Program-made: the position numbers and the translations under genes
Part shown: in pieces, positions 1-64,000 of the stretch
Position numbering within the stretch: the first letter of the stretch is position 1
How the letters are laid out: each line of letters begins with the position of its first letter
Assembly (NCBI GenBank): GCA_965213765.1
Contig: OZ243926.1
Coordinates: forward strand, 2,626,971 to 2,690,970
DNA from: Rhodospirillales bacterium
Lineage (GTDB): Bacteria > Pseudomonadota > Alphaproteobacteria > Rhodospirillales > UBA2165
DNA: 64,000 nucleotides
Reading direction: 5' to 3'
Notes under the pieces: model-generated
What the model saw: only the letters and a program-made list of their open reading frames with translations
Database searches by the model: none
Told to the model about the DNA's origin: nothing

Positions 1-135
1 TGGCTATCCGCCGGCGGAACGCGCCGCAGGGCCCGTCAAGAACATCGGCGCGCCGATACCCTCGAAAAGGACCTGGAAACTCTCAAATCCAAGATCGACG
101 AACTCGACAAGAGCGGCACCGGCCCCTCGGCCTGA
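1..135 (+). CDS. 3' end of a CDS entering from upstream (partial); charged helical tail, product not identifiable
   Basis: Frame 1 is open from base 1 to TGA 133-135 (..RRRARQEHRRADTLEKDLETLKSKIDELDKSGTGPSA*). A LapA/DUF1049-type protein at this position is only a synteny recollection. Confidence 0.3.
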   Translation, partial: WLSAGGTRRRARQEHRRADTLEKDLETLKSKIDELDKSGTGPSA

Positions 136-157
136 CCGAAGTCATTCGCTCCGGCCA

Positions 158-527
158 GGGTCCGGACCCGATTGAGCCGCCATAGGGATGTTGCGGCGAT
201 GAGGCATAAAATGATTGCGTCATGGCCGGCCTACGCCGTCCGAAAGTCGGCTTCGGCCGACTGAAGGCCGGGCCCACCGGACCGGCTTCGCCGGCCGGAG
301 GACAAACCGCGACCCGGCCATCCACGTGTACCGTGCCGCGAGGCGTGGATCACCGGGTCAAGCCCGGTGATGACGACTTGCCGGTGAGTGAGGGAGAGGG
401 AGCTTGCCGTGCGTCCCCTCGCCCCCGTCAGGGGGAGAGGGATGCGAAGGGTTGGCGAGCGAAGCGAGCTATAGCCGGAGCCGGGTGAGGGGGCAAAAAC
501 GGGAATCCCCTAATCGAGTCCGGACCC
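158..527 (+). repeat. GTCCGGAC-TIR mosaic element, copy R1 (complete, long variant)
   Basis: Left end is gggtccggacccgattgagccgccat. Right end is cccctaatcgagtccggaccc followed by TA (528-529). The ends are inverted repeats of each other. The interior carries the ccctcgcccccgtcagggggagaggg hairpin and the long internal module shared with R4. Confidence 0.8.
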
Positions 528-588
528 TAGCGCCGCAACCTCGGGGGCTGTATAAGACGGCGACCTCACCAAGCCTGGAGCATTGCGA

Positions 589-1314
589 ATGACCCTGCCG
601 CCTCATGAACGCGTCTTTGTCCCTCTCGATACGCCGGATCGCGACCGCGCCAAAGCGATTGCGTCCGATGTTGCGGGTCATGTCGGCGGCGTGAAGGTTG
701 GCAAGGAGTTGTTCACGGCGCTTGGGCCTGAAGCCGTCTTGGAGATTACCGGGGGAAATATACCGCTGTTTGTCGATCTCAAATTTCACGACATCCCGAA
801 CACGGTTGCCGGTGCCGTGCGAAGCGCGGTCAAAATGAAACCATACATGCTCAACGTTCACGCCGCGGGCGGCCGTGCCATGATGAGGGCGGCAGCCGAT
901 GCGGCCGGGGAGGCGGCATCGAAGATCGGGCTTCAAAAGCCTTTGGTGCTCGGCGTCACCGTGCTCACGTCGCTTGACGATAACGACCTCAAGGACACCG
1001 GTATCTCCGGTCCGACGCTGGATCAGGTAAAGCGGTTGGCGGCCCTCACTCAGGAGAGCGGATTGGACGGAGTCGTCTGTTCGGGACGCGAAATCGAAAC
1101 CCTGCGGGCGCAATGCGGTCCGGATTTCAAACTCGTGGTGCCCGGAATCCGGCCTGTCTGGGCGTCCACGGACGACCAGAAACGCATTCTCACACCCGCG
1201 GATGCCGTCGGCCGCGGGGCGGATTACCTGGTGATCGGGCGGCCGATCACCGGTGCCGCCGATCCCGCAGAGGCCGCCGGCCGGATTCGAGATGAACTTG
1301 CCGAGGCCGCTTGA
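589..1314 (+). CDS. pyrF: orotidine 5'-phosphate decarboxylase
   Basis: Translation (..VFVPLDTPDRDRAKAIASDVAGHVGGVKVGKELF..DLKFHDIPNTV..VIGRPIT) fits the PyrF family. I chose ATG 589 with GGAG 8 nt upstream over the TTG at 583. Confidence 0.9.
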   Translation: MTLPPHERVFVPLDTPDRDRAKAIASDVAGHVGGVKVGKELFTALGPEAVLEITGGNIPLFVDLKFHDIPNTVAGAVRSAVKMKPYMLNVHAAGGRAMMRAAADAAGEAASKIGLQKPLVLGVTVLTSLDDNDLKDTGISGPTLDQVKRLAALTQESGLDGVVCSGREIETLRAQCGPDFKLVVPGIRPVWASTDDQKRILTPADAVGRGADYLVIGRPITGAADPAEAAGRIRDELAEAA

Positions 1315-1975
1315 GGTAAAGATTTGCGGCCTTGACCGCCCGGAATCCGTAGCCGCCGCGGCAGCGGCCGGCGCGGACTATACCGGGTTTGTCTTTTACC
1401 CGCGATCACCGAGAAATCTGAGCCCCGCCCATGCGGCCGAGCTCATTGGGTTGGTTCCGGAGGGCGTGGTCCGGGCCGGATTGTTCGTCGATCCCAGCGA
1501 TGAACAAATCGATAGGGTGCTTGGAGCAACTTCCCTGGATCTCCTTCAGCTCCACGGCGGTGAGACACCGGACCGGGTCGGAGAGATCAAGGAACGCACG
1601 CGCCTCCCGGTCATGAAGGTAATTTCCGTGGCCGGCGCGGCCGACCTCGAACGCGCCGATGATTTCCGGAGCATCGCGGACCGCTTTCTCTTCGACGCCA
1701 AACCGCCTACGGATATGACGGATGCGCTTCCCGGCGGCAACGCGCTGATGTTCGATTGGCAGTTGCTGTCGGAACGCCGGATCGACACGCCCTGGATGCT
1801 TGCGGGCGGTTTAACCGACCAGAACGTGGCTCAGGCCATCCAAATCTCGGGCGCCAGGGCCGTTGACGTGTCGTCCGGGGTTGAGGATCGGCCAGGGGTG
1901 AAAAACGTCGATAAAATTCAACGGTTTATCGGCGCGGTCCGATCCGTGCCGATCAACGTGCAGACCATGAAATAA
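1292..1975 (+). CDS. trpF: phosphoribosylanthranilate isomerase
   Basis: [14 protein letters not shown].. is a typical TrpF N-terminus, and trpB/trpA follow. The start is placed at in-frame ATG 1292, which overlaps the pyrF end. Confidence 0.85.
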
Positions 1976-2043
1976 CCCTCGTTGCACCGGCAACGGTGTG
2001 GTTTATTAGCGGCCAATCAAGAAACCAGGGCCACGACCACGGC

Positions 2044-3258
2044 ATGACCAAGCCCAACACCTACCAGCGAGGTCCCGACAACGACGGGCATTTTGGAATC
2101 TATGGCGGCCGATACGTCGCCGAGACCCTGATGCCCCTCATTCTCGATGTCGAGCGAGCCTATGACGAGGCCCGCAACGACCCGGCGTTCCAGGCGGAAC
2201 TGAGCTCTTATTTGACGAGTTATGTGGGCCGGCCGACGCCGCTCTACCTCGCCGAACGCTTGACCGAACATTTGGGGGGCGCGCGGATCTACTTCAAGCG
2301 CGAGGACCTCAATCATACCGGCGCCCATAAGATCAACAATTGCATGGGACAAATTTTGCTCGCCAAACGGATGGGCAAGCGCCGGGTCATCGCCGAAACC
2401 GGCGCCGGTCAGCACGGCGTCGCCACCGCGACCGTGTGCGCCCTGTTCGGTCTCGAGTGCGTTGTCTATATGGGCGAGATCGACATCGAGCGGCAAGCGC
2501 CCAACGTATTTCGGATGAAGATGCTTGGCGCCGAAGTTCGACCGGTAACGTCGGGCTCCGGGACCCTGAAAGACGCCATGAACGATGCGCTCCGCGACTG
2601 GGTGGCGACGGTCGATGATACCTACTACCTGATCGGAACCGTTGCCGGACCGCACCCCTATCCGACCATGGTTCGGGAATTCCAGTCGGTGATCGGCGAA
2701 GAGACAAAGGCGCAGATAAACGAAATCGAGGGACGAAACCCCGATACGCTTCTCGCCTGCATCGGCGGCGGATCAAACGCAATCGGCATGTTTCATCCAT
2801 TCCTCGATGATGATCAGGTCCGGATTATTGCCGTTGAAGCCTCAGGCGAAGGGATCGAGACGGGCAAGCACGCCGCCAGCCTCACCGCGGGAAAGCCCGG
2901 CGTCCTGCACGGCAACCGGACCTATTTGCTGCAAGACGACGACGGCCAGATTACCGAAGCCCATAGTATCTCGGCCGGTCTGGATTATCCGGGCATCGGA
3001 CCCGAACACGCCTGGCTCCATGACCTTGGCCGCGTCGAGTACGTGTCCATCCGGGACGATGAGGCCGTGGATGCCTTTCAACTCTGCACCGAGGCCGAGG
3101 GAATCATTCCGGCCCTCGAATCCGCCCACGCGGTGGCCCATGCGGCAAAAATCGCCCCCGAACTCGCCTCGGACCACCTGATGGTCATAAATATGAGCGG
3201 ACGGGGTGACAAAGACCTTGAATCCGTCGGCGCCTACTTGAAAGCACAAGGGTCATGA
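2044..3258 (+). CDS. trpB: tryptophan synthase beta chain
   Basis: Carries the ..[32 protein letters not shown].. PLP-enzyme signature. The start is set at ATG 2044 (MTKPNTY). Confidence 0.95.
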
Positions 3259-4073
3259 GCGGTACGCGAATATCCGCCCGATTTGACCGGTTGAAATCGG
3301 AGAACCGTTCGGGGCTGGTCACGTTCATTACCGCAGGCGATCCGGATCGCGGGACCTCGCAATCCATATTGGATGCGCTCCCCGGGGCCGGCGCCGATCT
3401 CATCGAATTGGGAATGCCGTTTTCCGATCCCATGGCCGATGGTCCGGCCATTCAGGCAGCGAGCCTGCGGGCGCTCAACAATGGCGCCAACATGAAGCAA
3501 ACCCTGGAAATGGTGGCGTCGTTCCGAAAAAACGACGAACAGACGCCTGTCATCTTGATGGGTTACTACAATCCCATCTACGCCTACGGACCGGAAGAGT
3601 TCATGGCCGATGCCAAGAGCGCCGGCGTCGACGGATTGATTGTCGTCGACCTGCCGCCCGAGGAGACCGAGCTTCGGCAACCTGCCGAGGCCGCCGGGTT
3701 GGACTTCGTTTACCTGACCGCGCCGACCACCGATGACCATCGTCTGCCCCATGTGGTCGAACACGCCGGGGGGTTCATCTACCATGTTTCAATAACGGGA
3801 ATTACCGGCACCAAATCGGCTAACGCCGGTGCGGTCGAAACAGCCGTTTCGCGAATTCGCCGCCACACCAGCCTGCCGATTGCCGTCGGATTTGGTATCA
3901 AGACCCCGGCGCAGGCGGCTGAAATCGGCAAGTTTGCCGATGCCGTCGTCGTCGGTTCCGCCGTGGTCTCTCAAATCGAGGAAAATCTAAACGGCGACGG
4001 GCCGTCGGCGTCTGCGTGCCGGGATGCCGTCCTCGGACTGGTCAGAGACCTCGCAGGCGGATTGAAGCGCTAG
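3255..4073 (+). CDS. trpA: tryptophan synthase alpha chain
   Basis: The start overlaps the trpB stop (ATGA). The translation ..[30 protein letters not shown].. fits TrpA. Confidence 0.95.
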
Positions 4074-4095
4074 CCGAAATTCCGAGCGCACCGCC

Positions 4096-5376
4096 GTGAC
4101 CGCAACCTCTCTTATTGACCGGCTTTTTCAGCGTCACCCCAGGGTGATCGATCTCTCCCTGGACCGGATTCAGCTCCTGCTCGATAGGCTGGATCACCCG
4201 GAACGCAAGCTGCCGCCGGTGGTCCATGTGGCCGGCACCAACGGAAAGGGCTCGGTAATCGCCTTCCTGCGCGCGTTCGCCGAAGCCGCCGGTCTCAAAG
4301 TTCACGTTTACACCTCACCTCACCTGATACGCTTCAATGAACGAATTCGTATTGCCGGAAACTTGATTTCCGACAATCGGCTGCTGGAGTTGCTGGAAGA
4401 GTGCGAATCCGCGGCGGGTGACGACCCCATCACTTTTTTTGAGATAACCACCGCCGTCGCCTACCTCGCATTTTCAAGGACATCTGCGGACCTGGCGCTC
4501 ATCGAAACCGGTCTCGGCGGCCGTCTGGATGCGACGAATGTCCTCGACGCGCCTGCCGTGACGGCGTTGACCCCGATCTCTCTGGATCATCAGCGGTATT
4601 TGGGAAATGAGCTGACCGGGATTGCCGGTGAGAAAGCCGCCATCATGAGGCCCGACGTGCCGTGCATCGTTGCCCGGCAGCCGGCTGAAGCGATGCCGGT
4701 CATAAAGAAAAAGGCGGACGAAATCGGCGCCGACTTATTGGTTTCGGGGCGGGATTGGTCCGTCGAGCGGGAACGGGCCCGGATGGCCGTCAGAACACCG
4801 GGCAAACTCCGGGACTTGCCGGTCCCCATGCTCGCCGGCGACCACCAGATCGAGAATGCCGCCCAGGCAATCGCGTGCCTCGATTCACTTGGCGGAGTCT
4901 CGATTCCCGACGCCGCCGTCACCAAGGGCCTCAACGGCGTCGACTGGCCCGGCCGCCTCCAACGGCTGACAAAAGGGCCGCTCCTGGACGACCTCCCGCC
5001 GGGGTGGGAAATCTGGGTGGACGGGGGGCATAACGGCGGCGCCGGAATCGTCTTGGCCCGACAGGCGGCGCGCTGGAAAGACCGTCCGCTGGCGCTGATG
5101 GTCGGCATGCTGAAGTCCAAGGATCCGCGGGTATTTCTCGAATCGCTCGCGCCCCATACTCAACTCACCGTGGCGTTGAAAATTCCCGGCGAAGACGGCG
5201 CCTGGTCCTCCGAAGACTTGGCCAAGCAGGCAACGGCAGCCGGTATGACCGCGCTCGAATCCGGCGGACCTCATCCGGCCGCACAAAGAATTCTATCCCG
5301 CCTGGATCGCCCGGGCAGAATCCTGATTTGCGGATCACTCTATCTGGCGGGTGAAATCCTCAAGACTCACACCTGA
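4096..5376 (+). CDS. folC: bifunctional folylpolyglutamate synthase / dihydrofolate synthase
   Basis: GTG start. VHVAGTNGKGS P-loop and Mur-ligase-like body, and it lies downstream of the trp genes as in many Alphaproteobacteria. Confidence 0.85.
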   Translation: MTATSLIDRLFQRHPRVIDLSLDRIQLLLDRLDHPERKLPPVVHVAGTNGKGSVIAFLRAFAEAAGLKVHVYTSPHLIRFNERIRIAGNLISDNRLLELLEECESAAGDDPITFFEITTAVAYLAFSRTSADLALIETGLGGRLDATNVLDAPAVTALTPISLDHQRYLGNELTGIAGEKAAIMRPDVPCIVARQPAEAMPVIKKKADEIGADLLVSGRDWSVERERARMAVRTPGKLRDLPVPMLAGDHQIENAAQAIACLDSLGGVSIPDAAVTKGLNGVDWPGRLQRLTKGPLLDDLPPGWEIWVDGGHNGGAGIVLARQAARWKDRPLALMVGMLKSKDPRVFLESLAPHTQLTVALKIPGEDGAWSSEDLAKQATAAGMTALESGGPHPAAQRILSRLDRPGRILICGSLYLAGEILKTHT

Positions 5377-5391
5377 ACCGGCGGGTACTTA

Positions 5392-5570
5392 GGTCCGGAC
5401 TCAATTGAGCCGCCATAGGAGTGTTGCGGCGCTGCGGACGGCGCGGCACAAGGTCCCTCGCCCCCGTCAGGGGGAGAGGGATGCGGAGGGTTGGCGAGGC
5501 GAACGCCAAGCCTACCCGGCGCCGGGTGAGGGGGAGTTTCGGTCGGTCCGCTCGTCCCCTCCCGGGGGAC
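5392..5570 (+). repeat. GTCCGGAC-TIR mosaic element, copy R2 (left TIR plus hairpin module; right end not recognisable)
   Basis: TA (5390-5391) is followed by ggtccggactcaattgagccgccataggagtgttgcggcg and the ccctcgcccccgtcagggggagagggatgcggagggttggcgaggcgaacgccaagcctacccgg module. The right boundary is approximate. Confidence 0.7.
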
Positions 5571-5663
5571 CGAGGAGCGCCATCGAAGGCCGGGTTCCTT
5601 CGCGTCGCGGCCGAATTCCCGTCTTCGCGCACGAACCGCCCCGCTCATTCATCTCAGGTCCCA

Positions 5664-5691
5664 AGCAAAACCCCGCCACTGGGACGGGGTC
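5664..5691 (-). terminator. putative intrinsic terminator downstream of trxA
   Basis: The minus strand reads ACCCCGTCCCAGTGGCGGGGTTTTG, a GC stem (CCCCG/CGGGG) followed by a T run, about 30 nt after the trxA stop. Confidence 0.55.
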
Positions 5692-5717
5692 TCGATGAAT
5701 GGCGGACGCAATCGGCT

Positions 5718-6035
5718 TCAGATGACCGATTCGACCCATTCCATGAGCTTGCTCTTGGGCAGCGCGCCAACTTTCATGGACGCGACCTCACCGTCCTTGA
5801 AAAGCATCAACGTCGGAATTCCGCGTACGCCGTATTTGGAGGGCGTCTCCGGATTGTCGTCGATATTCACCTTGGCAATCGTGAGTTTGTCGCCAAGTTC
5901 GGTACCGATTTCGTCGAGGGACGGGGCGATCTGTTTACAGGGACCGCACCACTCGGCCCAGAAATCCACCAACACGGGGCCGGATGCTTGAAGCACATCC
6001 GAGTCGAACGACGAATCGCTTACGTCTTTGGCCAT
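5718..6035 (-). CDS. trxA: thioredoxin
   Basis: WAEWCGPCK active site and a product of about 105 aa. The start is set at the second ATG (MAKDVSDS) with AGGA upstream. Confidence 0.95.
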
Positions 6036-6126
6036 AACATTTTTCCTTTCCAATGCCGCACAGCGATGCCGCTCGCGAGGGATATTGTGGATGAGGAAGC
6101 CAATCTATGTGCGGCCCGGATGCCCG

Positions 6127-9100
6127 TCAAGGGACGTACCGGTCCGTAAGTTCCCCGGGGATTTCCATAATGATCGGGCCGTCGGTCCAAAGCAGGACGC
6201 ACGCGATTTCGCGGTCCGCATAGATTTCGGCAACCACGGAACGGTAGATCGCCAACTGCCGCAAATAGGCCGGGGGCACATCCTCCGGCGACCGGGGCGG
6301 CGGCCGATTGGTTTTGTAATCGACAATCGTGACCTTTTCCCTGTCGACCAGAATGCGGTCGATCTGACCGGAGACGGCCTGATCACCGACGAGGCCGACA
6401 ATCGGCACCTCGGCCCGCGATCCTTTGCCAAACAGCGGGGCCGCAACCGGATCTTCCATGACCGCCAAGGTCTCGCGGGCAATTTGTTCCCGGTCCGCCC
6501 GCTCGAGGTCTTGTGCGGCGCCGGACAAATACGCCGCGGCGGCGTCGGGCCGTGATTCCCCGGGAAGGTCCGGCAGTGTCTGAAGAAGGTTGTGGATCAA
6601 CAGCCCACGGCGAAATCGCTCCGAATTATCTTGCCCGAGTGGAGACCGAACCGGCGGATCGTCATCCGCCGGCCGCGACGGGCTGAGCGGTCGAGGCAGA
6701 GGGGCTTCCGGCGCCGGCGGCTCGTCTGCCCAACTCGGCAACGGTATCGAAGCGAGCTCTTGCGGGTCCGAGGTCTTCCCGACTTCCCTGGTTTGAGGCG
6801 CCGCAAGACGGAAAATCTTCTTGGCCGGCCCACCATCCCATTCGGCGAGAATCGGATCATCGACAGCCTCGGCAAGCGGCTCGAGCGCTTGACTGATCAA
6901 CTCGTACCAATTGCCCTCGGGCGCCTTGGTCTTGGTCTCCCAGCCGCAGATGTAGAGCCGGTCTTCCGCCCGCGTCATGGCGACGTAGAGCAGCCGCCGA
7001 TATTCCCGCTGCTGGGCAACGCGGTCTTTTTCCGCCAGCCGGTCGCCGACGGCCTCGCGAAATGCCCGGCGCGGCGGCCACAGCAAGAACGCCGCGCCGT
7101 CCTCATCCCGGCTGCCCCACAGCAGGCCGGCCCCCTGACGCGGCACCTGCATTGTATCCGGCAGAAATACGATTGGCGCTTGCAAGCCCTTGGCGCCGTG
7201 AACCGTCATGATCCGAACCGCGCCGCCGCGGCCCTGGTCCAAATCCCGCTTTACCTCAACCGCGCCGGCCTCCATCCATTGCAGAAATCCCTGAAGCGAC
7301 GGGGTGTGGCTTCGTTCGAAAGCCAGTGCCAGGTTCAGAAATTCAGTAAGAGGATCAATCGCCTCGGGCCCTAGCCGGGCAAGCAAACGGCGGCGTCCGC
7401 CCCGTGCGCCAAGGATGCCGGCAAACAGCTCATAGGGGGGCAGGTAATCGGCGGCGGCAAGCACGTCCCGCAGAAATTCGTGGGCGGCGGCAAATCTCGG
7501 ACTGGACTCCCGGCGGGCCTGGAGTTCCGACCACAAGCTTCCTTCCCGGTTATAGGCGAGTTCGAACAGGTCCTCTTCGGTCAGGCCTACAATCGGGCTC
7601 TTGAACACCGTCGCCAGCGTGAGGTCGTCCTCGGGAAACAGCAGAAACCGGCCCAGCGCCAACAGATCCATGACCGCGATGTGCTCGGTGAGCACCAATC
7701 GGTCGACACCCGCGACGTCGATGTCCAACGCCTTGAGCGCGCGCACCAGATCATCCACGAATACGCCGCGGCGCCTGACCAAAACCATGATGTCGCCGGC
7801 GGCGATCGGACGGCCCGCGGATTCGAGCACCTCGCCATCGTTGATCATCCGGGAAATGCGGGCGGCGATGATGGCCGCAAGCCGGGCCTGCGGCGTTCCG
7901 CCCCCGATCCGCTCAACCGGCGGTTTCCAGGTCTCGGTCTCATCCGACTCCAGCGGCGGAACGGGCGGCCACAGTTCCACGAGGCCGCCATCTCCCTCGC
8001 GGGCCGCCTCGTGCACAATTGGGCGATCATCCAGCGCCACGCCGTCCCGGGCCGGGACCTGTTCAAATACGGCGTCCACGGCGCGAAGGACCGGTCCGAC
8101 GGACCGGAAGGAAATATTCAGATCCACGTCCAACCATTGACCGCCGGCGCCGGGGACCGTCCGGGCCAGCCGATCCCGTACCGCGGTGAAGTTTTCCGGC
8201 GCGGCGCCCTGGAAACTGTAAATCGACTGCTTGACGTCACCGACCGCGAACATGGTGCGGTTCAGGTCGCGGGCCCCCTCACCGGCAAAGAATTCCCCGA
8301 CAATCGAATCGACGACGGACCACTGATCCGGGCTGGTATCCTGAGCCTCGTCGATCAGGACATGATCGAGACCGCCGTCGAGCTTGTAGAGCACCCATGA
8401 CGAGATGCCGGAACGCGCGAAAAGCCGCCCGGCATCGAGAATCAAGTCTTCATAGTCGAGGAGCGCCCGGGACCGCTTTTCCCGCTGATAAGTATCGATG
8501 AGAGTCCGTGAAATCACCGTCAGCGCCCGGGTCGCGCTTGCCGTCGCCGCCGCCCGGCTCTTAAGGACGAACCGAGCCAGCCGTTCGGCCTCGGCCTCGA
8601 GGATATCCTCGGCGCCGGGCGCGGCTGCCGCGGTCGCTTTGTTGATTAGGCGTTTCGCCTGCCTAACAACGCCGTCTCTATGGTCCCGGGTCAAGAAATA
8701 GTCGAGGTACGGCGTTAGCCCGGTGATCCGTCCGATCCGGTCCGCATCCAGCCAGCGGGAAAGCATCCTGCCTTTCTGGGCTTCGGACTCCGTGCCCTGT
8801 TGAAGTGCTTCCGCCGCCATTCTCAGGCCAAGCTGATCGAAGGCCGCGTCACCGACCGCTTGTTCGGTCAGGCTCGATATCGTGTCACCGGGCGCCAGAC
8901 CGAGCGCATCGCGGACGATATCGCTCAAGGGCACGGGCCCTCCCGCCTGATCCAACATCCGGCGCAGCCGTCCCCGCTGATTTGCCAACGTCGAAATCAG
9001 ACCCGGAAATTCGAACTCATAGACATGTTTGGTTATTTCGGCGAGGGCATCCGTCAGTTCGGGGTCCCGGGCCTGTTGCGCTTCGCGCAGAATATGCGCC

Positions 9101-9597
9101 TCGGCAAAGGCGAGCGTTTCCTCCGCATCACGTTCGTCCATCAACGAAAAATGGGGCGCGATTTGCGCCTCGATTGGAAATCGGCGGAGCAGTGATTGGC
9201 AGAAGGCGTGTATGGTTTCGATGCGCATCCCCCCCGGCGTATCCAAGACCGTCGCGAACAGACGCCGGGCCCGGCGGCAGGTATCCTCGTCGGGCTGTCC
9301 GCCGGTCAGCGACGTCAGCGCCGCCTTGAGATCTTCGTCCGGCGCCATCGTCCATTGACCAAGCTGATCGGCGACCCGGCCGGCCATTTCAGCCGCCGCC
9401 GCCCGGGTGAACGTCAAACACAACAGGCGCTCCGGCGGCGTCCCGTCGAGCAGCAGGCGCAGCACCCGGTCGGTCAGCACCTTGGTTTTGCCCGTGCCGG
9501 CCGACGCCGACACCCAGACGGAGACGTCCGGCCGGGTGGCCTTTCTTTGCCTGATGGCGGCGAGATCGGCCGCCGGCCGTTCGCTGGTGCCGTTCAC
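6127..9597 (-). CDS. addA: double-strand break repair helicase AddA (UvrD/PcrA-type helicase plus C-terminal nuclease)
   Basis: ASAGTGKTKVL Walker A and UvrD-like motifs, with a length of about 1150 aa. The GTG start overlaps the addB stop (GTGA at 9594-9597). Confidence 0.9.
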   Translation of the reverse strand: MNGTSERPAADLAAIRQRKATRPDVSVWVSASAGTGKTKVLTDRVLRLLLDGTPPERLLCLTFTRAAAAEMAGRVADQLGQWTMAPDEDLKAALTSLTGGQPDEDTCRRARRLFATVLDTPGGMRIETIHAFCQSLLRRFPIEAQIAPHFSLMDERDAEETLAFAEAHILREAQQARDPELTDALAEITKHVYEFEFPGLISTLANQRGRLRRMLDQAGGPVPLSDIVRDALGLAPGDTISSLTEQAVGDAAFDQLGLRMAAEALQQGTESEAQKGRMLSRWLDADRIGRITGLTPYLDYFLTRDHRDGVVRQAKRLINKATAAAAPGAEDILEAEAERLARFVLKSRAAATASATRALTVISRTLIDTYQREKRSRALLDYEDLILDAGRLFARSGISSWVLYKLDGGLDHVLIDEAQDTSPDQWSVVDSIVGEFFAGEGARDLNRTMFAVGDVKQSIYSFQGAAPENFTAVRDRLARTVPGAGGQWLDVDLNISFRSVGPVLRAVDAVFEQVPARDGVALDDRPIVHEAAREGDGGLVELWPPVPPLESDETETWKPPVERIGGGTPQARLAAIIAARISRMINDGEVLESAGRPIAAGDIMVLVRRRGVFVDDLVRALKALDIDVAGVDRLVLTEHIAVMDLLALGRFLLFPEDDLTLATVFKSPIVGLTEEDLFELAYNREGSLWSELQARRESSPRFAAAHEFLRDVLAAADYLPPYELFAGILGARGGRRRLLARLGPEAIDPLTEFLNLALAFERSHTPSLQGFLQWMEAGAVEVKRDLDQGRGGAVRIMTVHGAKGLQAPIVFLPDTMQVPRQGAGLLWGSRDEDGAAFLLWPPRRAFREAVGDRLAEKDRVAQQREYRRLLYVAMTRAEDRLYICGWETKTKAPEGNWYELISQALEPLAEAVDDPILAEWDGGPAKKIFRLAAPQTREVGKTSDPQELASIPLPSWADEPPAPEAPLPRPLSPSRPADDDPPVRSPLGQDNSERFRRGLLIHNLLQTLPDLPGESRPDAAAAYLSGAAQDLERADREQIARETLAVMEDPVAAPLFGKGSRAEVPIVGLVGDQAVSGQIDRILVDREKVTIVDYKTNRPPPRSPEDVPPAYLRQLAIYRSVVAEIYADREIACVLLWTDGPIIMEIPGELTDRYVP

Positions 9598-12572
9598 GAC
9601 TCTCCCCCATCCGACGCCGACGCCCACTCCTTGACCCGGGCGAGATGCTCATAGTCCGAGTATTTCGGAGCATCTTCGGGCCGGGGCCGGGCTTCGTAGA
9701 CCGTCTCGTCCCGGTCAAAAACGGAGATCAGGCCGGAAAGACCCTCGCGCGCCTCATCGGCCAGCCGGCCGGAATCCTTGGCGGCGGTTCGCGTCTCGCC
9801 CGCGGGCACCGTCCCCCGAAGACGCCAATAGTCGAGCGCCGAGACCGTCCGCGCTTCGATGCCCTTGAAACCGCCGCGTTCCGCGATCAACGCTTCCAAC
9901 GGCAATTGCGGCGAAAACCCGGCCGTGACTTCCTTGCCGGACGGCAATGGGCCCGTCTTGTAGTCCACGATATGGAGGGAACCGTCATCCAGAAGATCAA
10001 TTCGATCGGCCTTGGCCGTCAGCAAAAAGGGACCGGCCGGACCAGCCAATTCGGTCCGGCCTTCGACTTCGCCGTATGAGCGGATAATCGCCTTACGGCG
10101 TCGTTCCTCCTCGGCGACAAACCAGTCCGCGATGCGTTCAAACCTCGGCCACCAGAACGCCCACACGCCCGGCATCTGCAAACGATCGGCGAATTCCTCC
10201 CGGCCTATCGCCAGTAATTCCGCTTTGGTGTCGCGGGGCAGGTCTCCGGGGTACTTTTGAACGAAAACGCTCAAGGCCTCATGGATGATGGTTCCATATT
10301 CCGCGGCGCTCGGCGGCATCTCGATCGGGTCCAAAGCCGACAAGCCCAGGACATGGCGTGCATAAACGGCATACGGATCGCGCATCCAGGTCTCCACCTG
10401 GGTTACCGAAAGCCGGCGCGGCCGGGCCGACACCGGGGGGCTGGGCGCCGGGCGCATGATCGGGTCCGGTGCGGCCGGGTGGTCGAGCATTGACTGCCAA
10501 TGGTTCCAATCGTGGACGACAAGCCGGTTTGGGGATGCGCCATGCCGCGCCAGCATCGTGTCCAGCCGGAGCAGCCAGCGGGACGGAACGGCCGGCGTGC
10601 CGTCGATCCTCGCCGCACGCGTCAGCACAACTTCGGGCGCGCCGCAGGCCTGGACAAAATCGTGGGCCGTCAGACCAACTCGTCTCTCGGGCGAGGGCAG
10701 CCCGAACGCCGCCCGCATGGGCCGGCTCATCCACGGGTCGGCTTCCGCCTCCGGGGGCCAGGTGCCCTCGTTGAGCCCGCCCAATATCATCAGATCCGCA
10801 TGCTGCAGCCGCGCCTCCAGCAATCCCCAGATGAACAGACGCGGGTGGGTGCCCCATTGCGGCCGAACAACGACCCCCTCCATCAAGGTAGCGAACAGAG
10901 ACGGGTAATCACCGGGCGCGATAGCCTCCAAGGTCCCGATCGCGGCCGACAATTCCGAAATGAAATTAGCGGCGGCCTCACCCGCCTCGCCGGCCCAGAG
11001 ACGCTCCGCGCCGGACAGTTCATCGGTCGCGGCCATCGCCTCCGCCGCCGAAACATGCGCCTCGATGAGCCGCGAGGGCGGAACGGCGGGAAGCCGATAG
11101 AGCGCGGCCAACTCGGTGACCGAAGCATGAAACCTGCCGATCCAGTCCGCGGTCTCCGGGTGCTTGCCGCTCAGCCCCTTGGCCAGCGGCTCCAACCCTG
11201 GCGCCGGGCGGGCGCCCCGAAGACAGTGCCGTTCCAGGATTCGGGCCTGACGGCGAAAGGCCGCGGGATTGGCGCCATTTGCCGCAAGCGGATGCTTCGA
11301 CAATGCCAATAGAGGTACCGGCGCAAACTCCTCGGCGACCGCCTGAACGGTCAGGCTCAGGAACACGCCTACGGCGGTCCGGTTCAGAGGGAGCCCCGCC
11401 GAATCGTCGATTTCGATTTTCCACCGGCGTAATTCTCCGGCGACCCGGCGGGCGAGCTGCCGGTCCGGGGTCGCCAAGGCAGCGGTCCTGCCCTCGACCT
11501 CGACCGCGCCCCGCATCATCAGGGCTATCGCCCGGGCCTCCTCCTCGGGGTCGCCGAACTCGGCCCGGGATATGCCGCCGAGCGCCGCGGCCGACACCTC
11601 CTCATCGACATGCCACCGGTCCGTCAACGGAGCCGGCAATAAAGCCCGGGACACGAGCCGGGCCCGCGAGCGGCGCTGCTCTCCGGCTTTCCGCCCCGCG
11701 CCATCCGCATCCGCGGGCCAAACATTTACGTCGGATATTTCAACACCAAGACGGTCCAGAAGCCGAACCATTCCCGACTGCGGATGCACATCGTCGAGAA
11801 CCTGGATCGCATCCCCGTCCAGAGACACGTCCAGTCCAGGCAGGACAACCCGGCCGTTCGGCAGATTCGCGATCACCGTCAACAGGTCGGCCGTCGCCGG
11901 CACCGAACCCGTCGAACCCGCGGCAATAACAGGCCAATCGGTCGGATTTTGCCTCCACCGATTGGCCTGAGCGGCAAGCAGTCTATTGCGGCGCCCGGCC
12001 GGATCGATCGCGTTTTCCCCTGCGAGAATTTCGGGCCATTGATTGGTGACGATTTGCAGAAATTTCAGCGTCTCCTGCCAATGTACCGCAAACTCTTCAG
12101 GCACCAAATCGGCAAGACCATCATGCGAAAGCCGTTCGGTCTGAATTTGATCGATGAGCCGCGCCAGCTCCCGGGCCAGACGCGCGGCCTGATCCGGCGT
12201 GATCTGTCCCCCTTCGAACTGCTGGACGAGGCGGGTAAGGATCAGATGACGGCGGATCCCCGAGATCGCCGGCGGAATCGCCGCCGCGCCGGTGCTTGGG
12301 ATTTCCTCCCAGCCGGCGATCGCCAGCGCATCTTCGTCGAGGTCACCAAGCGGCAGCATCCGGGGAAGGAGGAGCGCCGCCCCGCCGGATTGGCGCAGGA
12401 ACGCCTCCCGCAAGGCACGGACAGCACGCCGTGTCGGCAGGAATATCCGATATCCGGCCAGCAGCCCGGCATCGCCGCCGGTCTCCTTCAGAATTCCGGC
12501 GGCAAGCGCGTCGACGAACGGCACCCCCGGCGGGATGGAATAAATCGATGAGGTCCGCGGGCTTTCCGTCAT
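9594..12572 (-). CDS. addB: double-strand break repair protein AddB (alphaproteobacterial type)
   Basis: 992-aa protein immediately upstream of and translationally coupled to addA. It has a PD-(D/E)xK-like C-terminus (..ADRIDLLDDGSLHIVDYKTG..). Confidence 0.85.
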   Translation of the reverse strand: MTESPRTSSIYSIPPGVPFVDALAAGILKETGGDAGLLAGYRIFLPTRRAVRALREAFLRQSGGAALLLPRMLPLGDLDEDALAIAGWEEIPSTGAAAIPPAISGIRRHLILTRLVQQFEGGQITPDQAARLARELARLIDQIQTERLSHDGLADLVPEEFAVHWQETLKFLQIVTNQWPEILAGENAIDPAGRRNRLLAAQANRWRQNPTDWPVIAAGSTGSVPATADLLTVIANLPNGRVVLPGLDVSLDGDAIQVLDDVHPQSGMVRLLDRLGVEISDVNVWPADADGAGRKAGEQRRSRARLVSRALLPAPLTDRWHVDEEVSAAALGGISRAEFGDPEEEARAIALMMRGAVEVEGRTAALATPDRQLARRVAGELRRWKIEIDDSAGLPLNRTAVGVFLSLTVQAVAEEFAPVPLLALSKHPLAANGANPAAFRRQARILERHCLRGARPAPGLEPLAKGLSGKHPETADWIGRFHASVTELAALYRLPAVPPSRLIEAHVSAAEAMAATDELSGAERLWAGEAGEAAANFISELSAAIGTLEAIAPGDYPSLFATLMEGVVVRPQWGTHPRLFIWGLLEARLQHADLMILGGLNEGTWPPEAEADPWMSRPMRAAFGLPSPERRVGLTAHDFVQACGAPEVVLTRAARIDGTPAVPSRWLLRLDTMLARHGASPNRLVVHDWNHWQSMLDHPAAPDPIMRPAPSPPVSARPRRLSVTQVETWMRDPYAVYARHVLGLSALDPIEMPPSAAEYGTIIHEALSVFVQKYPGDLPRDTKAELLAIGREEFADRLQMPGVWAFWWPRFERIADWFVAEEERRRKAIIRSYGEVEGRTELAGPAGPFLLTAKADRIDLLDDGSLHIVDYKTGPLPSGKEVTAGFSPQLPLEALIAERGGFKGIEARTVSALDYWRLRGTVPAGETRTAAKDSGRLADEAREGLSGLISVFDRDETVYEARPRPEDAPKYSDYEHLARVKEWASASDGGES

Positions 12573-13315
12573 CGGTGCCGGATGCCGGGGAAACGCTCGG
12601 ACATATAGCCTTCAACCTGATCCAAGCCGTCGGCCGTCCCGACGTGAAACCATTCCCCATCGTGGACGATACCGTAAAGCCGTTCGGCCTCGATCGCCCG
12701 ATCATAGAGGAGGTTGAACGAAAACGCGCCGTCGGGGGCACCGGCAAGCAGTCGTGGATGCACGACCATCACACCCGTGTAGGCATAAGGGACCTGCTCC
12801 CGCTCCGGCCGGCGGCTGAGGAGTCCGACCGGACCGATAACGAAATCACCGGCACCTTCATAGCCGTAGGCTTCGACGGTCGAGTGCATGAGCAACAGGG
12901 CATCCATCATCGAGTCGTCGAAATTCAGCGCCAACCGTTCAATTGCCCGGGAAGGACCATCAAGCCAGAGCGAATCGGTGTTCACAACCAGAAAAGGCTC
13001 GTCTCCGAGGTGCGGCAGGGCATTGGCGACCCCGCCGCCGGTGTCCAAGATTTCCGGCTCATGGGATATGACTATTTCCATATCCGGCCGGTGCTTCAAA
13101 TGGGCTTCGACCTGATCGGCCAGATAGTGGGTATTCACCACCGCCTTCTCGATGCCCGATGCGGCCAGACGGTCCAGGCACATGTCGATCAGCGTGCGTC
13201 CTGCCACCTGAACGAGCGGCTTCGGCGTCTTCTCGGTGATCGGACGCATGCGCAGACCCAGCCCCGCGGCGAGCAGCATTGCGATACAAAGGGAATGCCG
13301 GCCGGTTTCAGCCAT
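12569..13315 (-). CDS. sugar-1-phosphate nucleotidyltransferase (MurU-like, MurNAc-1-P uridylyltransferase family)
   Basis: LLAAGLGLRMRPITEKTPKPLV nucleotidyltransferase N-terminal motif. Its stop overlaps the addB start (ATGA). I preferred ATG 13315. Confidence 0.7.
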   Translation of the reverse strand: MAETGRHSLCIAMLLAAGLGLRMRPITEKTPKPLVQVAGRTLIDMCLDRLAASGIEKAVVNTHYLADQVEAHLKHRPDMEIVISHEPEILDTGGGVANALPHLGDEPFLVVNTDSLWLDGPSRAIERLALNFDDSMMDALLLMHSTVEAYGYEGAGDFVIGPVGLLSRRPEREQVPYAYTGVMVVHPRLLAGAPDGAFSFNLLYDRAIEAERLYGIVHDGEWFHVGTADGLDQVEGYMSERFPGIRHR

Positions 13316-13317
13316 TT

Positions 13318-14340
13318 TCAAGCCTGCCTTTGCCGCGCGGGAACTGTCCGCGACGAGAGCGGGACCGCCGCATCCAGCCAGTCGCGGAGTGGGCCCAGAA
13401 CGGGATGGCGGCAGGCCCCCGTCAGGAGCCGCCAGACCCGCGGGATGTGCCGAAGGTAGGCGAATTTGCCGTCCCGACAGGCGAGCCGGGTGAAAATACC
13501 AATGACCTTGCAGTGCCTTTGAGCGGCAAGAATTGCGTAGGCCGCCTCAAATGTCCGCCGATCCTGACCGGGGAACGCGCCGAGGTAGCGGTCGAGCATG
13601 AGTCCGGCGAGGCCGGGGCGCAAATCGCGGCGGGCATCCTCGAGCAAAGACATGAGATCGTAGGGCGTGCGGCCGACCACCGCATCCTGATAGTCCAACA
13701 ACCCGACGGCGGCGACCCCTTCGCGCCGCGGAAGCCAAATGAGGTTGTCGGCGTGGTAATCCCTGAGCGTAAGGGTCTCCGGCACCTCTTCGAGCATTGG
13801 CAGGCACCGCCGCCAAATATCCTGAAAAGCCGTTCGGGTGCGAGGCGGGGTCGGCACGTGAAGCGTATTGGGCATATACCAGTCGGTGAACAGCGCCGCT
13901 TCGCCGAGAAGCATTTCCTCGTCGTATTCGGCGAGCCCATCAGGTACGGAAACCGCAGGATGCCGGCTGTGCAGATCTATCAGCAGATCGACGGCCCGCT
14001 CATAGAGATCCCGCTCGCCGGCGCCCTTGGCAACGGCCGCCGTGTAGAGATCATCGCCAAGATCCTCGAGGAGAAGCAATCCCGTCTCCCGGTCCTCGGC
14101 GTATATCCTCGGCGCGCTGTAACCCAGGCTGAGCAGATGGCCGGTCATATGGACAAACGGCCGCACGTCTTCCCGAGGCGGCGGCGCATCCATAATCACG
14201 GCCGTTTCGTCACCCTTGGTAATCCGCTCATAGCGCCGGAAAGACGCATCGCCGGCAAGCGGCTGGCGCACCGCACCCCGCCAACCGGCCGCGTCGATGA
14301 ACGAATTGATATGGTCCGACCGGTCAGCCAAGGTCTTCAA
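13318..14340 (-). CDS. aminoglycoside-phosphotransferase-fold kinase (AmgK-like anomeric MurNAc/GlcNAc kinase family)
   Basis: ..LAGDASFRRYERI.. and ..RDYHADNLIWL.. are APH-fold motifs. It is paired with the MurU-like gene as in the peptidoglycan-recycling bypass. Confidence 0.7.
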   Translation of the reverse strand: MKTLADRSDHINSFIDAAGWRGAVRQPLAGDASFRRYERITKGDETAVIMDAPPPREDVRPFVHMTGHLLSLGYSAPRIYAEDRETGLLLLEDLGDDLYTAAVAKGAGERDLYERAVDLLIDLHSRHPAVSVPDGLAEYDEEMLLGEAALFTDWYMPNTLHVPTPPRTRTAFQDIWRRCLPMLEEVPETLTLRDYHADNLIWLPRREGVAAVGLLDYQDAVVGRTPYDLMSLLEDARRDLRPGLAGLMLDRYLGAFPGQDRRTFEAAYAILAAQRHCKVIGIFTRLACRDGKFAYLRHIPRVWRLLTGACRHPVLGPLRDWLDAAVPLSSRTVPARQRQA

Positions 14341-14800
14341 GCTCGTTCAACCGGTCCGCCCATTCGTCGGTACCTTCAATCTCGACCCGCCGCACATCCT
14401 CCCGCTCGCCGATCGCGAAACGCAGGTCGAGCCGCTCCCAAGGGAGGTAGGCGCCTAAATTCTCCGGCCATTCAATGAGCGAAATGCCTTCGGTAAACGC
14501 ATCTTCGATATCCAGCTCCAGTGCGTCGTCGGGATTTTCCAGGCGGTAAAAGTCGAAGTGCCAGACGGTTCCCGCCTCGAGTTCGTAGGTCTGAACCAAC
14601 GTAAAGGTGGGGCTGGGAATTTCCTCCCGGACTCCCCACTCCCTCAGGAACGCCCGGGCAAATGTGGTCTTGCCGGTTCCGAGCTCGCCGGAGAGCGCGA
14701 TGACGTCTCCATCCTCGGCGAGCGAGGCGATTTCGGCGGCCAATTCGGCAGTCGCTTCCTCTCCATCCAAGGTCAGCCGGCGCGGCTTGGGCATGCTCAT
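14324..14800 (-). CDS. tsaE: tRNA t6A37 biosynthesis ATPase TsaE
   Basis: LSGELGTGKTTFARAF P-loop, SPTFTLVQTY motif, and a size of about 158 aa. Confidence 0.9.
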   Translation of the reverse strand: MSMPKPRRLTLDGEEATAELAAEIASLAEDGDVIALSGELGTGKTTFARAFLREWGVREEIPSPTFTLVQTYELEAGTVWHFDFYRLENPDDALELDIEDAFTEGISLIEWPENLGAYLPWERLDLRFAIGEREDVRRVEIEGTDEWADRLNELEDLG

Positions 14801-14851
14801 GGCACTCTTTTAAAGGAGCGGCGATTGAAGCGAAAGCGGATTGCTGTACCG

Positions 14852-15121
14852 GGGTCCGGACCCGATTGAGCCGCCATGGGAGCGTTGCGGCGACGGGGAC
14901 GGCGCGGCACGAGGTCCCTCGCCCCCGTCAGGGGGAGAGGGATGCGGAGGCTTGGCGAGCCTGCGAGCCATAGCCGGGTGAGGGGGAACTTCCATATCGC
15001 CCCCACCCTCACTCCTACCCCGGCCCTCTCCCGGAGGGAGAGGGAGTTTCGGTGGGTCCCCTCACCCCCTTCCCGGGGGGAGAGGACGAAAAAAGGAGAA
15101 TCCCCCAATCGAGTCCGGACC
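14852..15121 (+). repeat. GTCCGGAC-TIR mosaic element, copy R3 (complete, short variant)
   Basis: gggtccggacccgattgagccgccatggg at the left and cccccaatcgagtccggacc at the right. The interior holds hairpin modules HP1 and HP2. The right end abuts the TAA stop (15122-15124) of the histidine kinase. Confidence 0.8.
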
Positions 15122-16615
15122 TTAGGCGGGACTTTGCGGGATACGGCAGGTGACGGTGGTGCCCCGATTGAGGCGCGAGATCAGATTAACGGTGCCTCCG
15201 TGAAGCTCGATGAAGCTTTTGACCAGAGTCAGGCCGAGGCCGACGCCTTCATGGCCGGCATCCGCCCCCCGGGCGAAGCCCCTGAAAACAAGTTCGATTT
15301 CGGACAGCGGAATGCCGACCCCTGTGTCCTTGACGAATATCTCGATCTCATCCTGGCCGCGCGCCGCACCGAGCGTTACCGTCCCGCCGGGCTCGGTAAA
15401 TGCCAGCGCATTACTCAACAAATGGAGCAATGCCTGGCGCAATATGCGGTCGTCGGCGGTGATCCATCCGACCTCGGGCGAACAATCGAACGCCAGTCGA
15501 ATCTTGTCCGACCGGGCACGTTCCCGGACCAGGCTCAAAAGATCGGTCAACAGGACGTGGAGATCGAGACTTTCGAGATCAAGACCGAGCAGTCCCGCCT
15601 CGAGATTCGCAAGATCCATCACCTGTCCGATGGTCGACGCCATGGCCGCGGCCGTCGAGGCGATCCCCTCCGCATACTCCTGCTGGCGGCGGTTCAGCTC
15701 TCCGACGTAACCGCCGCCAAGAAGCTCGGCGAATCCCTTGACCGTGTTGAGGGGCGTCCTGAGCTCGAAAGACAGATTGGCGAGAAACTCGGTTTTAAGC
15801 CGATCGAGGGCCATCATCGAGTCGGCCTTGGTCCGGAGGGCCTCGCCTTCCCGGACGGTCCGGGTGACATCGGTATATCGAAACAGCATCGACCCGTCGG
15901 GGAGCGGGCGGCGGACGAATTCAAACACCCGCCCGTCTTCATGGCGAAGCTCAGATGTCTCCGAACTGCGCGCAAAGTAACGAGCCGCCAGCCGTGCGGC
16001 CTCGGCCTCCCAATCCTCGGATGACCCGTGCAGGCAGCGGGTCTGACGAACGAAGTCGCTCAAATGCAGCTTCGGGAGTTCGTCGGGAACCTCCCACATC
16101 CCGGCAAATGCCGGGTTGGCCAACCGAAGCCTTCCATCGCCGCCGAATACACCGATGGCCTCGGATAGATTGTCGAGCGTGGACTGCTGTACCGCCTGCG
16201 CCTCGCGCGCCTGCCGCTCGGCCGACATGCGCCTGCTGAGATCCTCGAAGGCCAGCATCACCGCTCCCTCTCCGAGAGGCGCTGCGATTCGCCGGAGCGT
16301 CGCGCCATCCGGCAGATGGAACACTTCTTCGTGGACATCCTGTAATCCGGCGAGGAGTCGTGATTGGGCCTCCCGATAGGCTTGGAAATCGACCTGTTCG
16401 GGTAGTTTGCGGCCCGCCCGCATTCGATCCAGTAAATCGCCGAATGTCGGCCGGCGCTCCAGCCACTCGGTGTCGAGATCAAACAGGGCGGCGAATACGG
16501 GATTGAAAGCCTCCACCCGGCCGTCGCGCGCGATCAGGCAAACGGCGAGCGGCAACGCCTCGAGGAGGGCGGTATCGATCCCAGGATGCTGGCCGGACGC
16601 GTGAAGTGTGGGCAC
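15122..16615 (-). CDS. PAS-domain sensor histidine kinase
   Basis: N-terminal PAS-like repeats, an H-box (..FLANLSFELRTPLN..), and a HATPase_c domain (..VKDTGVGIP..GVGLGLTLVKSFIELHGG..). Confidence 0.85.
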   Translation of the reverse strand: MPTLHASGQHPGIDTALLEALPLAVCLIARDGRVEAFNPVFAALFDLDTEWLERRPTFGDLLDRMRAGRKLPEQVDFQAYREAQSRLLAGLQDVHEEVFHLPDGATLRRIAAPLGEGAVMLAFEDLSRRMSAERQAREAQAVQQSTLDNLSEAIGVFGGDGRLRLANPAFAGMWEVPDELPKLHLSDFVRQTRCLHGSSEDWEAEAARLAARYFARSSETSELRHEDGRVFEFVRRPLPDGSMLFRYTDVTRTVREGEALRTKADSMMALDRLKTEFLANLSFELRTPLNTVKGFAELLGGGYVGELNRRQQEYAEGIASTAAAMASTIGQVMDLANLEAGLLGLDLESLDLHVLLTDLLSLVRERARSDKIRLAFDCSPEVGWITADDRILRQALLHLLSNALAFTEPGGTVTLGAARGQDEIEIFVKDTGVGIPLSEIELVFRGFARGADAGHEGVGLGLTLVKSFIELHGGTVNLISRLNRGTTVTCRIPQSPA

Positions 16616-16661
16616 CGGCGAATCTTAGGCCGGGGCCCATCGGCCAGCAATAGGCTGGACG

Positions 16662-16710
16662 CTGGAGCAGTTTCCGGTCAAATGGTTCAATTTGGCCGGA
16701 AACTGCCTAG
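16662..16710. repeat. approximately 50-bp palindromic element, copy P1
   Basis: ctggagcagtttccggtcaaat-ggttca-atttggccggaaactgcctag, with one arm mismatch in the 17-nt core (gcagtttccgg[t/c]caaat). Its terminal CTAG is shared with the left end of R4. It lies about 50 nt upstream of the kinase start. Confidence 0.8.
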
Positions 16711-17184
16711 GGTCCGGACACAATCGAGCCGCCATAGGAGTGTTGGGGCGATGAGGCATAAAATGATTGCGTCATGGCCGGGCCTACCGGACCGGCTTCG
16801 CCGGCCGGAGGACAAACCGCGACCCGGCCATCCACGTGCACCGCCGGCCGCGAGGCGTGGATCACCGGGTCAAATAAGGTCAATTCGGACGAATTGACCG
16901 ACCCGGTGATGACGACGTGCGGGTGAGCGGGGAGAGGAGGCTTGCCATGCGTTCCCTCGCCCCCGTCAGGGGGAGAGGGATGCGGAGGGTTGGCGAGGCG
17001 AACGCCAAGCCTACCCGGCGCTGGGTGAGGGGGAATTTCCATATCACCCTCACCCCGGCCCTCTCCCTCAGAGAGGGAGAGGGAGTAGTCGCGTTGCCGC
17101 ATCGGGTCCCCTCGTCCCCTTCCCGGAGGAGAGGGGAGGGTGAGAGGGCGCAAAAAGGAGACTCCCCTAATTGAGTACAGACCC
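16710..17184 (+). repeat. GTCCGGAC-TIR mosaic element, copy R4 (complete, long variant)
   Basis: TA(16708-9)-gggtccggacacaatcgagccgccatagg ... cccctaattgagtacagaccc-TA(17185-6). It contains the long internal module shared with R1, then HP1, HP2 and the aaaaaggaga right-end module. Confidence 0.85.
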
Positions 17185-17186
17185 TA

Positions 17187-18369
17187 GTCACCTGAATCTA
17201 AAGTTCGTGGCATAAATTTTGTTCGACCCGAAGGCAGAAGCGCTTGACGGCGGCGAGGATTTCATCGGCGGACTTGGTCCACTTGAAGGGTCGGGGGTTT
17301 TCGTTGTGGGTTTCGATGAAGGCGCGGATGTCGGCCTCGAGCTGGAGGGTAGAGCGGTGCACTCCGCGTTGCAGTTGCTTGCGCGTGAGCTCGGCGAACC
17401 AGCGCTCGACCTGATTAATCCACGACGCCGATGTCGGCGTGAAGTGGACGTGCCAGTGCGGCCGCCGCGCCAGCCAGGCCTTGACCCCCGCCGTCTTGTG
17501 GGTGGCGTAGTTGTCCATGACGATGTGGATGTCCAGCCCGTCCGGGACATTGCGGTCGATCACCTTCAGGAAGTCGAGGAACTCTCTGGCCCGGTGACGG
17601 CGATAGCACTTGCCGATGACCGAGCCGGTGGCAACGTCGAGGGCGGCGAAGAGCGAGGTGGTGCCGTTGCGCTTGTAGTCGTGGGTGCGCCGCTCAGGGA
17701 TGCCCGGCAGCATCGGCAGGACCGGCTGGGTGCGGTCGAGGGCCTGAATCTGGCTCTTTTCGTCGACACAGAGCACCAGCGCGCGATCCGGCGGCGACAT
17801 GTAGAGGCCGACAATGTCGCGGACCTTGTCGACGAAGTGCGGATCGCTGGAGAGTTTGAAGGTCTCGGCCCGGTGCGGCTGCAAGCCGAAGGCGCCCCAG
17901 ATGCGCCAGATCGACGTGTGCGACAGTCCCGCCTCCTTCGCCATCGAGCGCAGCGACCAGTGGGTGGCGTCCGCAGGCCGCGAGGTGAGTGTTCGCTCGA
18001 TCACTTGCGCCACCTTCTCGTCCTCAATGGTGCGTGGCCGTCCCTGCCGGGGTTCGTCCGACAGACCATCGATGCGGTCCTGGACGAAGCGCCTCCGCCA
18101 CTTGCCGACGGTGTGCTCGTGCACGCCGATCTCCGCGGCCACCGCCTTGTTGCCAAGCCCGTCCGCGCAACGCAGGATCATGCGGCAGCGATCCGACAGG
18201 GAGCGCGCCACACGGTGGCGGCGAACCTGCGCTTCCAGAAACGACCGTTCCTCATCGCTCAAGACCAGGGCCGCCAGCGGCCGTCCCGTACCGCGCGCCA
18301 TCGAGATGACCTCCTTTGTCCGACCAGGAGGGCCATCCTACAATGAACCTTACTTCAGTGCCAGATGAC
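17187..18369 (-). mobile_element. IS630-family insertion sequence (apparently intact)
   Basis: A single transposase ORF. The imperfect terminal inverted repeats are gtcacctgaatctaaagt.. and ..actgaagtaaggttcat read inward from each end. TA occurs on both flanks (17185-6 and 18370-1), which is the target duplication typical of IS630. Confidence 0.85.
17198..18301 (-). CDS. IS630-family transposase
   Basis: 367 aa with an N-terminal HTH (..[33 protein letters not shown]..) and a DDE region (..[12 protein letters not shown].. ..[10 protein letters not shown].. ..[10 protein letters not shown]..). Confidence 0.9.
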
Positions 18370-19664
18370 TAGTAGCGGTAATATTCAGGCTTGTAGGGCC
18401 CGGCCTGCCGGACGCCGATATACTCGGCCTGCGCCGGTGTGAGCTCGGTGAGTTTGACCCCCAGCTTGCCGAGGTGCAGGCGTGCCACCTTCTCGTCCAG
18501 GTCCTTGGGCAGGACATAGACCTTGTTCTCGTACTTGCCGGCATTGTTCCAAATCTCGATCTGGGCCAACACCTGGTTGGTGAAGCTGGCGCTCATGACA
18601 AAGCTCGGATGACCGGTGGCGCAACCCAAATTCACCAGCCGGCCCTCGGCCAGCACGATAACCCGCTTGCCGTCCGGAAACTCCACCTCATCCACCTGGG
18701 GCTTCACATTGTGCCATTTGTAGTTCCGCAAGGATTCGATCTGAATTTCGGAATCAAAGTGACCGATGTTGGAAACGATGGCCCGGTCCTTCATCTCCCG
18801 CATGTGATCGATGGTGATGACGTCAATGTTGCCGGTGGTGGTCACGAAGACGTCGCCGATAGGCGCCGCCTCGTCCATTGTGACCACTTCATAGCCTTCC
18901 ATCGACGCCTGAAGAGCACAGATGGGGTCGATTTCGGTCACCAGAACCCGTGCGCCCTGGCCCCGAAGACTGGCGGCCGAGCCCTTGCCCACGTCGCCAT
19001 ATCCGGCGACCACGGCGATCTTACCGGCCAACATCACATCGGTTGCCCGCTTGATGCCGTCAACGAGGCTCTCCCGGCAGCCATAGAGATTGTCGAATTT
19101 CGACTTGGTCACCGAATCGTTGACGTTGAAGGCCGGCACCATCAACGAGCCATCTTTCTCCATCTCGTAGAGGCGGTGAACGCCGGTGGTGGTTTCCTCG
19201 GACAGTCCCTTGACGCCGGCCATCTTGTCTTTGTGCTTCTCGTGCATGACCGCCGTGAGGTCGCCGCCGTCATCCAATATCATGTTGGGCGCCCAGCCAT
19301 CAGGTCCCTCGATGGTTTGATCGATACACCACCAGAACTCTTCCTCGGTTTCCCCCTTCCAGGCGAAGACCGGAATATTCTCGGCGGCGATGGCCGCGGC
19401 AGCCTGATCCTGGGTGGAGAAGATATTGCACGAACTCCAGCGGATCTCCGCGCCGAGGTCGATCAGCGTTTCAATCAACACGGCTGTCTGAATGGTCATA
19501 TGGAGACATCCGGCGATGCGGGCGCCCGCCAACGGCTTTTTGCCGGCATATTCCTCGCGGATCGCCATCAGTCCGGGCATCTCCGTCTCGGCGATGGCGA
19601 TTTCCTTGCGGCCCCATTCGGCCAGGTCCATGTCGGCAACTTTGTAATCGTTCGCGGCGCTCAT
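18369..19664 (-). CDS. ahcY: adenosylhomocysteinase
   Basis: [33 protein letters not shown].. through ..[10 protein letters not shown] is a full-length SAH hydrolase. I rejected the 33-codon upstream extension in the track. The stop TAG (18369-18371) straddles the IS630 end and its TA duplication. Confidence 0.95.
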
Positions 19665-19819
19665 CCATCTTCTCCGGGGAGTCCGTAAATCAAGGGCGGC
19701 AGGGATAGCAGCAGCCATTTGGCCAAGCAAGGAATAACCCCGCTTCCGTCCCACTTGTCCCACACTGCCTGATGTAAGGGTTGGACCGGCGGTTTCAACG
19801 ACCCCGGATCAGTCGAGGA

Positions 19820-20092
19820 TCATCCGTCCTCTTCTTCAAACCCGGCCTCGACCAATTCGGTGATGGCGGCCATGGCCCGGTCTCCCTCCGGGCCCGATGT
19901 CGTCACCTCGATCCGCATGCCGGGCGCCGCCGCCAGCATCATCAAGCCCATGATCGAGGTGCCAAGAACCGTCGTCCCGTCCTTGGACACGGTGACCTCG
20001 ACATCGAACCCCCGGACCAATTTGACGAACTTTGCCGCAGCCCGGGCGTGCAGACCACGCGAATTGCAAATGGTGAGGGTCGATCGGGGCAT
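19820..20092 (-). CDS. HPr-family phosphocarrier protein (NPr/HPr)
   Basis: 90 aa. ..ICNSRGLHARAAAKFV.. contains the His phosphorylation motif, and ..GTSIMGLMML.. is the Ser region. Confidence 0.9.
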   Translation of the reverse strand: MPRSTLTICNSRGLHARAAAKFVKLVRGFDVEVTVSKDGTTVLGTSIMGLMMLAAAPGMRIEVTTSGPEGDRAMAAITELVEAGFEEEDG

Positions 20093-20118
20093 GGCGGCTG
20101 GAGCCCTACCGAATGGGG

Positions 20119-20526
20119 CTAGTCGGCCTCCTTGGCCAGCAATTGGGAAGCAACGTTAATGTACTTCCGGCCCGCCTCCTGGGCCTTGGCCACCGCCTCG
20201 CCGAGTTCAAGCTCGTCCCGGACGCTGGCGAGCTTGACCAGCATCGGCAGATTGACCCCGGCGATCACCTCGATGTTTGCGCGTTCCATAATGGAAATAG
20301 CCAAATTCGACGGCGTGCCGCCGAACATGTCGGTGAGAACAACGACGCCCTCCCCGCTGTCCGTCTCCTCGACACTGTTCACGATATCGGCGCGGCGCCG
20401 CTCCATGTCATCGTCCGGCCCTATGCAGACCGAGGCGACTTGCGGCTGAGGTCCAACGACGTGCTCCAACGCACCGATGAGCTCGTCGGCCAAATGGCCG
20501 TGGGTAACCAAAACCAATCCGATCAT
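20119..20526 (-). CDS. PTS EIIA component, mannose/fructose family
   Basis: MIGLVLVTHGHLADELIGALEHVVG.. is an EIIA-Man N-terminus. Its start overlaps the rapZ stop. Confidence 0.85.
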   Translation of the reverse strand: MIGLVLVTHGHLADELIGALEHVVGPQPQVASVCIGPDDDMERRRADIVNSVEETDSGEGVVVLTDMFGGTPSNLAISIMERANIEVIAGVNLPMLVKLASVRDELELGEAVAKAQEAGRKYINVASQLLAKEAD

Positions 20527-21458
20527 TGAGAGTCCTCTTTTGCCGGAACCGGTGGATCAGCCAGCCCCAGATCACGATGGCGAACCTGAACCTTCTCGCC
20601 CAGGCTGTCAAACCACCCGCCCAGTTGTTCGGTCACGTAGACGGAACGGTGCCGGCCGCCTGTGCAGCCTATCCCGATGGTCAAATAGCTTTTTCCCTCC
20701 GCCTTGTAGGATGGCAGGAGCGGCTGGAGCAGATTGGTCAATCCGTCCCAAAAACTCCCAAATGCCGGATCCCCGGCAATGTATGCCGCAACGGCTTCGT
20801 CCCGCCCGCTTTGTGACCGCAGCTTGGGATCGTAATGGGGGTTTGCGAGAAACCGTACGTCGAAGACAAGATCCGCATCCCGGGGCAAACCCCGCCGATA
20901 GGAAAACGACGTCACGAATATATTGAGGCCGCTGCCGCCGCCCGGCGAAAAATGAGCCTCGAGCAATTGCTTGAGCTCTCCGGGCGCCATGCCGGTGGTA
21001 TCGATAACGTGATGAGCCCGGTCGCGAAGCCGCGAGACGACCCGTCTTTCATGGGCGATACCATCGGCAATCGGCCGGTCCATGGCCAGCGGATGACGGT
21101 GCCGGGTGACCTCATAGCGGCGCCTGAGTTCCTCGTCGTCACAATCAACGAACAAGATTTCCACTTCGACCGACCCTGTGCCGGCCAGTTCATCAAATTG
21201 GGTCAGGAAGGCATCCACGCCAAACCCGCGGGTCCGGATATCGACGCCAACCGCGATAGGCCGGTCGAAACCGGAGCCCGTTAGCCCCGGCTGTGTCGAC
21301 AGAACCAGGCTCCCCAGCAGCGGCAGCGGAACATTATCGACGGCTTCGTAGTCAAGATCTTCGAAGGCTTTCAGGACAGACGTCTTCCCTGCACCCGATA
21401 TTCCGGTCACCAGGACCAGCCGGGCGGACGAGGCGGGTTTCGCCGGTGCCCCGGTCAC
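20523..21458 (-). CDS. rapZ: RNase adapter / nucleotide-binding protein RapZ (YhbJ family)
   Basis: LVLVTGISGAGKTSVLKAFEDL P-loop and C-terminal ..IGCTGGRHRSV.. motif. The start is set at the GTG that overlaps the hprK stop (GTGA). I rejected the upstream extension. Confidence 0.85.
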   Translation of the reverse strand: MTGAPAKPASSARLVLVTGISGAGKTSVLKAFEDLDYEAVDNVPLPLLGSLVLSTQPGLTGSGFDRPIAVGVDIRTRGFGVDAFLTQFDELAGTGSVEVEILFVDCDDEELRRRYEVTRHRHPLAMDRPIADGIAHERRVVSRLRDRAHHVIDTTGMAPGELKQLLEAHFSPGGGSGLNIFVTSFSYRRGLPRDADLVFDVRFLANPHYDPKLRSQSGRDEAVAAYIAGDPAFGSFWDGLTNLLQPLLPSYKAEGKSYLTIGIGCTGGRHRSVYVTEQLGGWFDSLGEKVQVRHRDLGLADPPVPAKEDSQ

Positions 21459-21925
21459 GGCCGCGCCTTCAAGGGTGCAAGCAATGCCCCCTCCTCCAGA
21501 CGGTTGGCGGCGCCTGAAGCTGTCTTGACCGCCAACTCGACCTTCTCCGCCACAGCGGTATCGAATGCGTGCAGGCGGACGCACGCGATTTGGTGTCCCA
21601 ATATCTCCGTTGCCGGGTCTTCAGGCAGCCGCTCGACGGCATCGCGGCCGACCAGTTCGACCACCAAGTTCAATGGCGCCACGGCCTGATGGTCCAGTTT
21701 GACAATTCCAATACCGTGAACTTCCAACAAGCCGGCGAGATTAGCCGGTGCGCTCAGGCTCACCGCGCCGGAATTCACGCGGGTCACGACCCGGTCGTCG
21801 GCGACCAACCTGGCGCCACGGTTGATCAGGCGCAGGGCGAGGTCCGACTTTCCGGCACCTGACGGTCCGGTAATCAGAACGCCGTAACCATCGATGGAAA
21901 CCGCGGTGGCGTGGATATGATCCAT
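21455..21925 (-). CDS. hprK: HPr kinase/phosphorylase, short alphaproteobacterial form (C-terminal catalytic domain only)
   Basis: ..GVLITGPSGAGKSDLALRLI..LVADD.. in 156 aa, located between chvG and rapZ. Confidence 0.85.
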   Translation of the reverse strand: MDHIHATAVSIDGYGVLITGPSGAGKSDLALRLINRGARLVADDRVVTRVNSGAVSLSAPANLAGLLEVHGIGIVKLDHQAVAPLNLVVELVGRDAVERLPEDPATEILGHQIACVRLHAFDTAVAEKVELAVKTASGAANRLEEGALLAPLKARP

Positions 21926-21940
21926 GGCAGGACTAAATGC

Positions 21941-23593
21941 TCAGAGGTTCGGCGTGTCAATGGGGCCGAGAGGCAACTCGACGACGAACCGCGCCCCGGT
22001 GCGTCCGGTGGAAAAGTCCTCATAGTTTTCAGCGCGAATCGAGCCGCCATGCGCCTCGACGATTTGCTTGGAAATGCTGAGCCCCAGACCGGAGTGAGTC
22101 CCAAACTTCTCGGACTCCGGCCGTTCTTGATAGAAACGCTCGAATATCTGCTCTTCCGCCCCCTTCGGAACGCCGGGTCCGTGGTCCTCGACCAGCACCC
22201 GGACATCGTCGTCACGCCGCCTGATACGAAGGGTTATTTGGCCGCCCTCCGGACTGAAGCTCAGGGCGTTGCCGATCAGGTTGCGAAACACCTGAACAAG
22301 ACGATCCTCCAGACCGGATACCAAACAGGGCAGATTATCCTCGGCGTCCAGGACGAGGTTGATCGTCTGCTCCTCTGCGGTTGCGCCGTAGGCATCCCTC
22401 AGGGTCGCCACCAAGCCGGCGATATCGACGGTTGCCATTTCGGCTCGAGACAATTCCGCATCCAGGCGGGAGGCGTCAGAGATGTCGGTGATCAACCGGT
22501 CCAGCCTGAACACGTCGTCCTGGATGATTGCCATCAACTTCCGTTGCTGTTCCGGGTCGGAGACGCGGGACGCCGTTTCGACCGCACTCCTGAGCGAGGT
22601 AAGCGGGTTCTTTATTTCGTGGGCCACGTCGGCGGCGAAACCCTCGATGGCATCCATCCGGTTCCATAGCGCTTCGGTCATTTCCCGGAGGGCCCAGCCG
22701 AGATCTCCGATCTCGTCGTTGCGGCCGGAGAGATCGGGCAGGCGGTACTGCCGGGAGAGGCCATGCCGGACCCGGTCGGCAGCCAGCGACAGCCGCCGCA
22801 ATGGCCGGGCGATGGTGCCGGCCAGGTAGACCGACAACAGGACCGTAATCAACAGGGCAACACCAAACACCTTCAGTATATCCAGCCTGACCTGAAACAC
22901 CGCCTCGTCGATTTCCCGGGAATCCCGAAACAGCAAGAGTGCGCCCAACACCCGCTTGTATCGCTGAACCGGCGCCGCGACGCTGATGATCATTTCGCCA
23001 TCGGGGCCGATTTGGACGCCGCTGCCGTGTTCGCCGGCGAGCGCCAGGCGCGTTTCGGGAAGCTGAGAACTAGTGCCCGCATCGTCGAGATAGGGTCTCC
23101 GCCCGGATGCGCCGCGGAACCATCTCGCCCAACGCTCATAGGCGCCCAGCACAAAGCCTCCCAGCCCTTCCCCGTCACGCGGCGGCGGCAATTCATCGAT
23201 CCGCACGGTGCCGCCGGGTCCGACAAGAAACCGGCTGTCGCTGACCACCCGTCCCTGGGTATCGATCAGTTGCGCCCGTGTCCGGGATGTGGCTGCGAGA
23301 CGGCGGACAATTTGTCTCGCCACCTCCTCGACCAGAGCCTGGTTTTCCGAGTCCCCGTCGCTCACCGCCGCCTCGCCGAGCGCGGCGGCAATCAGATCGG
23401 CCTGGGTTGTCAACGCGGCGATTTCGGTTCGGATCAGTCCTTCACGATACTGGCCCACGTACAGCAATCCGCTCACCAACACGGCAAGCGCAAAAACATT
23501 AACCGCGAGTATTCGCCGGGTGATGGGCGAAAACCGGCCTTTGGGCCGCGCACGGCCCCGCCGACGATTTCTTTGGTGCGCCCCCCGATCCAC
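21941..23593 (-). CDS. chvG: sensor histidine kinase ChvG/ExoS/BvrS family
   Basis: Two TM segments with a periplasmic domain, HAMP, an H-box (..FAADVAHEIKNPLTSL..), and HATPase_c. It lies directly downstream of the OmpR-type regulator. Confidence 0.8.
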   Translation of the reverse strand: MDRGAHQRNRRRGRARPKGRFSPITRRILAVNVFALAVLVSGLLYVGQYREGLIRTEIAALTTQADLIAAALGEAAVSDGDSENQALVEEVARQIVRRLAATSRTRAQLIDTQGRVVSDSRFLVGPGGTVRIDELPPPRDGEGLGGFVLGAYERWARWFRGASGRRPYLDDAGTSSQLPETRLALAGEHGSGVQIGPDGEMIISVAAPVQRYKRVLGALLLFRDSREIDEAVFQVRLDILKVFGVALLITVLLSVYLAGTIARPLRRLSLAADRVRHGLSRQYRLPDLSGRNDEIGDLGWALREMTEALWNRMDAIEGFAADVAHEIKNPLTSLRSAVETASRVSDPEQQRKLMAIIQDDVFRLDRLITDISDASRLDAELSRAEMATVDIAGLVATLRDAYGATAEEQTINLVLDAEDNLPCLVSGLEDRLVQVFRNLIGNALSFSPEGGQITLRIRRRDDDVRVLVEDHGPGVPKGAEEQIFERFYQERPESEKFGTHSGLGLSISKQIVEAHGGSIRAENYEDFSTGRTGARFVVELPLGPIDTPNL

Positions 23594-23620
23594 TCGTCCG
23601 ACCCAGTTGGTGGTGTTGGC

Positions 23621-24337
23621 CTACTTCGTTACGGCCCGGCCGTCGTTGTAACGATACCCCACACCATACAGCGTTTCGATGGCCGAGAAGTCTTCATCAA
23701 TCTTCCGGAACTTCTTCCGAAGCCGTTTGACATGGCTGTCAATCGTCCGGTCGTCGACGTAAATGTGATCACCATATGCCGCGTCGATCAGCTGTTCCCG
23801 GTTTTTGACGTGTCCCGGCCGGGTGGCCAATGATTGAAGCAACAGAAACTCGGTGACCGTCAGGTCGACCGGTTTTCCGCGCCAGGTGCACCGATGACGC
23901 GTGCCGTCGAGGATAAGATCCCCGCGCTTGATCGTCTCGTCCCGGGGCTTGGGCGCGTTCTCGTCATCCGGCCCTTCCTGCCGGCGCAACAGCGCTCGGA
24001 TGCGTTCGATCAGGAGGCGTTGGGAGAACGGCTTTTTGATATAGTCGTCGGCCCCCATGCGGAGACCCAGCACCTCATCGATCTCATCTTCCTTGGAGGT
24101 GAGAAAAATGATCGGCACGCTGGAGCGTTCGCGAAGCTTGGACAGCAACTCCATGCCGTCCAGGCGCGGCATTTTGATGTCGAGCACCACCAGATCGGGC
24201 GGCGCCGTTCTCAGCCCATGAAGCGCCTGCACCGAATCGGAGTAGGATTTAACCTCGAAACCCTCGGTCTCAAGCGCCATCGCCACGGAGGTCAAAATGT
24301 TGCGGTCGTCATCGACCAGAACAATCGATTGAGTCAT
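23621..24337 (-). CDS. chvI: OmpR-family response regulator ChvI/BvrR type
   Basis: Receiver domain (..[28 protein letters not shown]..) plus a winged-helix C-terminus (..[11 protein letters not shown]). Confidence 0.85.
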
Positions 24338-24522
24338 GCCCGTTCTCTTACCCGCCAGTTAACCTTGATCGGACGCACGCGGGTCCGGGAAGCGGCCCGG
24401 CGCACCAAACAACGTCGTCCAATTGACGGCGGAATTGTGGCAAAAATATAGTCCAATTATGGCACGGCGGGAGGTCTATCATAATTTCTTTCGTGATTTC
24501 AGAGGGATAAGACACAGCGATT

Positions 24523-25284
24523 ATGGCAATTCGGACCAAAGCGGGCCCCGGACCCCTCCGGGAGATCCAGGGCATGATGCGGCGCTGCCGCAAGGCTGTC
24601 CTCGGCACGAACGCGCGGGAGCCCAAAGGCTGGCCGATGACGTCGCTGGTCGGCATTGCGCCGGCGAGCGACGGCGCGCCGGTTCTCTTGCTGTCCGAAC
24701 TGTCGGCCCACACCCGGAATCTCCAGGCCGATGAGCGGGCCTCGATTTTTCTCGACGGAACCGCCGGCGCCCGCAATCCCCAGACCGGTGCCCGGGTTAC
24801 CTTGTTTGGCCGGCTCCGAAAGGAAGATGATCCGCGTAAGGCCGCGCGTTATCTGCGCTATAATCCGGATGCTTCGTTGTATGCGGATTTCGCCGACTTC
24901 GGCTTCTTTCGGCTGGACATCGAGCGCGCCCATTTCGTCGGCGGGTTTGCACGCGCCTATTGGATCGACGGAAGGAAGCTGGCGGCAAACGGAAATGCGG
25001 CGCGCAATATCTCCAAAGCCGAGGCCGGTATTCTCGAACACATGAACGCCGATCACCTGGAAGCACTCCGGCTTTACGGCACGGTACTGCTGGGTCGGCG
25101 GGGAAAGCACTGGTCGATGATCGGGATCGACCCGGACGGGCTGGACCTCAGGTGCGGACACACCATCCACCGCCTTGATTTTGACGCGCCCGTGGACAGC
25201 GCCGAGACATGCCGGGCGGTCCTTGTTGCGCTTGCAAAAGAGGCGCGGAAAAAATCCGGCCGGGCGCGCCCGCATCGGCCATGA
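24523..25284 (+). CDS. pyridoxamine-5'-phosphate-oxidase-fold protein, HugZ/DUF2470-like
   Basis: The patterns ..AVLGT..GWPMTSLV..DGAPVLLLSELSAHTRNL..RASIF.. and C-terminal ..ILEHMNADH.. fit the family from recollection. The start is uncertain (24523 or an internal Met). Confidence 0.55.
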   Translation: MAIRTKAGPGPLREIQGMMRRCRKAVLGTNAREPKGWPMTSLVGIAPASDGAPVLLLSELSAHTRNLQADERASIFLDGTAGARNPQTGARVTLFGRLRKEDDPRKAARYLRYNPDASLYADFADFGFFRLDIERAHFVGGFARAYWIDGRKLAANGNAARNISKAEAGILEHMNADHLEALRLYGTVLLGRRGKHWSMIGIDPDGLDLRCGHTIHRLDFDAPVDSAETCRAVLVALAKEARKKSGRARPHRP

Positions 25285-25420
25285 ACCGGTTGCTTGTGTC
25301 CGGGTGCAGCGTTACAGTTTTTTTGCGAACGACCGGCATTGGATCAGCAGGCAACCCACCTTCAGTACACTGTCGACCGCCAAAAGGCGACTGCCCAAAA
25401 GGGCATAACGGGAGACAAAC

Positions 25421-27247
25421 ATGACCGCTACCGGCACCAACCGGACCACCAACGCAAAACTTATGGCTTGGGTCGAGGAGATGGCCGGGCTTTGCCAGCC
25501 CGACCGGGTTCAGTGGTGTGACGGCTCCGAGGAGGAGTATCGGCAGCTCATCGATCAGATGCTGGAGTCCGGTACGCTGATGAAACTCAGCGAAGAGAAG
25601 CGGCCCAATTCCTACTTGGCGCGGTCCGACCCGGACGATGTCGCGCGGGTTGAGCACCGGACGTTTGTTTGCTCCAAGAAGCAGGAAGATGCGGGCCCAA
25701 CCAACAATTGGGTCGATCCGGCGGAGATGAAGGAGACCATGAACGGTCTCTTCGACGGCGCCATGCGCGGCCGGACCATGTATGTCATTCCCTTCTCCAT
25801 GGGTCCCATCGGCTCCCACATCTCGCATATCGGGGTGCAGCTCACAGATTCGCCCTATGTCGCGGCGAGCATGAAGATCATGACCCGGATGGGTCAGCAG
25901 GCGCTGGACGTTCTCGGCGACGGCGAGTTTGTACCGTGCATGCATACCGTCGGCGCACCTCTCGAGGGCGGGCGGGAAGACGTGCCCTGGCCGTGCAACG
26001 AGACCAAATACATCGTCCAGTATCCCGAGGACCGGGCCATCTGGTCCTATGGGTCCGGCTATGGCGGCAATGCCCTCCTTGGAAAGAAGTGCTTCTCGCT
26101 CCGCATCGCCTCGGTCATGGCGCGGGACGAGGGCTGGCTCGCCGAACACATGCTGATTTTGGGCCTTGAGAGTCCCGAAGGCGAAAAGACCTATGTCGCC
26201 GCCGCCTTCCCGAGCGCCTGCGGCAAGACAAATCTGGCGATGATTATTCCGCCGCAAGGTTTCGACGGTTGGAAGGTTTCGACCGTCGGCGACGATATCG
26301 CGTGGATCAAAACCGGCGAAGACGGCCGCCTCCACGCCATCAATCCGGAAGCCGGATATTTCGGCGTCGTCCCCGGCACCTCTTCGAAGACCAATCCGAA
26401 TGCCGTCAAGATGATGGAGCGGGACACCATTTTCACCAATGTCGCGCTGACCGATGACGACGATGTGTGGTGGGAGGGTCATGACGATCCGCCGCCGGAT
26501 CATCTAATCGACTGGCGCGGCAATGACTGGACGCCGTCGTCCGGGGACAAGGCAGCTCACCCCAATGCCCGCTTCACCTGCCCGACCACCCAATGTCCGA
26601 CCTATTCGGACGATTGGGAGGACCCCAACGGCGTGCCGATCAGCGCTTTCATTTTTGGCGGACGCCTCAGCCACACCTTCCCGTTGGTCTATCAGTCGAC
26701 CGACTGGCGGCACGGTGTGTATATGGCGGCGACCATGGGGTCGGAAGCGACCGCCGCCGCAGTCAATCAAGCGGCGATCCGCCGGGACCCGATGGCGATG
26801 CTGCCGTTCTGCGGCTACAACATGGCCGACTACTGGCGGCACTGGCTGGATCTCGGCGGCAAACTCACCAACCCGCCGCCCATCTTTCGGGTCAACTGGT
26901 TCCGCAAGGATGAGAACGGCGGCTTTGTTTGGCCGGGCTTTGGCGAAAACATGCGGGTCTTGCAGTGGATCGTCGACCGGGTGAACGGCAAGGCGGATGC
27001 GGTCGAGAGCCCGTTCGGCTTCATGCCGCGACACCAGGACTTGAACTGGAAGGGCCTGGATTTCGGAGTGGATATCTTCGCCAGCATCATGGACATCGAT
27101 ACCGCGGCGGGCCGCGCCGAGGCGGAAGCGCAGAAAGAACTCTTCGACAGCTTCGATGACGCCCTCCCGGACGAAATGGAGACTCAGCGCCGGGCCTTGA
27201 TACGGCGGCTCGACGCGGCGCCCGAGGTCTGGCGGGTCGCAGGCTGA
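25421..27247 (+). CDS. pckG: phosphoenolpyruvate carboxykinase (GTP)
   Basis: 608 aa with ..YVIPFSMGP.., ..[12 protein letters not shown].. (kinase-1a), and ..WWEG... It is transcribed in the opposite direction to the chvI cluster. Confidence 0.95.
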
Positions 27248-27264
27248 ATTGGGGAGGTCAGGTC

Positions 27265-27675
27265 ATGGCAAATGTCAGTATGAAAACGTCGCTGCCGGTG
27301 GATGCCAAACAGGTTTGGGAGGCAATCGGTAATTTCAATGCCTTGCCCTCCTGGCATCCCGCCATCGAATCCAGTGAGCTGGAGGACGGCGGCACCGTCC
27401 GGCGGCTAACGGTGATGGGCGGCGGTGAAATTGTCGAGAAACTGGTCGCCCGCGACGACGAGGAACTGACCTACACCTATTCCGTTGTTTCCTCGCCGCT
27501 GCCGGTGATCAATTACTCCGCGACCCTGAAGGTCGCGCCGAATGAAAGCGGCGGTGCCGATGTGGAATGGTCCGGTCAGTTCGAACCGGCCCAGGACATT
27601 CCCGATGCGACGAAGGCGGTTCAGGACGTCTATCAGGCGGGGATGGATAATTTGAAAAAGATGTTCGGGGGCTAG
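27265..27675 (+). CDS. SRPBCC (Bet v1/START-like) family protein
   Basis: 136 aa. ..VWEAIGNFNALPSWHPAI..E.. fits the polyketide-cyclase/SRPBCC family pattern. Confidence 0.6.
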   Translation: MANVSMKTSLPVDAKQVWEAIGNFNALPSWHPAIESSELEDGGTVRRLTVMGGGEIVEKLVARDDEELTYTYSVVSSPLPVINYSATLKVAPNESGGADVEWSGQFEPAQDIPDATKAVQDVYQAGMDNLKKMFGG

Positions 27676-27679
27676 CCAG

Positions 27680-28588
27680 CTAGGTCCAAACCTCTCTGAT
27701 CCGGACCCAGATACGCCCGTCGATAATGCCAAGGCCCATCAAGATCAGGGCCGTACCCGCTATCTGCCGGGCGTCCAGAGTTTCACCCAGGACCGCCACG
27801 CCCAGCACGATAGCGCTGACCGGGATCAGAAAGGTGACCAGCAGCAGGTTGGTTGCGCCGGCTTCGGACAGGATTTTGAAATAAATCGTGTAGGCGAGAC
27901 TGGTGGACAACACGGCGAGACCGGCGATCGACGCCCACACCGCCCCACTCGGTACCGGCAGGGTCCAGGGCTCCTCGACGATGGCCGCGACAACGGCAAG
28001 CACGACGGCCGACGCCGTCAGCTGGCCGGCTGCGGCATCGAATGAGCCCGCACCCAGCCGGACAAATCGTTTTCCAAAGACCCCGGCAAAGGCATAGCTG
28101 ATTGCCGCGCCGAGAACCGCCAGTTGCCCCCAGGTTCCGCCGCCCGACGCGCCGATATCGGGCGATAGGATAACAACGACACCGACGAATCCGGTGACGA
28201 GGCCCAGCATCCCCCGCACCGTCAGTTTTTCGTCGCGGGTCAACAAATGGGCGACGACGATCGTGAACAGAGGGGTCGTTGCATTGAGCACCGAGGCAAG
28301 AGCGCTCGAAATGTGAATCTGCCCCCAGGCAATCAGTGAAAACGGGACGATGTTGTTCAGGATCGCCATCCCCAAGTAGGCCAAAGCAAGGGGCACGGAG
28401 ATTTTCATCGGCTTGCCGAATGCCGTCATCACCACGTGCAGGACCAGGGCCGCCACGCCCACTCGCAGAAAGACAATCGTAAGGGTCGGAAGCTCGGGAA
28501 CCGCAACCTCGACGAAGAAGAACGACCCGCCCCACAGTACGGAGAGCAAAACGAGCAGCAACCAGATCTTGGCGTCGGGAGCGGTCAC
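27680..28588 (-). CDS. DMT-superfamily (EamA) transporter
   Basis: 302 aa and about 10 hydrophobic helices, with two EamA-like halves. Confidence 0.75.
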   Translation of the reverse strand: MTAPDAKIWLLLVLLSVLWGGSFFFVEVAVPELPTLTIVFLRVGVAALVLHVVMTAFGKPMKISVPLALAYLGMAILNNIVPFSLIAWGQIHISSALASVLNATTPLFTIVVAHLLTRDEKLTVRGMLGLVTGFVGVVVILSPDIGASGGGTWGQLAVLGAAISYAFAGVFGKRFVRLGAGSFDAAAGQLTASAVVLAVVAAIVEEPWTLPVPSGAVWASIAGLAVLSTSLAYTIYFKILSEAGATNLLLVTFLIPVSAIVLGVAVLGETLDARQIAGTALILMGLGIIDGRIWVRIREVWT

Positions 28589-28675
28589 ACGAGGGGTGGT
28601 CCGGCAGCGGTGCGTTGGAAGCGCCCAACCCTAACGGGGCGGGGACCCGCGGTCTTTCCGAAAGTTGCGGCAGCG

Positions 28676-29326
28676 TCAGGCAGCCGCGGCGTCCGCTTCC
28701 CGGCGCTTGCGTTTTCCGTCCCGCCGCAGCTTGACAACATAGCGGTAGGCCAGGAGAACGAAAATAATGCTGCCGTAGACGATGGGCCGCGAAAAGTCCG
28801 CACGGATCATCATATAGAAATGCACGACGCCCAAAATGGCGATGGGATAGATCAGCCAGTGAAGGCGGGTCCACGCCCTTCCTCCCATGCGCTTGATCAT
28901 GCCCTTGGTGGAGGTCGCGGCGAGCGCCGCCATGGCGGTAAACGCGATGATGCCGACGGTTATGAACGGGCGTTTCACCACGTCTTTCACGAACTCGGCG
29001 AAGTCGAGCTGCAGGTTGAGCCCCACATAGCTGGATACATGCAGCACGCCGTAGAAGAAGGCGAACAGTCCGAGCATGCGCCGGTACGCGATCAGTTCCC
29101 GCTTTTTCACGATGTCGGCCAAGGGCCGCACGGAAAGGGTAATGATGATGAAGATCAGCGTCCAGTCGCCCAACTCCCGGTCGAATTTCTGGACCGGATC
29201 GTCGGTCAGCAGCCGGGTGCCGAGCACCGTGTCGGAGTAGAGCGCATACAGCAGGTAAGCAAACGGCAGCAGGCTGGCGATGAACACCAGCGGCTTGAAA
29301 ATTCGCCGCGATGTCTTGGTATTCAT
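28676..29326 (-). CDS. msrQ: protein-methionine-sulfoxide reductase heme-binding subunit
   Basis: A polytopic 216-aa membrane protein immediately downstream of msrP, with YedZ-like His-containing helices. Confidence 0.8.
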   Translation of the reverse strand: MNTKTSRRIFKPLVFIASLLPFAYLLYALYSDTVLGTRLLTDDPVQKFDRELGDWTLIFIIITLSVRPLADIVKKRELIAYRRMLGLFAFFYGVLHVSSYVGLNLQLDFAEFVKDVVKRPFITVGIIAFTAMAALAATSTKGMIKRMGGRAWTRLHWLIYPIAILGVVHFYMMIRADFSRPIVYGSIIFVLLAYRYVVKLRRDGKRKRREADAAAA

Positions 29327-29336
29327 AAGGCGGCGC

Positions 29337-30302
29337 CTAGAAGTTCCTGATCAGGTCCATTCCAGTGTAGAGACCGGCGACGTCGTCATAGCCGTTAAAC
29401 ATCTTGGTCTCGATCTTGGGAGCAATGAGCGCCTTGAAGCCGCCTTCACCGGTAATCCGCCGCTCGCGCGCCTGACTCCAGCGGGGATGATCCCGGGTTG
29501 GATTGACGTTGGAATAGAAGCCGTATTCTCCCGGCGCCTGGATGTTCCAGGTCGTCGGCGGCTGTTCCTCGACGAAGTTGATCCTGACGATGGATTTGAT
29601 GCTCTTGAAGCCGTACTTCCACGGCACCACGAGACGGATGGGCGCACCGTTCTGATTGGGCATGACATCGCCGTAGATGCCCACCGCCAATATGGTCAGC
29701 GGGTGCATCGCCTCGTCCATGCGCAGTCCTTCCACATAGGGCCAATCCAGGGTCGGGAGTTTCTGCTTCGGCATCTGCTCCGTATCGACCAGCGTCTCGA
29801 AGGCGACATATTTTGCTTTCGAGGTGGGCTCAAACCGCTTGATCAGGTCTCCCAGGGGGAAGCCGACCCAGGGGATCACCATGGACCAGGCCTCGACGCA
29901 GCGCAGCCGGTAGATGCGCTCCTCCAACTCGTGAGGCTTCAGGATGTCATCCAGGTCGAAGGTGCCGGTCTTGGCCGCATGCCCGGCGATTTCCACCGAC
30001 CAGGGCCGGGGCTTCAGCGTATGGGCGTTTTTTTTGGGATCGGTCTTGCCGGTGCCGAATTCATAGAAATTGTTGTGCGAGGCAATTCCGTCCAGGGTCG
30101 TCGGCTTTTCCAGCGTCTGGAATTGCGGATTCTTCTTCAGGTTCGCAAACGCCGCCCGGGCATCATTGGGAAATGCGGGCAGAAGCGCGGTTCCCCCGGC
30201 CGCCGCCGCGGCTGCCATGAAGGAACGCCGGTTAAGGAACAATTCCTTCGGCGTCACTTCCGATTCATGGGTGTCGGATGCTTTCTTGAATTTGATCAGC
30301 AT
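29337..30302 (-). CDS. msrP: protein-methionine-sulfoxide reductase catalytic (molybdopterin) subunit
   Basis: Tat-type signal (..[18 protein letters not shown]..) and a YedY-like oxidoreductase body (..FYEFGT.. ..[14 protein letters not shown]..). Confidence 0.9.
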
Positions 30303-30489
30303 TTGCCGGTCTCCTGCTGGGCGGATGTCGATTACGCCCCATAAATAGTCTTCGGATTGAATTATTCCACGTCAAATCCGGCAATTCGATAAAATTTGCC
30401 GTGAGTTACGAAATTGTAATCTGCCGGAAAGGCCGCCTGTTCTTCCACCCTATCGCAACCGACCGGCATGAGGACGGCGGACTGAATGC

Positions 30490-30645
30490 CGTAGCCGGGT
30501 GAGGAGGAGTTTCCGTATCACCCTCACCCCGACCCTCTCCCTCAGAGAGGGAGAGGGAGTAGTCGCCGTTGCCGCATCGTGTCCCCTCGCCCCCGTCAGG
30601 GGGAGAGGGCGCAAAAAGGAGAATCCCCTAATCGGGTCCGGACCC
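30490..30645 (+). repeat. GTCCGGAC-TIR mosaic element, copy R5 (right half: HP2, hairpin, right TIR)
   Basis: Collinear with the right half of R4. It ends ..aaaaaggagaatcccctaatcgggtccggaccc, followed by TA that forms part of the polA stop codon. The left boundary is approximate. Confidence 0.75.
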
Positions 30646-33512
30646 TAGTGCGCTTCGTCCCAGTTCCCGCCGAAGCCGGTGTCCACGGTCAGGGGAACGT
30701 CGAGGGCCGCCACCCCTTCCATTACCGATTTGGCGAGTTCGGCAGTGGCGTCGAGCTCCATTTCGGGCACGTCGAAGATAAGCTCGTCGTGCACCTGCAA
30801 CAACATCCTGGCGCCCAGCCCGGCCTTTTTCAGCGCCGCCGGCATTCGGATCATTGCCCGCTTGATGATGTCGGCGGCGCCGCCCTGGAGGGGTGCGTTG
30901 ATGGCGGCCCGCTCGGCAAAGCTCCGGTGCGACGGATTGCCGTCCTTGATGCCGGGCGTGTAGCATTTGCGGCCGAACAGGGTTGTCACATAGCCCTGTT
31001 CCCGGGCCATTTCCTTTGTCCGGTCCATATAGTCCCTGATGCCGGGATAACGCTCGAAGTAGGCGTCGATATAAGCCTTGGCGTCGCCGCGGGAAATGGC
31101 AAGCTGGCGGGCGAGGCCGAATGCCGAGATCCCGTAGATGATCCCGAAATTGATCGCCTTGGCCTGACGCCGGATCATCGGGTCCATCCCCTCGATGGGC
31201 ACGCCGAATACCTGACTGGCGGTCAGGGCGTGGATGTCCATGCCTTCCTTGAACGCATCTTTGAGCACATCGATCCCGGCCACATGCGCCAACAGCCTGA
31301 GCTCGATCTGCGAGTAGTCGGCGCTCAACAGCACGCACCCGTCCGATGGGACAAATGCCTGACGGATCTTGCGTCCCTCCTCGGTGCGCACGGGAATGTT
31401 CTGGAGGTTGGGGTCGTTCGAGCTGAGCCGTCCGGTCGACGCGATGGCCTGTCCATAGGTGGTGTGCACCCGGCCGGTCTCCGGGTTGATTTGCCCGACC
31501 AGGGTGTCGGTATAAGTGCTCTTGAGCTTGGCGAGCTGCCGCCAGTCGAGCACCCGGGCGGGCAATTCGTGGCCCTCGGCGGCGAAACCCTCCAGCACAT
31601 CGGCGCCGGTGCCGTAGGCCCCGGTCTTGGTTTTCTTGCCGCCCTCGAGACCCATTTCGTCAAACAGGATCTCACCCAGTTGCTTGGGGGAGCCGATATT
31701 GAATTCGTGGCCCGCCAGCTTGTGGATTTCGGTCTCCAAATCGCCGAGACGTTTCTCGAAATCCCTGGACAGCTTCTGCAACACCCCGGCGTCGGCGCGG
31801 ATGCCGGTGCGCTCCATATCGGTCAACACGCCGATCAGCGGCCTTTCCAGGGTCTCATAGACGCTCACCATGCGGTCGGACACCAGCCTTGGACGGAGCA
31901 GACGATGGAGCCGGCCGGTGATGTCCGCATCTTCCGCCGCATAGTCCAACGCCTTGTCGAGCGGCACCTTGTCGAAAGTCACTTGCGATTTGCCCGACCC
32001 GGCCACGTCCTTGAACTTGATGGTCCGGTGGGAGAAATGCAGCTCCGCCAGCTCGTCCATGCCGTGGCCGTGAAGGCCGCCCTCGAGCACGTAGGACAGA
32101 ATCATCGTGTCGTCGAACGGCCCGACCTCGACGCCGTATCGGGCGAAGATTTCATTGTCGTATTTGATGTTGTGCCCGACCTTGAGGACCGCCGGGTCCT
32201 CGAGCAGGGGCTTCAACAGTTCGACCGCCCTGTCCCGCGAAATCTGCGGCACGTTCTCAGTGGTTTGGTTTTCACCGCCATCCAGATCGAGGGTGGCCTG
32301 CTCCTCGCCCGCCACATGAGCGACCGGGATGTAGCACGCCCTGTTCGGGCCCAGGGAGAGAGAGACGCCTACCAGTTCCGCCTGCATCGAATTGAGCGAG
32401 GTGGTCTCCGTGTCGACGGCGAAGCTCCCCTGTGCCGCCGCCTCCCTGATCCAGACCTTGAGCCGGTCCTCGGATTGAACCAGTTCGTATCCGTCGGCGA
32501 TTTCGGACGGCTTGGACGGCTTTTTCCTCGACTTCGACGCTTGTTCCGCCGGCGCCGGCGCCTCGGGACTTGCCTCGGGACTTGCCTCTGGACTTGCCTG
32601 GGGCTTCTTGTCCGGGATTGCGTCCGGATCGCCCCCGTATTGCTTGACCAGCGACTTGAATTCCTGCGCCGCCAGGAAATCCAGGAACTTGCCGGGATCC
32701 GGCTCCCGCAATGCGAAATCCGACAACGGCACCTCAACCGGAACGTCGGTCTTCAAGGTGACCAATTCGCGCGACATGCGGGCGTCGTCGGCGCCGTCGA
32801 TGAGAGATTGGCGCCGCTTGGGCTGTTTGATCTCCCCGGCATGCGACAGGATGTCATCCAGCCCGCCATATTCCCCGACCAACTGCGCCGCCGTCTTGAC
32901 GCCTATCCCCGGCACGCCGGGCACATTGTCCGTCGAATCGCCGGCCAGCGCCTGCACGTCGATGACCCGTTCGGGACCGACGCCGAACTTCTCGATCACC
33001 TGTTCGCGGCCGATCCGGACATTTTTCATGGCATCGAACATGGTGATCCGGCCGTCGACCAGTTGCATGAGATCCTTGTCGGATGAAACGATGGTAACCT
33101 CGGCGCCCGCATCCGCCGCCTGGCGGGCATAGGTCGCGATCAGGTCATCCGCCTCGTAACCCGGCAATTCGACGGCCGGCACATTGAGCGCTTCGGTGGC
33201 CTCCCGGACCAAGGCGAATTGCGGGATCAAATCCTCGGGCGGCGGCGGCCGATGGGCCTTGTAGTCGGCGTAGATCTCGTTGCGGAAGCTCTTGCGGGAG
33301 GTATCGAATACGACGGCGATATGATCGGCTTCCGTATCGTCGACCAGCTTGCGCAGCATCCGCGTGTAGATATAGACCGCATTGGTCGGCGTGCCGTCCG
33401 AGCGGGTCATGACGCTGCTCGACACGCCCCTTGCGAAGAAGGCGCGGAAAATAAACCCCGATCCGTCGATCAGGAAGAGATGCCTGACGGAAGCTGTCTC
33501 TGCTTCAGCCAC
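30645..33512 (-). CDS. polA: DNA polymerase I
   Basis: 5'-nuclease N-terminus (..HLFLIDGSGFIFRAFF..) and Pol A motifs (..DYSQIELR.. ..QVHDEL..). The start is set at a GTG overlapping the upstream gene's TAG. I rejected the roughly 96-codon Arg-rich extension in the track. Confidence 0.95.
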   Translation of the reverse strand: MAEAETASVRHLFLIDGSGFIFRAFFARGVSSSVMTRSDGTPTNAVYIYTRMLRKLVDDTEADHIAVVFDTSRKSFRNEIYADYKAHRPPPPEDLIPQFALVREATEALNVPAVELPGYEADDLIATYARQAADAGAEVTIVSSDKDLMQLVDGRITMFDAMKNVRIGREQVIEKFGVGPERVIDVQALAGDSTDNVPGVPGIGVKTAAQLVGEYGGLDDILSHAGEIKQPKRRQSLIDGADDARMSRELVTLKTDVPVEVPLSDFALREPDPGKFLDFLAAQEFKSLVKQYGGDPDAIPDKKPQASPEASPEASPEAPAPAEQASKSRKKPSKPSEIADGYELVQSEDRLKVWIREAAAQGSFAVDTETTSLNSMQAELVGVSLSLGPNRACYIPVAHVAGEEQATLDLDGGENQTTENVPQISRDRAVELLKPLLEDPAVLKVGHNIKYDNEIFARYGVEVGPFDDTMILSYVLEGGLHGHGMDELAELHFSHRTIKFKDVAGSGKSQVTFDKVPLDKALDYAAEDADITGRLHRLLRPRLVSDRMVSVYETLERPLIGVLTDMERTGIRADAGVLQKLSRDFEKRLGDLETEIHKLAGHEFNIGSPKQLGEILFDEMGLEGGKKTKTGAYGTGADVLEGFAAEGHELPARVLDWRQLAKLKSTYTDTLVGQINPETGRVHTTYGQAIASTGRLSSNDPNLQNIPVRTEEGRKIRQAFVPSDGCVLLSADYSQIELRLLAHVAGIDVLKDAFKEGMDIHALTASQVFGVPIEGMDPMIRRQAKAINFGIIYGISAFGLARQLAISRGDAKAYIDAYFERYPGIRDYMDRTKEMAREQGYVTTLFGRKCYTPGIKDGNPSHRSFAERAAINAPLQGGAADIIKRAMIRMPAALKKAGLGARMLLQVHDELIFDVPEMELDATAELAKSVMEGVAALDVPLTVDTGFGGNWDEAH

Positions 33513-33697
33513 TAATCGCCCGCCGGGTTCCCGGCGCCCTCGGCAAGAACGAAGGTCCGGCTGCAATAGGGACAGACGACCCGGCCCCCGTCCATCGTCA
33601 GGAAGACGCGGGGATGGCCCAGCGGTCCGCCGCCGCCGTCGCAGGCGACGTTGGCCGATGTCACTATGATGGGTTTTTCGATATCGTCGGTTTCCAC
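33512..33697 (-). CDS. small zinc-finger (CHCC-type) domain protein
   Basis: 61 aa. ..VACDGGGGPLGHPRVFL..VVCPYCSRTF.. Recollection places this small conserved protein upstream of polA in Alphaproteobacteria. Confidence 0.6.
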   Translation of the reverse strand: METDDIEKPIIVTSANVACDGGGGPLGHPRVFLTMDGGRVVCPYCSRTFVLAEGAGNPAGD

Positions 33698-33866
33698 GGC
33701 CGCCTCCCGGGAGCCGGCGGTCCGCGCCGGTCCGCCAAATGAAGTGCGTGCACTCCCCTAATCGGCGTGCGAATGATACCCCATGACGGCCGAGTTTCAA
33801 CTGCGTCCCCGCCTGTCCGGCGCGCGGCCGCTAATCCCGAATCCGAACGGGACATGAGCGGCGGCG

Positions 33867-34901
33867 ATGGGCGCGCGGCCGGCCGGATACGTCGTGGTTG
33901 CGGTTCTCCTGCTCGGCGCGTGCGCCCCCCGGTTCGTCCCGCCGGGTCCGCCGCGGGATGAACCGCGGCTGACGGAAAGCCATGCGGTCATGGCGGACGG
34001 CGCCCAACTGCCGCTCCGGTCCTGGCCGGTGAAAGGCGACGGGCGGGCGGTCCTGCTGGCGCTCCACGGGTTCAACGACCACGGCGAGTTCATCGACGCG
34101 GCCGCCGGGCATTTCGGCAAAGCGGGCATCAAGGTCTACGCCTACGACCAGCGCGGTTTCGGGAATGCGCCCGCGCGCGGCCGATGGGCGGGGATCGCGG
34201 CCCTGACCGACGACCTTCGGACGGTCGCCGGACTGCTGCGCCGGCGCCATGCCGACTTACCGCTATTCGTCCTCGGCCCGAGCATGGGGGGCGCCGTAAT
34301 CATGGCGGCGCAGGCCGAAAAACCGATCCCCGGGGTAAAGGGAGCCATTCTGGCCGGCCCCGCCGTTTGGGGGCGCGCCACGATGCCGTTTTACCAGCGC
34401 TGGGCCCTGTGGCTCAGCGCCCACACGGTCCCGTGGCTCACGCTCACCGGGCGCGGGATAAGCCGCAATCCGTCCGACAACAAGGAGATGCTTCGAGCCC
34501 TGGGGCGCGACCCGCTGGTCATAAAGGAAACCCGGATCGACGCCATTTACGGGTTGGCCGGCCTGATGGATCGCGCGTTCGCCTCGGCGCCCGGCTATCG
34601 GGCGCCGGCGCTGCTTCTCTACGGCGACAACGACGACATTATTCCGAACGAGGCGATGGAGCGCGTCTTCGAGCGGCTGCCGGAATCCGCCTCGGCGGTG
34701 CAGAGGATCGTACGCTACCCGGACGGCTATCATATGCTGCTGCGTGATCTGCAGGCGGAAACCGTGTGGAAGGATATCGTGGCCTGGATGGCCGATCCGG
34801 CCGCCGGCCTGCCCTCCGGTTTGGGCGCGCCGCCCCGGCGCTTTACGGCCCCAGGCGCTTCGGGTAATGTGCGCGCCCTCCACGACATTGGGCGCCCGTA
34901 G
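33867..34901 (+). CDS. alpha/beta hydrolase (lysophospholipase/monoglyceride-lipase-like), probable lipoprotein
   Basis: Lipobox-like LLLGAC, the patterns ..[10 protein letters not shown].. and ..GPSMGG.. (nucleophile elbow), and C-terminal ..GYHMLL... The last 10 nt, including the TAG, overlap the tRNA. Confidence 0.75.
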
Positions 34902-34968
34902 CTCAGCTGGATAGAGTGTCGGCCTCCGAAGCCGAAGGTCACAGGTTCGAATCCTGTCGGGCGCGCCA
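34892..34968 (+). tRNA. tRNA-Arg (anticodon CCG)
   Basis: Manual fold: acceptor GCGCCCG/CGGGCGC, D-arm GCTC..GAGT, anticodon stem TCGGC/GCCGA with loop CTCCGAA, T-arm ACAGG-TTCGAAT-CCTGT, discriminator G, and an encoded CCA. Confidence 0.9.
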
Positions 34969-35350
34969 TTCCTTTCAATGGGTTGGAGCTTACGTCCTAC
35001 GGCGCCATTTATCGCCTGCCGCACGCTGGCCGTTAGGGTTGGACAACGGCAATAAATGACGCCCAAGCATCGTTTTTATCCCCATTGACCTTTGAGCAAA
35101 ATGGTTCCCAATCGAGGCTAGTCTGTTCCTCAAATGCATCAGAGAGATTGTCCAAAGCTGTGCTTACTCTGTCACAGGCAAGGTACGGCGTAAACGCAGG
35201 CTAGAGAAAGAGCTGGTAGCTTAGATTCAATAATTGGGGACGGTCCCAAGTTCGAGATCGTATGATTGGATTATTGGGACGCCTCTTCGGTTTTTTCCGG
35301 CAGGTATCCCACTTCCTCCCAATCTTCGGAACTGGGCCCGACGTGCTGCA

Positions 35351-36304
35351 TTAGATAGCCTCGTTTGCAAATCCCCTTAGCGACCGCCATCTTGTGATTC
35401 CGAATTTGGAGAGCGTCCGAAGAATCTCTGTCCTAGTACCGATCGACACATTTCTGTTTTGTTTTCCGAGAATTTCGGAGACCCCCCAGCCGAACCTATT
35501 GCTTCGCTGGAGTTGGACTACGGCCTCTTCTCTCCCATGCCAGACGTAATAGTAGCTATTGCCCTCTAGCACCCATTTGATTTCAGAATTTAGGCAGTTT
35601 CGGAAGCGTCGGGAAGCGGCATCCATCTCTTGGCCAGATTCCAAGGGTACTAATTCTGACGTCCCTGCCCAAGGAGGTGGCGGAAACGACGCGCGGCTGA
35701 TCAGCCGATCTAACCAGTCGGCCAAGTCAAATCCGTCAGATTTAGAGGCTTTCTTTAATGAGGCCTCCAGCTCATCATCAGTCAACTCGGGCCGTAATTC
35801 TCTGATCGATTTGACTGCCAAATTAAAAGTTTCATTGAAAGCTTCGATGCTCCCAGGTTTTACAGAGCGAATCGTATCGTAAGGGAGTTGGATTTGTGTG
35901 TCGCTAGTTGCGAGCAGCTTAATTAGGTTAGGCGAAATTGACGCCGCGTGTCGCAGATATTTGGAAGTCTTGTGATCGTGCAGCAATGAGAGTAGCTCAA
36001 GATAGCGCGCCCCGGCGCAGGGTCTCCTTCCCATTTTTCCGAGCGCGGTGATTGTCCCCGAAGGACAACTTCCGCATATGAGTCGAATTACGGATTGGCG
36101 CTTACCCGAGCGAAGCAGTCGGCCAAGCTCGGCCCACTCTTCCATCCACTTCTCTTGTTGCTCGGCATGCGCCACAATCAGGCATACATAGTGAAGGCCT
36201 GGTCGGCCCAGCCCCACCAGGAAATCGGCAAATTGGGGATCGGCGTCACAAATTTTTTTCAGTGTGACGCTCAATCCACCAAATTGCGTTAGAACGGCGC
36301 TCAT
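35351..36304 (-). CDS. hypothetical protein (317 aa); the C-terminal ~90 aa resemble a PcfJ-like module
   Basis: The ATG overlaps the upstream stop (ATGA). No recognisable catalytic motif. The C-terminus ..LVPLESGQEMDAASRRFRNCLNSEIKWVLEGNSYYYVW..VVQLQ..WGVSEILGKQNRNVS.. matches the remembered PcfJ pattern (EG..M.HCV..G...T.E...Q.RG.N) only loosely. Confidence 0.6.
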   Translation of the reverse strand: MSAVLTQFGGLSVTLKKICDADPQFADFLVGLGRPGLHYVCLIVAHAEQQEKWMEEWAELGRLLRSGKRQSVIRLICGSCPSGTITALGKMGRRPCAGARYLELLSLLHDHKTSKYLRHAASISPNLIKLLATSDTQIQLPYDTIRSVKPGSIEAFNETFNLAVKSIRELRPELTDDELEASLKKASKSDGFDLADWLDRLISRASFPPPPWAGTSELVPLESGQEMDAASRRFRNCLNSEIKWVLEGNSYYYVWHGREEAVVQLQRSNRFGWGVSEILGKQNRNVSIGTRTEILRTLSKFGITRWRSLRGFANEAI

Positions 36305-36786
36305 TTCTTATCCAACACTGCGCGGAATGCATCCCGCGTCTCTTGAGTAAGTTCGACTTTCCAATCTTTCAGTGTTTCACCATCGTCGCCGTAAATGCCC
36401 TCTTCGTCCCAATCAATCAGATAGCTGTCAGGGTTTCCTGTGATTGTGCGAGTCCGCCGCGTTATTCCGGACCACAGGGTGTGATGGACTTTGTCCACAT
36501 CGACATTGAGTTCAGCAGCGACATCTTTCAGGCGGAAAAAACGATCCGGCCCTCTAGTGGCCGCGTTTAGCGCGGCACGTGTCTTCGGACTACACCCCTT
36601 CAGAAAGTCCCGGGCATTTGCCTCAGAAAACTTGACGAAATTTTCGTCTCCTTGAGGCTGCTTGCTGGGGTGTGACAATGTCTCTTCGTTGTTGGTTCCG
36701 ACCTCACTCAGCAAGTTGATCACCTTCATGCTCTGGTCCGCCGAAAGCCCCTCGATAAGCATGCTAAAGCGAATTTCTTCACTCAC
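36301..36786 (-). CDS. hypothetical acidic protein (161 aa), possible HTH-containing partner
   Basis: GTG start with AAGGAG 6 nt upstream. The central segment ..FFRLKDVAAELNVDVDKVHHTLWSGITRRTR.. looks like a helix-turn-helix or winged helix. I recognised no family. Confidence 0.55.
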   Translation of the reverse strand: MSEEIRFSMLIEGLSADQSMKVINLLSEVGTNNEETLSHPSKQPQGDENFVKFSEANARDFLKGCSPKTRAALNAATRGPDRFFRLKDVAAELNVDVDKVHHTLWSGITRRTRTITGNPDSYLIDWDEEGIYGDDGETLKDWKVELTQETRDAFRAVLDKK

Positions 36787-36821
36787 AATTCTCTCCTTGA
36801 TGCTGAAAGTTGATTCACCGC

Positions 36822-36851
36822 ATCATAGGCTAAATTCTGGAGAGAAGTCAA
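36822..36851 (-). promoter_or_regulatory. sigma70-like promoter candidate for the islet operon
   Basis: The minus strand reads TTGACT, an 18-nt spacer, then TATGAT. The -10 element lies about 35 nt upstream of the GTG at 36786. Confidence 0.45.
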
Positions 36852-36926
36852 TTATAAACACAGTGAAATATGATGAAATATTGTTATTCACCATTCTTTC
36901 ATCCATAGCGAACGGCGGAACCAGGC

Positions 36927-38444
36927 TCAACCCAGTTTCCGCTCCATGGCCTCGCAAAGCCGCGTCAGCACCTCGAGGCGCCCATGCCTCTTGTCGTTAA
37001 ACGGCACCAACTGCCAGGGCGCCGCCGCCGTGCTAGTCCGGGTGACCATCTCGTTCACCGCCGCCTCGTACTCGCTCCAACGGTCGCGGTTGCGCCAGTC
37101 CTCGTCGGTCAGCTTCCAGGCCTTGTACGGCGTCTCGGCCCGGCTCTGGAACCGCCGGGCCTGTTCATCGGGATCGATGTGAAGCCAGAACTTCATCAAC
37201 AGGGTCCCGTGCTCGACGATCTGATTCTCGAATTCCCGGATTTCCCGGAACGCCCTGCTCCACTCCGGTTCGGACGCGAAACCCTCGACCCGCTCCACCA
37301 TGACCCGCCCGTACCAACTCCGGTCGAATATGGCGAATTTGCCGTCGCGGGGAATTCGCTGCCAAAACCGCCACAGGTAATGATGCGACTTCTCCCAGTC
37401 ATTGGGGGCCGCAAAGGGATGGATGCGGTAATCGCGGGCGTCCAGCGCCGCCGTGATGCGCCGGATGGTCCCGCCCTTGCCGGCGGCATCCCAGCCCTCG
37501 AACACCAGCACCGACGCCATCTCTTGATTTTTTGCGCGCTGGTAAAGCTCGTTCAGGCGGCGGCGGAGGTTCGGCAGCTTCTCGCCGTAGACCGGTTTAT
37601 CCACCGAGGCGCTCAGATCCACCTGTGCCAGGGGCGGCCGCGAATTCGGGCCGCCGTAGGCATATGCCGTTCCGGCGCCGTTTTCGGCGGCGTTTTCGGC
37701 GGCCGAAGGCAGAACGGCCGGGTGCGGCCGGGCCCGGGCGGCCAGGTGATCGTTGATTGCCTGGCGGACCGTCCGGAGAACCACCAGGGATCTGTATCTG
37801 GCATCGCCGCCGTCGACCAGTCTCCACGGCGCGTAGGGCGCATCGGTTTGTTCGATTATCCTTTCGGCGACGTCGATGAAGCGGTCATAGTTCTCCCAAT
37901 TCCGCCAGTCCTGTTTGCTCACCTTCCAGTGCTGGGCGGCCTGCTTCTCCAATTTCCTGAGCCGGCGTTTCTGCTGGCCCTTGTCCAGGTGCATCCAGAA
38001 TTTGAGAACAAGGGCCCCGTCGTCGGCGAGGCACCGCTCGAATTCCTTGATGCGGGCGAGGCCGCGCTCGAATTTTCGTTTGTTGAGACGGCCGTAGACC
38101 CTGTCCACGAGGGGCTGCGAATACCACGCGCTGAGGTAGACGCCGATCTGGCCCTTGGGCGGGATATCGACCCAGTACCGCCAAAATTCGGGACGGGATT
38201 TCTCGCGCCGGGTCCGGGGCCCGTAGGCGCGGGTGACGATCCAGCGCGGGTCCATCCATTCATTGAGCAGGCCCGCGAGCTCGCTTTTGCCGGCGCCGTC
38301 GACACCGCCGAATATGATCAGGACGGGACAATCGGCTTTTCTGAGTGCCTGTTGGGTCAGGATCAGCGACGTGCGGAGTTCCGACGCGACCGCGTTAAAC
38401 TCCGCCTTGCCGACCGGTTCCCCACGCTCAATTTGATCGAACAC
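36927..38444 (-). CDS. two-domain PPK2-family polyphosphate:AMP/ADP phosphotransferase
   Basis: Two PPK2 repeats, ..VLIIFGGVDGAGKSE.. and ..VLVFEGWDAAGKGGTI.., each followed by ..FDRSWY-type motifs. 505 aa. Confidence 0.85.
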   Translation of the reverse strand: MFDQIERGEPVGKAEFNAVASELRTSLILTQQALRKADCPVLIIFGGVDGAGKSELAGLLNEWMDPRWIVTRAYGPRTRREKSRPEFWRYWVDIPPKGQIGVYLSAWYSQPLVDRVYGRLNKRKFERGLARIKEFERCLADDGALVLKFWMHLDKGQQKRRLRKLEKQAAQHWKVSKQDWRNWENYDRFIDVAERIIEQTDAPYAPWRLVDGGDARYRSLVVLRTVRQAINDHLAARARPHPAVLPSAAENAAENGAGTAYAYGGPNSRPPLAQVDLSASVDKPVYGEKLPNLRRRLNELYQRAKNQEMASVLVFEGWDAAGKGGTIRRITAALDARDYRIHPFAAPNDWEKSHHYLWRFWQRIPRDGKFAIFDRSWYGRVMVERVEGFASEPEWSRAFREIREFENQIVEHGTLLMKFWLHIDPDEQARRFQSRAETPYKAWKLTDEDWRNRDRWSEYEAAVNEMVTRTSTAAAPWQLVPFNDKRHGRLEVLTRLCEAMERKLG

Positions 38445-38502
38445 GCTGCCGCCTCCCTTGCGTCACGGCATGTTACACGCCGGTGCGGGAAAACCTCAAT
38501 AA

Positions 38503-38583
38503 CCGGGCCCACCGGACCGGCTTCGCCGGCCGGAGGACGAACCGCGTCCCGGTCATTATCACCCTCACCCCGGCCCTCTCCCT
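38503..38583 (+). repeat. mosaic element fragment R6 (left part of an element split by IS5)
   Basis: ccaccggaccggcttcgccggccggaggac.. is shared with R1 and R4, followed by ..caccctcaccccggccctctccc (left arm of HP2). It is interrupted at about 38583. Confidence 0.7.
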
Positions 38584-39757
38584 GAGGATTCTTCTGCGAA
38601 AGTCGCAAGGAGGGGTTTGTGTCGGGGGTTGGGGCTGTTTTGGTACCGGGCGGCGGGTTTGCCGCGGCGTTTGCGGGCCGGATTGCGGTGCGTTTTGCGG
38701 TTTCCGGGCGCGTCGCGCCCTCACGGCCCGGCGAGCAGGCAGGCCCGGCGCATGTTGTAGACGGCGGCGGCGGCGAAGAGGCGGGCCGTGTTCCTGTCCC
38801 GGGACCGGCTCTTGGCGCGGCGCAGCCCGTAGAAGCGCTTGAGGGCGGAGAACACGGCCTCGACCGGGGCGCGCCGTCGCGCGATCAGAGCGTTGCGGCG
38901 CTGTTGCCAATGGGGCAGCGCGGCTATGTGCTTGTGCCGCCGGTGCATGATCCGGTCCTTGATCCCCGCCGCCTTGAGCCGCGCCCGTCTCGCCGCCTGC
39001 TCGTAGGCCTTGTCGCCATAGACCGCGGCCTCGTCGCCGCAGATCAGCCGGTCGGCGACCTCGCTCTCGGAGGTCTTGGCCGAGGTCAGCACCACCCGCC
39101 GGATCAGCCCCGACCCCTGGTCGACGCCGAGATGCGCCTTGTAGCCGAAGAAGGCGCGCCCCTTCTTGCGGGTCCAGTCGGCGCCGGGCTCGCCCGCGTG
39201 CCCGGCACCCGCGCCGGCCTTGTAGGGCGGCGGGCGCGAGGCCGCGGCCACCAGCGTGGCGTCCATCAGCGTGCCCTTGCGCACGATCAGACCGGTGGCC
39301 TCCAACTGGCGGTTGATCTCCTCGAAGGCCGCCTCCAGAACCCCGCCCGCATCCCCGCGAAAGCGGCAGATCGTGGTCTCGTCCGGCGTGCCCCCGTCAA
39401 GCGCAAAGCCGCAAAAACGCCGGAACGACAGACGGTCCAGCAGCGCCTCCTCCAGACCGGGGTCCGACAGATCGTAAAGCACCTGAAGATAAAGCGCCTT
39501 CAACATCGACAGCGGCGCATAGGGCGGACGGCCCCGGCGCCCCGGGCGGACCGCCGACGCCAGGCGCTCCAGCGGAGACCAGTCGATCAACGCATCCAGA
39601 CGATCAAGCTTCCGGTTCGACCCAAGACCCGGAGAAACAAACGCTTCCGCAAACCCCAGCTGACCCTTGCCGCTCATCGACGCCTCCAACAGTTGATAAC
39701 CACACTGAATCACATCACAAACCCATTGAGAATCCCCTTTTCGCAGAAGAATCCTCA
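38584..39757 (-). mobile_element. IS5-family insertion sequence
   Basis: The terminal inverted repeats are ..gaggattcttctgcgaaa (38584-38601) and tttcgcagaagaatcctc.. (39739-39756). There is one transposase ORF. The exact ends and target duplication are ambiguous because the host hairpin arms extend the inverted symmetry. Confidence 0.8.
38721..39677 (-). CDS. IS5-family (DDE) transposase
   Basis: MSGKGQLGFAEAFV..NRKLDRLDALIDW..PPYAPLSMLKALYLQVLYDLSDPGLEEALLDRLSFRRFCGF.. is a typical IS5-group N-terminus, with ..VYGDKAY.. in the DDE region. The start is at the internal ATG. Confidence 0.9.
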   Translation of the reverse strand: MSGKGQLGFAEAFVSPGLGSNRKLDRLDALIDWSPLERLASAVRPGRRGRPPYAPLSMLKALYLQVLYDLSDPGLEEALLDRLSFRRFCGFALDGGTPDETTICRFRGDAGGVLEAAFEEINRQLEATGLIVRKGTLMDATLVAAASRPPPYKAGAGAGHAGEPGADWTRKKGRAFFGYKAHLGVDQGSGLIRRVVLTSAKTSESEVADRLICGDEAAVYGDKAYEQAARRARLKAAGIKDRIMHRRHKHIAALPHWQQRRNALIARRRAPVEAVFSALKRFYGLRRAKSRSRDRNTARLFAAAAVYNMRRACLLAGP

Positions 39758-40003
39758 GGGAGGGAGAGGGAGTCGAACGGAATTCCCTCGCCCCTTCGGG
39801 GGGAGAGGGATCGGTCTTTCTTTTTGCACCCTCGCCCCCTTCGGGGGAGAGGGATGCGGAGGCTTGGCGAGCCTGCGAGCCATAGCCGTAGCTGGGTGAG
39901 GGGGAATTTCCATATCACCCTCACCCTCATTCCCGCCCTCACCCCGGCCCTCTCCCGGAGGGAGAGGGAGTCGAGCGGAAATCCCCTAATCGGGTCCGTT
40001 CCC
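39758..40003 (+). repeat. mosaic element R7 (right part of the IS5-split element, with right TIR)
   Basis: It resumes with the gggagggagaggg right arm of HP2 and contains hairpin modules. It ends cccctaatcgggtccgttccc, followed by TA that forms part of the acyl-CoA dehydrogenase stop codon. Confidence 0.75.
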
Positions 40004-41154
40004 TAATAGGACCGCGGCAGGCCGAGGACGTGCTCGGCCAGATAGGACAAGACCAGGTTCGTCGAAAGCGGCGCGACCTGGTAGAGGCGGGTTTCCCGGA
40101 ACTTCCGCTCGACATCGTATTCTTCGGCAAATCCGAAGCCGCCAAAGGTCTGCAGGCACATGTCCGCCGCCTGCCACGACGCCTCCGAGGCGAGCAGTTT
40201 GGCCATGTTGGCCTCGGGCCCGCACGGCTCTCCGTCGTCGAACAGCGCCGCCGCCTTCCGCACCATCAAATCGGCCGCCTCCGCCGCGGCATAGGCACGG
40301 GCAATGGGAAACTGAACCCCCTGGTTCTTGCCGATCGGACGGCCGAACACGACCCGTTCGCCTGCATACCGCGATGCCTTGCCGATGAACCACCGCGCGT
40401 CGCCGATGCACTCGGCGCCGATGAGTATCCGTTCGGCGTTCATGCCGTCGAGAATGTAGCGAAAACCGCCGCCTTCCTCGCCGACCAGGCTGTCCGCGGG
40501 AATTCTCAAGCCGTCGAAGAACACTTCGGTGGTTGCATGATTGAGCATCGTGCGGATGGGATTGATCGTCAGGCCGCTGCCGCGCGCGCCTCGAATATCG
40601 ACCAGGAAGACGGACAATCCCTGGTGACGGCTTTGATCGCTTTCGCGGGGCGCCGTCCGGGCAAGCAGCAGCATGAGATCGGAATGCTCGGCCCGCGAGG
40701 TCCAGACCTTCTGGCCGTCGACGACGTAGTGATCGCCGTCCCGGCGCGCCGTGGTCCGGATGCGGGTGGAATCGCTGCCGCTGGCCGGTTCCGTGACCCC
40801 GAATGCCTGCAGCCTGATGTCGCCGCGGGCGATCGCCGGCAGATACTTTTTCTTTTGTTCGGCCGTACCGTGGCGAAGGACGGTGCCCATGATGTACATC
40901 TGCGCATGACACGCCGCGGCGTTGCCGCCCGAAAGATGCACCTCCTCGAGAATGGCCGCGGCGGCCCGCAGCCCCAGGCCGCTGCCTTCGAATTCCTCGG
41001 GTATCAGTGCGGCGAGGAAGCCGGCCCGGGTCATTGCGCCGACGAACTCTTCCGGGTAGGCCCGGTCGCGGTCGACGCGCTGCCAGTAACCGCTGTCGAA
41101 TTCCCGGCACAGCGCTTGTACCGAATGCCGGATGTGGTTGAAGTCTTGTGACAA
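40003..41154 (-). CDS. acyl-CoA dehydrogenase family protein
   Basis: ACAD fold (..GFLAALIPEEFEGSGLG.. ..AFGVTEPASGSD.. ..GGFGFAEEYDVERKFRETRLYQVAP..). The start is set at a TTG with GGGAGG 7 nt upstream. The track's 542-aa version reads through repeat R8. Confidence 0.85.
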   Translation of the reverse strand: MSQDFNHIRHSVQALCREFDSGYWQRVDRDRAYPEEFVGAMTRAGFLAALIPEEFEGSGLGLRAAAAILEEVHLSGGNAAACHAQMYIMGTVLRHGTAEQKKKYLPAIARGDIRLQAFGVTEPASGSDSTRIRTTARRDGDHYVVDGQKVWTSRAEHSDLMLLLARTAPRESDQSRHQGLSVFLVDIRGARGSGLTINPIRTMLNHATTEVFFDGLRIPADSLVGEEGGGFRYILDGMNAERILIGAECIGDARWFIGKASRYAGERVVFGRPIGKNQGVQFPIARAYAAAEAADLMVRKAAALFDDGEPCGPEANMAKLLASEASWQAADMCLQTFGGFGFAEEYDVERKFRETRLYQVAPLSTNLVLSYLAEHVLGLPRSY

Positions 41155-41309
41155 TTCGCAGCCTCCCGCGCCCCAGGGATCAGCTTGGGGGATCAGCTTA
41201 ATGCACCCGGTTCGCGTAGGCCATTTTCTTCGCCCTGATGACGCCGTGTCCTCGGATGGGCCGGCGGGCGGGCGCATACGGGCGGCTACCGGGCCGGCCG
41301 GCTGTAGCC

Positions 41310-41630
41310 GCGGCGTACGGCGCGGCACAAGGTCCCTCGCCCCCTTCCGGGGGGAGAGGGACCGGTCTTTCTTTTTGCACCCTCGCCCCCTTTCAGGGGG
41401 AGAGGGATGCGGAGGGTTGGCGAGGCGAACGCCGAGCCTACCCGGCGCTGGGTGAGGGGGCGAGCCTGCGAGCCATAGCCGTAGCTGGGTGAGGGGGAAT
41501 TCCGTATCGCCCTCACCCTCACTCCCACCCTCACCCCGGCCCTCTCCCGGAGGGAGAGGGAGTTTCGGTGGGTCCCCTCGCCCCTTCCCGGGGGAGAGGG
41601 GCAGGGTGAGAGGGCGCAGCGTACGGCGCA
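41310..41630 (+). repeat. mosaic element array R8 (internal hairpin modules, no TIR)
   Basis: ggcacaaggtccctcgcccc..ggggagaggg, gatcggtctttctttttgcaccctcgccccc.., HP1, a duplicated gtgaggggg module, and HP2. Boundaries are approximate. Confidence 0.7.
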
Positions 41631-41754
41631 CAAAACGCCAATTTGTGCAATGATATTCTATCTTTTGGGAAAATTAGTGTGATTTTGCACGGAAATATCG
41701 CCTCAAATACACTATATTTGGACCAAGATCGGTTCTCATCTAGAGAGGTATCCC

Positions 41755-42873
<1,119 letters not shown>

Positions 42874-42915
42874 AGGCGATGGGCTTGTGGCCGGCAGGTT
42901 GCCGGGGATGACCAT

Positions 42916-43182
42916 ATGACCCTCACCCCAACCCTCTCCCAGGCCTACTCCGCCGAAGTAGCCTTCGGCTACGAAGGCTGGAAGGGAGAGGGAACTTGTC
43001 ATGCGTCCCCCCGCCCCCTTCGAGGGGGAGAGGGATCGGTCATTTTCTTGCACCCTCGCCCCCTTCGAGGGGGAGAGGGATCGGTCTTTCCTTTTGCACC
43101 CTCGCCCCCTTCGAGGGGGAGAGGGATGCGGAGGGTTGGCGAGGCGAACGCCAAGCCTACCCGGAGCCGGGTGAGGGGGATT
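42916..43182 (+). repeat. mosaic element array R9 with three tandem hairpin modules
   Basis: An HP2-like arm pair comes first. The unit ccctcgcccccttcgagggggagagggatcggtc..ttgca then occurs three times, the last one running into ..gatgcggagggttggcgaggcgaacgccaagcctacccgg. Confidence 0.75.
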
Positions 43183-43383
43183 TGGTATTGACGCCACTCG
43201 TCACACCCCGGCCCACCGGAACAGCGTCGCCAAAACCCGGCCGTCACGCCCGGCCCGGATGAGGATGTCCTCCAGACGGCCACTTCTTATGGTTTCGCGC
43301 TCGGCGGCGAGGCGGGGGTTTCCCATGGCGGGAATTGCTTGCAGTATAGGCGGCCGATTTTCAAGCCAAACAGGGGGCGGCGC

Positions 43384-44238
43384 ATGCGGTTTGTCAGTTT
43401 CAAGCATGGCGGGGGGGCACGCTACGGCGTGGTGAAAGACGGCGGCGTAATCGACGCCACCGACCGGCTGGCCGACCGTTTCACCAGCTTGCGGGACGTG
43501 ATCGAGGGAGAGGCGCTCTCCGAACTTGCCCCCATGGCGGACCATGGCGCGCCCGATGTCGGGCTTGACGACATCGAGCATCTGTTCCCCGTTACCGCGC
43601 CCAGAAAGATCTTTTGTATCGGGCGCAACTACCGAGCTTACCACGAGGTCCTGGAGGATGGCGGCGCACCGGAGTATCCGAGCGTCTTTCCGCGCTACCT
43701 CAACGGCTTCGTACCCAATGGCGGCAACATCCTGAAGCCCAAGGCGTCGGACCAGCTCGACTACGAGAACGAAATCGGCGTGATCGTCGGCAAGAGGGTC
43801 CGTCACGTCGGTGAAGAGGACGCCCTGTCGTGCGTCGCGGGGTTCACCATCGTCAACGAGGGAAGCGTCCGCGATTGGCAGACCAAGGGTACGCAGAATT
43901 GCCCGGGCAAGAATTTTTACCGTTCGGGCAGCATCGGCCCCTGGATGGTAACCCCCGACCACCTGCCCGACCTCGACAAGGTTCGCATCGTCACCCGGCG
44001 AAACGGCGAGGTGGTCCAGGACGGAACCTCCGACATGATGCTCTGCAAGATTCCGTTCCTGATCTCGCACATTTCCAAGTTCACCGAGTTGGAGCCGGGC
44101 GACCTGATCGCCACCGGCAGTCCCGGCGGCTCGATCATCGAAGGCGAGGAGCCGAAAAACTGGCTCAAGGCGGGCGATGAGCTTGAGTTCGAGATCGAGG
44201 GTATCGGCGTTCTCAAAAACACCGTCGCCGACGAGTAA
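43384..44238 (+). CDS. fumarylacetoacetate hydrolase (FAH) family protein
   Basis: ..KIFCIGRNY.. ..DYENEIGVIVGK.. ..GFTIVNEGSVRDWQ.. ..PGDLIATGSPGG.. The start is at the internal ATG (MRFVSFKHGG). Confidence 0.85.
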   Translation: MRFVSFKHGGGARYGVVKDGGVIDATDRLADRFTSLRDVIEGEALSELAPMADHGAPDVGLDDIEHLFPVTAPRKIFCIGRNYRAYHEVLEDGGAPEYPSVFPRYLNGFVPNGGNILKPKASDQLDYENEIGVIVGKRVRHVGEEDALSCVAGFTIVNEGSVRDWQTKGTQNCPGKNFYRSGSIGPWMVTPDHLPDLDKVRIVTRRNGEVVQDGTSDMMLCKIPFLISHISKFTELEPGDLIATGSPGGSIIEGEEPKNWLKAGDELEFEIEGIGVLKNTVADE

Positions 44239-44359
44239 CCGGCCCGGCCGGTTCCCCATAGCGCGGCCGTTTCCTCAGGATTGAGGGGCAGCTTGCCGGC
44301 ATTTCCGGGCCCGTCGATACAGTCCGCTGACCGAGTTCAAGCTCTCCACCCGCCGGCGT

Positions 44360-44680
44360 GTGGACGTCGCGGGATTGAACAAGGCCGGCCGGTTCATCAT
44401 CGCCGAGGTGAAGTCCTCGGTTCGCGACTTCCAGGCAGACCGGAAATGGCCGGAATACATCCCCTTTTGCGACCGCTTCTACTTCGCCGTCGCCAATGGC
44501 TTTCCGGTCGAACTCATTCCCGGGGAATGCGGCATCCTGATCGCCGATCCGTACGACGCGGCCATTCTAAGGGAGGCACCGCTGCTGAAGATGAATGCGG
44601 CCCGGCGGCGAAACCAGTTTCTCCGGTTCGCCAAAACCGCCGCCGACCGGCTGCACCGAATTAACGATCCGTCGCTATAG
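44360..44680 (+). CDS. mmcB: MmcB-family DNA repair protein, apparently N-terminally truncated or interrupted
   Basis: ..RFIIAEVKSSVRDFQADRKWPEYIPFCDRFYFAV.. matches the family by recollection. Family-like sequence (..LTEFKLSTRRRVDVAGL) continues upstream of the GTG as far as an in-frame TGA at 44282, with no start codon in between. Confidence 0.55.
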   Translation: MDVAGLNKAGRFIIAEVKSSVRDFQADRKWPEYIPFCDRFYFAVANGFPVELIPGECGILIADPYDAAILREAPLLKMNAARRRNQFLRFAKTAADRLHRINDPSL

Positions 44681-45551
44681 ACCCGGTTTCGTCATCCAGC
44701 AATTTCCGTTTTCGGTCCAATCCCCAACGATAACCGTGGAGCTTCCCGTCGCTGCCGATCGCCCGATGACAGGGAATTGCCACCGCCACCGGATTGGTCG
44801 CGCAGGCCCGGCCGACGGCGCGAGCCGATTTCGGCGAACCGATCGCGGCGGCAATTTCCGCATATGTCATCGTGGCTCCCCGCGGAATTCGCCGGAGGCA
44901 ATCCCAAACCTTCCACTGGAACGTCGTCGCCCGCAGATCGAAGGGCAATGCCGCGGCCGTCCCGGACGCGCCGCTGAGGATGGACAGCACCGCCTCCAAA
45001 TTGTCCGCCAGTCCCGAGACGTCCGCCCCGATTTCCGCCGCCGGGTATTCCTCATGCAGGTCTTCGACCAGTTCCTTGTCATCGTCACCGATGCTGATCC
45101 GGCAAATCCCCCGGTCCGTGGACGCCACCAGGAGCCGGCCGAGAAAGCTGTCGGCGATCGCAAAACCGATCTTCGCGCCGGCGCCGCCCTTGCCGTAACT
45201 CGCGGGCGTCATCCCCAAGGTCTCGCCGGCCCGTTCATAGAGCCGGCTGGAAGAGCCGAATCCGGCGCCGTACATGGCCGACGACACGCTCTCCCCGCCC
45301 CGGACTTCCGCCTTGAACCGGTCGAGCCGGCGTTGGGCGGCGTACTCACGGGGCGACAATCCCAGCACATGTTTGAATTTTCGCTGCAGATGATACGGGC
45401 TGACGCCGACGGCTTCGGACAACTCGGCCAGGGTCGGCACGCCTTCGTCGGCTTCGTCGATCAACCGGCACGCCTCAATGATCCAGTCCGGCGGCCGGAC
45501 GTCCGAACGGTTCATTGCGGCGGCCCCGGGGGTTGTGTCTTGTTCAAGCAT
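44661..45551 (-). CDS. AraC-type HTH / methylated-DNA-protein-cysteine methyltransferase fusion (Ada-like)
   Basis: AraC HTH (..LAELSEAVGVSPYHLQRKFKHVLGLSPREY..) plus an MGMT domain with ..IPCHRAI.. as the active site. The start is at the internal ATG (MLEQDTT). Confidence 0.85.
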   Translation of the reverse strand: MLEQDTTPGAAAMNRSDVRPPDWIIEACRLIDEADEGVPTLAELSEAVGVSPYHLQRKFKHVLGLSPREYAAQRRLDRFKAEVRGGESVSSAMYGAGFGSSSRLYERAGETLGMTPASYGKGGAGAKIGFAIADSFLGRLLVASTDRGICRISIGDDDKELVEDLHEEYPAAEIGADVSGLADNLEAVLSILSGASGTAAALPFDLRATTFQWKVWDCLRRIPRGATMTYAEIAAAIGSPKSARAVGRACATNPVAVAIPCHRAIGSDGKLHGYRWGLDRKRKLLDDETGSIATDR

Positions 45552-45583
45552 GACCCCAACATAATCGCCGCCGGAACCCTCCT

Positions 45584-46336
45584 CTATCCGAAGCTTGCGG
45601 TCTGAAGTCCGACCCGCATCAATCGTTCGCCGTTCGCATTCAGCCACTTCCGGCCGGCCGCCGAATCGACGCCAAGACTATTCACCGTCTCCCAAAATGC
45701 GGGTGAATGATCCATGTGACGGAGGTGCGAGACCTCATGGGCGACGACATAATCCAGAACGTCCATCGGGGCCATGACCAGACGCCATGAGAACGAGAGA
45801 TTGCCGTTGGGCGCGCACGATCCCCAGCGGCTTCGCGTGTCGCGGATGGACACGCGATTGAACGTTGCCTCCAGCCGGCCGCACATGGTCTCCGCCCGGG
45901 GTACGATTTCGCGCTTCGCTTCCCGCCTCAGCCAGTCCAGCACCCGGCGCGCAATATGCTCTTCCCGGCCCGCGACCCAGATCGCGTTCCCTTCCCGCCG
46001 GACGCCATACCGGCCGGCCGGGTCATGGCAAATCAAATGTTCCCGGTCGAGCACCGGCACCCGCGCGCCGGCGACAAGTGGCGTCGGCGCAGCCAGTTTT
46101 TGCAGCGCGCCGGCGATCCACCCGGACTTTTCCTCAACCAAGGCCAATCCCGCCTTCGCGGGAACCCCTTTGGGCAGCGTGACGACGACGCCGCCGGTTT
46201 TCGGATCAATCCGCAGAATGAGGCGCCGCGCCTTGGCATGATGCCGAACGGATAAAGGAACCTGCCTGCCGTCGACCTCCACATGGCGAAGGGAGCCAGG
46301 AAGAGGGTCAGGCGGCTTACCCGGCATCATCCACAC
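45584..46336 (-). CDS. YgjP-like (DUF45/M48-related) metal-dependent hydrolase
   Basis: The ..[19 protein letters not shown].. HExxH motif near the C-terminus and the ..RWGSC.. motif. Confidence 0.75.
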
Positions 46337-46796
46337 CCTCGTTGGGCCATTCCACTACATGATCCTCCAAATCGCCGGCATCCCGCTCGGCAACGCAGCG
46401 GCCCCGCACCGACACCCCGGCCCGATGCACGCTTTCGGGATCGCCGGAAACCAGAGGGTGCCAATCGAAAAGATCTTTTCCCTCCGATATCAACCGGTAG
46501 GCGCACGTCGGCGGCAGCCATTCGATGGCCGTCAGCGTCCCCGGGGTCAACTCGACGCAATCGGGCACCCGAACGGTTCTGTGCGTGTAATCCGTACAAC
46601 GGCAGGCGCCGATGTCGAGGAGACCGCACGCAACTTCGGTGTATTCCACTTCCCGGGTATCTTCATACTCGATTTTGTGAAGGCAGCACTTGCCGCACCC
46701 GTCGCAGAGCGACTCCCACTCTTCGAGGCTCATCTGCTCAAGTGACTTGGCCTTCCAGAAAGGTTCGTCCTTTCGGTCCTGCCGGGCAGTCGCCAC
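46317..46796 (-). CDS. ycgN: YcgN-family cysteine-cluster protein (UPF0260)
   Basis: ..[29 protein letters not shown].. ..[15 protein letters not shown].. Confidence 0.8.
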
Positions 46797-46899
46797 CTAG
46801 GCCCCCTCCGCCGATGTTCCAATCATATTGATCATTGTCACAAGGCAACGGCCGGGACAATAGGTGCAACCAAATACGACCAATGGATAGCGGCCCCCG

Positions 46900-46985
46900 A
46901 GGGAGAAGGTCGGGGTGAGGGCGGCGAGGGAACGCACAGCAAGCTCCCTCTCCCCCTGACGGGGGCGAGGGGACACGATGCGGGA
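46900..46985 (-). repeat. mosaic element fragment R10 (inverted orientation)
   Basis: Contains gtcggggtgaggg and ccctctccccctgacgggggcgaggg, the reverse complements of HP2-arm and HP1 hairpin sequences. Confidence 0.65.
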
Positions 46986-47112
46986 ACGAACCTCGATCGC
47001 GGATGACCGGTCTGGCGTGACCGGCCATTGACGGCCAACCGGGCGCCGACCATTGTGGGGCATGTTTGTTTTCGGCCGGTTGGGCGGCTCAGGGGGCTTT
47101 GATTTGCCTGAA

Positions 47113-47349
47113 ATGACGGATGATCCGGGCCGTGTTCAAAAAAGGTCTATCCGGATCGCCGGCCACGCGACGAGCGTATCCGTGGAGCAGGCATTCTGGG
47201 ATCGGCTGCGGCTCATATCCGCGGCGCGCGGCGTTTCAATCAATGGCTTGATTGCCGAGATCGACCGGCACCGAACCGGCAATCTCTCGAGTGCTATCCG
47301 GCTGTTCGTCCTCGAAGAATTGGACCGTCCCAACGCCGACGGCGACTAG
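47113..47349 (+). CDS. ribbon-helix-helix domain protein (RHH_4-like)
   Basis: ..RSIRIAGHATSVSVEQAFWDRLRLISAARGVSINGLIAEIDRHRTGNLSSAIRLFVL.. The start is uncertain (ATG 47113 preferred, track start 47053). The TAG stop lies inside palindrome P2. Confidence 0.65.
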   Translation: MTDDPGRVQKRSIRIAGHATSVSVEQAFWDRLRLISAARGVSINGLIAEIDRHRTGNLSSAIRLFVLEELDRPNADGD

Positions 47350-47395
47350 AGCAATTTCCGGCCAAATGGTTCAATTTGGCCGGAAATTGCTCTAG
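47346..47395. repeat. approximately 50-bp palindromic element, copy P2 (perfect)
   Basis: ctagagcaatttccggccaaat-ggttca-atttggccggaaattgctctag, with perfect 22-nt arms. The two terminal CTAGs contain the stop codons of the convergent RHH gene and asmA, so it could act as a bidirectional terminator hairpin. Confidence 0.85.
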
Positions 47396-50300
47396 CGGCC
47401 CAGCCCGCGCAGGATACCCTTTAGGACATCGTCGACCCGCGGCTGCCGGTTCTGCTGCTGTCGGGTTGGCTGTTCGGGGCTCGGCTCCCGGGGGGTTGGT
47501 TCAGTTGACGGCTGTGGCTCCCGGGTCTGCTGTGTGCCGCCCAATATGCCGGGAAGCAGCTGATCGACCACGGCACCAACGCCCGGGTTCTTCTTTCTCA
47601 GTTTGTCGAGGCCGGGAATGGCAATCCCGCCGGTACCCGTCCCACCGGTTTCCAGCTTCACATTCGGGGAATCGAGCCGGCCGGTGATCTCGAACGGCAC
47701 AACCGGCGGCAGCCGGGTTTGCTGGGCAAGCAGGGCGACAAGCAGGTTCCGGTCCAGCCGCACCTCACCGGTCGTCCGTACCTGCCAGTTGGGCAGATCG
47801 ATGCTGCCCCGGGCGCTGCCTGAACCGACCCCCGACGACAGTTTCAGATCATTGAAGGAAGCAACCCCGCGGCCGACTTGAAACGTCGAAGTGACATCGG
47901 CCAGGCCACCGCCCCGGCGCCCGCCGAGCGCATAAAGGGGCTGCAGGATGCCGATGACCGGTGCAAGCATACTCCCTTGGCCTGCCCCCCCCGGATCGAT
48001 CCCCTTGAGTTCGAAGCGGCCCTGTCCGGCCAATCCGGCAACGATGTCCGCGACCGATCCGCCGGCGGAGGTCAGATCCGCTGCGAAGGTCAACCGCCCG
48101 GCTTTGAGCGCTGACGAATCAAGGGCGCGCATGGCCGCGGGAAGTCCGAGATTCCGCAGATTGAGCTGTGCGGCGTACCGGCCGCTTCGCCCGGCACCGG
48201 CAATCCGTCCACCCGCGGTCAGGGCGCCCCCGAAAATGCGGCCCGTCAGACGGTCTGCGTTCAACACGCCGTTCTTGAGGGACGCCGCAAGATCAACGCC
48301 GCTCAGCGTATATTTGCCGAACGTCAACGATTCCGATTTGAGGGTGATGTCGGCATCGGCAAGCCCAAGCGCGGAAAGATCGATGGCATCGGTGGAAAAC
48401 CGTCCGCCGCCCGTGGCGATCCGGACCAGCAGCTGCCGGGGGTCGAAGTTCTCGGGGACCCGGAACGCCGCAGGCCGGATCGGCCGCACGTCTGTTGGAG
48501 ATAGGGATGTCCGGCGTGGCGCCGGCAGGAACCGGTCGATGATTATGGCCCCGGTCCGCAAATTCATAGCGACTGCCGGCCTCAGCCCGCTCAGCTTTAC
48601 GCTCACGACGCCCGATACGGGAATATCCGCCGCCACCCCTTTCAAGCCGCTGACCGAAATGTCCGTCGGGTTGCCCGCCACCTCGGCCGAGAGTTCAATT
48701 TTTCCGAGCCGGCCCGACGGCGCGTACGAAAGCCCTGCGAGGCGCAAAAACCGCCGAAGATCGGAATGGACGATCCTGACCGCGGCGTCGACAGCGGGAA
48801 CATCGCCGAGCGCCGCGACGCGCCCGGAAAGTTTGGCTGCCCCCCGTGCCGCTTTGACGGTCATATCGACATCGAGGTCGGCCGGCGCGCCATTGAGCGT
48901 CCCGGACAGGGATACCGGCCCCAACCGGGACGGCGGTATCGGCAACCGTGTTCCGGTCAGCTTCAATATTCTGGACAAATTCCTCGATCGCACATCGAGC
49001 GTCAGGTCCTGAAGCTTCGGATTCGGGTTGGACTGACCGGCCTCCAGGCCGGTGACGGCGCCCTTGGCATTTGCCGTAACGCCTGCGGCGTCGGCAATTC
49101 GAAAGTCGCGTACCGTCAGTACCCCATCGAAAATCGTCGCATCGAGACGGAGATCGCGAATGGGAACCCGTTGAACCGTGAGCGCGCCGATCCGTGCCTT
49201 GATATTGGCGTCAATGCTGCTGAGGGCCGCTAGCGGCGCCAGGGGATTCGCGGGCGGCGAGGCCGCCGGCCGGGCCGCCGACTGGGCCTCCGCCGCGCCG
49301 GCCGCCGCGTTGCCTGCACCCGCTTTCGGCGGCTTGGCGGCGGACCCGGGGCTGCCGAGATAGGGATCGACATTTATCTTGTCGACCACAAGGTTTGCGC
49401 CTACGGCGAGTTTTTGCCGCAGCGCCAAGGTCGCCGCACCCGTTACGCGGGTATTGTCGACCTGCAGATCAATTTCGCGAAGCCGGATTTCCTTGGGCGT
49501 GGCGCCGACCTTGCCGGCAAAAGCGAGCTTGCGAAGGCGATCCGCGGCCGCCGCCGGGGGCGCAACGCCAAGCCAGGTCAGTACGGTGCGGAGGTCATTG
49601 GTGGACATGTCGACGTTTCCGTCGAACGCCGGTACGCCGTCCTCAATCGCGGCAAATCCAAACATGGCGAAATCGGAACCGCCGGGCAGCTGCGCGGACA
49701 CCTGATTGACGGTGATCTCACCCGCCGAGAGCGCGGCGTCGAATTTCGCCTCCCGTACCACGCCGCCGCGATAAACGATTGTTCCCACGGTGAGATTGAC
49801 GGACGCATTGATGTTTTCGGGAATCGCACGGGGCGCACCGGCATCCGTGCCGGGCGCCGGCGTTCTCGGCGGCGCAATTTCCCGTGAGGCCTTCGCCGCG
49901 CCCTGTGCCTGGGCTGCGGAATTCCCTTCGGCTGCGGCGGGGGTTGCCGGCTTGAGAAGCGAGTCAACATCCAACCGGTTCACCGTCAGCTTGGCGTCCG
50001 CATCGATCGATTCACCAAGTGTGATATCGATCCCGCCGCTGCCTCGTATCCGGTCGAGACTTAGATCAAGTTCGGAGACCGACACGGCGTCGGCGGCCGC
50101 CGCGACGTCCGCCTTAAGCGCAAACCGGCGGGACAGAATTTCCGGCAGGCGCGCGCGCCCACCCAGCGCGGCCAAAAACCCGGTGAGGTTTGCCCCGTCG
50201 ACGGTGATTCTGCCTTTGAACCGGGGCTCGGTCGGGAGGCCGGCAAGGGTGCCGCTCATTCGGGTCCTCACGTCTCCCGGCAAAATTCGGACGTCGGCCG

Positions 50301-51009
50301 AAAACGGCACCGTCCGGCCCTGGATGATCGCCCCCAACGAGATCTTGTAGCTCAATGGAATGCCGTGCGCGATCAAACTGCCGGTGGTTTCCAGGGGACC
50401 GGTCAGCGAAGCGGCGTTCAAGCGCCCATTGATGTTCCGGATACGCTCGGTTCGGCCGGAGCCTTCATCCCGGAAGATGACAGTGCCCTTTTCAATGACG
50501 AAGTCATCGACCACCACGGAAGGGGGCGCAGCCGGTCCCGGAGGCGGGCTGGCGGGCCGGCTGCCGGTATTTCCCGGCGCCGGTGCCGCAGCCTCGGGCG
50601 GTGAAAACACCAAATTGGTGCGGCCATCGGCAAAGACCTGTATGTCGAGGACGGGCTCCTCGAGACGAACCGATTCGACCCGGATGTTGCCGCCAAGCAG
50701 CGGCAACAGCGCCACCCGAACATCCAGAGATTTAAGGGCAACCATGTCGGCGGACGCGGCCCCCTCGACATTGGCAATCCGGATATCGTCGACCCGGAGC
50801 GTCGGCATGGGCAGCACCGACACGCTGATGTCGCCGCGGAGCTCCAGATGCCGGCCCGTGTTGTCTTTGACCAGCTTGACGATTTTGTCTTTGACCAGCT
50901 TGACGATTTCGGGCGTGCGTTCGTTCCAATCGACAATGCCCGGCACAATGAGAACGGCGGCGATTACGGCCAAAACCAAACCGGCAAGGACGGCGGCGGC
51001 AATCTTCAT
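47392..51009 (-). CDS. AsmA-family outer-membrane biogenesis protein
   Basis: 1205 aa with an N-terminal anchor (MKIAAAVLAGLVLAVIAAVLIV), a long repetitive beta-rich body, and a Pro/Gln-rich tail. Confidence 0.75.
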   Translation of the reverse strand: MKIAAAVLAGLVLAVIAAVLIVPGIVDWNERTPEIVKLVKDKIVKLVKDNTGRHLELRGDISVSVLPMPTLRVDDIRIANVEGAASADMVALKSLDVRVALLPLLGGNIRVESVRLEEPVLDIQVFADGRTNLVFSPPEAAAPAPGNTGSRPASPPPGPAAPPSVVVDDFVIEKGTVIFRDEGSGRTERIRNINGRLNAASLTGPLETTGSLIAHGIPLSYKISLGAIIQGRTVPFSADVRILPGDVRTRMSGTLAGLPTEPRFKGRITVDGANLTGFLAALGGRARLPEILSRRFALKADVAAAADAVSVSELDLSLDRIRGSGGIDITLGESIDADAKLTVNRLDVDSLLKPATPAAAEGNSAAQAQGAAKASREIAPPRTPAPGTDAGAPRAIPENINASVNLTVGTIVYRGGVVREAKFDAALSAGEITVNQVSAQLPGGSDFAMFGFAAIEDGVPAFDGNVDMSTNDLRTVLTWLGVAPPAAAADRLRKLAFAGKVGATPKEIRLREIDLQVDNTRVTGAATLALRQKLAVGANLVVDKINVDPYLGSPGSAAKPPKAGAGNAAAGAAEAQSAARPAASPPANPLAPLAALSSIDANIKARIGALTVQRVPIRDLRLDATIFDGVLTVRDFRIADAAGVTANAKGAVTGLEAGQSNPNPKLQDLTLDVRSRNLSRILKLTGTRLPIPPSRLGPVSLSGTLNGAPADLDVDMTVKAARGAAKLSGRVAALGDVPAVDAAVRIVHSDLRRFLRLAGLSYAPSGRLGKIELSAEVAGNPTDISVSGLKGVAADIPVSGVVSVKLSGLRPAVAMNLRTGAIIIDRFLPAPRRTSLSPTDVRPIRPAAFRVPENFDPRQLLVRIATGGGRFSTDAIDLSALGLADADITLKSESLTFGKYTLSGVDLAASLKNGVLNADRLTGRIFGGALTAGGRIAGAGRSGRYAAQLNLRNLGLPAAMRALDSSALKAGRLTFAADLTSAGGSVADIVAGLAGQGRFELKGIDPGGAGQGSMLAPVIGILQPLYALGGRRGGGLADVTSTFQVGRGVASFNDLKLSSGVGSGSARGSIDLPNWQVRTTGEVRLDRNLLVALLAQQTRLPPVVPFEITGRLDSPNVKLETGGTGTGGIAIPGLDKLRKKNPGVGAVVDQLLPGILGGTQQTREPQPSTEPTPREPSPEQPTRQQQNRQPRVDDVLKGILRGLGR

Positions 51010-51202
51010 TATGGGGTCCCTTCCCTAGACAGCCCGGCCCAGGTCGCGCAACCGGCTGTTCGTTCTCATGCGGAGGACGGCGTAAGTGTAGAGAAACCGC
51101 CGGGTCCAGGCAATTTCAATCGCCGGCAATCGGCGCCCGGTCACGCCGGTGTGACGACGGGCGATTGTGTCGGTTTGTTGCGGCGACTATCGTGCCCCCA
51201 AC

Positions 51203-52483
51203 ATGTGGCGCGCCCTCAAACATCGTGATTACGCCCTTTATGCGGCCGGCGGATTTATCTCGAACCTCGGCCTGTGGTTTCAGCGTATCGGTGTCCAATG
51301 GCTGGTCTGGTCGCTAACCGGCTCGCTGAGTCTCGTGGCAACGGTGGCACTGATCGAAGCGGCTTGTTTTCTGGCCAGCGTTCCGTTTTTCGGCACCGTC
51401 TCCGACCGCTACGACCGGCTATTGCTGGGCCGAATGGCACAAATCCTGCTGATGGGCCTAGCCGCAATCCTAGCGGTCCTCACCATTTTCGATATCATGA
51501 CCATACCCCTGCTGATGGTCTTGATGGGCCTGGCGGGCTTCTTCGAGGCGCTGTGGTCGCCGATCCGTTTGGCCATGGCGCCGAGCCTGGTGCCGCGGAA
51601 CGATCTGCCTTCGGCAATCGGTATCGGGTCCATCCTGTTCAACCTCGCCCAATTCGTCGGCCCTGCATTGGGCGCCGTCATCATTGCGGCGTTCACCCTC
51701 GACCGCGAAGGCATCGGCTGGCTGTTCGCACTCAACGCAATTAGTTTTCTCGGCTACCTCATCGTCCTGCTGATTATTCGTTTGAGGCACGACGAGGTCG
51801 GGTCCCGCCCAAGATCGAATTTCGTTGCCGATCTGCGGGAGGGCATCCTTTACATCCTGAACAAAAAAGAGCTCGGGCTGTTCTTTGTCCTCATCGTCTC
51901 GACGATGATATTCATGCGTTCGTACCGGGAGAGCCTGACGGCGATTGCGGACGGCATTTACGCCATGGAAGAGCTCGGGTTCGGGATTATGCAATCCGCT
52001 TCCGGCGCCGGTGCGATCATTGGTTCAATCATGGTCGCCAAGGTCAACCGAATCAGCGGCATGGTGCGATTGCTGTTTATCGCGGCGTTGCTGGCCGGCC
52101 TTCTCCATCTCGCTTTGTCGGCCACCAACTCGTTTTGGGTCGCGACGATCATTGTCGGGGGCATCAGCGCATTCGGATCCTACGTCGGAATCGGCGGCCA
52201 ACTGGTCGTGCAGAACTCAATCGACGGGTCGATACGCGGGCGGGTCATGTCGCTGTGGAGCATGAACCTGCGGGGAGGCCCCGCGGCGGGAGCGTGGTTA
52301 TGGGGGCTCGGGGACAAATTTTGGGCGCTTCAGTCGGTCATCGCCGTCAGCACGGTCATTTATCTGTTAATCCTGGGCGCCTTGCTGCCTCGCCTGCGAG
52401 GGATTGCAGCGGTCATGGAGCACGCACGCGACGAAACGCCTGGAGCGGTTTCCGGCCAAATCGGGCCATTGGACCGGGATTAA
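51203..52483 (+). CDS. MFS transporter (EntS/MFS_3-like)
   Basis: About 12 hydrophobic helices. ..MWRALKHRDYALYAAGGFISNLGLWFQRIG.. is a typical N-terminus. The start is at ATG 51203. Confidence 0.75.
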   Translation: MWRALKHRDYALYAAGGFISNLGLWFQRIGVQWLVWSLTGSLSLVATVALIEAACFLASVPFFGTVSDRYDRLLLGRMAQILLMGLAAILAVLTIFDIMTIPLLMVLMGLAGFFEALWSPIRLAMAPSLVPRNDLPSAIGIGSILFNLAQFVGPALGAVIIAAFTLDREGIGWLFALNAISFLGYLIVLLIIRLRHDEVGSRPRSNFVADLREGILYILNKKELGLFFVLIVSTMIFMRSYRESLTAIADGIYAMEELGFGIMQSASGAGAIIGSIMVAKVNRISGMVRLLFIAALLAGLLHLALSATNSFWVATIIVGGISAFGSYVGIGGQLVVQNSIDGSIRGRVMSLWSMNLRGGPAAGAWLWGLGDKFWALQSVIAVSTVIYLLILGALLPRLRGIAAVMEHARDETPGAVSGQIGPLDRD

Positions 52484-52584
52484 TTCGCGTCGTGGCCAGG
52501 CGCGCCGCGAACGGCGATGCCGGCCCGTCGGCGGAGTAGCGCAACGCCGCCACGACGCGAAGGAACCCGGCCTTCGGTGGCGCT

Positions 52585-52888
52585 CCCCGGTCCTCCGGAA
52601 AGGGGGTGAAGGAACCCGATGCGGCAACGCGACTACTCCCTCTCCCTCTGGGAGAGGGCCGGGGTGAGGGTGGGAGTGAGGGTGAGAGTGATATGGAAAT
52701 TCCCCCTCACCCAGCTACGGCTATGGCTCTCAGGCTTGCCAAGCCTCCGCATCCCTCTCCCCCTGAAAGGGGGCGAGGGTGCAAAAAGAAAGACTGGTCC
52801 CTCTCCCCCTGACGGGGGCGAGGGACCTTGCGCCGCGCCGTCCTCGTCGCCGCAACACTCCCATGGCGGCTCAATCGGGTCCGGACCC
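52585..52888 (-). repeat. GTCCGGAC-TIR mosaic element, copy R11 (inverted; TIR only at the right-hand end)
   Basis: Reverse-complement order of HP2, HP1 and hairpin modules, ending ..cgccgcaacactcccatggcggctcaatcgggtccggaccc. The following TA is part of the 5-oxoprolinase stop. The left boundary is approximate. Confidence 0.75.
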
Positions 52889-55800
52889 TAGCCGATGAAC
52901 CCGTACCCGCCCCCGCCGGGCGTCTCGATGACGAACACATCACCTGGCCGCATGTCGGTCGAATCGCAGGGTCCAAGCTCATCGATATCGCCTGACGCCC
53001 GTTCGACGTAGTTTCGACCCGCTTCACCCGGGCTGCCGCCGGCCAGTCCGAACGGTTGCACGGTCCGAGAACCGGATAGGATGGCGGCGGTCATCGGTTC
53101 CAAAAACCGGATTTTCCGAATGACGCCGTCACCGCCCCAATGCTTGCCTGCGCCGCCCGAACCCGGCCGCAGCGAAAACCTCTCCAGGATCACGGGAAAC
53201 CGCCATTCCAGCACCTCGGGATCGGTCAGGCGGGTGTTGGTCATGTGGGTATGGACCGCGCTCGCCCCGTCGAAATCGGGACCGGCGCCGGCGCCGCCGC
53301 AAATCGTTTCGTAATACTGGTACCGCTCATCGCCAAAGGTGAAATTGTTCATGGTGCTTTGAGCCGACGCCATGGCGCGGGCCGCACCGAACAGGGCATC
53401 GGTAATGCGCTGCGAGGTTTCCACGTTTCCCGCCACCACCGCCGCCGGGTAGCGGGGGCTGAGCAGCGATCCTTCGGGAATGATGAGGTCGATGGGGTCC
53501 AGACAGCCGTCGTTCAACGGAATATCATCGTCGACCAGACATCTGAACACATAGAGGACAGCTGCCCGGCAAACCGCCGAGGGAGCATTGAAGTTGGTAT
53601 CCGACTGGCGAGACGTGCCGGTGAAATCGACCGCCGCGCGGCGCCGCGGCCTATCCACTGAAATCGCCACCTTGATGGTCCCGCCGTTGTCGAGATTGCG
53701 CGCGAAATCTCCATCGGGCAACCGATCGAGCACCCGGCGCACGGCTTCCGCCGCATTGTCCTTGACGTGCCGCATATAGGCCTGAACGACCTCTATGCCG
53801 AAATGGCCGATCATTGAGCGTATTTCCGCGACGCCGCGTTCATTGGCGGCGATTTGGGCGCGAAAATCGGCGATATTCTGGTCCGGGTTGCGGGACGGAT
53901 AGACGCCGCTCTCCAGGAGTTCGCGCGCTTCCCGTTCCAAAAACCGGCCGCCGGCCACCAATTGAAAGTTGTCTATCAGCACGCCTTCTTCGCCGACGGA
54001 CCGGCTGTCGGGCGGCATGGAGCCCGGCGTCGTCCCGCCGATATCGGCGTGATGGCCCCGCGACGCGACGTAGAACAGGATTTCCGGGCCGGCTTCGTCG
54101 AACACCGGGGTGACCACCGTGACGTCGGGGAGATGGGTGCCGCCGTTGTAGGGCGCGTTCAGGACATAGACATCGCCCGGTTTCATCGTGCCGTTTCGCG
54201 CACGGATGATCGTCGCGACACTCTCCCCCATGGAGCCGAGGTGAACCGGCAGATGCGGTGCGTTGGCGACCAGACCGCCCGCGGCATCAAAAAGCGCGCA
54301 CGAAAAATCGAACCGCTCCTTGATGTTCACCGACGTGGCCGTGTTGGCGAGCACGGCGCCCATCTGTTCGGCGATGGACATGAACAGGTTGTTGAACACT
54401 TCGAGCATCACCGGATCGGCGTCCGTCCCCACGGCAACCTCGGCTTCCCGGGGGGACGTGCGATTCAAGATGAGGTGACCGAACCGGTTGATCTCCAGGC
54501 TCCAGCCGGGCTCGACGATCGTCGTCGCGTTTTCCTCGGCGACGATCGCCGGGCCCTCGATTTCTTGACCGGCCGCAAGCGTCTCCCGCGCGAATAACGG
54601 CACGTCCGTGACGCTCCCGCCGGTGAACACGGCGACGTTCTCGAGGGCGTCCGGCGCGGGCGCGGCGGCACCCGGGGCGGCAGCGTGTTCCGTGATCCGT
54701 TCCTCGGCGCCGCCGGCCTCGACGCGTACCGCCTCGACGATCAGCGGCCGTCCGTCATCGGCGAAACCAAATTGCCGGCGGTGGACAACATCAAACGCGT
54801 CGCGCAATTCGGAAAAGCCCGCCAACGGCACCTCGAGCGCGGTGTCGGTGCCGGCATAGCGAAGGGCGACGGTGATTGATGTTTGGATATTCGACTCCGC
54901 GATGCCCTGACCCGCGAGCTCGGCGACTGCCTCCCGGACCAAGGGAAGGGCGGCGGAAGCAAGCCGGTCGGCGGTTTGTTCGGACAGTTCTTCCTCGACG
55001 GCCAATGCCCGGAATGCCCGGACCTCGGCGAGGCCCATGCCGTAGGCTGAAAGCACCCCCGCCAACGGATGAATCTGAATGCGCTTGATGCCCAGCGCGT
55101 CGGCAACGCCGCAGGCATGCTGACCACCGGCACCGCCGAAGCAATTGAGCGTATATTCGGTGACGTCGTAGCCCCGCTGCACCGAGATTTTCTTGATCGC
55201 GTTCGCCATATTCTCAACGGCGATGGTCAGGAATCCTTCGGCGATCTCCCCGGGACTCAGTTGCCGCCCGGTTGCGGTCTCGATCCCGCCCGCCAATATC
55301 CCGAACTTCTTTCGAACGATATCCAGGTCCAGCGGCCCATCGCCGTCGGGGCCAAAAGTTTTGGGGAAATGACGGGCTTGTATCCGGCCAAGGAGCAGGT
55401 TGGCGTCGGTCACCGTGAGCGGGCCGCCTTTGCCATAGCTGGCAGGGCCGGGATTTGCACCCGCCGATTCCGGTCCGACCCGGAATCGGGCCCCATCGAA
55501 CCGAAGGATTGACCCGCCGCCCGCCGCCACCGTGTGAATACTCATCATCGGCACGCGCATCCGTACGCCGGCGACGACGGTTTCGAATGATCGTTCGAAC
55601 GAGCCGGCAAAATGACTGACATCCGTGGACGTGCCGCCCATGTCGAAGCCGATGATCTTTTCGAAGCCCGCCATGCCGGCGGTTGCGACGGCGCCGACCA
55701 CGCCGCCCGCCGGTCCGGAGAGGATGCTGTCTTTTCCCTGGAACAGGGATGCGTCCGTCAGTCCGCCGTTTGACTGCATGAACATGGTTCGGACACCCGG

Positions 55801-56505
55801 CAGGGCGGCCGAAACCCGATCGACGTATCGCCGCAGGATTGGCGACAGATAGGCGTCGACGGCGGTGGTGTCGCCCCGGGACACGAACTTCATCAACGGA
55901 CTGGCTTGGTGGGAAACGGAGATCTGGGTGAATCCCGCCTCCCGTGCGAGGCGCATCACCCGCGCCTCGTGGTCCGGATAGCGGTATCCGTGCATGAAGA
56001 CGATGGCGACGGAACGAATGCCGTTGTCGAAAGCGGCAGCCAGGGCTTCACGGGCGAGGCCCTCATCCAACGGCTCGATCTCGTTGCCGCGAGCGTCCAT
56101 GCGGCCGGGAATCTCCGCCACCCGGCAATAGACCTGCTCCGGGAGCTCGATATGAAGGGCGAAGAGGTGAGGGCGGTTCTGATAGCCGATCCGCAACGCA
56201 TCGGCGAAACCCTGGTTGGTTACAAGCAGTGTCGGTTCGCCCTTCCGCTCGAGGAGCGCATTGGTGGCCACGGTCGTCCCCATCTTGACCGCCGCAATAC
56301 GGGAAACCGGAATTTCGTCACCGGTTCCCACCTGAAGCGCGCGCCGGACACCCTCGATCGCCGCGTCCGGGTACCGGTCGGGGTCCTCGGAGAGCAGCTT
56401 CAGCGCCGAAAGTTCACCCTCCGGCGAGCGTGCCACCACGTCGGTAAAGGTGCCGCCCCGGTCGATCCAAAACTGCCATCCGGTTGTTCCGGCGTTCTCG
56501 CTCAC
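52888..56505 (-). CDS. fused hydantoinase A/B-type 5-oxoprolinase (ATP-hydrolysing)
   Basis: 1205 aa. HyuA-like N-half (..[15 protein letters not shown].. ..[11 protein letters not shown]..) and HyuB-like C-half (..DFSCALFD.. ..[12 protein letters not shown]..). Confidence 0.9.
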
Positions 56506-56616
56506 GTCGATTCGACCCCTGAGTTGGGATTCCCTGCGGCTGTCACAAATATTTCTGATGGATTTTCAGGGGTTAACCAAGAAGTTTCAAACCCGGCGGG
56601 CGGTTAGGCAGGGAGG

Positions 56617-56666
56617 CTGGAGCAGTTTTCGGTCAAATGGTTCAAATTGGCCGGAAACTGCTCTAG
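56617..56666. repeat. approximately 50-bp palindromic element, copy P3 (imperfect)
   Basis: ctggagcagttttcggtcaaat-ggttca-aattggccggaaactgctctag, with three arm mismatches in the 19-nt arms starting at gagcag. It ends 10 nt before the ATG of the DUF3750 gene. Confidence 0.8.
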
Positions 56667-56676
56667 GTTCATTGAA

Positions 56677-57474
56677 ATGACGCGATGGAAATCCATAACC
56701 CTCGTCGTTGCAGGATTAATTGTCGCCGGAACGGCAGCAGGCGCGGTGATGTCAGAAGCTACCCCGAGGAATTGGCGGACGGCCAGCCACGAGCCGGTCG
56801 GGTTGGCGCCCGATCCGGCGGCCACGCCCGAGGCCGTCGTCCAGATCTATGCCGCGCGCGCCTGGGGCTGGCGCGGCTACTTCGGTGTTCATTCCTGGAT
56901 CGCGGTCAAACCGGCCAACGCCGCCGGGTTCACCGTCTACGAGGTGATCGGCTGGCGCTTGCGCTGGGGCGATTCGGCGGTCGTCGTGCGCAACCGGGAT
57001 GCGGATGCCCGCTGGTTCGGCGCCGAGCCCGACCTGTTGGCCGACCTGCGCGGCGACGGCGTCGACGAGATCATCCGGGACATCGACGCCGCATCGCAAA
57101 CCTACCCGTACCCGGCCCGCTACCGGGCGTGGCCGGGTCCCAACTCCAACACATACACCGCCCACATCGCGCGGGAAGTCCCCGCGCTCAAGCTGGATTT
57201 GCCGCCGACGGCGATTGGCAAGGATTTCCTCGGCAGCCGGATAATTTCCAGGGCGCCGGGCGGTCGCGGCTTCCAGTTCAACCTGTTCGGAGTCTTCGGC
57301 GTCTTGGCGGGCATCGAAGAAGGCCTGGAATTCAATTTGCTCGGGCTGACATTCGGCGTGGATGCAACCGATCCGGCGCTAAAACTGCCCTTTGCCGGCC
57401 GAATAGGCTCGAACGGACCCGCGTCACCCCGAATTATCGAAGCCCCCGCCCGGCAATCGGAAAGCTCCCTCTAG
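56677..57474 (+). CDS. DUF3750 domain protein (membrane-anchored)
   Basis: ..IYAARAWGWRGYFGVHSWIAVKP.. ..YRAWPGPNSNTYTAHIAREVP..LPPTAIGKDF.. matches DUF3750 by recollection. The start is at ATG 56677. Confidence 0.6.
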   Translation: MTRWKSITLVVAGLIVAGTAAGAVMSEATPRNWRTASHEPVGLAPDPAATPEAVVQIYAARAWGWRGYFGVHSWIAVKPANAAGFTVYEVIGWRLRWGDSAVVVRNRDADARWFGAEPDLLADLRGDGVDEIIRDIDAASQTYPYPARYRAWPGPNSNTYTAHIAREVPALKLDLPPTAIGKDFLGSRIISRAPGGRGFQFNLFGVFGVLAGIEEGLEFNLLGLTFGVDATDPALKLPFAGRIGSNGPASPRIIEAPARQSESSL

Positions 57475-57605
57475 CGTTCCGTTGGCGGGTATCCGTCCCG
57501 CGAGGCATTTCGAATTGCGTCTTCAAAGCCGCGCGGGAAGCTTTCCGCATCAAAAACGGCGCGCTGACTAACGTTTTCCACGGCAACCAACGGAGCGGCA
57601 CAAAG

Positions 57606-58094
57606 ATGATCAAGACCTTGTATCTGGCGAATCCCTACGGGTTTTCCACACAGCAACGCGCGGGGCCGCTGGCGGCGCTTGTCGCGGCTTTGGAGGCGGC
57701 CGGCGCGGAGGTATGGGAACCCTTCGCCCGCAACAATCAGATCGACCGGGCGAGCCCCGGTTGGGCCTACCGGATCGGACAGGCCGATCTCCGCGACGTG
57801 CGCGACGCCGACGGGCTGTTCGCGGTGGTCAACGGCTGTCCGCCGGATGAAGGGGTGATGGTGGAGCTCGGCATGGCGATCGCCTGGGGAAAGCCCGTGT
57901 TTCTGTTCCGGGACGATTTCCGCCGTTGTACCGACTCCGAGGCTTATCCGCTGAACCTGATGGTGTTCACCGGTTTGCCGGAGGCGGGTTGGGATGCCTA
58001 CTGGTACGGTTCGGTGGAGGAGATCGCCGATCCGGGCAAGGCGCTCATAGGATGGTTGAAAGACGGCGGGTCCACCGTCAAAACCGCCGGCTAG
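57606..58094 (+). CDS. nucleoside 2-deoxyribosyltransferase-family protein
   Basis: MIKTLYLANPYGF.. and ..DEGVMVELGMAIAWGKPVFLF.. fit the NDT/Rcl-like fold. Only the last 162 codons of track ORF 56685..58094 are credible. Confidence 0.65.
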   Translation: MIKTLYLANPYGFSTQQRAGPLAALVAALEAAGAEVWEPFARNNQIDRASPGWAYRIGQADLRDVRDADGLFAVVNGCPPDEGVMVELGMAIAWGKPVFLFRDDFRRCTDSEAYPLNLMVFTGLPEAGWDAYWYGSVEEIADPGKALIGWLKDGGSTVKTAG

Positions 58095-58104
58095 CCGGCA
58101 TTTC

Positions 58105-58165
58105 TCACCCTGCCCCTCTCCCCCTGACGGGGCGAGGGATCTTGTGCCGCGCCGTCCCGCGGCGG
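58105..58165 (-). repeat. mosaic element fragment R12 (single hairpin module, inverted)
   Basis: cccctctccccctgacggggcgagggatcttgtgccgcgccg is the reverse complement of the cggcgcggcacaaggtccctcgcccccgtcagggggagaggg module. Confidence 0.65.
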
Positions 58166-58418
58166 CGCGCCTTTTTCACGGTCCGGTGCACCGGCAGGTT
58201 GAGTGCCGGCGCGTAGCCGGGTTGAATCTCTGGAATCTTCTGATACATCGTCCCGGCGTCCGCGTATCCGCCGGCGCGGCGACGCCGGAGGGCGGTTTCC
58301 GGAATGTCCGTGATTTCGTCCGTCGGCGGGCACGGCTATCGGAGCACGAAGCAGCCGGATCAAGCGGCCGGCATCCGGCAGCCGAATTGAAGATGTCAGG
58401 GGCTATCTGGGGCTATTC

Positions 58419-59156
58419 ATGAGCATATGGGGAAAAGTCATCGGCGGCGTGGCGGGATTTGCGCTTGGCGGACCGATCGGCGGGCTCCTGGGCGCGGTCG
58501 CCGGCCACGCCATGGACCGGGCCCGGGTTGGTCAACGCCTCACCGGCCCGGCCTCGCAACAGGCCAGGCAGTCGGCGGTGGCGGTCGCCGTGATCGTTCT
58601 CGGCGCCAAGATGGCCAAGGCCGATGGCCGGGTAACCCGCGACGAAATCGAGGCCTTCAAGACGGTGTTCCAAATTCCGGCCGGCGACATGCGCGACGTC
58701 GGCCGCCTGTTCAACGAGGCGCGGCGGGAAGCAGAGGGCTTCGAGCCCTATGCCGAGCAGTTGGGCGCCATGTTCGCCCACGAACCGCAGGTCCTGGAGG
58801 GCGTCCTCGGCGGATTGATGCACGTCGCCCTTGCCGACGGCGTCGTCCATCCGAATGAAATCAAATTTCTCGAAAAGGTAAGTGCGTCGTTCGGCTTCTC
58901 GGCATACGATTTTGAACGCATTCGCGCGACCCACATGGGACCCGACGAAGCCGATCCCTACGAGATTCTGGGTATCCCGCGGGATGCGAACGAAGCGGAG
59001 ATCAAGGCGGCCTACCGAAAGCTGATCAGGGAAAATCATCCCGATACCTTGATCGCCCAAGGCCTGCCACAGGAATTCATTGATGTGGCGAACGAAAAGA
59101 TGGCGGCGATCAACGCGGCCTATGAGAAGGTCGAAAAACTGCGGTCCCTGCCCTAG
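58419..59156 (+). CDS. djlA: DjlA-type co-chaperone (TerB-like domain plus C-terminal J domain)
   Basis: Gly-rich N-terminal TM (..GGVAGFALGGPIGGLLGAVAG..), a TerB-like middle region, and a J domain (..DPYEILGIPRDANEAEIKAAYRKLIRENHPD..). Confidence 0.75.
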   Translation: MSIWGKVIGGVAGFALGGPIGGLLGAVAGHAMDRARVGQRLTGPASQQARQSAVAVAVIVLGAKMAKADGRVTRDEIEAFKTVFQIPAGDMRDVGRLFNEARREAEGFEPYAEQLGAMFAHEPQVLEGVLGGLMHVALADGVVHPNEIKFLEKVSASFGFSAYDFERIRATHMGPDEADPYEILGIPRDANEAEIKAAYRKLIRENHPDTLIAQGLPQEFIDVANEKMAAINAAYEKVEKLRSLP

Positions 59157-59171
59157 CCGAGGAGCCCCAAG

Positions 59172-59864
59172 GTGATCAGCTTTCGCGATCGGCCTTCGCC
59201 CAATTTCGACGGTCGCCCGGACGGCGCCCCCATCGATATGCTGGTCCTCCACTATACCGGCATGAGAACGGCAACGGAGGCGCTCGACCGGCTTACCGAC
59301 CCCGAGGCAAGGGTAAGCGCCCACTATGTCGTCGAGGAAGACGGTACGGTCTGGCGGTTGGTGGATGAAAAAGCGCGTGCCTGGCATGCCGGGATTTCCG
59401 CCTGGCGCGGCGAGACCGACATTAACGGCCGCTCCGTGGGGATCGAATTGGTCAATCCCGGTCATGAGTTCGGCTACCGCCCGTTTCCCGGCGCACAGAT
59501 TGAAGCATTGATCGAGTTGACGAAAAGCATATTGGAGCGCCACCCCATCCCGCCCCGCAATGTCGTGGGACACGCGGATGTCGCCCCGGCCCGCAAGATG
59601 GATCCGGGTGAGTTGTTCGACTGGCCACGGCTCGCCGCGGCCGGCATCGGCCTCTGGCCGGCGGACGGCCAAAAAGCGGGCGCCGGGGGCCATGCCGCGG
59701 AACTCGGCGGCATCGGTTATGACACCACCGAACTACCCGCCGCGGTGACGGCATTTCAGCGCCACTTCAGGCCGTCATCGATTGACGGCGAAATTGACGC
59801 CGAGACCGGCCGGCTGATCGGCGCGGTTTACCGCCTGGCGACAGGCACCCGGCAGCCGGATTAG
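59172..59864 (+). CDS. N-acetylmuramoyl-L-alanine amidase (AmpD/amidase_2 family) with C-terminal peptidoglycan-binding-like domain
   Basis: ..IDMLVLHYTGM.. ..SAHYVV..DG.. ..AWHAG.S.W.. ..IGIELVN.G.. ..VVGHADVAP.RK.DPG.. The TAG stop (59862-59864) overlaps the TA flank and first base of R13. Confidence 0.85.
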   Translation: MISFRDRPSPNFDGRPDGAPIDMLVLHYTGMRTATEALDRLTDPEARVSAHYVVEEDGTVWRLVDEKARAWHAGISAWRGETDINGRSVGIELVNPGHEFGYRPFPGAQIEALIELTKSILERHPIPPRNVVGHADVAPARKMDPGELFDWPRLAAAGIGLWPADGQKAGAGGHAAELGGIGYDTTELPAAVTAFQRHFRPSSIDGEIDAETGRLIGAVYRLATGTRQPD

Positions 59865-60148
59865 GGTCTGTACTCAATTAGGAGATTCTCCTTTTTGCGC
59901 TTTCTCCCTCTGCCCCCCTCCCCCGGGAAGGGGGCGAGGGAACGCACCGAAACTCCCTCTCCCTCTCTGAGGGAGAGGGTCGGGGTGAGGGTGATATGGA
60001 ATTTCCCCCTCACCCGGCGCCGGGTAGGCTCGGCATTCGCCTCGCCAACCGTCCGCATCCCTCTCCCCCTGACGGGGGCGAGGGACCTTGTGCCGCGCCG
60101 TCTTCATCGCCGCAACACTCCTATGGTGGCTCAATCGGGTCCGGACCC
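59864..60148 (-). repeat. GTCCGGAC-TIR mosaic element, copy R13 (complete, inverted orientation)
   Basis: TA(59862-3)-gggtctgtactcaattaggagattctccttttt.. through ..cctatggtggctcaatcgggtccggaccc-TA(60149-50). Same module order as R3/R4 in reverse complement. Confidence 0.85.
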
Positions 60149-60242
60149 TAGGCTACGTGTCGAACCGGCGCTGGACGCCGGGTCGGCCTCACCCTCGGCC
60201 GCCAAGCCCTTTATTTTTGACGGCAATTATCATAGATATAGC

Positions 60243-60634
<392 letters not shown>

Positions 60635-60660
60635 TTTTCGCCAATCCCAACGGACGCAGC

Positions 60661-61200
60661 TCACTGCCTGTCCCGAAATGTTTCCCAAATGCCGTGGAAG
60701 ACGTTCTCCAGATCCCGCGTGAATTTAGCGGCGTCACAAATGGGAGCGTCCCCCATCCGGGCCCGCAGCCCCATCCGTACCTCCGCCAACTCCTCGATCC
60801 GTCCCGCCCAATCGACGGCAAGCGCAACATAGCGATCCTCATCGTCGGCAATCCAGTCGGCGAGGCCGACATTGGAGAGGTGGCTGACGCCGTGGCGGCC
60901 ACTGAACAGTCTGCCGCGGAGGGAGATGACCGGAACGCCCATCCATAGCGATTCGAGGGTCGTCACCCTCCACGGCGCTCCATCGATCCGAGAAGAAATA
61001 ATCGACGGACGAAATGCCGCAGGTCGACGCGTAGCCGGTCCACGCCACTTGAACCGGCGCCGGCTTCCGGGCCACGACACTTCGTCTGTTGCGCCGCGCA
61101 AGTCCGGACAGATCGGCGAGGATGTCTATTTCATCATCGGCAATTTGACGGAATACCGTGTCATCATCCAGTTGCCGCTGATTTTTCCATACGTCGGCCC
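60661..61200 (-). pseudogene. remnant of a TPR/GT41 (SPINDLY-like O-GlcNAc transferase family) gene, 5'-truncated with internal deletion or frameshift
   Basis: One frame gives ..IADDEIDILADLSGLARRNRRSVVARKPAPVQVAWTGYASTCGISSVDYFFSD... A different frame gives ..TTLESLWMGVPVISLRG..GVSHLSNVGLADWIADDEDRYVALAV..LRARM..PICDAAKFTRDLE... The roughly 100 aa expected between them are missing, and no N-terminal TPR region is present. Confidence 0.6.
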
Positions 61201-61335
61201 GGCTGCGGAGACTGTCCGTTTTGGCCGGTACGGAATGCGCTGCCCGCTCAACGGATCAGGCAGCCCTGATTGACTCCCTGTTGTCCTGCCGCCATCCTCA
61301 CCGCCAAACGGACCCAGCTACCAGGGGAGGATTTC

Positions 61336-62004
61336 ATGGGGCAGGACATTCAGCTGACAGCCGGCGACGGCCACACTTTCGATGCATACCGGGCCGACCC
61401 GGATGGGACGCCGAAGGCGGGATTGGTGCTCATCCAGGAAATCTTCGGCGTAAACAATCATATCCGCGCCGTCACCGACGAATGGGCCGGGGCGGGCTAT
61501 GCGGTGATTGCGCCGGCGCTCTACGACCGGGCGGAGAAGAACGTGCAGCTCGGCTACGACGAGGATGGCCGTCAGACCGGTATGGGTCTCCGCGAGAAGG
61601 TCGCCTGGGACGACAGCGTCAAGGACATCGGCGCCGCCGCCGCGGCGCTGAGGGATGCGGGCAAGGTCGGCATTATCGGCTACTGCTATGGTGGAACGGT
61701 CTCCTGGCTTGGTGCCTGCTCGGGCGATTTTGATGCCGCGTCGTGCTACTACGGCGGCGGTATCGGCAACTTCCTCGACCGCGATGCCACGTGCCCGGTA
61801 ATGATGCATTTCGGCGCCGAAGACCAGGGCATCCCCATGGAGACCGTGGACGATATTCGAGCCGCCAAGCCCGGTGCCGCCGTCCATGTGTATGACGGCG
61901 CGGGTCATGGGTTCATCTGCGACGAAAGACCCTCATACAACGAGGCCGCCACCGACCTCGCCCGCGCCCGCTCCAGGGAATTTTTCGCTGAGCATCTGAC
62001 GTAG
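61336..62004 (+). CDS. dienelactone hydrolase family protein
   Basis: ..GLVLIQEIFGVNNHIR..AGYAVIAPALYDR.. ..GIIGYCYGG.. (nucleophile Cys) ..GAGHGF.. The start is at ATG 61336 with a GGGGAGG RBS. Confidence 0.85.
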   Translation: MGQDIQLTAGDGHTFDAYRADPDGTPKAGLVLIQEIFGVNNHIRAVTDEWAGAGYAVIAPALYDRAEKNVQLGYDEDGRQTGMGLREKVAWDDSVKDIGAAAAALRDAGKVGIIGYCYGGTVSWLGACSGDFDAASCYYGGGIGNFLDRDATCPVMMHFGAEDQGIPMETVDDIRAAKPGAAVHVYDGAGHGFICDERPSYNEAATDLARARSREFFAEHLT

Positions 62005-62079
62005 CCGCCAAGCGCATCCTGTCCGTATGGACCCCTGCGGGCGGATCGAATCGGGTATAATGGGCATTCGATTGGGGAT

Positions 62080-63261
62080 TTGTTCGAATTGACCGAAACC
62101 ACCGCCACGCTGCCCCTGGACGGGTTTGACGACGACGCCGGCAGTGACGACAACATCCACTCGACCGGTATTCTGCCGTCACAGGCCCTTCGCGAACTCC
62201 TGAAGAACCGTCGGATATTTGCCGCCGACGATGAGGAGGAGGTAGGCGAGGATCAAATTCAGCCGGCCAGTCTGGATTTGCGGCTTGGCCGGACCGCCTA
62301 CCGGGTTCGGGGAAGTTTCCTGCCGGGCGCCGGCAAGACGGTGGCGAGCCGCCTCGATGCCTTTACCATGCACAAGATCGACATCACCGGCGGCGCCGTC
62401 CTCGAGCGGAGATGCGTCTATGTGGTTCCGCTGCTCGAAGGCCTGAATCTGCCAAGAATGATGTCGGCTATGGCCAACCCAAAATCGTCAACCGGGCGGC
62501 TGGATATCTTTACCCGTGTGATCACCGATTGTTCGTCTGAATTCGACCGTATCGAGGAGGGGTATCGAGGCGGGCTCTATGCCGAAATCTCGCCCCTGAC
62601 CTTCAGCGTCCTGGTCCGGACCGGGACCCGGCTGAGTCAGCTTCGACTGCGGCGCGGCAAGCCGCCGGCTACAATGGCGGCCATGCGCCGGCTCCACGAA
62701 GCCTCGCCTCTGGTCTCAACCGACGATGCGGATATCGCCAAATCGGGGATCGTATTTACCGTCGATATCGCCGGTGCGGCCGAAGGCGGCGTGATCGGCT
62801 ATAAGGCCAAGCGCCACACCGGCGTCATCGATCTGGAAAAAGCCGGTCACTACGAGATCCACGACTTTTGGGATCCCATCGTCAATCGCGGAAACACCAA
62901 CATCACCCTCGATCCGGATGAATTTCACATCCTGGCCTCCAAGGAGACGGTCAGCGTGCCGCCCGACCACGCCGCCGAAATGCGCGCTTTCGACAGCCAC
63001 GTGGGAGAGTTCCGGGTGCACTATGCCGGCTTTTTCGATCCCGGATTCGGCCATGATGCCGCGGGCGGGCAAGGCAGCCGGGCGGTGCTCGAGGTCCGTC
63101 CACGGGATGTCCCCTTTGTTTTGGAAGACGGCCAGACGATGGGCCGCCTGGTTTATGAACGCCTCACCCAAACACCCGATCAACTTTATGGGTCCGGCAT
63201 CGGCTCCAATTATCAGAGTCAGGGCTTGAAATTATCCAAGCACTTTAAGCCGCCGTCCTGA
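62080..63261 (+). CDS. 2'-deoxycytidine 5'-triphosphate deaminase, long (approximately 390 aa) form
   Basis: ..GILPSQALRELL.. ..IQPASLDLRLG..AYRVRGSFLPG.. ..VPLLE.. ..NPKSSTGRLD.. fit a duplicated dCTP-deaminase/dUTPase-like fold. TTG start, uncertain. Confidence 0.7.
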   Translation: MFELTETTATLPLDGFDDDAGSDDNIHSTGILPSQALRELLKNRRIFAADDEEEVGEDQIQPASLDLRLGRTAYRVRGSFLPGAGKTVASRLDAFTMHKIDITGGAVLERRCVYVVPLLEGLNLPRMMSAMANPKSSTGRLDIFTRVITDCSSEFDRIEEGYRGGLYAEISPLTFSVLVRTGTRLSQLRLRRGKPPATMAAMRRLHEASPLVSTDDADIAKSGIVFTVDIAGAAEGGVIGYKAKRHTGVIDLEKAGHYEIHDFWDPIVNRGNTNITLDPDEFHILASKETVSVPPDHAAEMRAFDSHVGEFRVHYAGFFDPGFGHDAAGGQGSRAVLEVRPRDVPFVLEDGQTMGRLVYERLTQTPDQLYGSGIGSNYQSQGLKLSKHFKPPS

Positions 63262-63319
63262 TCCCGGCCCGCAACGGAACATTTGCGGACCATGCTGTGC
63301 ACGGCGGGGACGGCGTTTC

Positions 63320-63401
63320 TGTGGATAAATTGAAACCGGCGTTTTTGGTCGGTATTCCAAACGATTAAAGAAATTTCCTTGGTGGATATTTATGTGGATA
63401 A
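63320..63401. promoter_or_regulatory. cluster of DnaA-box-like motifs in an AT-richer intergenic region
   Basis: TGTGGATAA at 63320-63328 and 63393-63401 is a perfect complement of TTATCCACA. GGTGGATAT at 63381-63389 is a degenerate third copy. All three are in the same orientation. Confidence 0.45.
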
Positions 63402-63491
63402 CCTTGGAATAATGCGCGCCCAATGTGCGAGCCCGGAAGGGTGACTTGGTGTATAACAAGACATTCAGCTTCCCATCGAAGAGCGCTCGAC

Positions 63492-64000
63492 ATGGCCGAT
63501 AAAGACGACATCAAGGAAGGCAAGAACTTCCATCCCGAAATTCCCCACGAGAGTGAGAACTTCTTTCTGAAGGGTTCAAATTCCCTGGATTGGGGAATGC
63601 AAAATCGTCTGGCGCGAATTTTTCGTCCCGATACCGGACGCACGGTCATGCTCGCCTTCGACCACGGCTACTTCCAGGGACCGACCACCGGTCTGGAACG
63701 CATCGATCTCAACATCCGCCCGCTGGCGCCCTTCGCCGATGTGCTGATGTGTACCCGGGGCGCCCTCAGGACATCGATTCCGGCGTCCGTCACCAAGCCG
63801 GTTGTGCTGCGCTGCTCCGCCGGCCAGTCGATCCTCACGGAACTTTCCAACGAATTGATCGCCGTCGACATCGAGGACGCGATCCGCCTCGGCGCCTGCG
63901 CCATGGCCGCCCAGGTCTATATCGGCGCCGAGTACGAGCACAAATCCATCGCCAACGTCACCAAGCTTATCGACACCGGCACCAGATACGGCATCCCGAC
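63492..64000 (+). CDS. class I aldolase of the DhnA/LsrF (DeoC/LacD-like) family, 5' part (runs off the window)
   Basis: My own translation from ATG 63492 is [79 protein letters not shown]... It stays open to the window end. This ORF is absent from the supplied track. Confidence 0.7.

Follow-up and report, generated by a model that had tools for sequence, protein, structure and literature searches.

Bacterial MITEs are mostly described as A+T-rich (PMC2229807). RUP of pneumococcus, for which IS630-Spn1 is the proposed mover, resembles the R4 family of elements reported here in being small and non-coding, with terminal inverted repeats (TIRs) and a TA target (PMC2229807), and in being found beside or within IS elements (PMC2229807; PMC3049150). 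RUP, however, is an A+T-rich unit with a uniform length of 107 bp, and its TIRs correspond to a resident IS630 element; R4-family copies are modular, 126-579 bp long and 65% G+C, and the DNA searched contained no IS to match them. BOX of Streptococcus (boxA-boxB(n)-boxC) has, like the R4 family, conserved terminal modules with a variable internal number, and its length at one locus varies between strains (PMC3049150). The R4 family shows no sequence relationship to BOX, belongs to another host phylum, and differs from it by many kinds of internal module, by TA duplication and by its stop-codon sites.

The Correia/NEMIS elements of Neisseria are likewise TIR-bounded MITEs with TA ends that are abundant in intergenic DNA (PMC2229807), and they too share mosaic repeat regions with CGTC-type REPs (dRS3) (PMC3733652). 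In contrast to the R4 family, Correia elements are A+T-rich, come in fixed sizes of ~105-155 bp and contain an IHF site; neither family has a known cognate transposase. CGTC-tagged REPs are defined by a CGTC tag, an 8-9-bp stem starting with AT, a 4-5-nt loop and a CCA tail (PMC3733652). The M2a module of the copies R1 and R4 fits this alphaproteobacterial definition (Di Nocera et al. 2013; PMC3733652), with a 9-bp stem starting with AT and a 5-nt loop, but here such REPs are only one cargo module and form tail-to-tail dimers, which Di Nocera et al. call rare (PMC3733652).

The R4 family consists of small non-coding mobile DNA elements, a bacterial MITE, of an uncultured Rhodospirillales bacterium. 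The window, i.e., the whole stretch of 64,000 nucleotides that was analysed, holds 4 complete and 9 partial copies (13 loci in 64 kb):

158..527, + strand: R1, complete copy, 370 bp; REP dimer with nested mC and mB
5391..5611, + strand: E2, left TIR, modules and an alternative right-hand module common to E10
14852..15122, + strand: R3, complete copy, overlapping at its right end with the stop codon of a histidine-kinase gene (15122-16615)
16710..17184, + strand: R4, complete copy from left end to right end, 475 bp, 65% G+C, non-coding
30487..30645, + strand: E5, right-TIR half-element; the polA stop codon is TA plus the first G of E5
38501..38585, + strand: E6a, left portion of an element split by an IS5-family insertion (38586-39754)
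39755..40003, + strand: E6b, right portion, its right TIR degenerate; TA plus first G makes up the stop of an acyl-CoA dehydrogenase gene
41309..41618, + strand: E7, TIR-less module array with an 11-bp direct repeat, GCGTACGGCGC, at both sides; missing in L015 and L016
42911..43182, + strand: E8, TIR-less module array; module number unlike that in L033 and L015
46887..46985, - strand: E9, short TIR-less array
52553..52888, - strand: E10, left TIR, modules and alternative end; TA plus first G is the stop of an oxoprolinase gene
58105..58165, - strand: E11, minimal TIR-less fragment
59864..60148, - strand: R13, complete canonical copy, 285 bp; TA plus first G is the stop of an amidase gene (59172-59864)

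The original prediction had placed the complete copies at 158-527, 14852-15121, 16710-17184 and 59864-60148, and these coordinates were confirmed (15121/2 for the right end of R3). It had also described the nine partial loci as built from common internal modules, which were indeed found at all nine, and repeat finding assigned all 13 loci to shared families. The layout needs correction at two points: R13 has the opposite orientation, and the array that had been given as 52585-52888 (E10) keeps an intact left TIR at 52863-52888. The copies take up 3,197 bp, or 5% of the window, close to the ~3 kb estimated before. All of them sit in intergenic gaps on a crude GC3-based gene map of the window, and their G+C content is 65-66%, so that the A+T-richness usual for MITEs is not seen. 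Many spurious open reading frames come from the family, and masking is needed in MAGs of this lineage.

Inverted repeats had been expected over the outer ~20 nt of the elements. TIRs are real and present at both ends, but they measure 16-19 nt (GGGTCCGGACyCGATTrrG), and their outer 12 nt are themselves a perfect palindrome, GGGTCCGGACCC. The left-end motif GGGTCCGGACNCGATTGAGCCGCCAT has six matches in the window at ≤3 mismatches, against none in 100 shuffles, and a frequent right-end variant, GGGTCTGTAC, is carried by the right end of R4 and by one end of R13. In all, 28 complete copies were collected; they span 126-579 bp and lack coding capacity, in line with the non-autonomy that had been proposed. 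The shortest, of 126 bp (L085), is made of a left end, a short linker, one hairpin and a right end. Copies of ~285 bp, including R13, share 82-92% identity between non-orthologous loci and are an amplified subfamily.

Across the related contigs, TA lies directly outside 70 of 102 distinct element ends (69%), against a background of 1.9%, and the ends without TA have mostly CA or TG flanks. The base before the TA is C in 54 of the 70 TA-flanked ends, which gives a CTAG-like target. Fifteen of the 28 complete copies have TA at both sides and 12 at one side. As predicted, R4 and R13 are flanked by TA at both sides and R1 has CA at its left; the right flank of R3, for which TA had not been recognized, is TA if AGGTCC is taken as the end, its first G having mutated. 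At the left, R1 (CA) and R3 (CG) have flanks that arose from TA by one step of decay. The alternative of a 4-bp CTAG duplication, in which the element would begin at GGTCC, was rejected, because R13 is flanked by CTAG at one side and CTAA at the other, and because the base before the TA varies. The target of the R4 family is nearly always C-TA-G, or CTAA/TTAG, and TA is duplicated on insertion.

Duplication is seen directly at the R4 site, where three elements stand in a row. The original prediction had mentioned neither D12 nor the IS630-family element beside R4, nor the CGTC-REP dimer of R1 and R4, nor the association with stop codons. The features of this site and of R4 itself are:

16665..16706, no strand: D12, near-perfect palindrome, 44-nt (GAGCAGTTTCCGG...CCGGAAACTGC), a TA-flanked mini-element adjoining R4
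16708..16709, no strand: left TA flank of R4, the left copy of the duplicated target; the empty site has one TA
16710..16728, + strand: left TIR of R4, GGGTCCGGACACAATCGAG, with 2 mismatches to the family consensus
16770..16834, + strand: CGTC-tagged REP 1 (CGTC-ATGGCCGGG ... CCCGGCCAT-CCA), whose loop holds mB (16786-16821)
16858..16914, - strand: CGTC-tagged REP 2 (CGTC-ATCACCGGG ... CCCGGTGAT-CCA), whose loop holds mA (16876-16899)
16954..17148, + strand: G-rich hairpin array
16954-16979: module H1
16980-17021: module M4a
17022-17058: module M5
17059-17083: module H4
17084-17105: linker M7a
17106-17148: module M8
17167..17184, - strand: right TIR of R4, variant GGGTCTGTACTCAATTAG, read from outside
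17185..17186, no strand: TA common to the right end of R4 and the IS630-family element
17187..18369, - strand: IS630-family insertion sequence, 1,183 bp, TA-flanked, with ends GTCAyCTG...; missing in L080 and L012
17198-18301: IS630-family transposase with DDE_3 and HTH domains

Related loci were used for comparison: L080 is 97-98% identical to the window, L012 (reached via the flanking histidine kinase) has 92-94% nucleotide identity, and L015 and L016 (reached via the PPK2 gene) are syntenic at ~90% identity. Another locus, L031, was left out as an ortholog for E9, since its synteny with the window breaks at window position 46679. R4 is absent from the 98%-identical strain L080 and from the about 94%-identical relative L012, and D12 is absent from both empty sites. 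L080 reads ...GGCTGGAGGC-TA-GTAGCGG... and L012 reads ...GGACGC-TA-ATAGCGG..., each with a single TA, whereas the window reads ...GGACGC-TG-[D12]-c-TA-[R4]-TA-[1,183-bp IS]-TA-GTAGCGG..., with TA at both sides of R4. The empty-site comparison that had been proposed thus came out positive at R4: one TA became four (one of them since changed to TG) through three serial insertions. The TA of the empty site belongs to the stop codon of the adenosylhomocysteinase gene. R3 and E2 are missing from L012 too, which is free of copies over its 21 kb. Compared with L012, the flanks of R3 fit a TA duplication in the TAG stop of the kinase gene, the distal copy of which later decayed; no TA is present at the empty site of E2. 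The two empty sites at R4, together with the TA at 70 of 102 ends, bear out TA targeting with duplication. The family has the properties of a MITE: it is small, non-coding and multi-copy, with TIRs and a target-site duplication seen by comparing filled with empty sites.

The same flank pattern is found in other elements. IS630-family elements on two other metagenomic contigs (L093 and L094) have C-TA...TA-G flanks and begin with G and end with C, and D12 likewise begins with G and ends with C, with CTAG/TA-type flanks. Ten of the 33 CTAG sites of the window are junctions of such G...C elements. Because the element starts with G and ends with C, insertion into C-TA-G restores CTAG at both junctions; each insertion makes fresh targets, which explains the serial row D12-R4-IS630 in the adenosylhomocysteinase stop codon.

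Gene ends are frequent neighbours of the elements. At 43 of 68 TA-flanked ends, the TA plus the first G of the element is the exact stop codon of an open frame of at least 100 codons, against 5 and 15 for the same test in two control frames; this count includes a few orthologous pairs twice, and the safe figure is ~60% of TA-flanked ends. The GC3 of these frames is coding-like, 0.72-0.92 in all but one. The genes of the window that end at an R4-family element code for the histidine kinase, PolA, the acyl-CoA dehydrogenase, the oxoprolinase and the amidase. D12 is found at the stop of an AsmA-family gene (47392-51009), and the IS630-family element at that of the adenosylhomocysteinase gene. TAG is the stop of 18 of 43 window genes. 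A TAG or TAA stop struck by an insertion would come back as TAG, so that gene ends would be harmless landing sites. CTAG is probably rare in this 63% G+C genome and many CTAGs are likely to be stop codons, where the regenerated stop would make an insertion harmless; of the two TA copies, selection may then keep the one in the stop codon and let the distal one decay. The family illustrates how an element that targets TA/CTAG can become dense in a genome of 63% G+C, where TA-containing stop codons are among the few targets available and insertions into them are tolerated. It may also shift stop-codon usage towards TAG.

Between their ends the elements vary: what lies there is cargo, not one fixed sequence. 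Eight exact copies of the hairpin CCCTCGCCCCCGTCAGGGGGAGAGGG occur in the window, with 0 expected, and the G-rich hairpin modules are built on CCCTCNCCC/GGGNGAGGG. Beyond what the 126-bp form contains, larger copies gain such G-rich hairpins, the dimer of CGTC-tagged REPs and mini-hairpins nested within the REP loops. Among 8 canonical copies scored for M4a/b, M7a/b and the two right-end variants, 6 of the 8 three-way combinations occur, and all four gametes are present both for M4a/b with M7a/b and for M7a/b with the right-end variant. In the 97-98% identical strain, the orthologs of E3, E5 and E6 have identical flanks and ends but different interiors. At E3, L080 has a REP dimer in place of the G-rich array of the window; at E6, it is L033 that has a REP dimer, in place of the G-rich array plus IS5-family insertion of the window; and the polA stop (E5) is followed by a right TIR in the window and by a left TIR in L040, then by identical distal modules. 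The module combinations and the swapped interiors at orthologous sites agree with the modular recombination that had been proposed. Modules are probably swapped by ectopic recombination or gene conversion, aided by the near-palindromic hairpins, with slippage or deletion in addition.

Some arrays lack TIRs. Module number varies between strains at E7 and E8, and E7 is a TIR-less insertion relative to L015 and L016. The 11-bp direct repeat of E7 is similar to the linker of the element itself, and this similarity suggests copying through microhomology instead of transposition. E8 is bounded by ~7-bp direct repeats. Since E7 and E8 are without TIRs and flanked by direct repeats, some of the spread was not mediated by a transposase, and the TIR-less arrays are best explained by recombination, deletion and template switching that acted on MITE-derived sequence. 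Elements are present or absent between close relatives, yet between the 98% identical strains occupancy differs at only 1 of ~10 orthologous sites, so that activity at present is low or episodic. As substrates of recombination, the copies change even between strains that differ by 2%, and their turnover bears on MAG assembly breaks, strain typing and 3'-UTR evolution.

Taken together, R4 is very probably a copy of a non-autonomous MITE family with IS630/Tc1-type TA targeting and a recombining modular cargo. Its elements would be cut and pasted by a DDE transposase of the IS630/Tc1-mariner type supplied in trans. Among bacterial IS families, IS630 is the best known for a TA duplication within CTAG, and the target signature, read with this established knowledge, points to an IS630-type mechanism. 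The assignment to IS630/Tc1 made earlier holds as far as the CTAG/TA flanks, which match those of the IS630-family elements in the window and in L093 and L094. The expected IS630-family transposase with matching IS ends (GGGTCCGGAC at the MITE) did not turn up in the window, in 92 loci retrieved by way of the TIR or of flanking genes, or among plasmids and viral contigs. Relatives of the window IS630 transposase at 83% identity are named IS630 family by NCBI. Local alignment of the ends of its element (GTCAyCTGGCACTGAAG) with the MITE and D12 ends was no better than with shuffles. By tblastn, the window IS630 and IS5 transposases had no homologue in the 92 loci, a set that leaves out L093 and L094, which were fetched via the transposase itself; two 21-kb loci with close IS630 relatives (93-96%) contained no MITE modules.

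The absence of a cognate IS630 element from this material would be expected if the mover were a non-IS630 transposase, e.g., an IS5-family enzyme of the IS427 type that cuts CTAG-like sites, or an enzyme since lost. Some IS5-family subgroups make 2-4-bp duplications at YTAR, and an IS5-family element sits within E6. The ends of this resident element (GGATTCTTCTGCG) are nevertheless unrelated to those of the MITE and its flanks are TGA/TCA, not TA, whereas the sampled IS630-family elements show exactly the 2-bp TA duplication inside CTAG that is seen at the MITE; we consider a mover of another type unlikely. Palindromic modules make up the interior, R1 and R4 contain true CGTC-tagged REPs, and there are TIR-less arrays (E7-E9, E11) and a strain-variable module number. 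All this would suit REP/BIME-like palindrome arrays spread by a RAYT tyrosine transposase or by recombination alone, the TIRs and TA being incidental. To our knowledge, REP and REPIN insertion has not been described as making a TA duplication, which is what the empty sites show and what the 69% of TA-flanked ends indicate. Moreover, the TIRs and G-rich hairpins are without a GTAG/CGTC tag and an AT-start stem, only M2a fitting the pattern, and the minimal 126-bp copy has TIRs and no REP. An origin as REP/BIME arrays is therefore very improbable. No tyrosine-transposase (Y1) match was obtained among the Pfam-scanned window ORFs or the genes called in syntenic loci.

We rate just as low the probability that these are host-selected 3'-end RNA structures, terminators or mRNA stabilisers beside stop codons, copied mainly by gene conversion. 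About 60% of ends do adjoin stop codons, and folding of the modules, which had been proposed as a check, gave very stable predicted structures (z-scores -3 to -7.7), in which the TIR stem closes a multi-branch of hairpins. Stop codons adjoin 29 of 44 left ends and 14 of 24 right ends, with no orientation bias relative to the upstream gene, and the about equal use of the two ends argues against a directional RNA function. Covariation gave no support for a selected RNA structure (covariation term +2.1, 1 compensatory pair only), no terminator-like T-tracts were found in the arrays, and Rfam returned no match at gathering thresholds and only chance-level ones (E ~0.9). Finally, close relatives without copies have nothing in their place, and some copies, such as E7, lie between divergent genes.

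An exact scan for the left end in one genome per species found it in only four Rhodospirillales MAGs. A metagenome scan gave 76 stretches with the left end, about two thirds of them from project LXNI01; several LXNI01 contigs are 97-98% identical to the window over blocks of 2-9 kb and tile ~2/3 of it. Matches outside the lineage were chance matches to the short core, with the rest of the element missing. The TIR was absent from PLSDB plasmids, where a Sphingomonas plasmid gave one weak 85-bp match, and had zero matches in IMG/VR viral contigs. Within the databases searched, the family is confined to one lineage of uncultured Rhodospirillales. In full texts the TIR string matched only unrelated primers, and no description of the family was found in the literature on Rhodospirillales MITEs, RIME and stop-codon MITEs. 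Judged by Rfam, the plasmids, the viral contigs and the literature searched, the family has not been described before. Its most unusual features are the regeneration of stop codons and the nesting of REPs and mini-hairpins in a TIR-bounded carrier.

This nesting was analysed across the loci. We know of no transposase for CGTC REPs. At window position 375 (- strand), CGTC-ATCACCGGG-CTTGA-CCCGGTGAT-CCA shows every element of the CGTC-REP definition, and the loci together hold 73 CGTC-tagged hairpins, 61 of them with a CCA tail. REP 1 and REP 2 of R4 are arranged tail-to-tail, as are the dimers in R1 and in many LXNI copies. In the window, CGTC REPs always lie inside a TIR-bounded element, which suggests how orphan REPs could spread. 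Smaller hairpins in turn occupy the REP loops: mA (27 nt), seen in two contexts, and mB (37 nt), seen in several contexts and in both orientations. It is possible, and we propose it only tentatively, that the R4 family is a three-tier nest of non-autonomous DNA, a safe-site MITE that is both landing pad and carrier for smaller mobile hairpins (CGTC REPs and mini-hairpins of 27-38 nt). If the mini-hairpins truly move alone, Alphaproteobacteria would have in them a new class of ultra-small mobile DNA, and the MITE would be a route for the spread of REPs without RAYT. Elhai et al. (2008; cited in PMC3116915) reportedly described cyanobacterial SDR as very small hairpin units nested inside other repeats; the nesting is alike, with no sequence relation between SDR and the R4 family. 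The third mini-hairpin, mC (38 nt), was found in four contexts and in both orientations, and had CCGG at both sides every time.

A second type of small element adjoins the complete MITE copy R4. This palindrome, D12, has the sequence GAGCAGTTTCCGGyCAAATGGTTCAATTTGGCCGGAAACTGCTC, and on its flanks TA lies within CTAG.

16665-16706, 47349-47392 and 56620-56663: D12, a 44-nt near-perfect palindrome, three copies
52435-52484: degenerate copy of D12
L076 12535, L053 127 and L004 3359: D12 in related contigs

We conclude that D12 is a second mini-MITE, consisting of the TIR only. An AsmA-family gene (47392-51009) has a TAG stop codon whose G comes from the copy at 47349-47392. Among the 43 genes of the whole window, the stop codons are TAG in 18, TGA in 19 and TAA in 6, a high share of TAG for a GC-rich bacterium, and in 6 of the 18 TAG stops the G is a mobile element's first G.

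Two insertion sequences were also found, one with its target in a stop codon and the other within E6, an incomplete MITE copy.

17187-18369: IS630-family insertion sequence; transposase 17198-18301, minus strand
38586-39754: IS5-family insertion sequence; transposase 38721-39713, minus strand, with DDE_Tnp_1 and DUF772

The target of the IS630-family element was the TA in the adenosylhomocysteinase stop codon, and the 98%-identical strain lacks the element. Relatives of 93-96% identity on other metagenomic contigs match its ends and its CTAG/TA flanks. The IS5-family element, with the TIR GGATTCTTCTGCGAAA and flanks TGA and TCA, was inserted into the loop of a G-rich hairpin in E6; the LXNI strain (97-98% identity) lacks this insertion sequence.

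Nesting was also observed at a smaller scale, since mini-hairpins of 27-38 nt (mA, mB and mC) occur in both orientations inside the loops of the CGTC-tagged REP or inside other modules.

234-271: mC
275-311 and 16786-16821: mB
16876-16899: mA
L007 3682, L009 5153 and L015 1513: nested mini-hairpins outside the window

In four different contexts mC has CCGG at each side, and these brackets look as if they were a 4-bp target duplication.

The window has further features.

5570-5655 and 52553-52600: alternative right-hand module common to the incomplete copies E2 and E10
60246-60635: RNase P RNA gene (Rfam RF00010, 327 bits)
35000-36900: low-GC stretch (58%), adjoining a tRNA gene (34892-34965)

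The alternative module, GGAGCGCCAyCGAAGGCCGGGTTCCTTCGCGTCGyGGC, replaces the right TIR in E2 and E10. The left end of R13, a complete copy, lies 98 bp from the start of the RNase P RNA gene. The low-GC stretch carries 6 CTAG sites in 1.5 kb, and its ORFs gave no matches to Pfam. At the matching position the related contig L016 has another inserted block, with ABC_tran, DUF87, AAA_22 and PLDc_2, and the stretch is probably a variable island.

Follow-up and report, generated by a model that had tools for sequence, protein, structure and literature searches.

Many hotspots of horizontal transfer contain no mobile elements, and the core genes that flank them display raised homologous recombination (PMC5635113). 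At hotspot #37 of E. coli, no mobile element is detectable in 68% of the occupied sites (PMC10121019). Together with the core defence hotspots of P. aeruginosa, as these are cited in PMC10121019, this site provides a set of defence hotspots without known mobilisation to which a new locus can be compared. A different set is provided by the islands and satellites that reside at tRNA genes, which feature a tyrosine integrase and att repeats containing the tRNA 3' end (Williams, 2002, as cited in PMC10121019).

The locus described here is a small islet between a tRNA-Arg(CCG) gene and a polyphosphate kinase gene (PPK2), situated in a 64,000-nt stretch of Rhodospirillales DNA, the whole of which is referred to as the window. 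With the integrase-free hotspots of Oliveira et al. (2017) it shares fixed flanks (PPK2 on one side, tRNA-Arg and a hydrolase gene on the other) that enclose differing accessory content, a slot bordered by a tRNA yet devoid of an integrase or mobile-element hallmark, and an unequal divergence of cargo and flanks. It differs in that the comparison extends over about nine loci of uncultured genomes as opposed to a species-level pangenome, and in that no empty state has been seen. Like the defence hotspots, the slot has no detectable mobile element, its contents vary among close relatives, and its alternative occupants include a PD-Lambda-2_B-like ImmA/IrrE protein, a DrmC/ZacB-like PLD nuclease and a Tin-like protein. 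However, the window's own two genes, orfA and orfB, have no hit among the defence families, and the slot is far smaller (2-3 kb, with a single cassette at once) and lies in another phylum-level context. The resemblance to tRNA islands consists of a position directly 3' of a tRNA, atypical G+C and a small, visibly decaying accessory cargo, whereas an integrase and a duplicated tRNA 3' segment beyond CCA are both lacking here, and the candidate repeat is neither conserved among carriers nor located at the homology breakpoint. Since neither an integrase nor a convincing attachment site is present, the locus appears to be a variable hotspot of the ordinary kind with an uncharacterised cargo. The islet is probably the occupant of an integrase-free variable hotspot, whose cargo would be replaced or shared through recombination in the flanks and then trimmed by deletions.

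The two sides of the slot are formed by conserved anchors. The tRNA-Arg(CCG) gene (34892-34968, plus strand; detected by ARAGORN, with a score of 71.6 bits for the Rfam tRNA family) holds an equivalent position in the relatives designated L002, L003, L004, L008 and L098. On the opposite side lies PPK2 (36927-38444, minus strand), a polyphosphate kinase 2 with two domains (PF03976 on its orthologues), the search for which recovered 590 relatives. Farther out, the synteny comprises hydrolase, zf-CHCC and polA genes on one side and acyl-CoA dehydrogenase and glyoxalase genes on the other. Boundary alignment places a 20-nt trailer, TTCCTTTCAATGGGTTGGAG, immediately after the tRNA (34969-34988, plus strand). 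This trailer is recognisable in all relatives, closely so in L002, whichever gene adjoins it, and homology between the window and L002 picks up again at 34988. By our reading of the sequence, CCA and trailer could together form a candidate small hairpin, CCATT-N6-AATGG; an Rfam search over 34500-37300 returned the tRNA and nothing further.

An earlier note on this DNA had judged the islet to be AT-rich by eye, and the computed profile bears this out. In 300-nt windows, G+C drops to 0.43-0.56 over approximately 34950-36900, as compared with 0.62-0.73 in the flanks; in 1-kb bins it is 0.50-0.52 at 35001-37000 and about 0.59-0.68 elsewhere, with no other bin in the 64 kb below 0.57. The same drop is seen at third codon positions, with GC3 values of 0.57 for orfA and 0.54 for orfB vs 0.81 for PPK2, 0.84 for the hydrolase gene and 0.80 for polA. 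The description of the cargo as two coupled ORFs also stands, with orfA and orfB lying on the minus strand and joined by an ATGA overlap, as does the reported absence of a recombinase: searches of Pfam, NCBIfam, PADLOC and PHROGs returned no integrase or transposase for either gene, and the gene remnants described below account for the rest of the islet's supposedly non-coding DNA.

Among 5.8 billion proteins, 5 and 7 clusters closely resemble orfA and orfB. All of them are found between PPK2 and tRNA-Arg(CCG), as is every one of the seven homologues of orfA, and their carriers belong to a clade of uncultured Rhodospirillales. In this clade the slot holds at least three unrelated cargo types and several sub-variants, with occupants of 1.9-3.2 kb; the genes that relatives carry in place of the window's are mostly defence-like. 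In L008, it contains a low-G+C pair consisting of a 453-aa PLD-like protein (PF13091, 2e-5; PADLOC ZacB, 1.5e-7, and DrmC, 2.5e-6; phrog_28026, 3e-179) and a further gene, orfD, which is discussed below. In L088, for which the comparison covers 3 kb of the 59-kb contig LXNI01000330.1 on the PPK2 side, the end of PPK2 is 98.3% identical in nucleotide sequence to the window over 231 nt and departs from it 14 nt past the stop codon. The cargo that follows is again low in G+C and consists of a toxin-like ORF, an ImmA/IrrE protein (PF06114, 7e-10; PADLOC PD-Lambda-2_B, 3e-23) and aGPT-Pplase3, a thymine-hypermodification gene (PF18746, 1e-99). Other carriers differ as well: L002 has a 244-aa ORF in place of 389 bp of the window, and L001 has IS and transposase debris beyond orfB. 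Breakpoints vary between genome pairs on both sides of the slot. This debris in L001 aside, no recombinase occurs among the slot genes of L001-L008, L088 and L098, and no integrase is found in the approximately 17 kb that are syntenic with L002. L008 and L088 show that the content of the slot varies; the empty site that the earlier note had proposed to look for was not found, the genome and metagenome matches yielding alternative cargo in place of an empty tRNA-Arg/PPK2 junction. Gain and loss at the slot are therefore deduced from its alternative contents and not seen directly. For PPK2, the hydrolase gene and orfB of the window, no identical sequence is on record. One apparent case of gene loss, in which L003 seemed to have kept orfA and lost orfB and which would have suggested decay in the manner of a toxin-antitoxin pair, was rejected, as the L003 orfB is intact on translation and merely uncalled.

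The relatives also reveal what the islet once contained. In L004, L005, L006 and L098, the cassette is arranged as orfA-orfB-orfC-orfD, to which an RNase T-like gene may be added, and orfC and orfD, which are intact in relatives, are reduced to 3' stubs in the window. The 380 bp next to the tRNA (34969-35350) that had been taken for non-coding DNA proved by tblastn to contain both remnants. The orfC stub (35274-35375, minus strand) retains the C-terminal 34 aa of 126 aa (74%, E 2e-12) and, as the junction sequences show, a deletion of ~470 bp has joined it to the orfB 3' end in a different reading frame. The orfD stub (35039-35242, minus strand) retains the C-terminal ~70 aa of 203-209 aa, with 57% to the orfD of L004 and 71% to that of L008 (E 1e-17 to 1e-18), and is without the region of the putative D...ExK motif. 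Intact orfD proteins weakly match the PADLOC Tin family (9e-5 and 6e-5), and orfD is a putative D...ExK/Tin-like nuclease, the motif being our own reading of the sequence. The islet is thus what decay has left of a low-G+C accessory cassette of four or five genes. For annotation, the lesson is that apparently non-coding DNA of this kind can be pseudogene debris.

The upstream gene of the surviving pair, orfA (36301-36786, minus strand), encodes 161 aa from a GTG start preceded by AAGGAG and is possibly a winged helix-turn-helix protein. A weak match to Rv2175c_wHTH (E 0.088) is the lone hint from Pfam, NCBIfam, PADLOC and PHROGs. A Foldseek search with the AF2 model of orfA (shallow alignment, pLDDT 58.4, which permits no fold assignment) returned a list of mostly MarR and ArsR proteins, none below E 0.5. 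There are two strongly divergent types of orfA and its upstream region (53% amino-acid identity), which are joined to orfB sequences of 80-85% identity, and L098 has the type found in the window. Alignments and a mosaic map delimit an upstream segment particular to the window and L002 (36787-36912, minus strand), which stands in for ~35 nt of host-type sequence following PPK2 that L098, L008 and L004 have kept. Within this segment, a consensus scan locates a sigma-70-like promoter candidate for orfA-orfB (36822-36851, minus strand), TTGACT-18-TATGAT, which agrees with the consensus at 10 of 12 positions, a consensus match alone.

The second gene, orfB (35351-36304, minus strand), encodes 317 aa and, as judged from profile comparisons, is probably a divergent PcfJ-domain protein. 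The PcfJ-like domain (PF14284) is named for PcfJ of plasmid pCF10 from Enterococcus faecalis and is a domain without an assigned function that occurs in mobile-element contexts. The likeness lies in the C-terminal third, where ~100 aa carry the pattern conserved in that family, FPxPPWxG...PL.S...NCL...G..YFY...GW...E..G..N. In contrast to the PcfJ-like proteins, orfB has a helical, family-specific N-terminal part of ~200 aa, falls below every Pfam threshold, and is chromosomal and paired with orfA. While orfB itself has no Pfam match, 6 of 69 members of its family match PF14284 (best 1.6e-8), and in hhalign the family profile aligns with a PF14284-positive plasmid protein, which itself scores 33.8 bits for this domain (cut-off 25), with a probability of 99.2% and an E of 1.7e-19. 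The profile search extended the family to 1160 representative clusters at E<=1e-3. The dN/dS of orfB is 0.3-0.6, and the deletion described above has rewritten its last ~9 residues, leaving a C-terminus unlike that of all homologues. Other approaches were less informative. The AlphaFold2 model of orfB (shallow alignment, pLDDT 46.7) permits no fold assignment; tblastn against the plasmid and phage collections gave distant PcfJ-like matches alone, in uninformative neighbourhoods; and a profile search found one extra, uninformative contig in a word-indexed protein database. PDB sequence searches with orfD, the 244-aa ORF of L002 and the orfA and orfB profiles returned nothing usable, and a literature search on PcfJ found no functional paper.

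The earlier note further proposed that an 11/12-nt direct repeat bounds the islet. Both strings are indeed present on the plus strand, the left copy CCATTCCTTTCA at 34966-34977, wholly within the tRNA CCA and the conserved trailer, which holds most of it, and the right copy CCATTCTTTCA at 36891-36901, inside the upstream segment that the window shares with L002 alone; their match is not clearly beyond chance, with p ranging from 0.003 to 0.33 by test. If the islet were the relic of a classical tRNA-Arg(CCG) integrative island that has lost its integrase by deletion, CCATTC(C)TTTCA would be the attL/attR residue, and an empty site would be expected to carry one copy of this core between the tRNA and TCCATAGCGAACGG. 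The position of the segment against the tRNA 3' end, its atypical composition and the visible decay of the cassette are all consistent with this origin, as is a k-mer test in which the anchored 12-mer was matched with <=1 edit in 58 of 20000 trials (45 of 3000 when 41 anchors were allowed), the PPK2-side copy being the sole such match in the 64 kb on both strands. The more general test is unremarkable: when the 71-nt tRNA-end zone is aligned locally with the 81-nt switch zone, the score is reached in 104 of 1000 dinucleotide shuffles and in 33% of random genomic windows. The copies agree at 11 of 12 positions with one indel, and only the 3 nt of CCA are shared with the tRNA. Neither does the right copy mark the exact boundary, as had been claimed. 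Homology of the PPK2 flank with every relative stops at 36911-36913, not at 36891-36901, so this copy sits 10-12 nt within variable DNA, off its edge. In L002, the closest relative at 96% identity, it is degraded to CTATTCTTTCA, with one mismatch more, and in boundary alignments it is absent from all other carriers of orfA and orfB (L004, L003, L001 and also L098, despite its window-type orfA) as well as from L008 and L088. No partial tRNA copy or tRNA 3' half is found near PPK2 in any locus examined, the slots of about nine loci contain no integrase or fragment of one, and the breakpoints are heterogeneous. An island relic is accordingly quite unlikely, and on the hotspot reading the repeat would have arisen by chance or would be, at most, a microhomology, as opposed to an att site. 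The nominal p of the k-mer tests (0.003-0.015) makes it conceivable that some site-directed or microhomology event left the repeat behind in the sublineage of the window and L002. Without comparative data, a short repeat that abuts a tRNA CCA gives little ground for calling an att site. Of the earlier suggestion that this is a decayed island which kept only its cargo, the foreign composition and the reduction from a larger cassette stand, and the tRNA-targeting att mechanism is not supported.

Divergence between the window and L002 bears on two further possibilities. The islet has 10.5 synonymous differences in 337 sites (3.1%), as compared with 134 in 1318 sites (10.2%) for the flanking PPK2, hydrolase and polA genes (Fisher p = 6.5e-6). 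Its synonymous divergence is thus about three times lower than that of the flanks, a difference that could partly reflect differing substitution dynamics in AT-richer genes. The profile along the locus is mosaic, the orfB region differing by 0.3-0.7% where the background is 2-5%. An old, vertically inherited cluster, acquired once in the ancestor of the clade, differing between genomes through local decay and remaining low in G+C because of its function or for want of time to ameliorate, would account for the finding that six or seven relatives, with PPK2 identities of 87-96%, carry these genes in one and the same place. It would also fit the dS of orfB against L004 (0.36), which resembles that of the flanks (0.25-0.26), and a dN/dS of 0.3, which indicates purifying selection. 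Such a history is nevertheless unlikely. By PPK2 (88% amino-acid identity for L008, 98.3% nucleotide identity for L088), these two genomes are as close or closer and carry unrelated cargo; the threefold lower divergence of the islet from L002, the two deep orfA types on one similar orfB and the presence of orfD in different cassettes all argue against it as well. The lower divergence of the islet and the small size of the occupants (1.9-3.2 kb) would also suit a tiny non-autonomous element that is moved in trans by a remote integrase or by phage or gene-transfer-agent packaging, and this size would, in our view, fit the ~4-kb heads of alphaproteobacterial gene-transfer agents. This option, which the earlier note had also raised, finds no backing in the searches: there is no second copy in the window, no close match in the plasmid collection, and no relative in the phage collection or on viral contigs (in scans with orfB, orfD and the PLD protein), and the ends are not conserved. 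Random packaging followed by recombination in the flanks would in effect be the hotspot explanation, with no distinct element, and a separate trans-mobilised element is highly improbable.

Under the preferred explanation of an integrase-free variable hotspot, approximately 34989-36912 would be the present occupant of a lineage-specific slot that extends from the tRNA-Arg(CCG) trailer to the 3' end of PPK2. The full cassette would have comprised orfA, orfB, orfC and orfD, with an RNase T-like exonuclease in one lineage. Homologous recombination in the conserved flanks may replace cargo or share it between lineages, with illegitimate deletions trimming it afterwards; in the window, orfC and orfD would have lost their 5' portions through internal deletions, which left intact only a translationally coupled orfA-orfB pair behind the sigma-70-like promoter candidate. 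Site-specific integration into the tRNA is probably not involved. A tRNA-adjacent islet of foreign composition, then, need not come from an integrase. The slot appears to accommodate interchangeable small cassettes in uncultured Rhodospirillales without a recombinase, as hotspot theory predicts; to our knowledge, such behaviour has rarely been documented beyond model species.

Judged by context alone, a nucleic-acid-directed accessory role is probable for the cassette, for example in defence or as an addiction-like function. Matches of defence type are confined to the alternative occupants and the lost orfD, and orfA and orfB have no PADLOC match at E<=1. The arrangement of the two genes would suit a type II toxin-antitoxin pair, with a 4-nt overlap and an upstream gene that is possibly wHTH, and no toxin-family match was obtained. 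As the nuclease-like orfD has been lost, the cassette may be inactive in the window genome. The slot is a useful hunting ground for new defence-type genes, and the PcfJ-domain family is now linked with nuclease-containing cassettes. A bolder and rather doubtful proposal is that orfA-orfB, orfC and the D...ExK/Tin-like nuclease, with or without the DEDD exonuclease, constitute an undescribed anti-phage or anti-plasmid system with a PcfJ-domain core. If true, this would provide the first functional handle on the PcfJ-like superfamily, with its >1000 representative clusters. It would also cast as a fast-evolving specificity or sensing module the hypervariable N-terminal ~50 residues of orfA, whose first 50 codons differ from those of L002 by 20 nonsynonymous and 2 synonymous changes.

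The only tRNA gene in the window, tRNA-Arg(CCG), was located at 34892-34968 on the plus strand by ARAGORN, in agreement with Rfam. Directly after it the G+C content falls from 0.62-0.73 to 0.43-0.56 and rises again at about 36900 (300-nt windows), and in 1-kb bins the 64 kb reaches its minimum in the two across 35001-37000 (0.50 and 0.52), all others lying at 0.57-0.68. Third-position G+C is 0.57 in orfA and 0.54 in orfB, compared to 0.81, 0.84, and 0.80 in the PPK2, hydrolase, and polA genes. Because the islet falls below its flanks in both measures, computation confirms the AT-rich islet that the earlier note had recognized by eye. The two coupled ORFs it reported are also found, both on the minus strand: orfA (36301-36786; 161 aa), which has a GTG start with AAGGAG ahead of it, and orfB (35351-36304; 317 aa), the two overlapping by ATGA. 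A promoter-like consensus match, TTGACT-18-TATGAT, lies at 36851-36822. The islet indeed holds no recombinase, and searches of Pfam, NCBIfam, PADLOC, and PHROGs returned no family match for either protein, except for a sub-threshold winged helix-turn-helix match in orfA (E = 0.088), which may tentatively mark it as a putative protein of that class. Predicted structures of the two proteins were too low in quality to assign a fold.

The remaining 380 bp, previously described as non-coding, proved on tblastn to contain remnants of two further genes, namely the last 34 codons of orfC (35375-35274; 74% identity) and the last 70 codons of orfD (35242-35039; 57-71% identity). Junction sequences reveal that a deletion of about 470 bp created an out-of-frame fusion between the orfB 3' end and mid-orfC, and window orfB therefore ends in ...RGFANEAI where other homologues have variants such as ...PDLSDRL.... 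The 5' two-thirds of orfD were lost to a second deletion, together with a stretch, RVDLVI...VIEIKN, that we read as a putative PD-(D/E)xK-type motif. Intact orfD gives weak matches to PADLOC Tin (9e-5 and 6e-5).

Close homologues are rare: a search of 5.8 billion proteins yielded five clusters for orfB and seven for orfA, and PPK2 and tRNA-Arg(CCG) bracket every homologue with readable context. Further out, gene order is constant, with the hydrolase, zf-CHCC, and polA genes flanking the slot at one end and those for acyl-CoA dehydrogenase and glyoxalase at the other. The loci sharing it (L001, L002, L003, L004, which is the L007 contig, L005, L006, and L098-L100) come from uncultured Rhodospirillales or Rhodospirillaceae MAGs, and all of their islets are low in G+C. 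The comparison covers about nine loci, mostly MAG or metagenome contigs. L004, L005, and L006 carry a complete orfA-orfB-orfC-orfD cassette (orfC, 126 aa; orfD, 209 aa), and L098 has an additional RNase T-like gene (PF00929) ahead of the tRNA. The closest relative, L002, features a 244-aa ORF where orfC and orfD would be, and L003 a 268-aa, distantly orfD-like ORF on the opposite strand. The tRNA-adjacent genes (L002 11612-12346; L003 10789-11595, minus strand; L004 7555-8184; and, in the related MAG locus L008, 11277-11888) differ between relatives and encode proteins of 244, 268, and 203-209 aa, in each of which we read an R-x-D-[LI]-x-[VI] ... E-[IV]-[EK]-[AK]-K pattern. Its resemblance to PD-(D/E)xK nucleases hints that the slot may have a "nuclease position"; among these proteins only orfD has family support, which is weak.

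The same slot can hold other cargo. In L008, a MAG of the Rhodospirillales with 88% PPK2 identity to the window, the PPK2/tRNA-Arg arrangement encloses 2.4 kb of low-G+C DNA encoding two proteins: a 453-aa PLD-like protein (PF13091 2e-5; PADLOC ZacB 1.5e-7, DrmC 2.5e-6; phrog_28026 3e-179) and an orfD homologue with 71% identity to L004 orfD. A metagenome scan with the PPK2 3' end recovered L088, of which 3 kb is readable; it is 98.3% identical to window positions 37143-36913 and splits off 14 nt past the PPK2 stop. Its cargo comprises a toxin-like 109-aa ORF, a 369-aa ImmA/IrrE protein (PF06114 7e-10; PADLOC PD-Lambda-2_B 3e-23), and a full-length aGPT-Pplase3 (1869-2789, minus strand; PF18746 1e-99). 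The latter is an amino-acid:DNA transferase associated with thymine hypermodification, here adjoining a PD-Lambda-2_B-like ImmA/IrrE gene in a chromosomal hotspot. The next nearest PPK2 (L009, 62% identity) has no tRNA alongside, and no empty tRNA-Arg/PPK2 site came up in the genome and metagenome searches.

The earlier note had proposed, as one of two alternatives, a decayed island inserted at the tRNA end, and the two parts of this reading fare differently. Decay is evident in the orfC and orfD remnants, while a tRNA attachment mechanism is not supported, given the variable breakpoints and the absence of the right repeat copy from carriers other than L002. On the PPK2 side, homology between the window and all relatives holds to 36911-36913, and the next 120 nt or so (36912-36787) are found in the window and L002 only, with L098, L008, and L004 instead retaining about 35 nt of common post-PPK2 sequence. 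On the tRNA side, a 20-nt trailer (34969-34988) is recognizably conserved across all loci, and closely in L002, with homology to the window ending at 34988 in L002, 35029 in L003, and about 35180 in L004 and L008. Such variable junctions are not the fixed ones expected from site-specific integration, and no partial tRNA copy was found near PPK2 in any locus compared. The direct repeat (34966-34977 and 36891-36901) is present where it had been reported, and it shares only the CCA with the tRNA. The best local alignment of the 71-nt tRNA-end zone with the 81-nt G+C-switch zone scores 9.5, which was equalled in 104 of 1000 dinucleotide shuffles and in 33% of 81-nt windows drawn at random from the real sequence. 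A CCA-anchored 12-mer with at most one edit occurred in 58 of 20,000 shuffled zones, as against 45 of 3000 when any of 41 neighboring 12-mers was allowed, and the PPK2-side copy is the sole match of its kind on either strand of the window. As its significance depends on the test, the repeat is suggestive at best. The right copy lies within the stretch peculiar to the window and L002, takes the form CTATTCTTTCA in L002, and is absent from L004, L003, L001, L008, L088, and L098, the last despite a window-type orfA. The tRNA CCA and conserved trailer also form a small inverted repeat, CCATT-CCTTTC-AATGG (34966-34981), kept in relatives as a shorter CCAT...ATGG, which could be a candidate processing or termination signal.

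Divergence within the cassette is uneven. L002 is about 96% identical to the window over 17 kb, and against a background of 2-5% divergence the orfB region differs by 0.3-0.7%, whereas the orfA 5' end (36637-36786, codons 1-50) and the promoter zone upstream (36787-36912) differ by 11%. Synonymous differences number 10.5 per 337 sites in orfA and orfB versus 134 per 1318 in PPK2, hydrolase, and polA (Fisher p = 6.5e-6). Codons 1-50 of orfA carry 20 nonsynonymous and two synonymous changes; the whole-gene dN/dS of 3.6 is not significant (Fisher p = 0.09). Relative to L004, orfB has a dS of 0.36, near the 0.25-0.26 of the flanks, and a dN/dS of 0.32, and the orfA alleles are of different types with 53% amino-acid identity. 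This unevenness argues that the cassette is a mosaic of modules with unlike histories, at least part of which would have been shared between lineages later than the surrounding chromosome.

Taken together, the slot fits a known phenomenon, the horizontal-transfer hotspot without mobile elements, because fixed core flanks enclose interchangeable small low-G+C cassettes devoid of mobility genes, and because breakpoints are heterogeneous and cargo and flank divergence do not match. Hotspots of this kind, with which the slot has core flanks, swapped cassettes, and missing mobility genes in common, turn over via homologous recombination in the core flanks (PMC5635113). Slot cargo would likewise be replaced through homologous recombination within the conserved flanks, without mobile elements. 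A related case is that of defence hotspots whose mode of mobilisation is not identifiable (PMC10121019). Only from the company the cassette keeps do we infer a defence-type role, since nuclease-like genes occur within it and defence-family genes in alternative occupants.

A search of 1.84 billion proteins with the orfB family profile returned 1160 representative clusters (E <= 1e-3). PF14284 (PcfJ-like) was matched by six of 69 aligned family members (best 1.6e-8), and in hhalign the profile matched a Marinomonas plasmid protein that is itself PF14284-positive (probability 99.2%, E = 1.7e-19); orfB is thus predicted to be a divergent PcfJ-domain protein. A literature search for this domain found no functional account. 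The closest annotated plasmid PcfJ-domain gene, on Marinomonas algicola plasmid NZ_CP061942.1 (L094, 3286-6649), precedes a tubulin/FtsZ-family GTPase gene (PF00091 4e-32) and lies a few genes downstream of type I restriction hsdR. Across the clade, orfA occurs in two deeply different N-terminal types, and the L003 homologue (9234-9821, P0009) reaches 195 aa because a segment of about 36 aa, spanning D(E/D)N(F/L)VKFS...SRAA, is duplicated internally.

Directly upstream of PPK2 lies an IS5-type insertion sequence (38509-39752), with its transposase ORF at 38721-39713 on the minus strand (DDE_Tnp_1 2e-27; DUF772 4.5e-23). Its high G+C (0.70-0.74) indicates that it is not related to the islet, and it is missing at the corresponding place in the 96%-identical L002. 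The window also contains a dispersed family of G+C-rich, REP- or MITE-like palindromic intergenic repeats with the core CCCTCGCCCCCGTCAGGGGGAGAGGGA, at 392-459, 5431-5498, 14892-14959, 16930-16997, 39804-39871, 41357-41424, 41551-41618, 42984-43051, and 43076-43143, in addition to families D2-D8; the repeats have matches at several positions in L002 as well.

Follow-up and report, generated by a model that had tools for sequence, protein, structure and literature searches.

We interpret the overlapping genes A and B, which lie beside a tRNA-Arg gene in a 64,000 nt stretch of a Rhodospirillales chromosome (contig OZ243926.1; the whole stretch is referred to below as the window), as the core that survives, still under selection, from a mobile element which inserted next to that tRNA gene and has since decayed, with a role in genetic conflict. 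We give this reading as a whole a probability of about 0.5. That B is PcfJ-like and that the islet containing it is a mobile-element remnant is very probable; for a conflict function of the module in which A partners B, we put the odds at even or somewhat below. The locus adds to the PcfJ proteins a large outlying subfamily that had not been recognised before (short, with Asn-Cys, approximately 1160 clusters, missed by Pfam), together with a confident structure model of B and a short list of invariant residues. It also provides a natural case of a PcfJ-type gene that is maintained by selection in a chromosome beside a different, fast-evolving and coupled partner. Should A-B act in conflict with phages or plasmids, it would open a way to working out what the PcfJ family as a whole does; should it have no such role, the locus would be an ordinary mobile-element remnant. 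The features described here are listed in Table 1.

Table 1. Features of the islet and its tRNA border, with positions in the window
Feature	Position	Strand	Basis or remark
tRNA-Arg, anticodon CCG	34892..34968	+	ARAGORN; Rfam RF00005, 71.6 bits
Low-GC islet	34969..36926	.	GC and GC3; spans from tRNA-Arg 3′ end to PPK2 stop codon
Gene D relic, last ~45 codons	35033..35167	-	blastn to L004
Gene C relic, last 35 codons and stop	35271..35378	-	blastn to L004
Gene B, 317 aa, ATG start	35351..36304	-	ORF list; basic, pI 9.1
Gene A, 161 aa, GTG start	36301..36786	-	ORF list; acidic orphan protein
Hypervariable N-terminal segment of A, codons 1-47	36646..36786	-	window compared with relatives
Shine-Dalgarno AAGGAG	36793..36798	-	6 nt upstream of the GTG of A
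Promoter-like TTGACT-18 nt-TATGAT	36822..36851	-	upstream of A; scan, 10/12 matches

On the genome, the order is tRNA-Arg, B, A and then the PPK2 gene, and the 3′ end of the tRNA forms one border of the islet. The GC content is 0.49-0.54 over positions 35000-36999, compared with 0.58-0.73 in most of the flanking intervals, and the GC3 of A and B is 0.54-0.57, compared with 0.81-0.84 in the flanking genes; in round figures, an islet of ~50% GC is set in surroundings of ~63-70%. An earlier note, made by a model from the sequence alone, had reported a foreign composition beside a tRNA, and these values bear it out. In three relatives (L002, L003 and L004) the islet has this same tRNA at its border, and every A-B locus examined occupies a single syntenic position on the chromosome. 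Among the ORFs of the islet there is no integrase gene, no replication or recombination gene and no phage gene; no att repeats remain in it, and no direct repeat of the tRNA-Arg 3′ end was found within positions 34800-37200. The islet therefore lacks both marks of a tRNA-integrated island or prophage, an integrase and, at the opposite border, a second copy of the tRNA 3′ end; given its foreign GC content and its position next to a tRNA, it is at best a decayed remnant of one.

According to the earlier note, A and B were the only cargo of the islet. This holds for intact genes, but relics of two further genes, here called C and D, lie between B and the tRNA. From 35376 to 35200, the window aligns with positions 7177-7353 of L004 (89% identity, blastn), and from 35167 to 34883 it aligns with positions 8050-8344 (83% identity, blastn); L004 positions 6704-7176 and 7354-8049 are missing here. 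The relic of C, which overlaps the new 3′ end of B in a different frame, translates as KGICKRGYLMQHVGPSSEDWEEVGYLPEKTEEASQ followed by a stop, compared with GIYKRGYLMRYVGPSSEDWVEAGILPEQSEEASH and a stop at the end of C in L004. The relic of D ends in WEPFCSKVNGDKNDAWASFIAVVQP and a stop, in agreement with the C-terminus of D in L004. In the relatives, C is 126 aa long and without a family match, and D is 205-209 aa long and includes a D...E-x-K motif. Intact D weakly matched the PADLOC Tin model (E=9.3e-5, 19.9 bits) and, over its D..EIK stretch, Pfam HSDR_N_2 (E=0.24), and it is possibly a PD-(D/E)xK-type nuclease. The slot between B and the tRNA varies among the relatives: it may contain a D family gene on either strand, an unrelated 244 aa protein that has D...E-x-K, a DEDD exonuclease (in one relative), or IS and methylase fragments. 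IS insertions are present in the islet of L001. From these alignments we conclude that the islet arose by deletion from one of four or five genes, which also carried the small C and the variable, nuclease-like D. As C and D have been deleted in the window, any function of A-B would be exerted without them.

P2-like prophage hotspots that carry tin and old are defence hotspots with variable cargo. The islet resembles tRNA-adjacent islets and defence hotspots of this kind in its foreign GC content, its position at a tRNA 3′ end, and its combination of a conserved core with variable, nuclease-like cargo. It differs from them in that integrase, att repeats and phage genes are missing, the variable gene has been deleted in the window, and the match to Tin is weak.

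The coordinates, strands, lengths and start codons previously given for A and B agree with the ORF list, and the junction between them reads GATAAGAAATGAGCGCC, so that, as had been noted, the TGA of A and the ATG of B share 4 nt (ATGA). In the L001 lineage the overlap is 1 nt. The ribosome-binding site proposed for A is also as described, and the start is conserved in five relatives, in which the same column is GTG, ATG or TTG and an AGGAG-like site is kept at the same position upstream. The promoter-like sequence that had been reported upstream of A is there, but 1.4 such sites are expected by chance in the region scanned, so it is weak evidence by itself. L002 keeps the TTGACT, and its second hexamer is TTTGAT. 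The region upstream of A exists as two allele types, parallel to two types of A.

B comprises an all-helical N-terminal domain (residues ~1-205) and an alpha/beta, PcfJ-like C-terminal domain (~197-300), in which P220, N236, C237 and W273 are invariant. Its last ~10 residues are unlike those of all relatives because the deletion junction replaced the tail. The CGSC motif pointed out earlier is present, but it is not a motif of the family, in which P81 and G83 are the only conserved residues of this stretch, and its candidacy as a metal-binding motif was rejected on these grounds. There is a weak match between the helical N-terminal portion of the B family and HI1480 (PDB 1MW5; E=0.0078).

The earlier note had likened the C-terminal block of B to PcfJ, with NC in place of HC, and had proposed a PF14284 search. 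The direct search did not return it: hmmscan of B against Pfam-A gave no family at E≤10, PF14284 included, and there was no direct match in PADLOC, PHROGs or NCBIfam. The likeness itself is upheld by transitive links, by the Marinomonas match, by the fold and by the alignment of motifs. A word-index protein search with a 64-sequence alignment of B found only 7 proteins; an exhaustive profile search returned 1160 representatives at E≤1e-3, of which 393 reach E≤1e-10, where the approximately 1160 relatives are clusters at 50% identity. Six of 64 B-family members match PF14284. P0066 matches the B profile over the full length (E=1.5e-24, residues 15-311) and scores 31.8 bits on PF14284 (residues 221-315), above the gathering score of 25 bits. 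Residues 204-294 of B match a protein of a Marinomonas plasmid that is annotated as "PcfJ domain-containing protein" (tblastn, E=5e-4; B-HMM, E=1.8e-14) and itself scores 33.8 bits on PF14284.

The AF2 model of B that was built from 64 diverse sequences has a pLDDT of 94.0 and a pTM of 0.82; one built from only 5 close sequences reached a pLDDT of 46.7 and was of no use. Searched against BFVD, the former gave 11 matches at E≤0.001 (probability 0.98-1.0), most of the named ones being phage "PcfJ-like protein", with low TM-scores of 0.22-0.30. A Foldseek search of the PDB with the B model found no solved structure of the PcfJ family. The motifs of B align column by column with the PcfJ proteins of pCF10, phage Clyde and the Marinomonas plasmid: C237, G248 and G280-x-x-N283 correspond in all three, and N236 occupies the position of the His. 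This Asn before the invariant Cys is found in 64/64 aligned members of the B subfamily. When the B-family alignment was compared by hhalign with the single pCF10 PcfJ sequence the match was weak (probability 0.3), yet the equivalent motif was still picked.

The PcfJ family (PF14284; found in pCF10 of Enterococcus faecalis and in Bacillus, Enterococcus and Streptococcus phages) has in common with B the order and spacing of the series [H/N]-C...(E/Q)G...G-x-x-N-R, and the Marinomonas protein also shares an upstream FP-x-PPW-x-G...L-x-P motif. PcfJ-like proteins and B have similar predicted folds, are linked by intermediate sequences and are both associated with mobile elements. They differ in length, PcfJ being approximately 450-540 aa and B lacking the first ~130 residues; in the His-Cys of PcfJ as against the Asn-Cys found throughout the B subfamily; in detection, PF14284 failing to pick up B; and in location, PcfJ being on phages and conjugative plasmids and B fixed at one chromosomal site in its clade. 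In the collection searched, there are 208 phage records with a match to canonical PcfJ; tblastn with B, P0016, P0066 and P0074 returned no phage record and only two weak, partial plasmid matches. Taking together the profile relatives, the score of P0066 above the Pfam threshold and the fold match, we conclude from sequence and model that B is a shortened, divergent member of the PcfJ superfamily with the core [H/N]-C ... G ... G-x-x-N.

The immediate surroundings of distant B relatives are integrative-element or defence-like, as the earlier note had anticipated: they include tyrosine recombinases, an AlpA-type regulator, WYL/WCX regulators and a Cas4-like nuclease. These relatives are the first genes after divergent promoters and have no upstream partner, and hence A is not intrinsic to the B family.

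A is acidic, with a more acidic C-terminal tail, as had been observed (pI 5.0 for the protein and 4.2 for the last 42 residues). No family match was found for it in scans of Pfam, PHROGs, PADLOC and NCBIfam (Pfam and PADLOC at E≤10). The central HTH-like stretch and the DNA-binding role previously proposed for A stay putative, as residues ~67-128 gave only sub-threshold winged-HTH or excisionase-type matches (PF21531, E=0.088, 13.2 bits against a cut-off of 27.1; phrog_66, E=0.16) and A2 members gave only weak, below-threshold matches to WH_MCM3_C (0.029) and PrtN (0.15). The A profile found no HTH match among PDB sequences, and hhalign comparisons with an AlpA protein and an excisionase were negative. 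In agreement with the earlier impression that neither protein carries a known nuclease, ATPase, toxin or defence motif, the corresponding scans were empty, and neither A nor B matched any model of known anti-phage defence (PADLOC-DB v2) at E≤10. Scans of viral contigs with A and with two B relatives gave nothing useful.

Only 7 homologues of A were found among 5.8 billion proteins. In all of the loci read for them (L001-L005, L018 and L019), A is beside B in the same syntenic slot. A is confined to a narrow alphaproteobacterial clade, within which A and B always occur together; the co-occurrence suggested as a check is therefore invariable within that clade, but beyond it the B family does not keep A as a partner. 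A 479 aa protein, P0015, was considered as an A-B fusion (Rosetta stone) and proved to be a frameshifted A that reads through into an intact B. The frameshift is possibly an assembly error.

Both genes are intact in 6/6 syntenic relatives for which the DNA was read (L001-L004, L018 and L019). The dN/dS values are 0.21-0.34 for B and about 0.06-0.35 for codons 47-161 of A and, with the intact state of the genes in six relatives, indicate that the ORFs are not due to chance. Codon comparisons thus point to purifying selection on both A and B, which the earlier note had made a condition of its claim, with codons 1-47 of A set apart as a hypervariable segment. Of the 30 differences that separate the window from L002 over A plus B codons 1-305, 22 are in codons 1-47 of A (binomial p=3e-16). 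Twenty of these are non-synonymous and 2 synonymous, compared with 2 and 2 in codons 1-305 of B. Fisher tests of the A tip against the rest of the operon gave p=0.009 for L018 and the window, and p=0.04 for L002 and L018. Evidence for positive selection on the tip is modest in the window-L002 pair (binomial p=0.12 against neutrality), and the signal is absent from the other A allele type. The fast-evolving tip is possibly the signal of an arms race. DGR-type mutagenesis was considered as its source and dropped, as the substitutions are not visibly adenine-specific and there is no DGR reverse transcriptase nearby. The reverse transcriptase seen in L001 is of the kind found in group II introns.

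The PcfK-PcfJ pairs of pCF10 and Streptococcus phage Clyde have the same arrangement as A-B, with a small upstream gene (152-258 aa) overlapping a co-directional PcfJ-type gene, by 10 nt in pCF10 and 4 nt in Clyde, compared with 4 nt here. Because this layout already existed, the description of A-B as an undescribed accessory system was too strong; on the sequence comparisons, A-B mirrors the PcfK-PcfJ layout with an unrelated partner. The PcfK proteins of pCF10 and Clyde score 71.5 and 36.8 bits, respectively, on PF14058, which A does not match at E≤10, and hhalign of A gave probabilities of 0.19 for pCF10 PcfK and 0.14 for Clyde PcfK. PcfK is widespread, whereas A occurs in a single clade only. 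The PcfK domain corresponds to the AcrIIA9 family, and anti-CRISPR activity is documented for AcrIIA9 alone, not for PcfJ or A (PMC6739104). In both of the cases examined, pCF10 and Clyde, PcfJ is coupled to PcfK of an anti-CRISPR family.

In the conflict role that we favour, a single transcript, initiated at the promoter-like site that precedes A, would yield both A and B. Acidic A would bind, regulate or direct basic B, and the invariant Asn-Cys pocket of B would act on nucleic acid or protein of a rival phage, plasmid or host defence. The fast-evolving N-terminus of A would be the part that meets a changing opponent. The module may work in conflict between mobile elements and hosts, either in exclusion or defence or as an anti-defence function now kept by the host. 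A literature search for a biochemical function of PcfJ found none, so the conflict role is argued from association only, and the occurrence of A-B at one site would also fit a domesticated pair with a host function. A bolder version, which we hold as rather doubtful, is that A-B is an undescribed two-component conflict module in which the PcfJ domain is an "engine" combined with interchangeable, translationally coupled partners. In plasmids and phages of Firmicutes this partner would be PcfK/AcrIIA9, and here the orphan A; the 47 putatively positively selected N-terminal residues of A would serve to recognise a phage or defence target that changes rapidly, or to decoy it, and the host clade would have kept the module for exclusion or defence once the rest of the element decayed. 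If this were true, the whole widespread PcfJ family would be defence or anti-defence effectors with Cys-dependent activity.

An alternative is a module for DNA metabolism or element maintenance, in which A would be a winged-HTH autoregulator and B would aid replication, recombination or establishment of incoming element DNA, an early-region leftover kept for a DNA-transaction role in the host. The PcfK-PcfJ pair of Clyde sits within an early module of RecT, exonuclease and Holliday-junction resolvase genes, and that of pCF10 is about 0.9 kb beyond the relaxase gene, with ssb and thermonuclease-family genes elsewhere on the plasmid. The basic character of B, the convergence of several sub-threshold winged-HTH or excisionase matches on one segment of A, and the weak HI1480 match are consistent with this alternative. 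We nevertheless consider it unlikely, since the HTH matches are all below threshold, the comparisons with AlpA and excisionase proteins are negative, and the islet retains no replication or recombination genes. A hypervariable N-terminus is also unexpected for a simple autoregulator, and PcfJ is without a demonstrated DNA activity. The layout of A-B, in which a small gene for an acidic protein comes first and shares 4 nt with a larger gene for a basic one, is that of a type II-like toxin-antitoxin system, and the pair persisted while C and D were lost. As an addiction pair, acidic A would neutralise basic B, the C-terminal domain of which might be GNAT-like, as in TacT and AtaT, and the pair would persist since its loss is harmful. 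The secondary structure of residues 218-316 in the AF2 model (beta-alpha-alpha-beta-beta-beta-alpha-beta-alpha) does resemble in its order the topology of the GNAT core, and about half of the top 50 PDB Foldseek matches were GNAT acetyltransferases, although all of them were sub-threshold (E>1, probability ≤0.51) and not significant. Neither protein matches any toxin, antitoxin or acetyltransferase family, the GNAT cofactor motif Q/RxxGxG/A is not present as such in B, and A-B does not have the GNAT toxin with an RHH/DUF1778 antitoxin by which TacAT and AtaRT type II systems are recognised. As the distant B relatives stand partnerless after divergent promoters, B-type proteins are tolerated alone, and in P0015 an intact B follows the frameshifted A, if that frameshift is genuine. 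An addiction pair is, in our judgement, quite improbable.

We regard it as very improbable that the islet is decaying junk in which both ORFs are merely undisrupted so far, a non-functional relic. Such a relic would be in keeping with the two deletions in this genome, the IS insertions in L001, the disappearance of any integrase or att repeats, and the replacement of the C-terminal tail of B at the deletion junction. It does not fit with ORFs that are intact in six relatives and, along most of their length, have dN/dS far below 1, nor with the conservation of the start position and ribosome-binding site of A and the maintenance of the A/B overlap in two different forms. Moreover, over the C-terminal part of A and across B, the window and L002 are near-identical (dS 0.009) despite diverged flanking genes (dS 0.085-0.134), a pattern that hints not at decay but at a recent spread or sweep.

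Genes A and B of the low-GC islet are a coupled, conserved gene pair under selection. Both ORFs appear in the ORF list exactly where the earlier note had placed them (see the table), the 4 nt ATGA overlap is visible at their junction, GATAAGAAATGAGCGCC, and AAGGAG is present 6 nt upstream of the GTG of A. As the start of A falls in the same aligned column in five related loci (GTG, ATG or TTG) and its ribosome-binding site is conserved, the start assignment is sound. The promoter-like TTGACT-18 nt-TATGAT upstream of A is also present, with 10 of 12 matches, but 1.4 such sites are expected by chance in the region. A is acidic (pI 5.0), as had been claimed, and B is basic (pI 9.1).

No direct match to B was found in Pfam, PHROGs, NCBIfam or PADLOC. 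When a profile built from five close B sequences was used in an exhaustive HMMER search, 1160 cluster representatives were returned at E ≤ 1e-3 (393 at E ≤ 1e-10), and 6 of 64 aligned B-family members matched the PcfJ model, PF14284. The homologous protein P0066 gives a full-length match to the B profile (E = 1.5e-24) and also matches PF14284 at residues 221–315 (31.8 bits; cut-off 25 bits). As P0066 bridges both profiles, B residues ~197–291 map to PcfJ profile positions 55–146. Independently, B residues 204–294 match a Marinomonas plasmid protein annotated with a PcfJ domain (tblastn E = 5e-4; B-HMM E = 1.8e-14), and that protein itself passes PF14284. In the alignment, the first motif of B, RRFRNCLNS, corresponds to QRMRHCVSS in the Marinomonas PcfJ and SILRHCVGS in the PcfJ of plasmid pCF10, and the second, EILGKQNRNVS, to QIKGHHNTEP and QIQGKCNRQEVP, respectively. 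These equivalences bear out the earlier note's suggestion of a PcfJ-like block with NC replacing HC. P220, N236, C237 and W273 are invariant across 64 B-family members, and K90, Y101, H119, W197, P208, P211, Y253, G280 and N283 are near-invariant. The CGSC motif remarked on previously is not conserved in the family, in which P81 and G83 are the only conserved residues of this stretch.

AlphaFold2 with the 64-sequence alignment gave a confident model of B (pLDDT 94.0, pTM 0.82) in which 13 helices make up the N-domain and the C-terminal domain is alpha/beta. Phage PcfJ-like proteins were the top BFVD matches (probability 0.98–1.0) with low TM-scores of 0.22–0.30, and there was no significant match in the PDB. 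The modelled order of elements in residues 218–316, beta-alpha-alpha-beta-beta-beta-alpha-beta-alpha, resembles the GNAT core topology, a weak lead; GNATs make up about half of the sub-threshold PDB matches. The N-terminal helical region (positions 15–115 of the B family alignment profile, A3; B residues ~1–95) gives a weak match to the Haemophilus influenzae protein HI1480 (PDB 1MW5, E = 0.0078), and 1MW5 is absent among the 50 PDB Foldseek matches listed for B. We conclude that B very probably belongs to the PcfJ superfamily and that its islet is of foreign composition, decayed and variable. Within the superfamily, B is an outlying subfamily missed by the Pfam model, and we liken its working to that of PcfJ, for which no function is assigned in the literature searched.

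Gene A is an orphan. Nothing significant was found in Pfam, PHROGs, NCBIfam, PADLOC, PDB sequences or viral contigs, and the A HMM matched only syntenic loci, nowhere near distant B relatives. The segment proposed as HTH-like gave only sub-threshold winged-HTH or excisionase matches (E 0.03–0.16), and the A profile did not match an AlpA protein, an excisionase or either of two PcfK proteins. In P0015 (479 aa, on a 27.6 kb contig), A is frameshifted after residue ~109 and reads through into B; either A is a pseudogene there or the assembly is at fault. The A protein of locus L003, P0009, has an internal duplication of ~36 residues.

The layout of A–B parallels that of PcfK–PcfJ. The upstream gene that PcfJ overlaps in pCF10 is annotated as an AcrIIA9-family Cas9 inhibitor and scores 71.5 bits on the PcfK domain; AcrIIA9 and PcfK are one and the same family (PMC6739104). 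Streptococcus phage Clyde has a 4 nt overlap between PcfJ and a PcfK protein of 152 aa (36.8 bits), the pair lying in a RecT/exonuclease/resolvase early module. However, A is unlike PcfK and did not pass as a member of that family. Neither A nor B matched known defence or toxin–antitoxin families. A–B is not a categorically new system but one of a known, uncharacterised kind, and the value of the locus lies in the recognised subfamily, the confident B model and a hypervariable coupled partner.

Canonical PcfJ matched 208 phage records. The neighbourhoods of distant B relatives are integrative or defence-like, including WYL/WCX regulators with a Cas4-like nuclease, and an integrase with an AlpA-type regulator; an A-like neighbour was found beside none of those examined. 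In two loci (L009 and L012), a conserved 191-aa tyrosine recombinase (66% mutual identity), comprising the catalytic domain alone, is divergently transcribed beside the B-like gene. L013 and L014 contain a second PcfJ-like paralogue, and the two paralogues flank a WYL/WCX regulator. The Marinomonas algicola plasmid NZ_CP061942.1 (L007) encodes a PcfJ-domain protein of 540 aa whose gene overlaps the next gene downstream, that of a tubulin/FtsZ-family GTPase (PF00091, E = 3.9e-32). This unusual pair is located ~2.9 kb downstream of an HsdR/HsdS cluster for type I restriction-modification.

GC content is ~0.50 from about 35000 to 36950 and 0.58–0.73 in most flanking windows, and GC3 is 0.54–0.57 in A and B versus 0.81–0.84 in PPK2 and the hydrolase gene on either side. 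In all instances with DNA read, the order is acyl-CoA dehydrogenase, PPK2, A, B, variable genes, tRNA-Arg, hydrolase, PolA. Close homologues are very rare: among 5.8 billion proteins, those of B form 5 clusters and those of A form 7, and only one GTDB species representative, an uncultured Rhodospirillaceae MAG, has the locus. In L003, B is intact though missed by the gene caller. The fullest islets, L004 and L018, contain A, B, C (126 aa; no match to family models) and D (205–209 aa; D...E-x-K motif, weak match to HSDR_N_2), and L018 additionally has a DEDD (RNase_T) exonuclease. Among D proteins, only that of L004 gave a weak PADLOC Tin match (E = 9.3e-5). In L003, a homologue of D is encoded on the other strand (26% identity, E = 1e-8). 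L002 has a 244-aa protein that is unrelated to D and likewise has a D...E-x-K motif, and L001 has IS and methylase fragments. The B–tRNA slot is a variable-cargo site in relatives, and D proteins are homologous, fast-diverging and found on either strand.

Mapping of the window onto L004 revealed two deletions (L004 6704–7176 and 7354–8049). A–B had been described as the only cargo of the islet; there are no other intact genes, but relics of C and D lie between B and tRNA-Arg. The first deletion junction rewrote the last ~10 residues of B, a low-confidence tail in the structure model. No integrase or repeat of the tRNA end is left in the islet.

Elsewhere in the window, a candidate DDE transposase ORF of 330 aa is bracketed by 35-nt inverted repeats. 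Several genes close to the islet are flanked by GC-rich intergenic REP-like repeats, in which CCCTCTCCC...GGGAGAGGG is the palindromic unit, and a bacterial class A RNase P RNA was identified (Rfam RF00010, 327.5 bits).

Coordinates of features in the window and in related loci
Feature	Sequence	Position	Strand	Detail
Gene A	window	36301-36786	minus	ORF, 161 aa, GTG start
A codons 1-47	window	36646-36786		
Gene B	window	35351-36304	minus	ORF, 317 aa, ATG start
Gene C relic	window	35271-35378		last 35 codons; mapping onto L004
Gene D relic	window	35033-35167		nuclease-like, last ~45 codons; mapping onto L004
tRNA-Arg(CCG)	window	34892-34968		adjoins islet
IS-like element	window	38567-39773		
IS-like ORF	window	38721-39713	minus	330 aa
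Inverted repeats	window	38567-38601, 39739-39773		35 nt
REP-like repeat copies	window	30488-30574, 38529-38601, 39739-39985, 41342-41577		
RNase P RNA	window	60246-60635		
P0009 (A)	L003	9234-9821		
B-tRNA slot cargo	L004	7555-8184		
B-tRNA slot cargo	L003	10789-11595	minus	
B-tRNA slot cargo	L002	11612-12346		
B-tRNA slot cargo	L018	2449-3066, 3234-3755		
B-like/recombinase locus	L009	5275-5850		
B-like/recombinase locus	L012	1472-2047		
PcfJ-like paralogue locus	L013	1946-2887, 5041-6360		
PcfJ-GTPase pair	L007	7068-9649		

For B, dN/dS is 0.21–0.34, with dS of 0.33–0.47 between deeper lineages; dS in flanking core genes is 0.15–0.34. A falls into two allele types of ancient divergence, one present in the window, L002 and L018 and the other in L001, L003 and L004; between the two types, dS is saturated and dN/dS is 0.06–0.08 (codons 47–161). 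The region upstream of A divides into the same two groups, and this paired split is a mosaic pattern like that of an immunity or specificity region. Over the C-terminal two-thirds of A and on to codon 305 of B (window 35400–36600 versus L002 10200–11400), the window and L002 are 99–100% identical (dS 0.009), whereas their flanks differ far more (dS 0.134 in PPK2 and 0.085 in the hydrolase gene). This disparity suggests recent recombination or spread, and the near-identical segment and the two A/promoter allele types both point to recombination and mosaicism at the locus.

Codons 1–47 of A hold 22 of the 30 window–L002 differences counted over A plus B codons 1–305 (p = 3e-16), 20 non-synonymous and 2 synonymous. 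The same skew was seen in comparisons with L018 (19:2 and 16:3), and Fisher tests of the A N-terminus against the rest of the operon gave p = 0.009 and p = 0.04. A neutrality test of the A N-terminus for the single window–L002 pair was not significant (p = 0.12), and the skew is absent in the L001/L003/L004 allele type. These codons are hypervariable, and their substitutions suggest, though not conclusively, diversifying selection.

Our leading interpretation, with a probability of about 0.4–0.5, is that A–B has a conflict function in which A is the partner of B. A and B would be co-expressed, and acidic A would bind, regulate or direct basic B. The conserved, Asn-Cys-centred surface of B may act on a nucleic acid or a protein that belongs to a competing element or to a host defence, and the fast-evolving tip of A would be the part that contacts a changing opponent. 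A function in establishment or DNA metabolism, in which A is an autoregulator, appears unlikely. A toxin–antitoxin-like pair is less likely still, since relatives of B occur on their own and one relative has a broken A beside an intact B. That the pair is a non-functional relic is highly improbable, as it is contradicted by the selection data.
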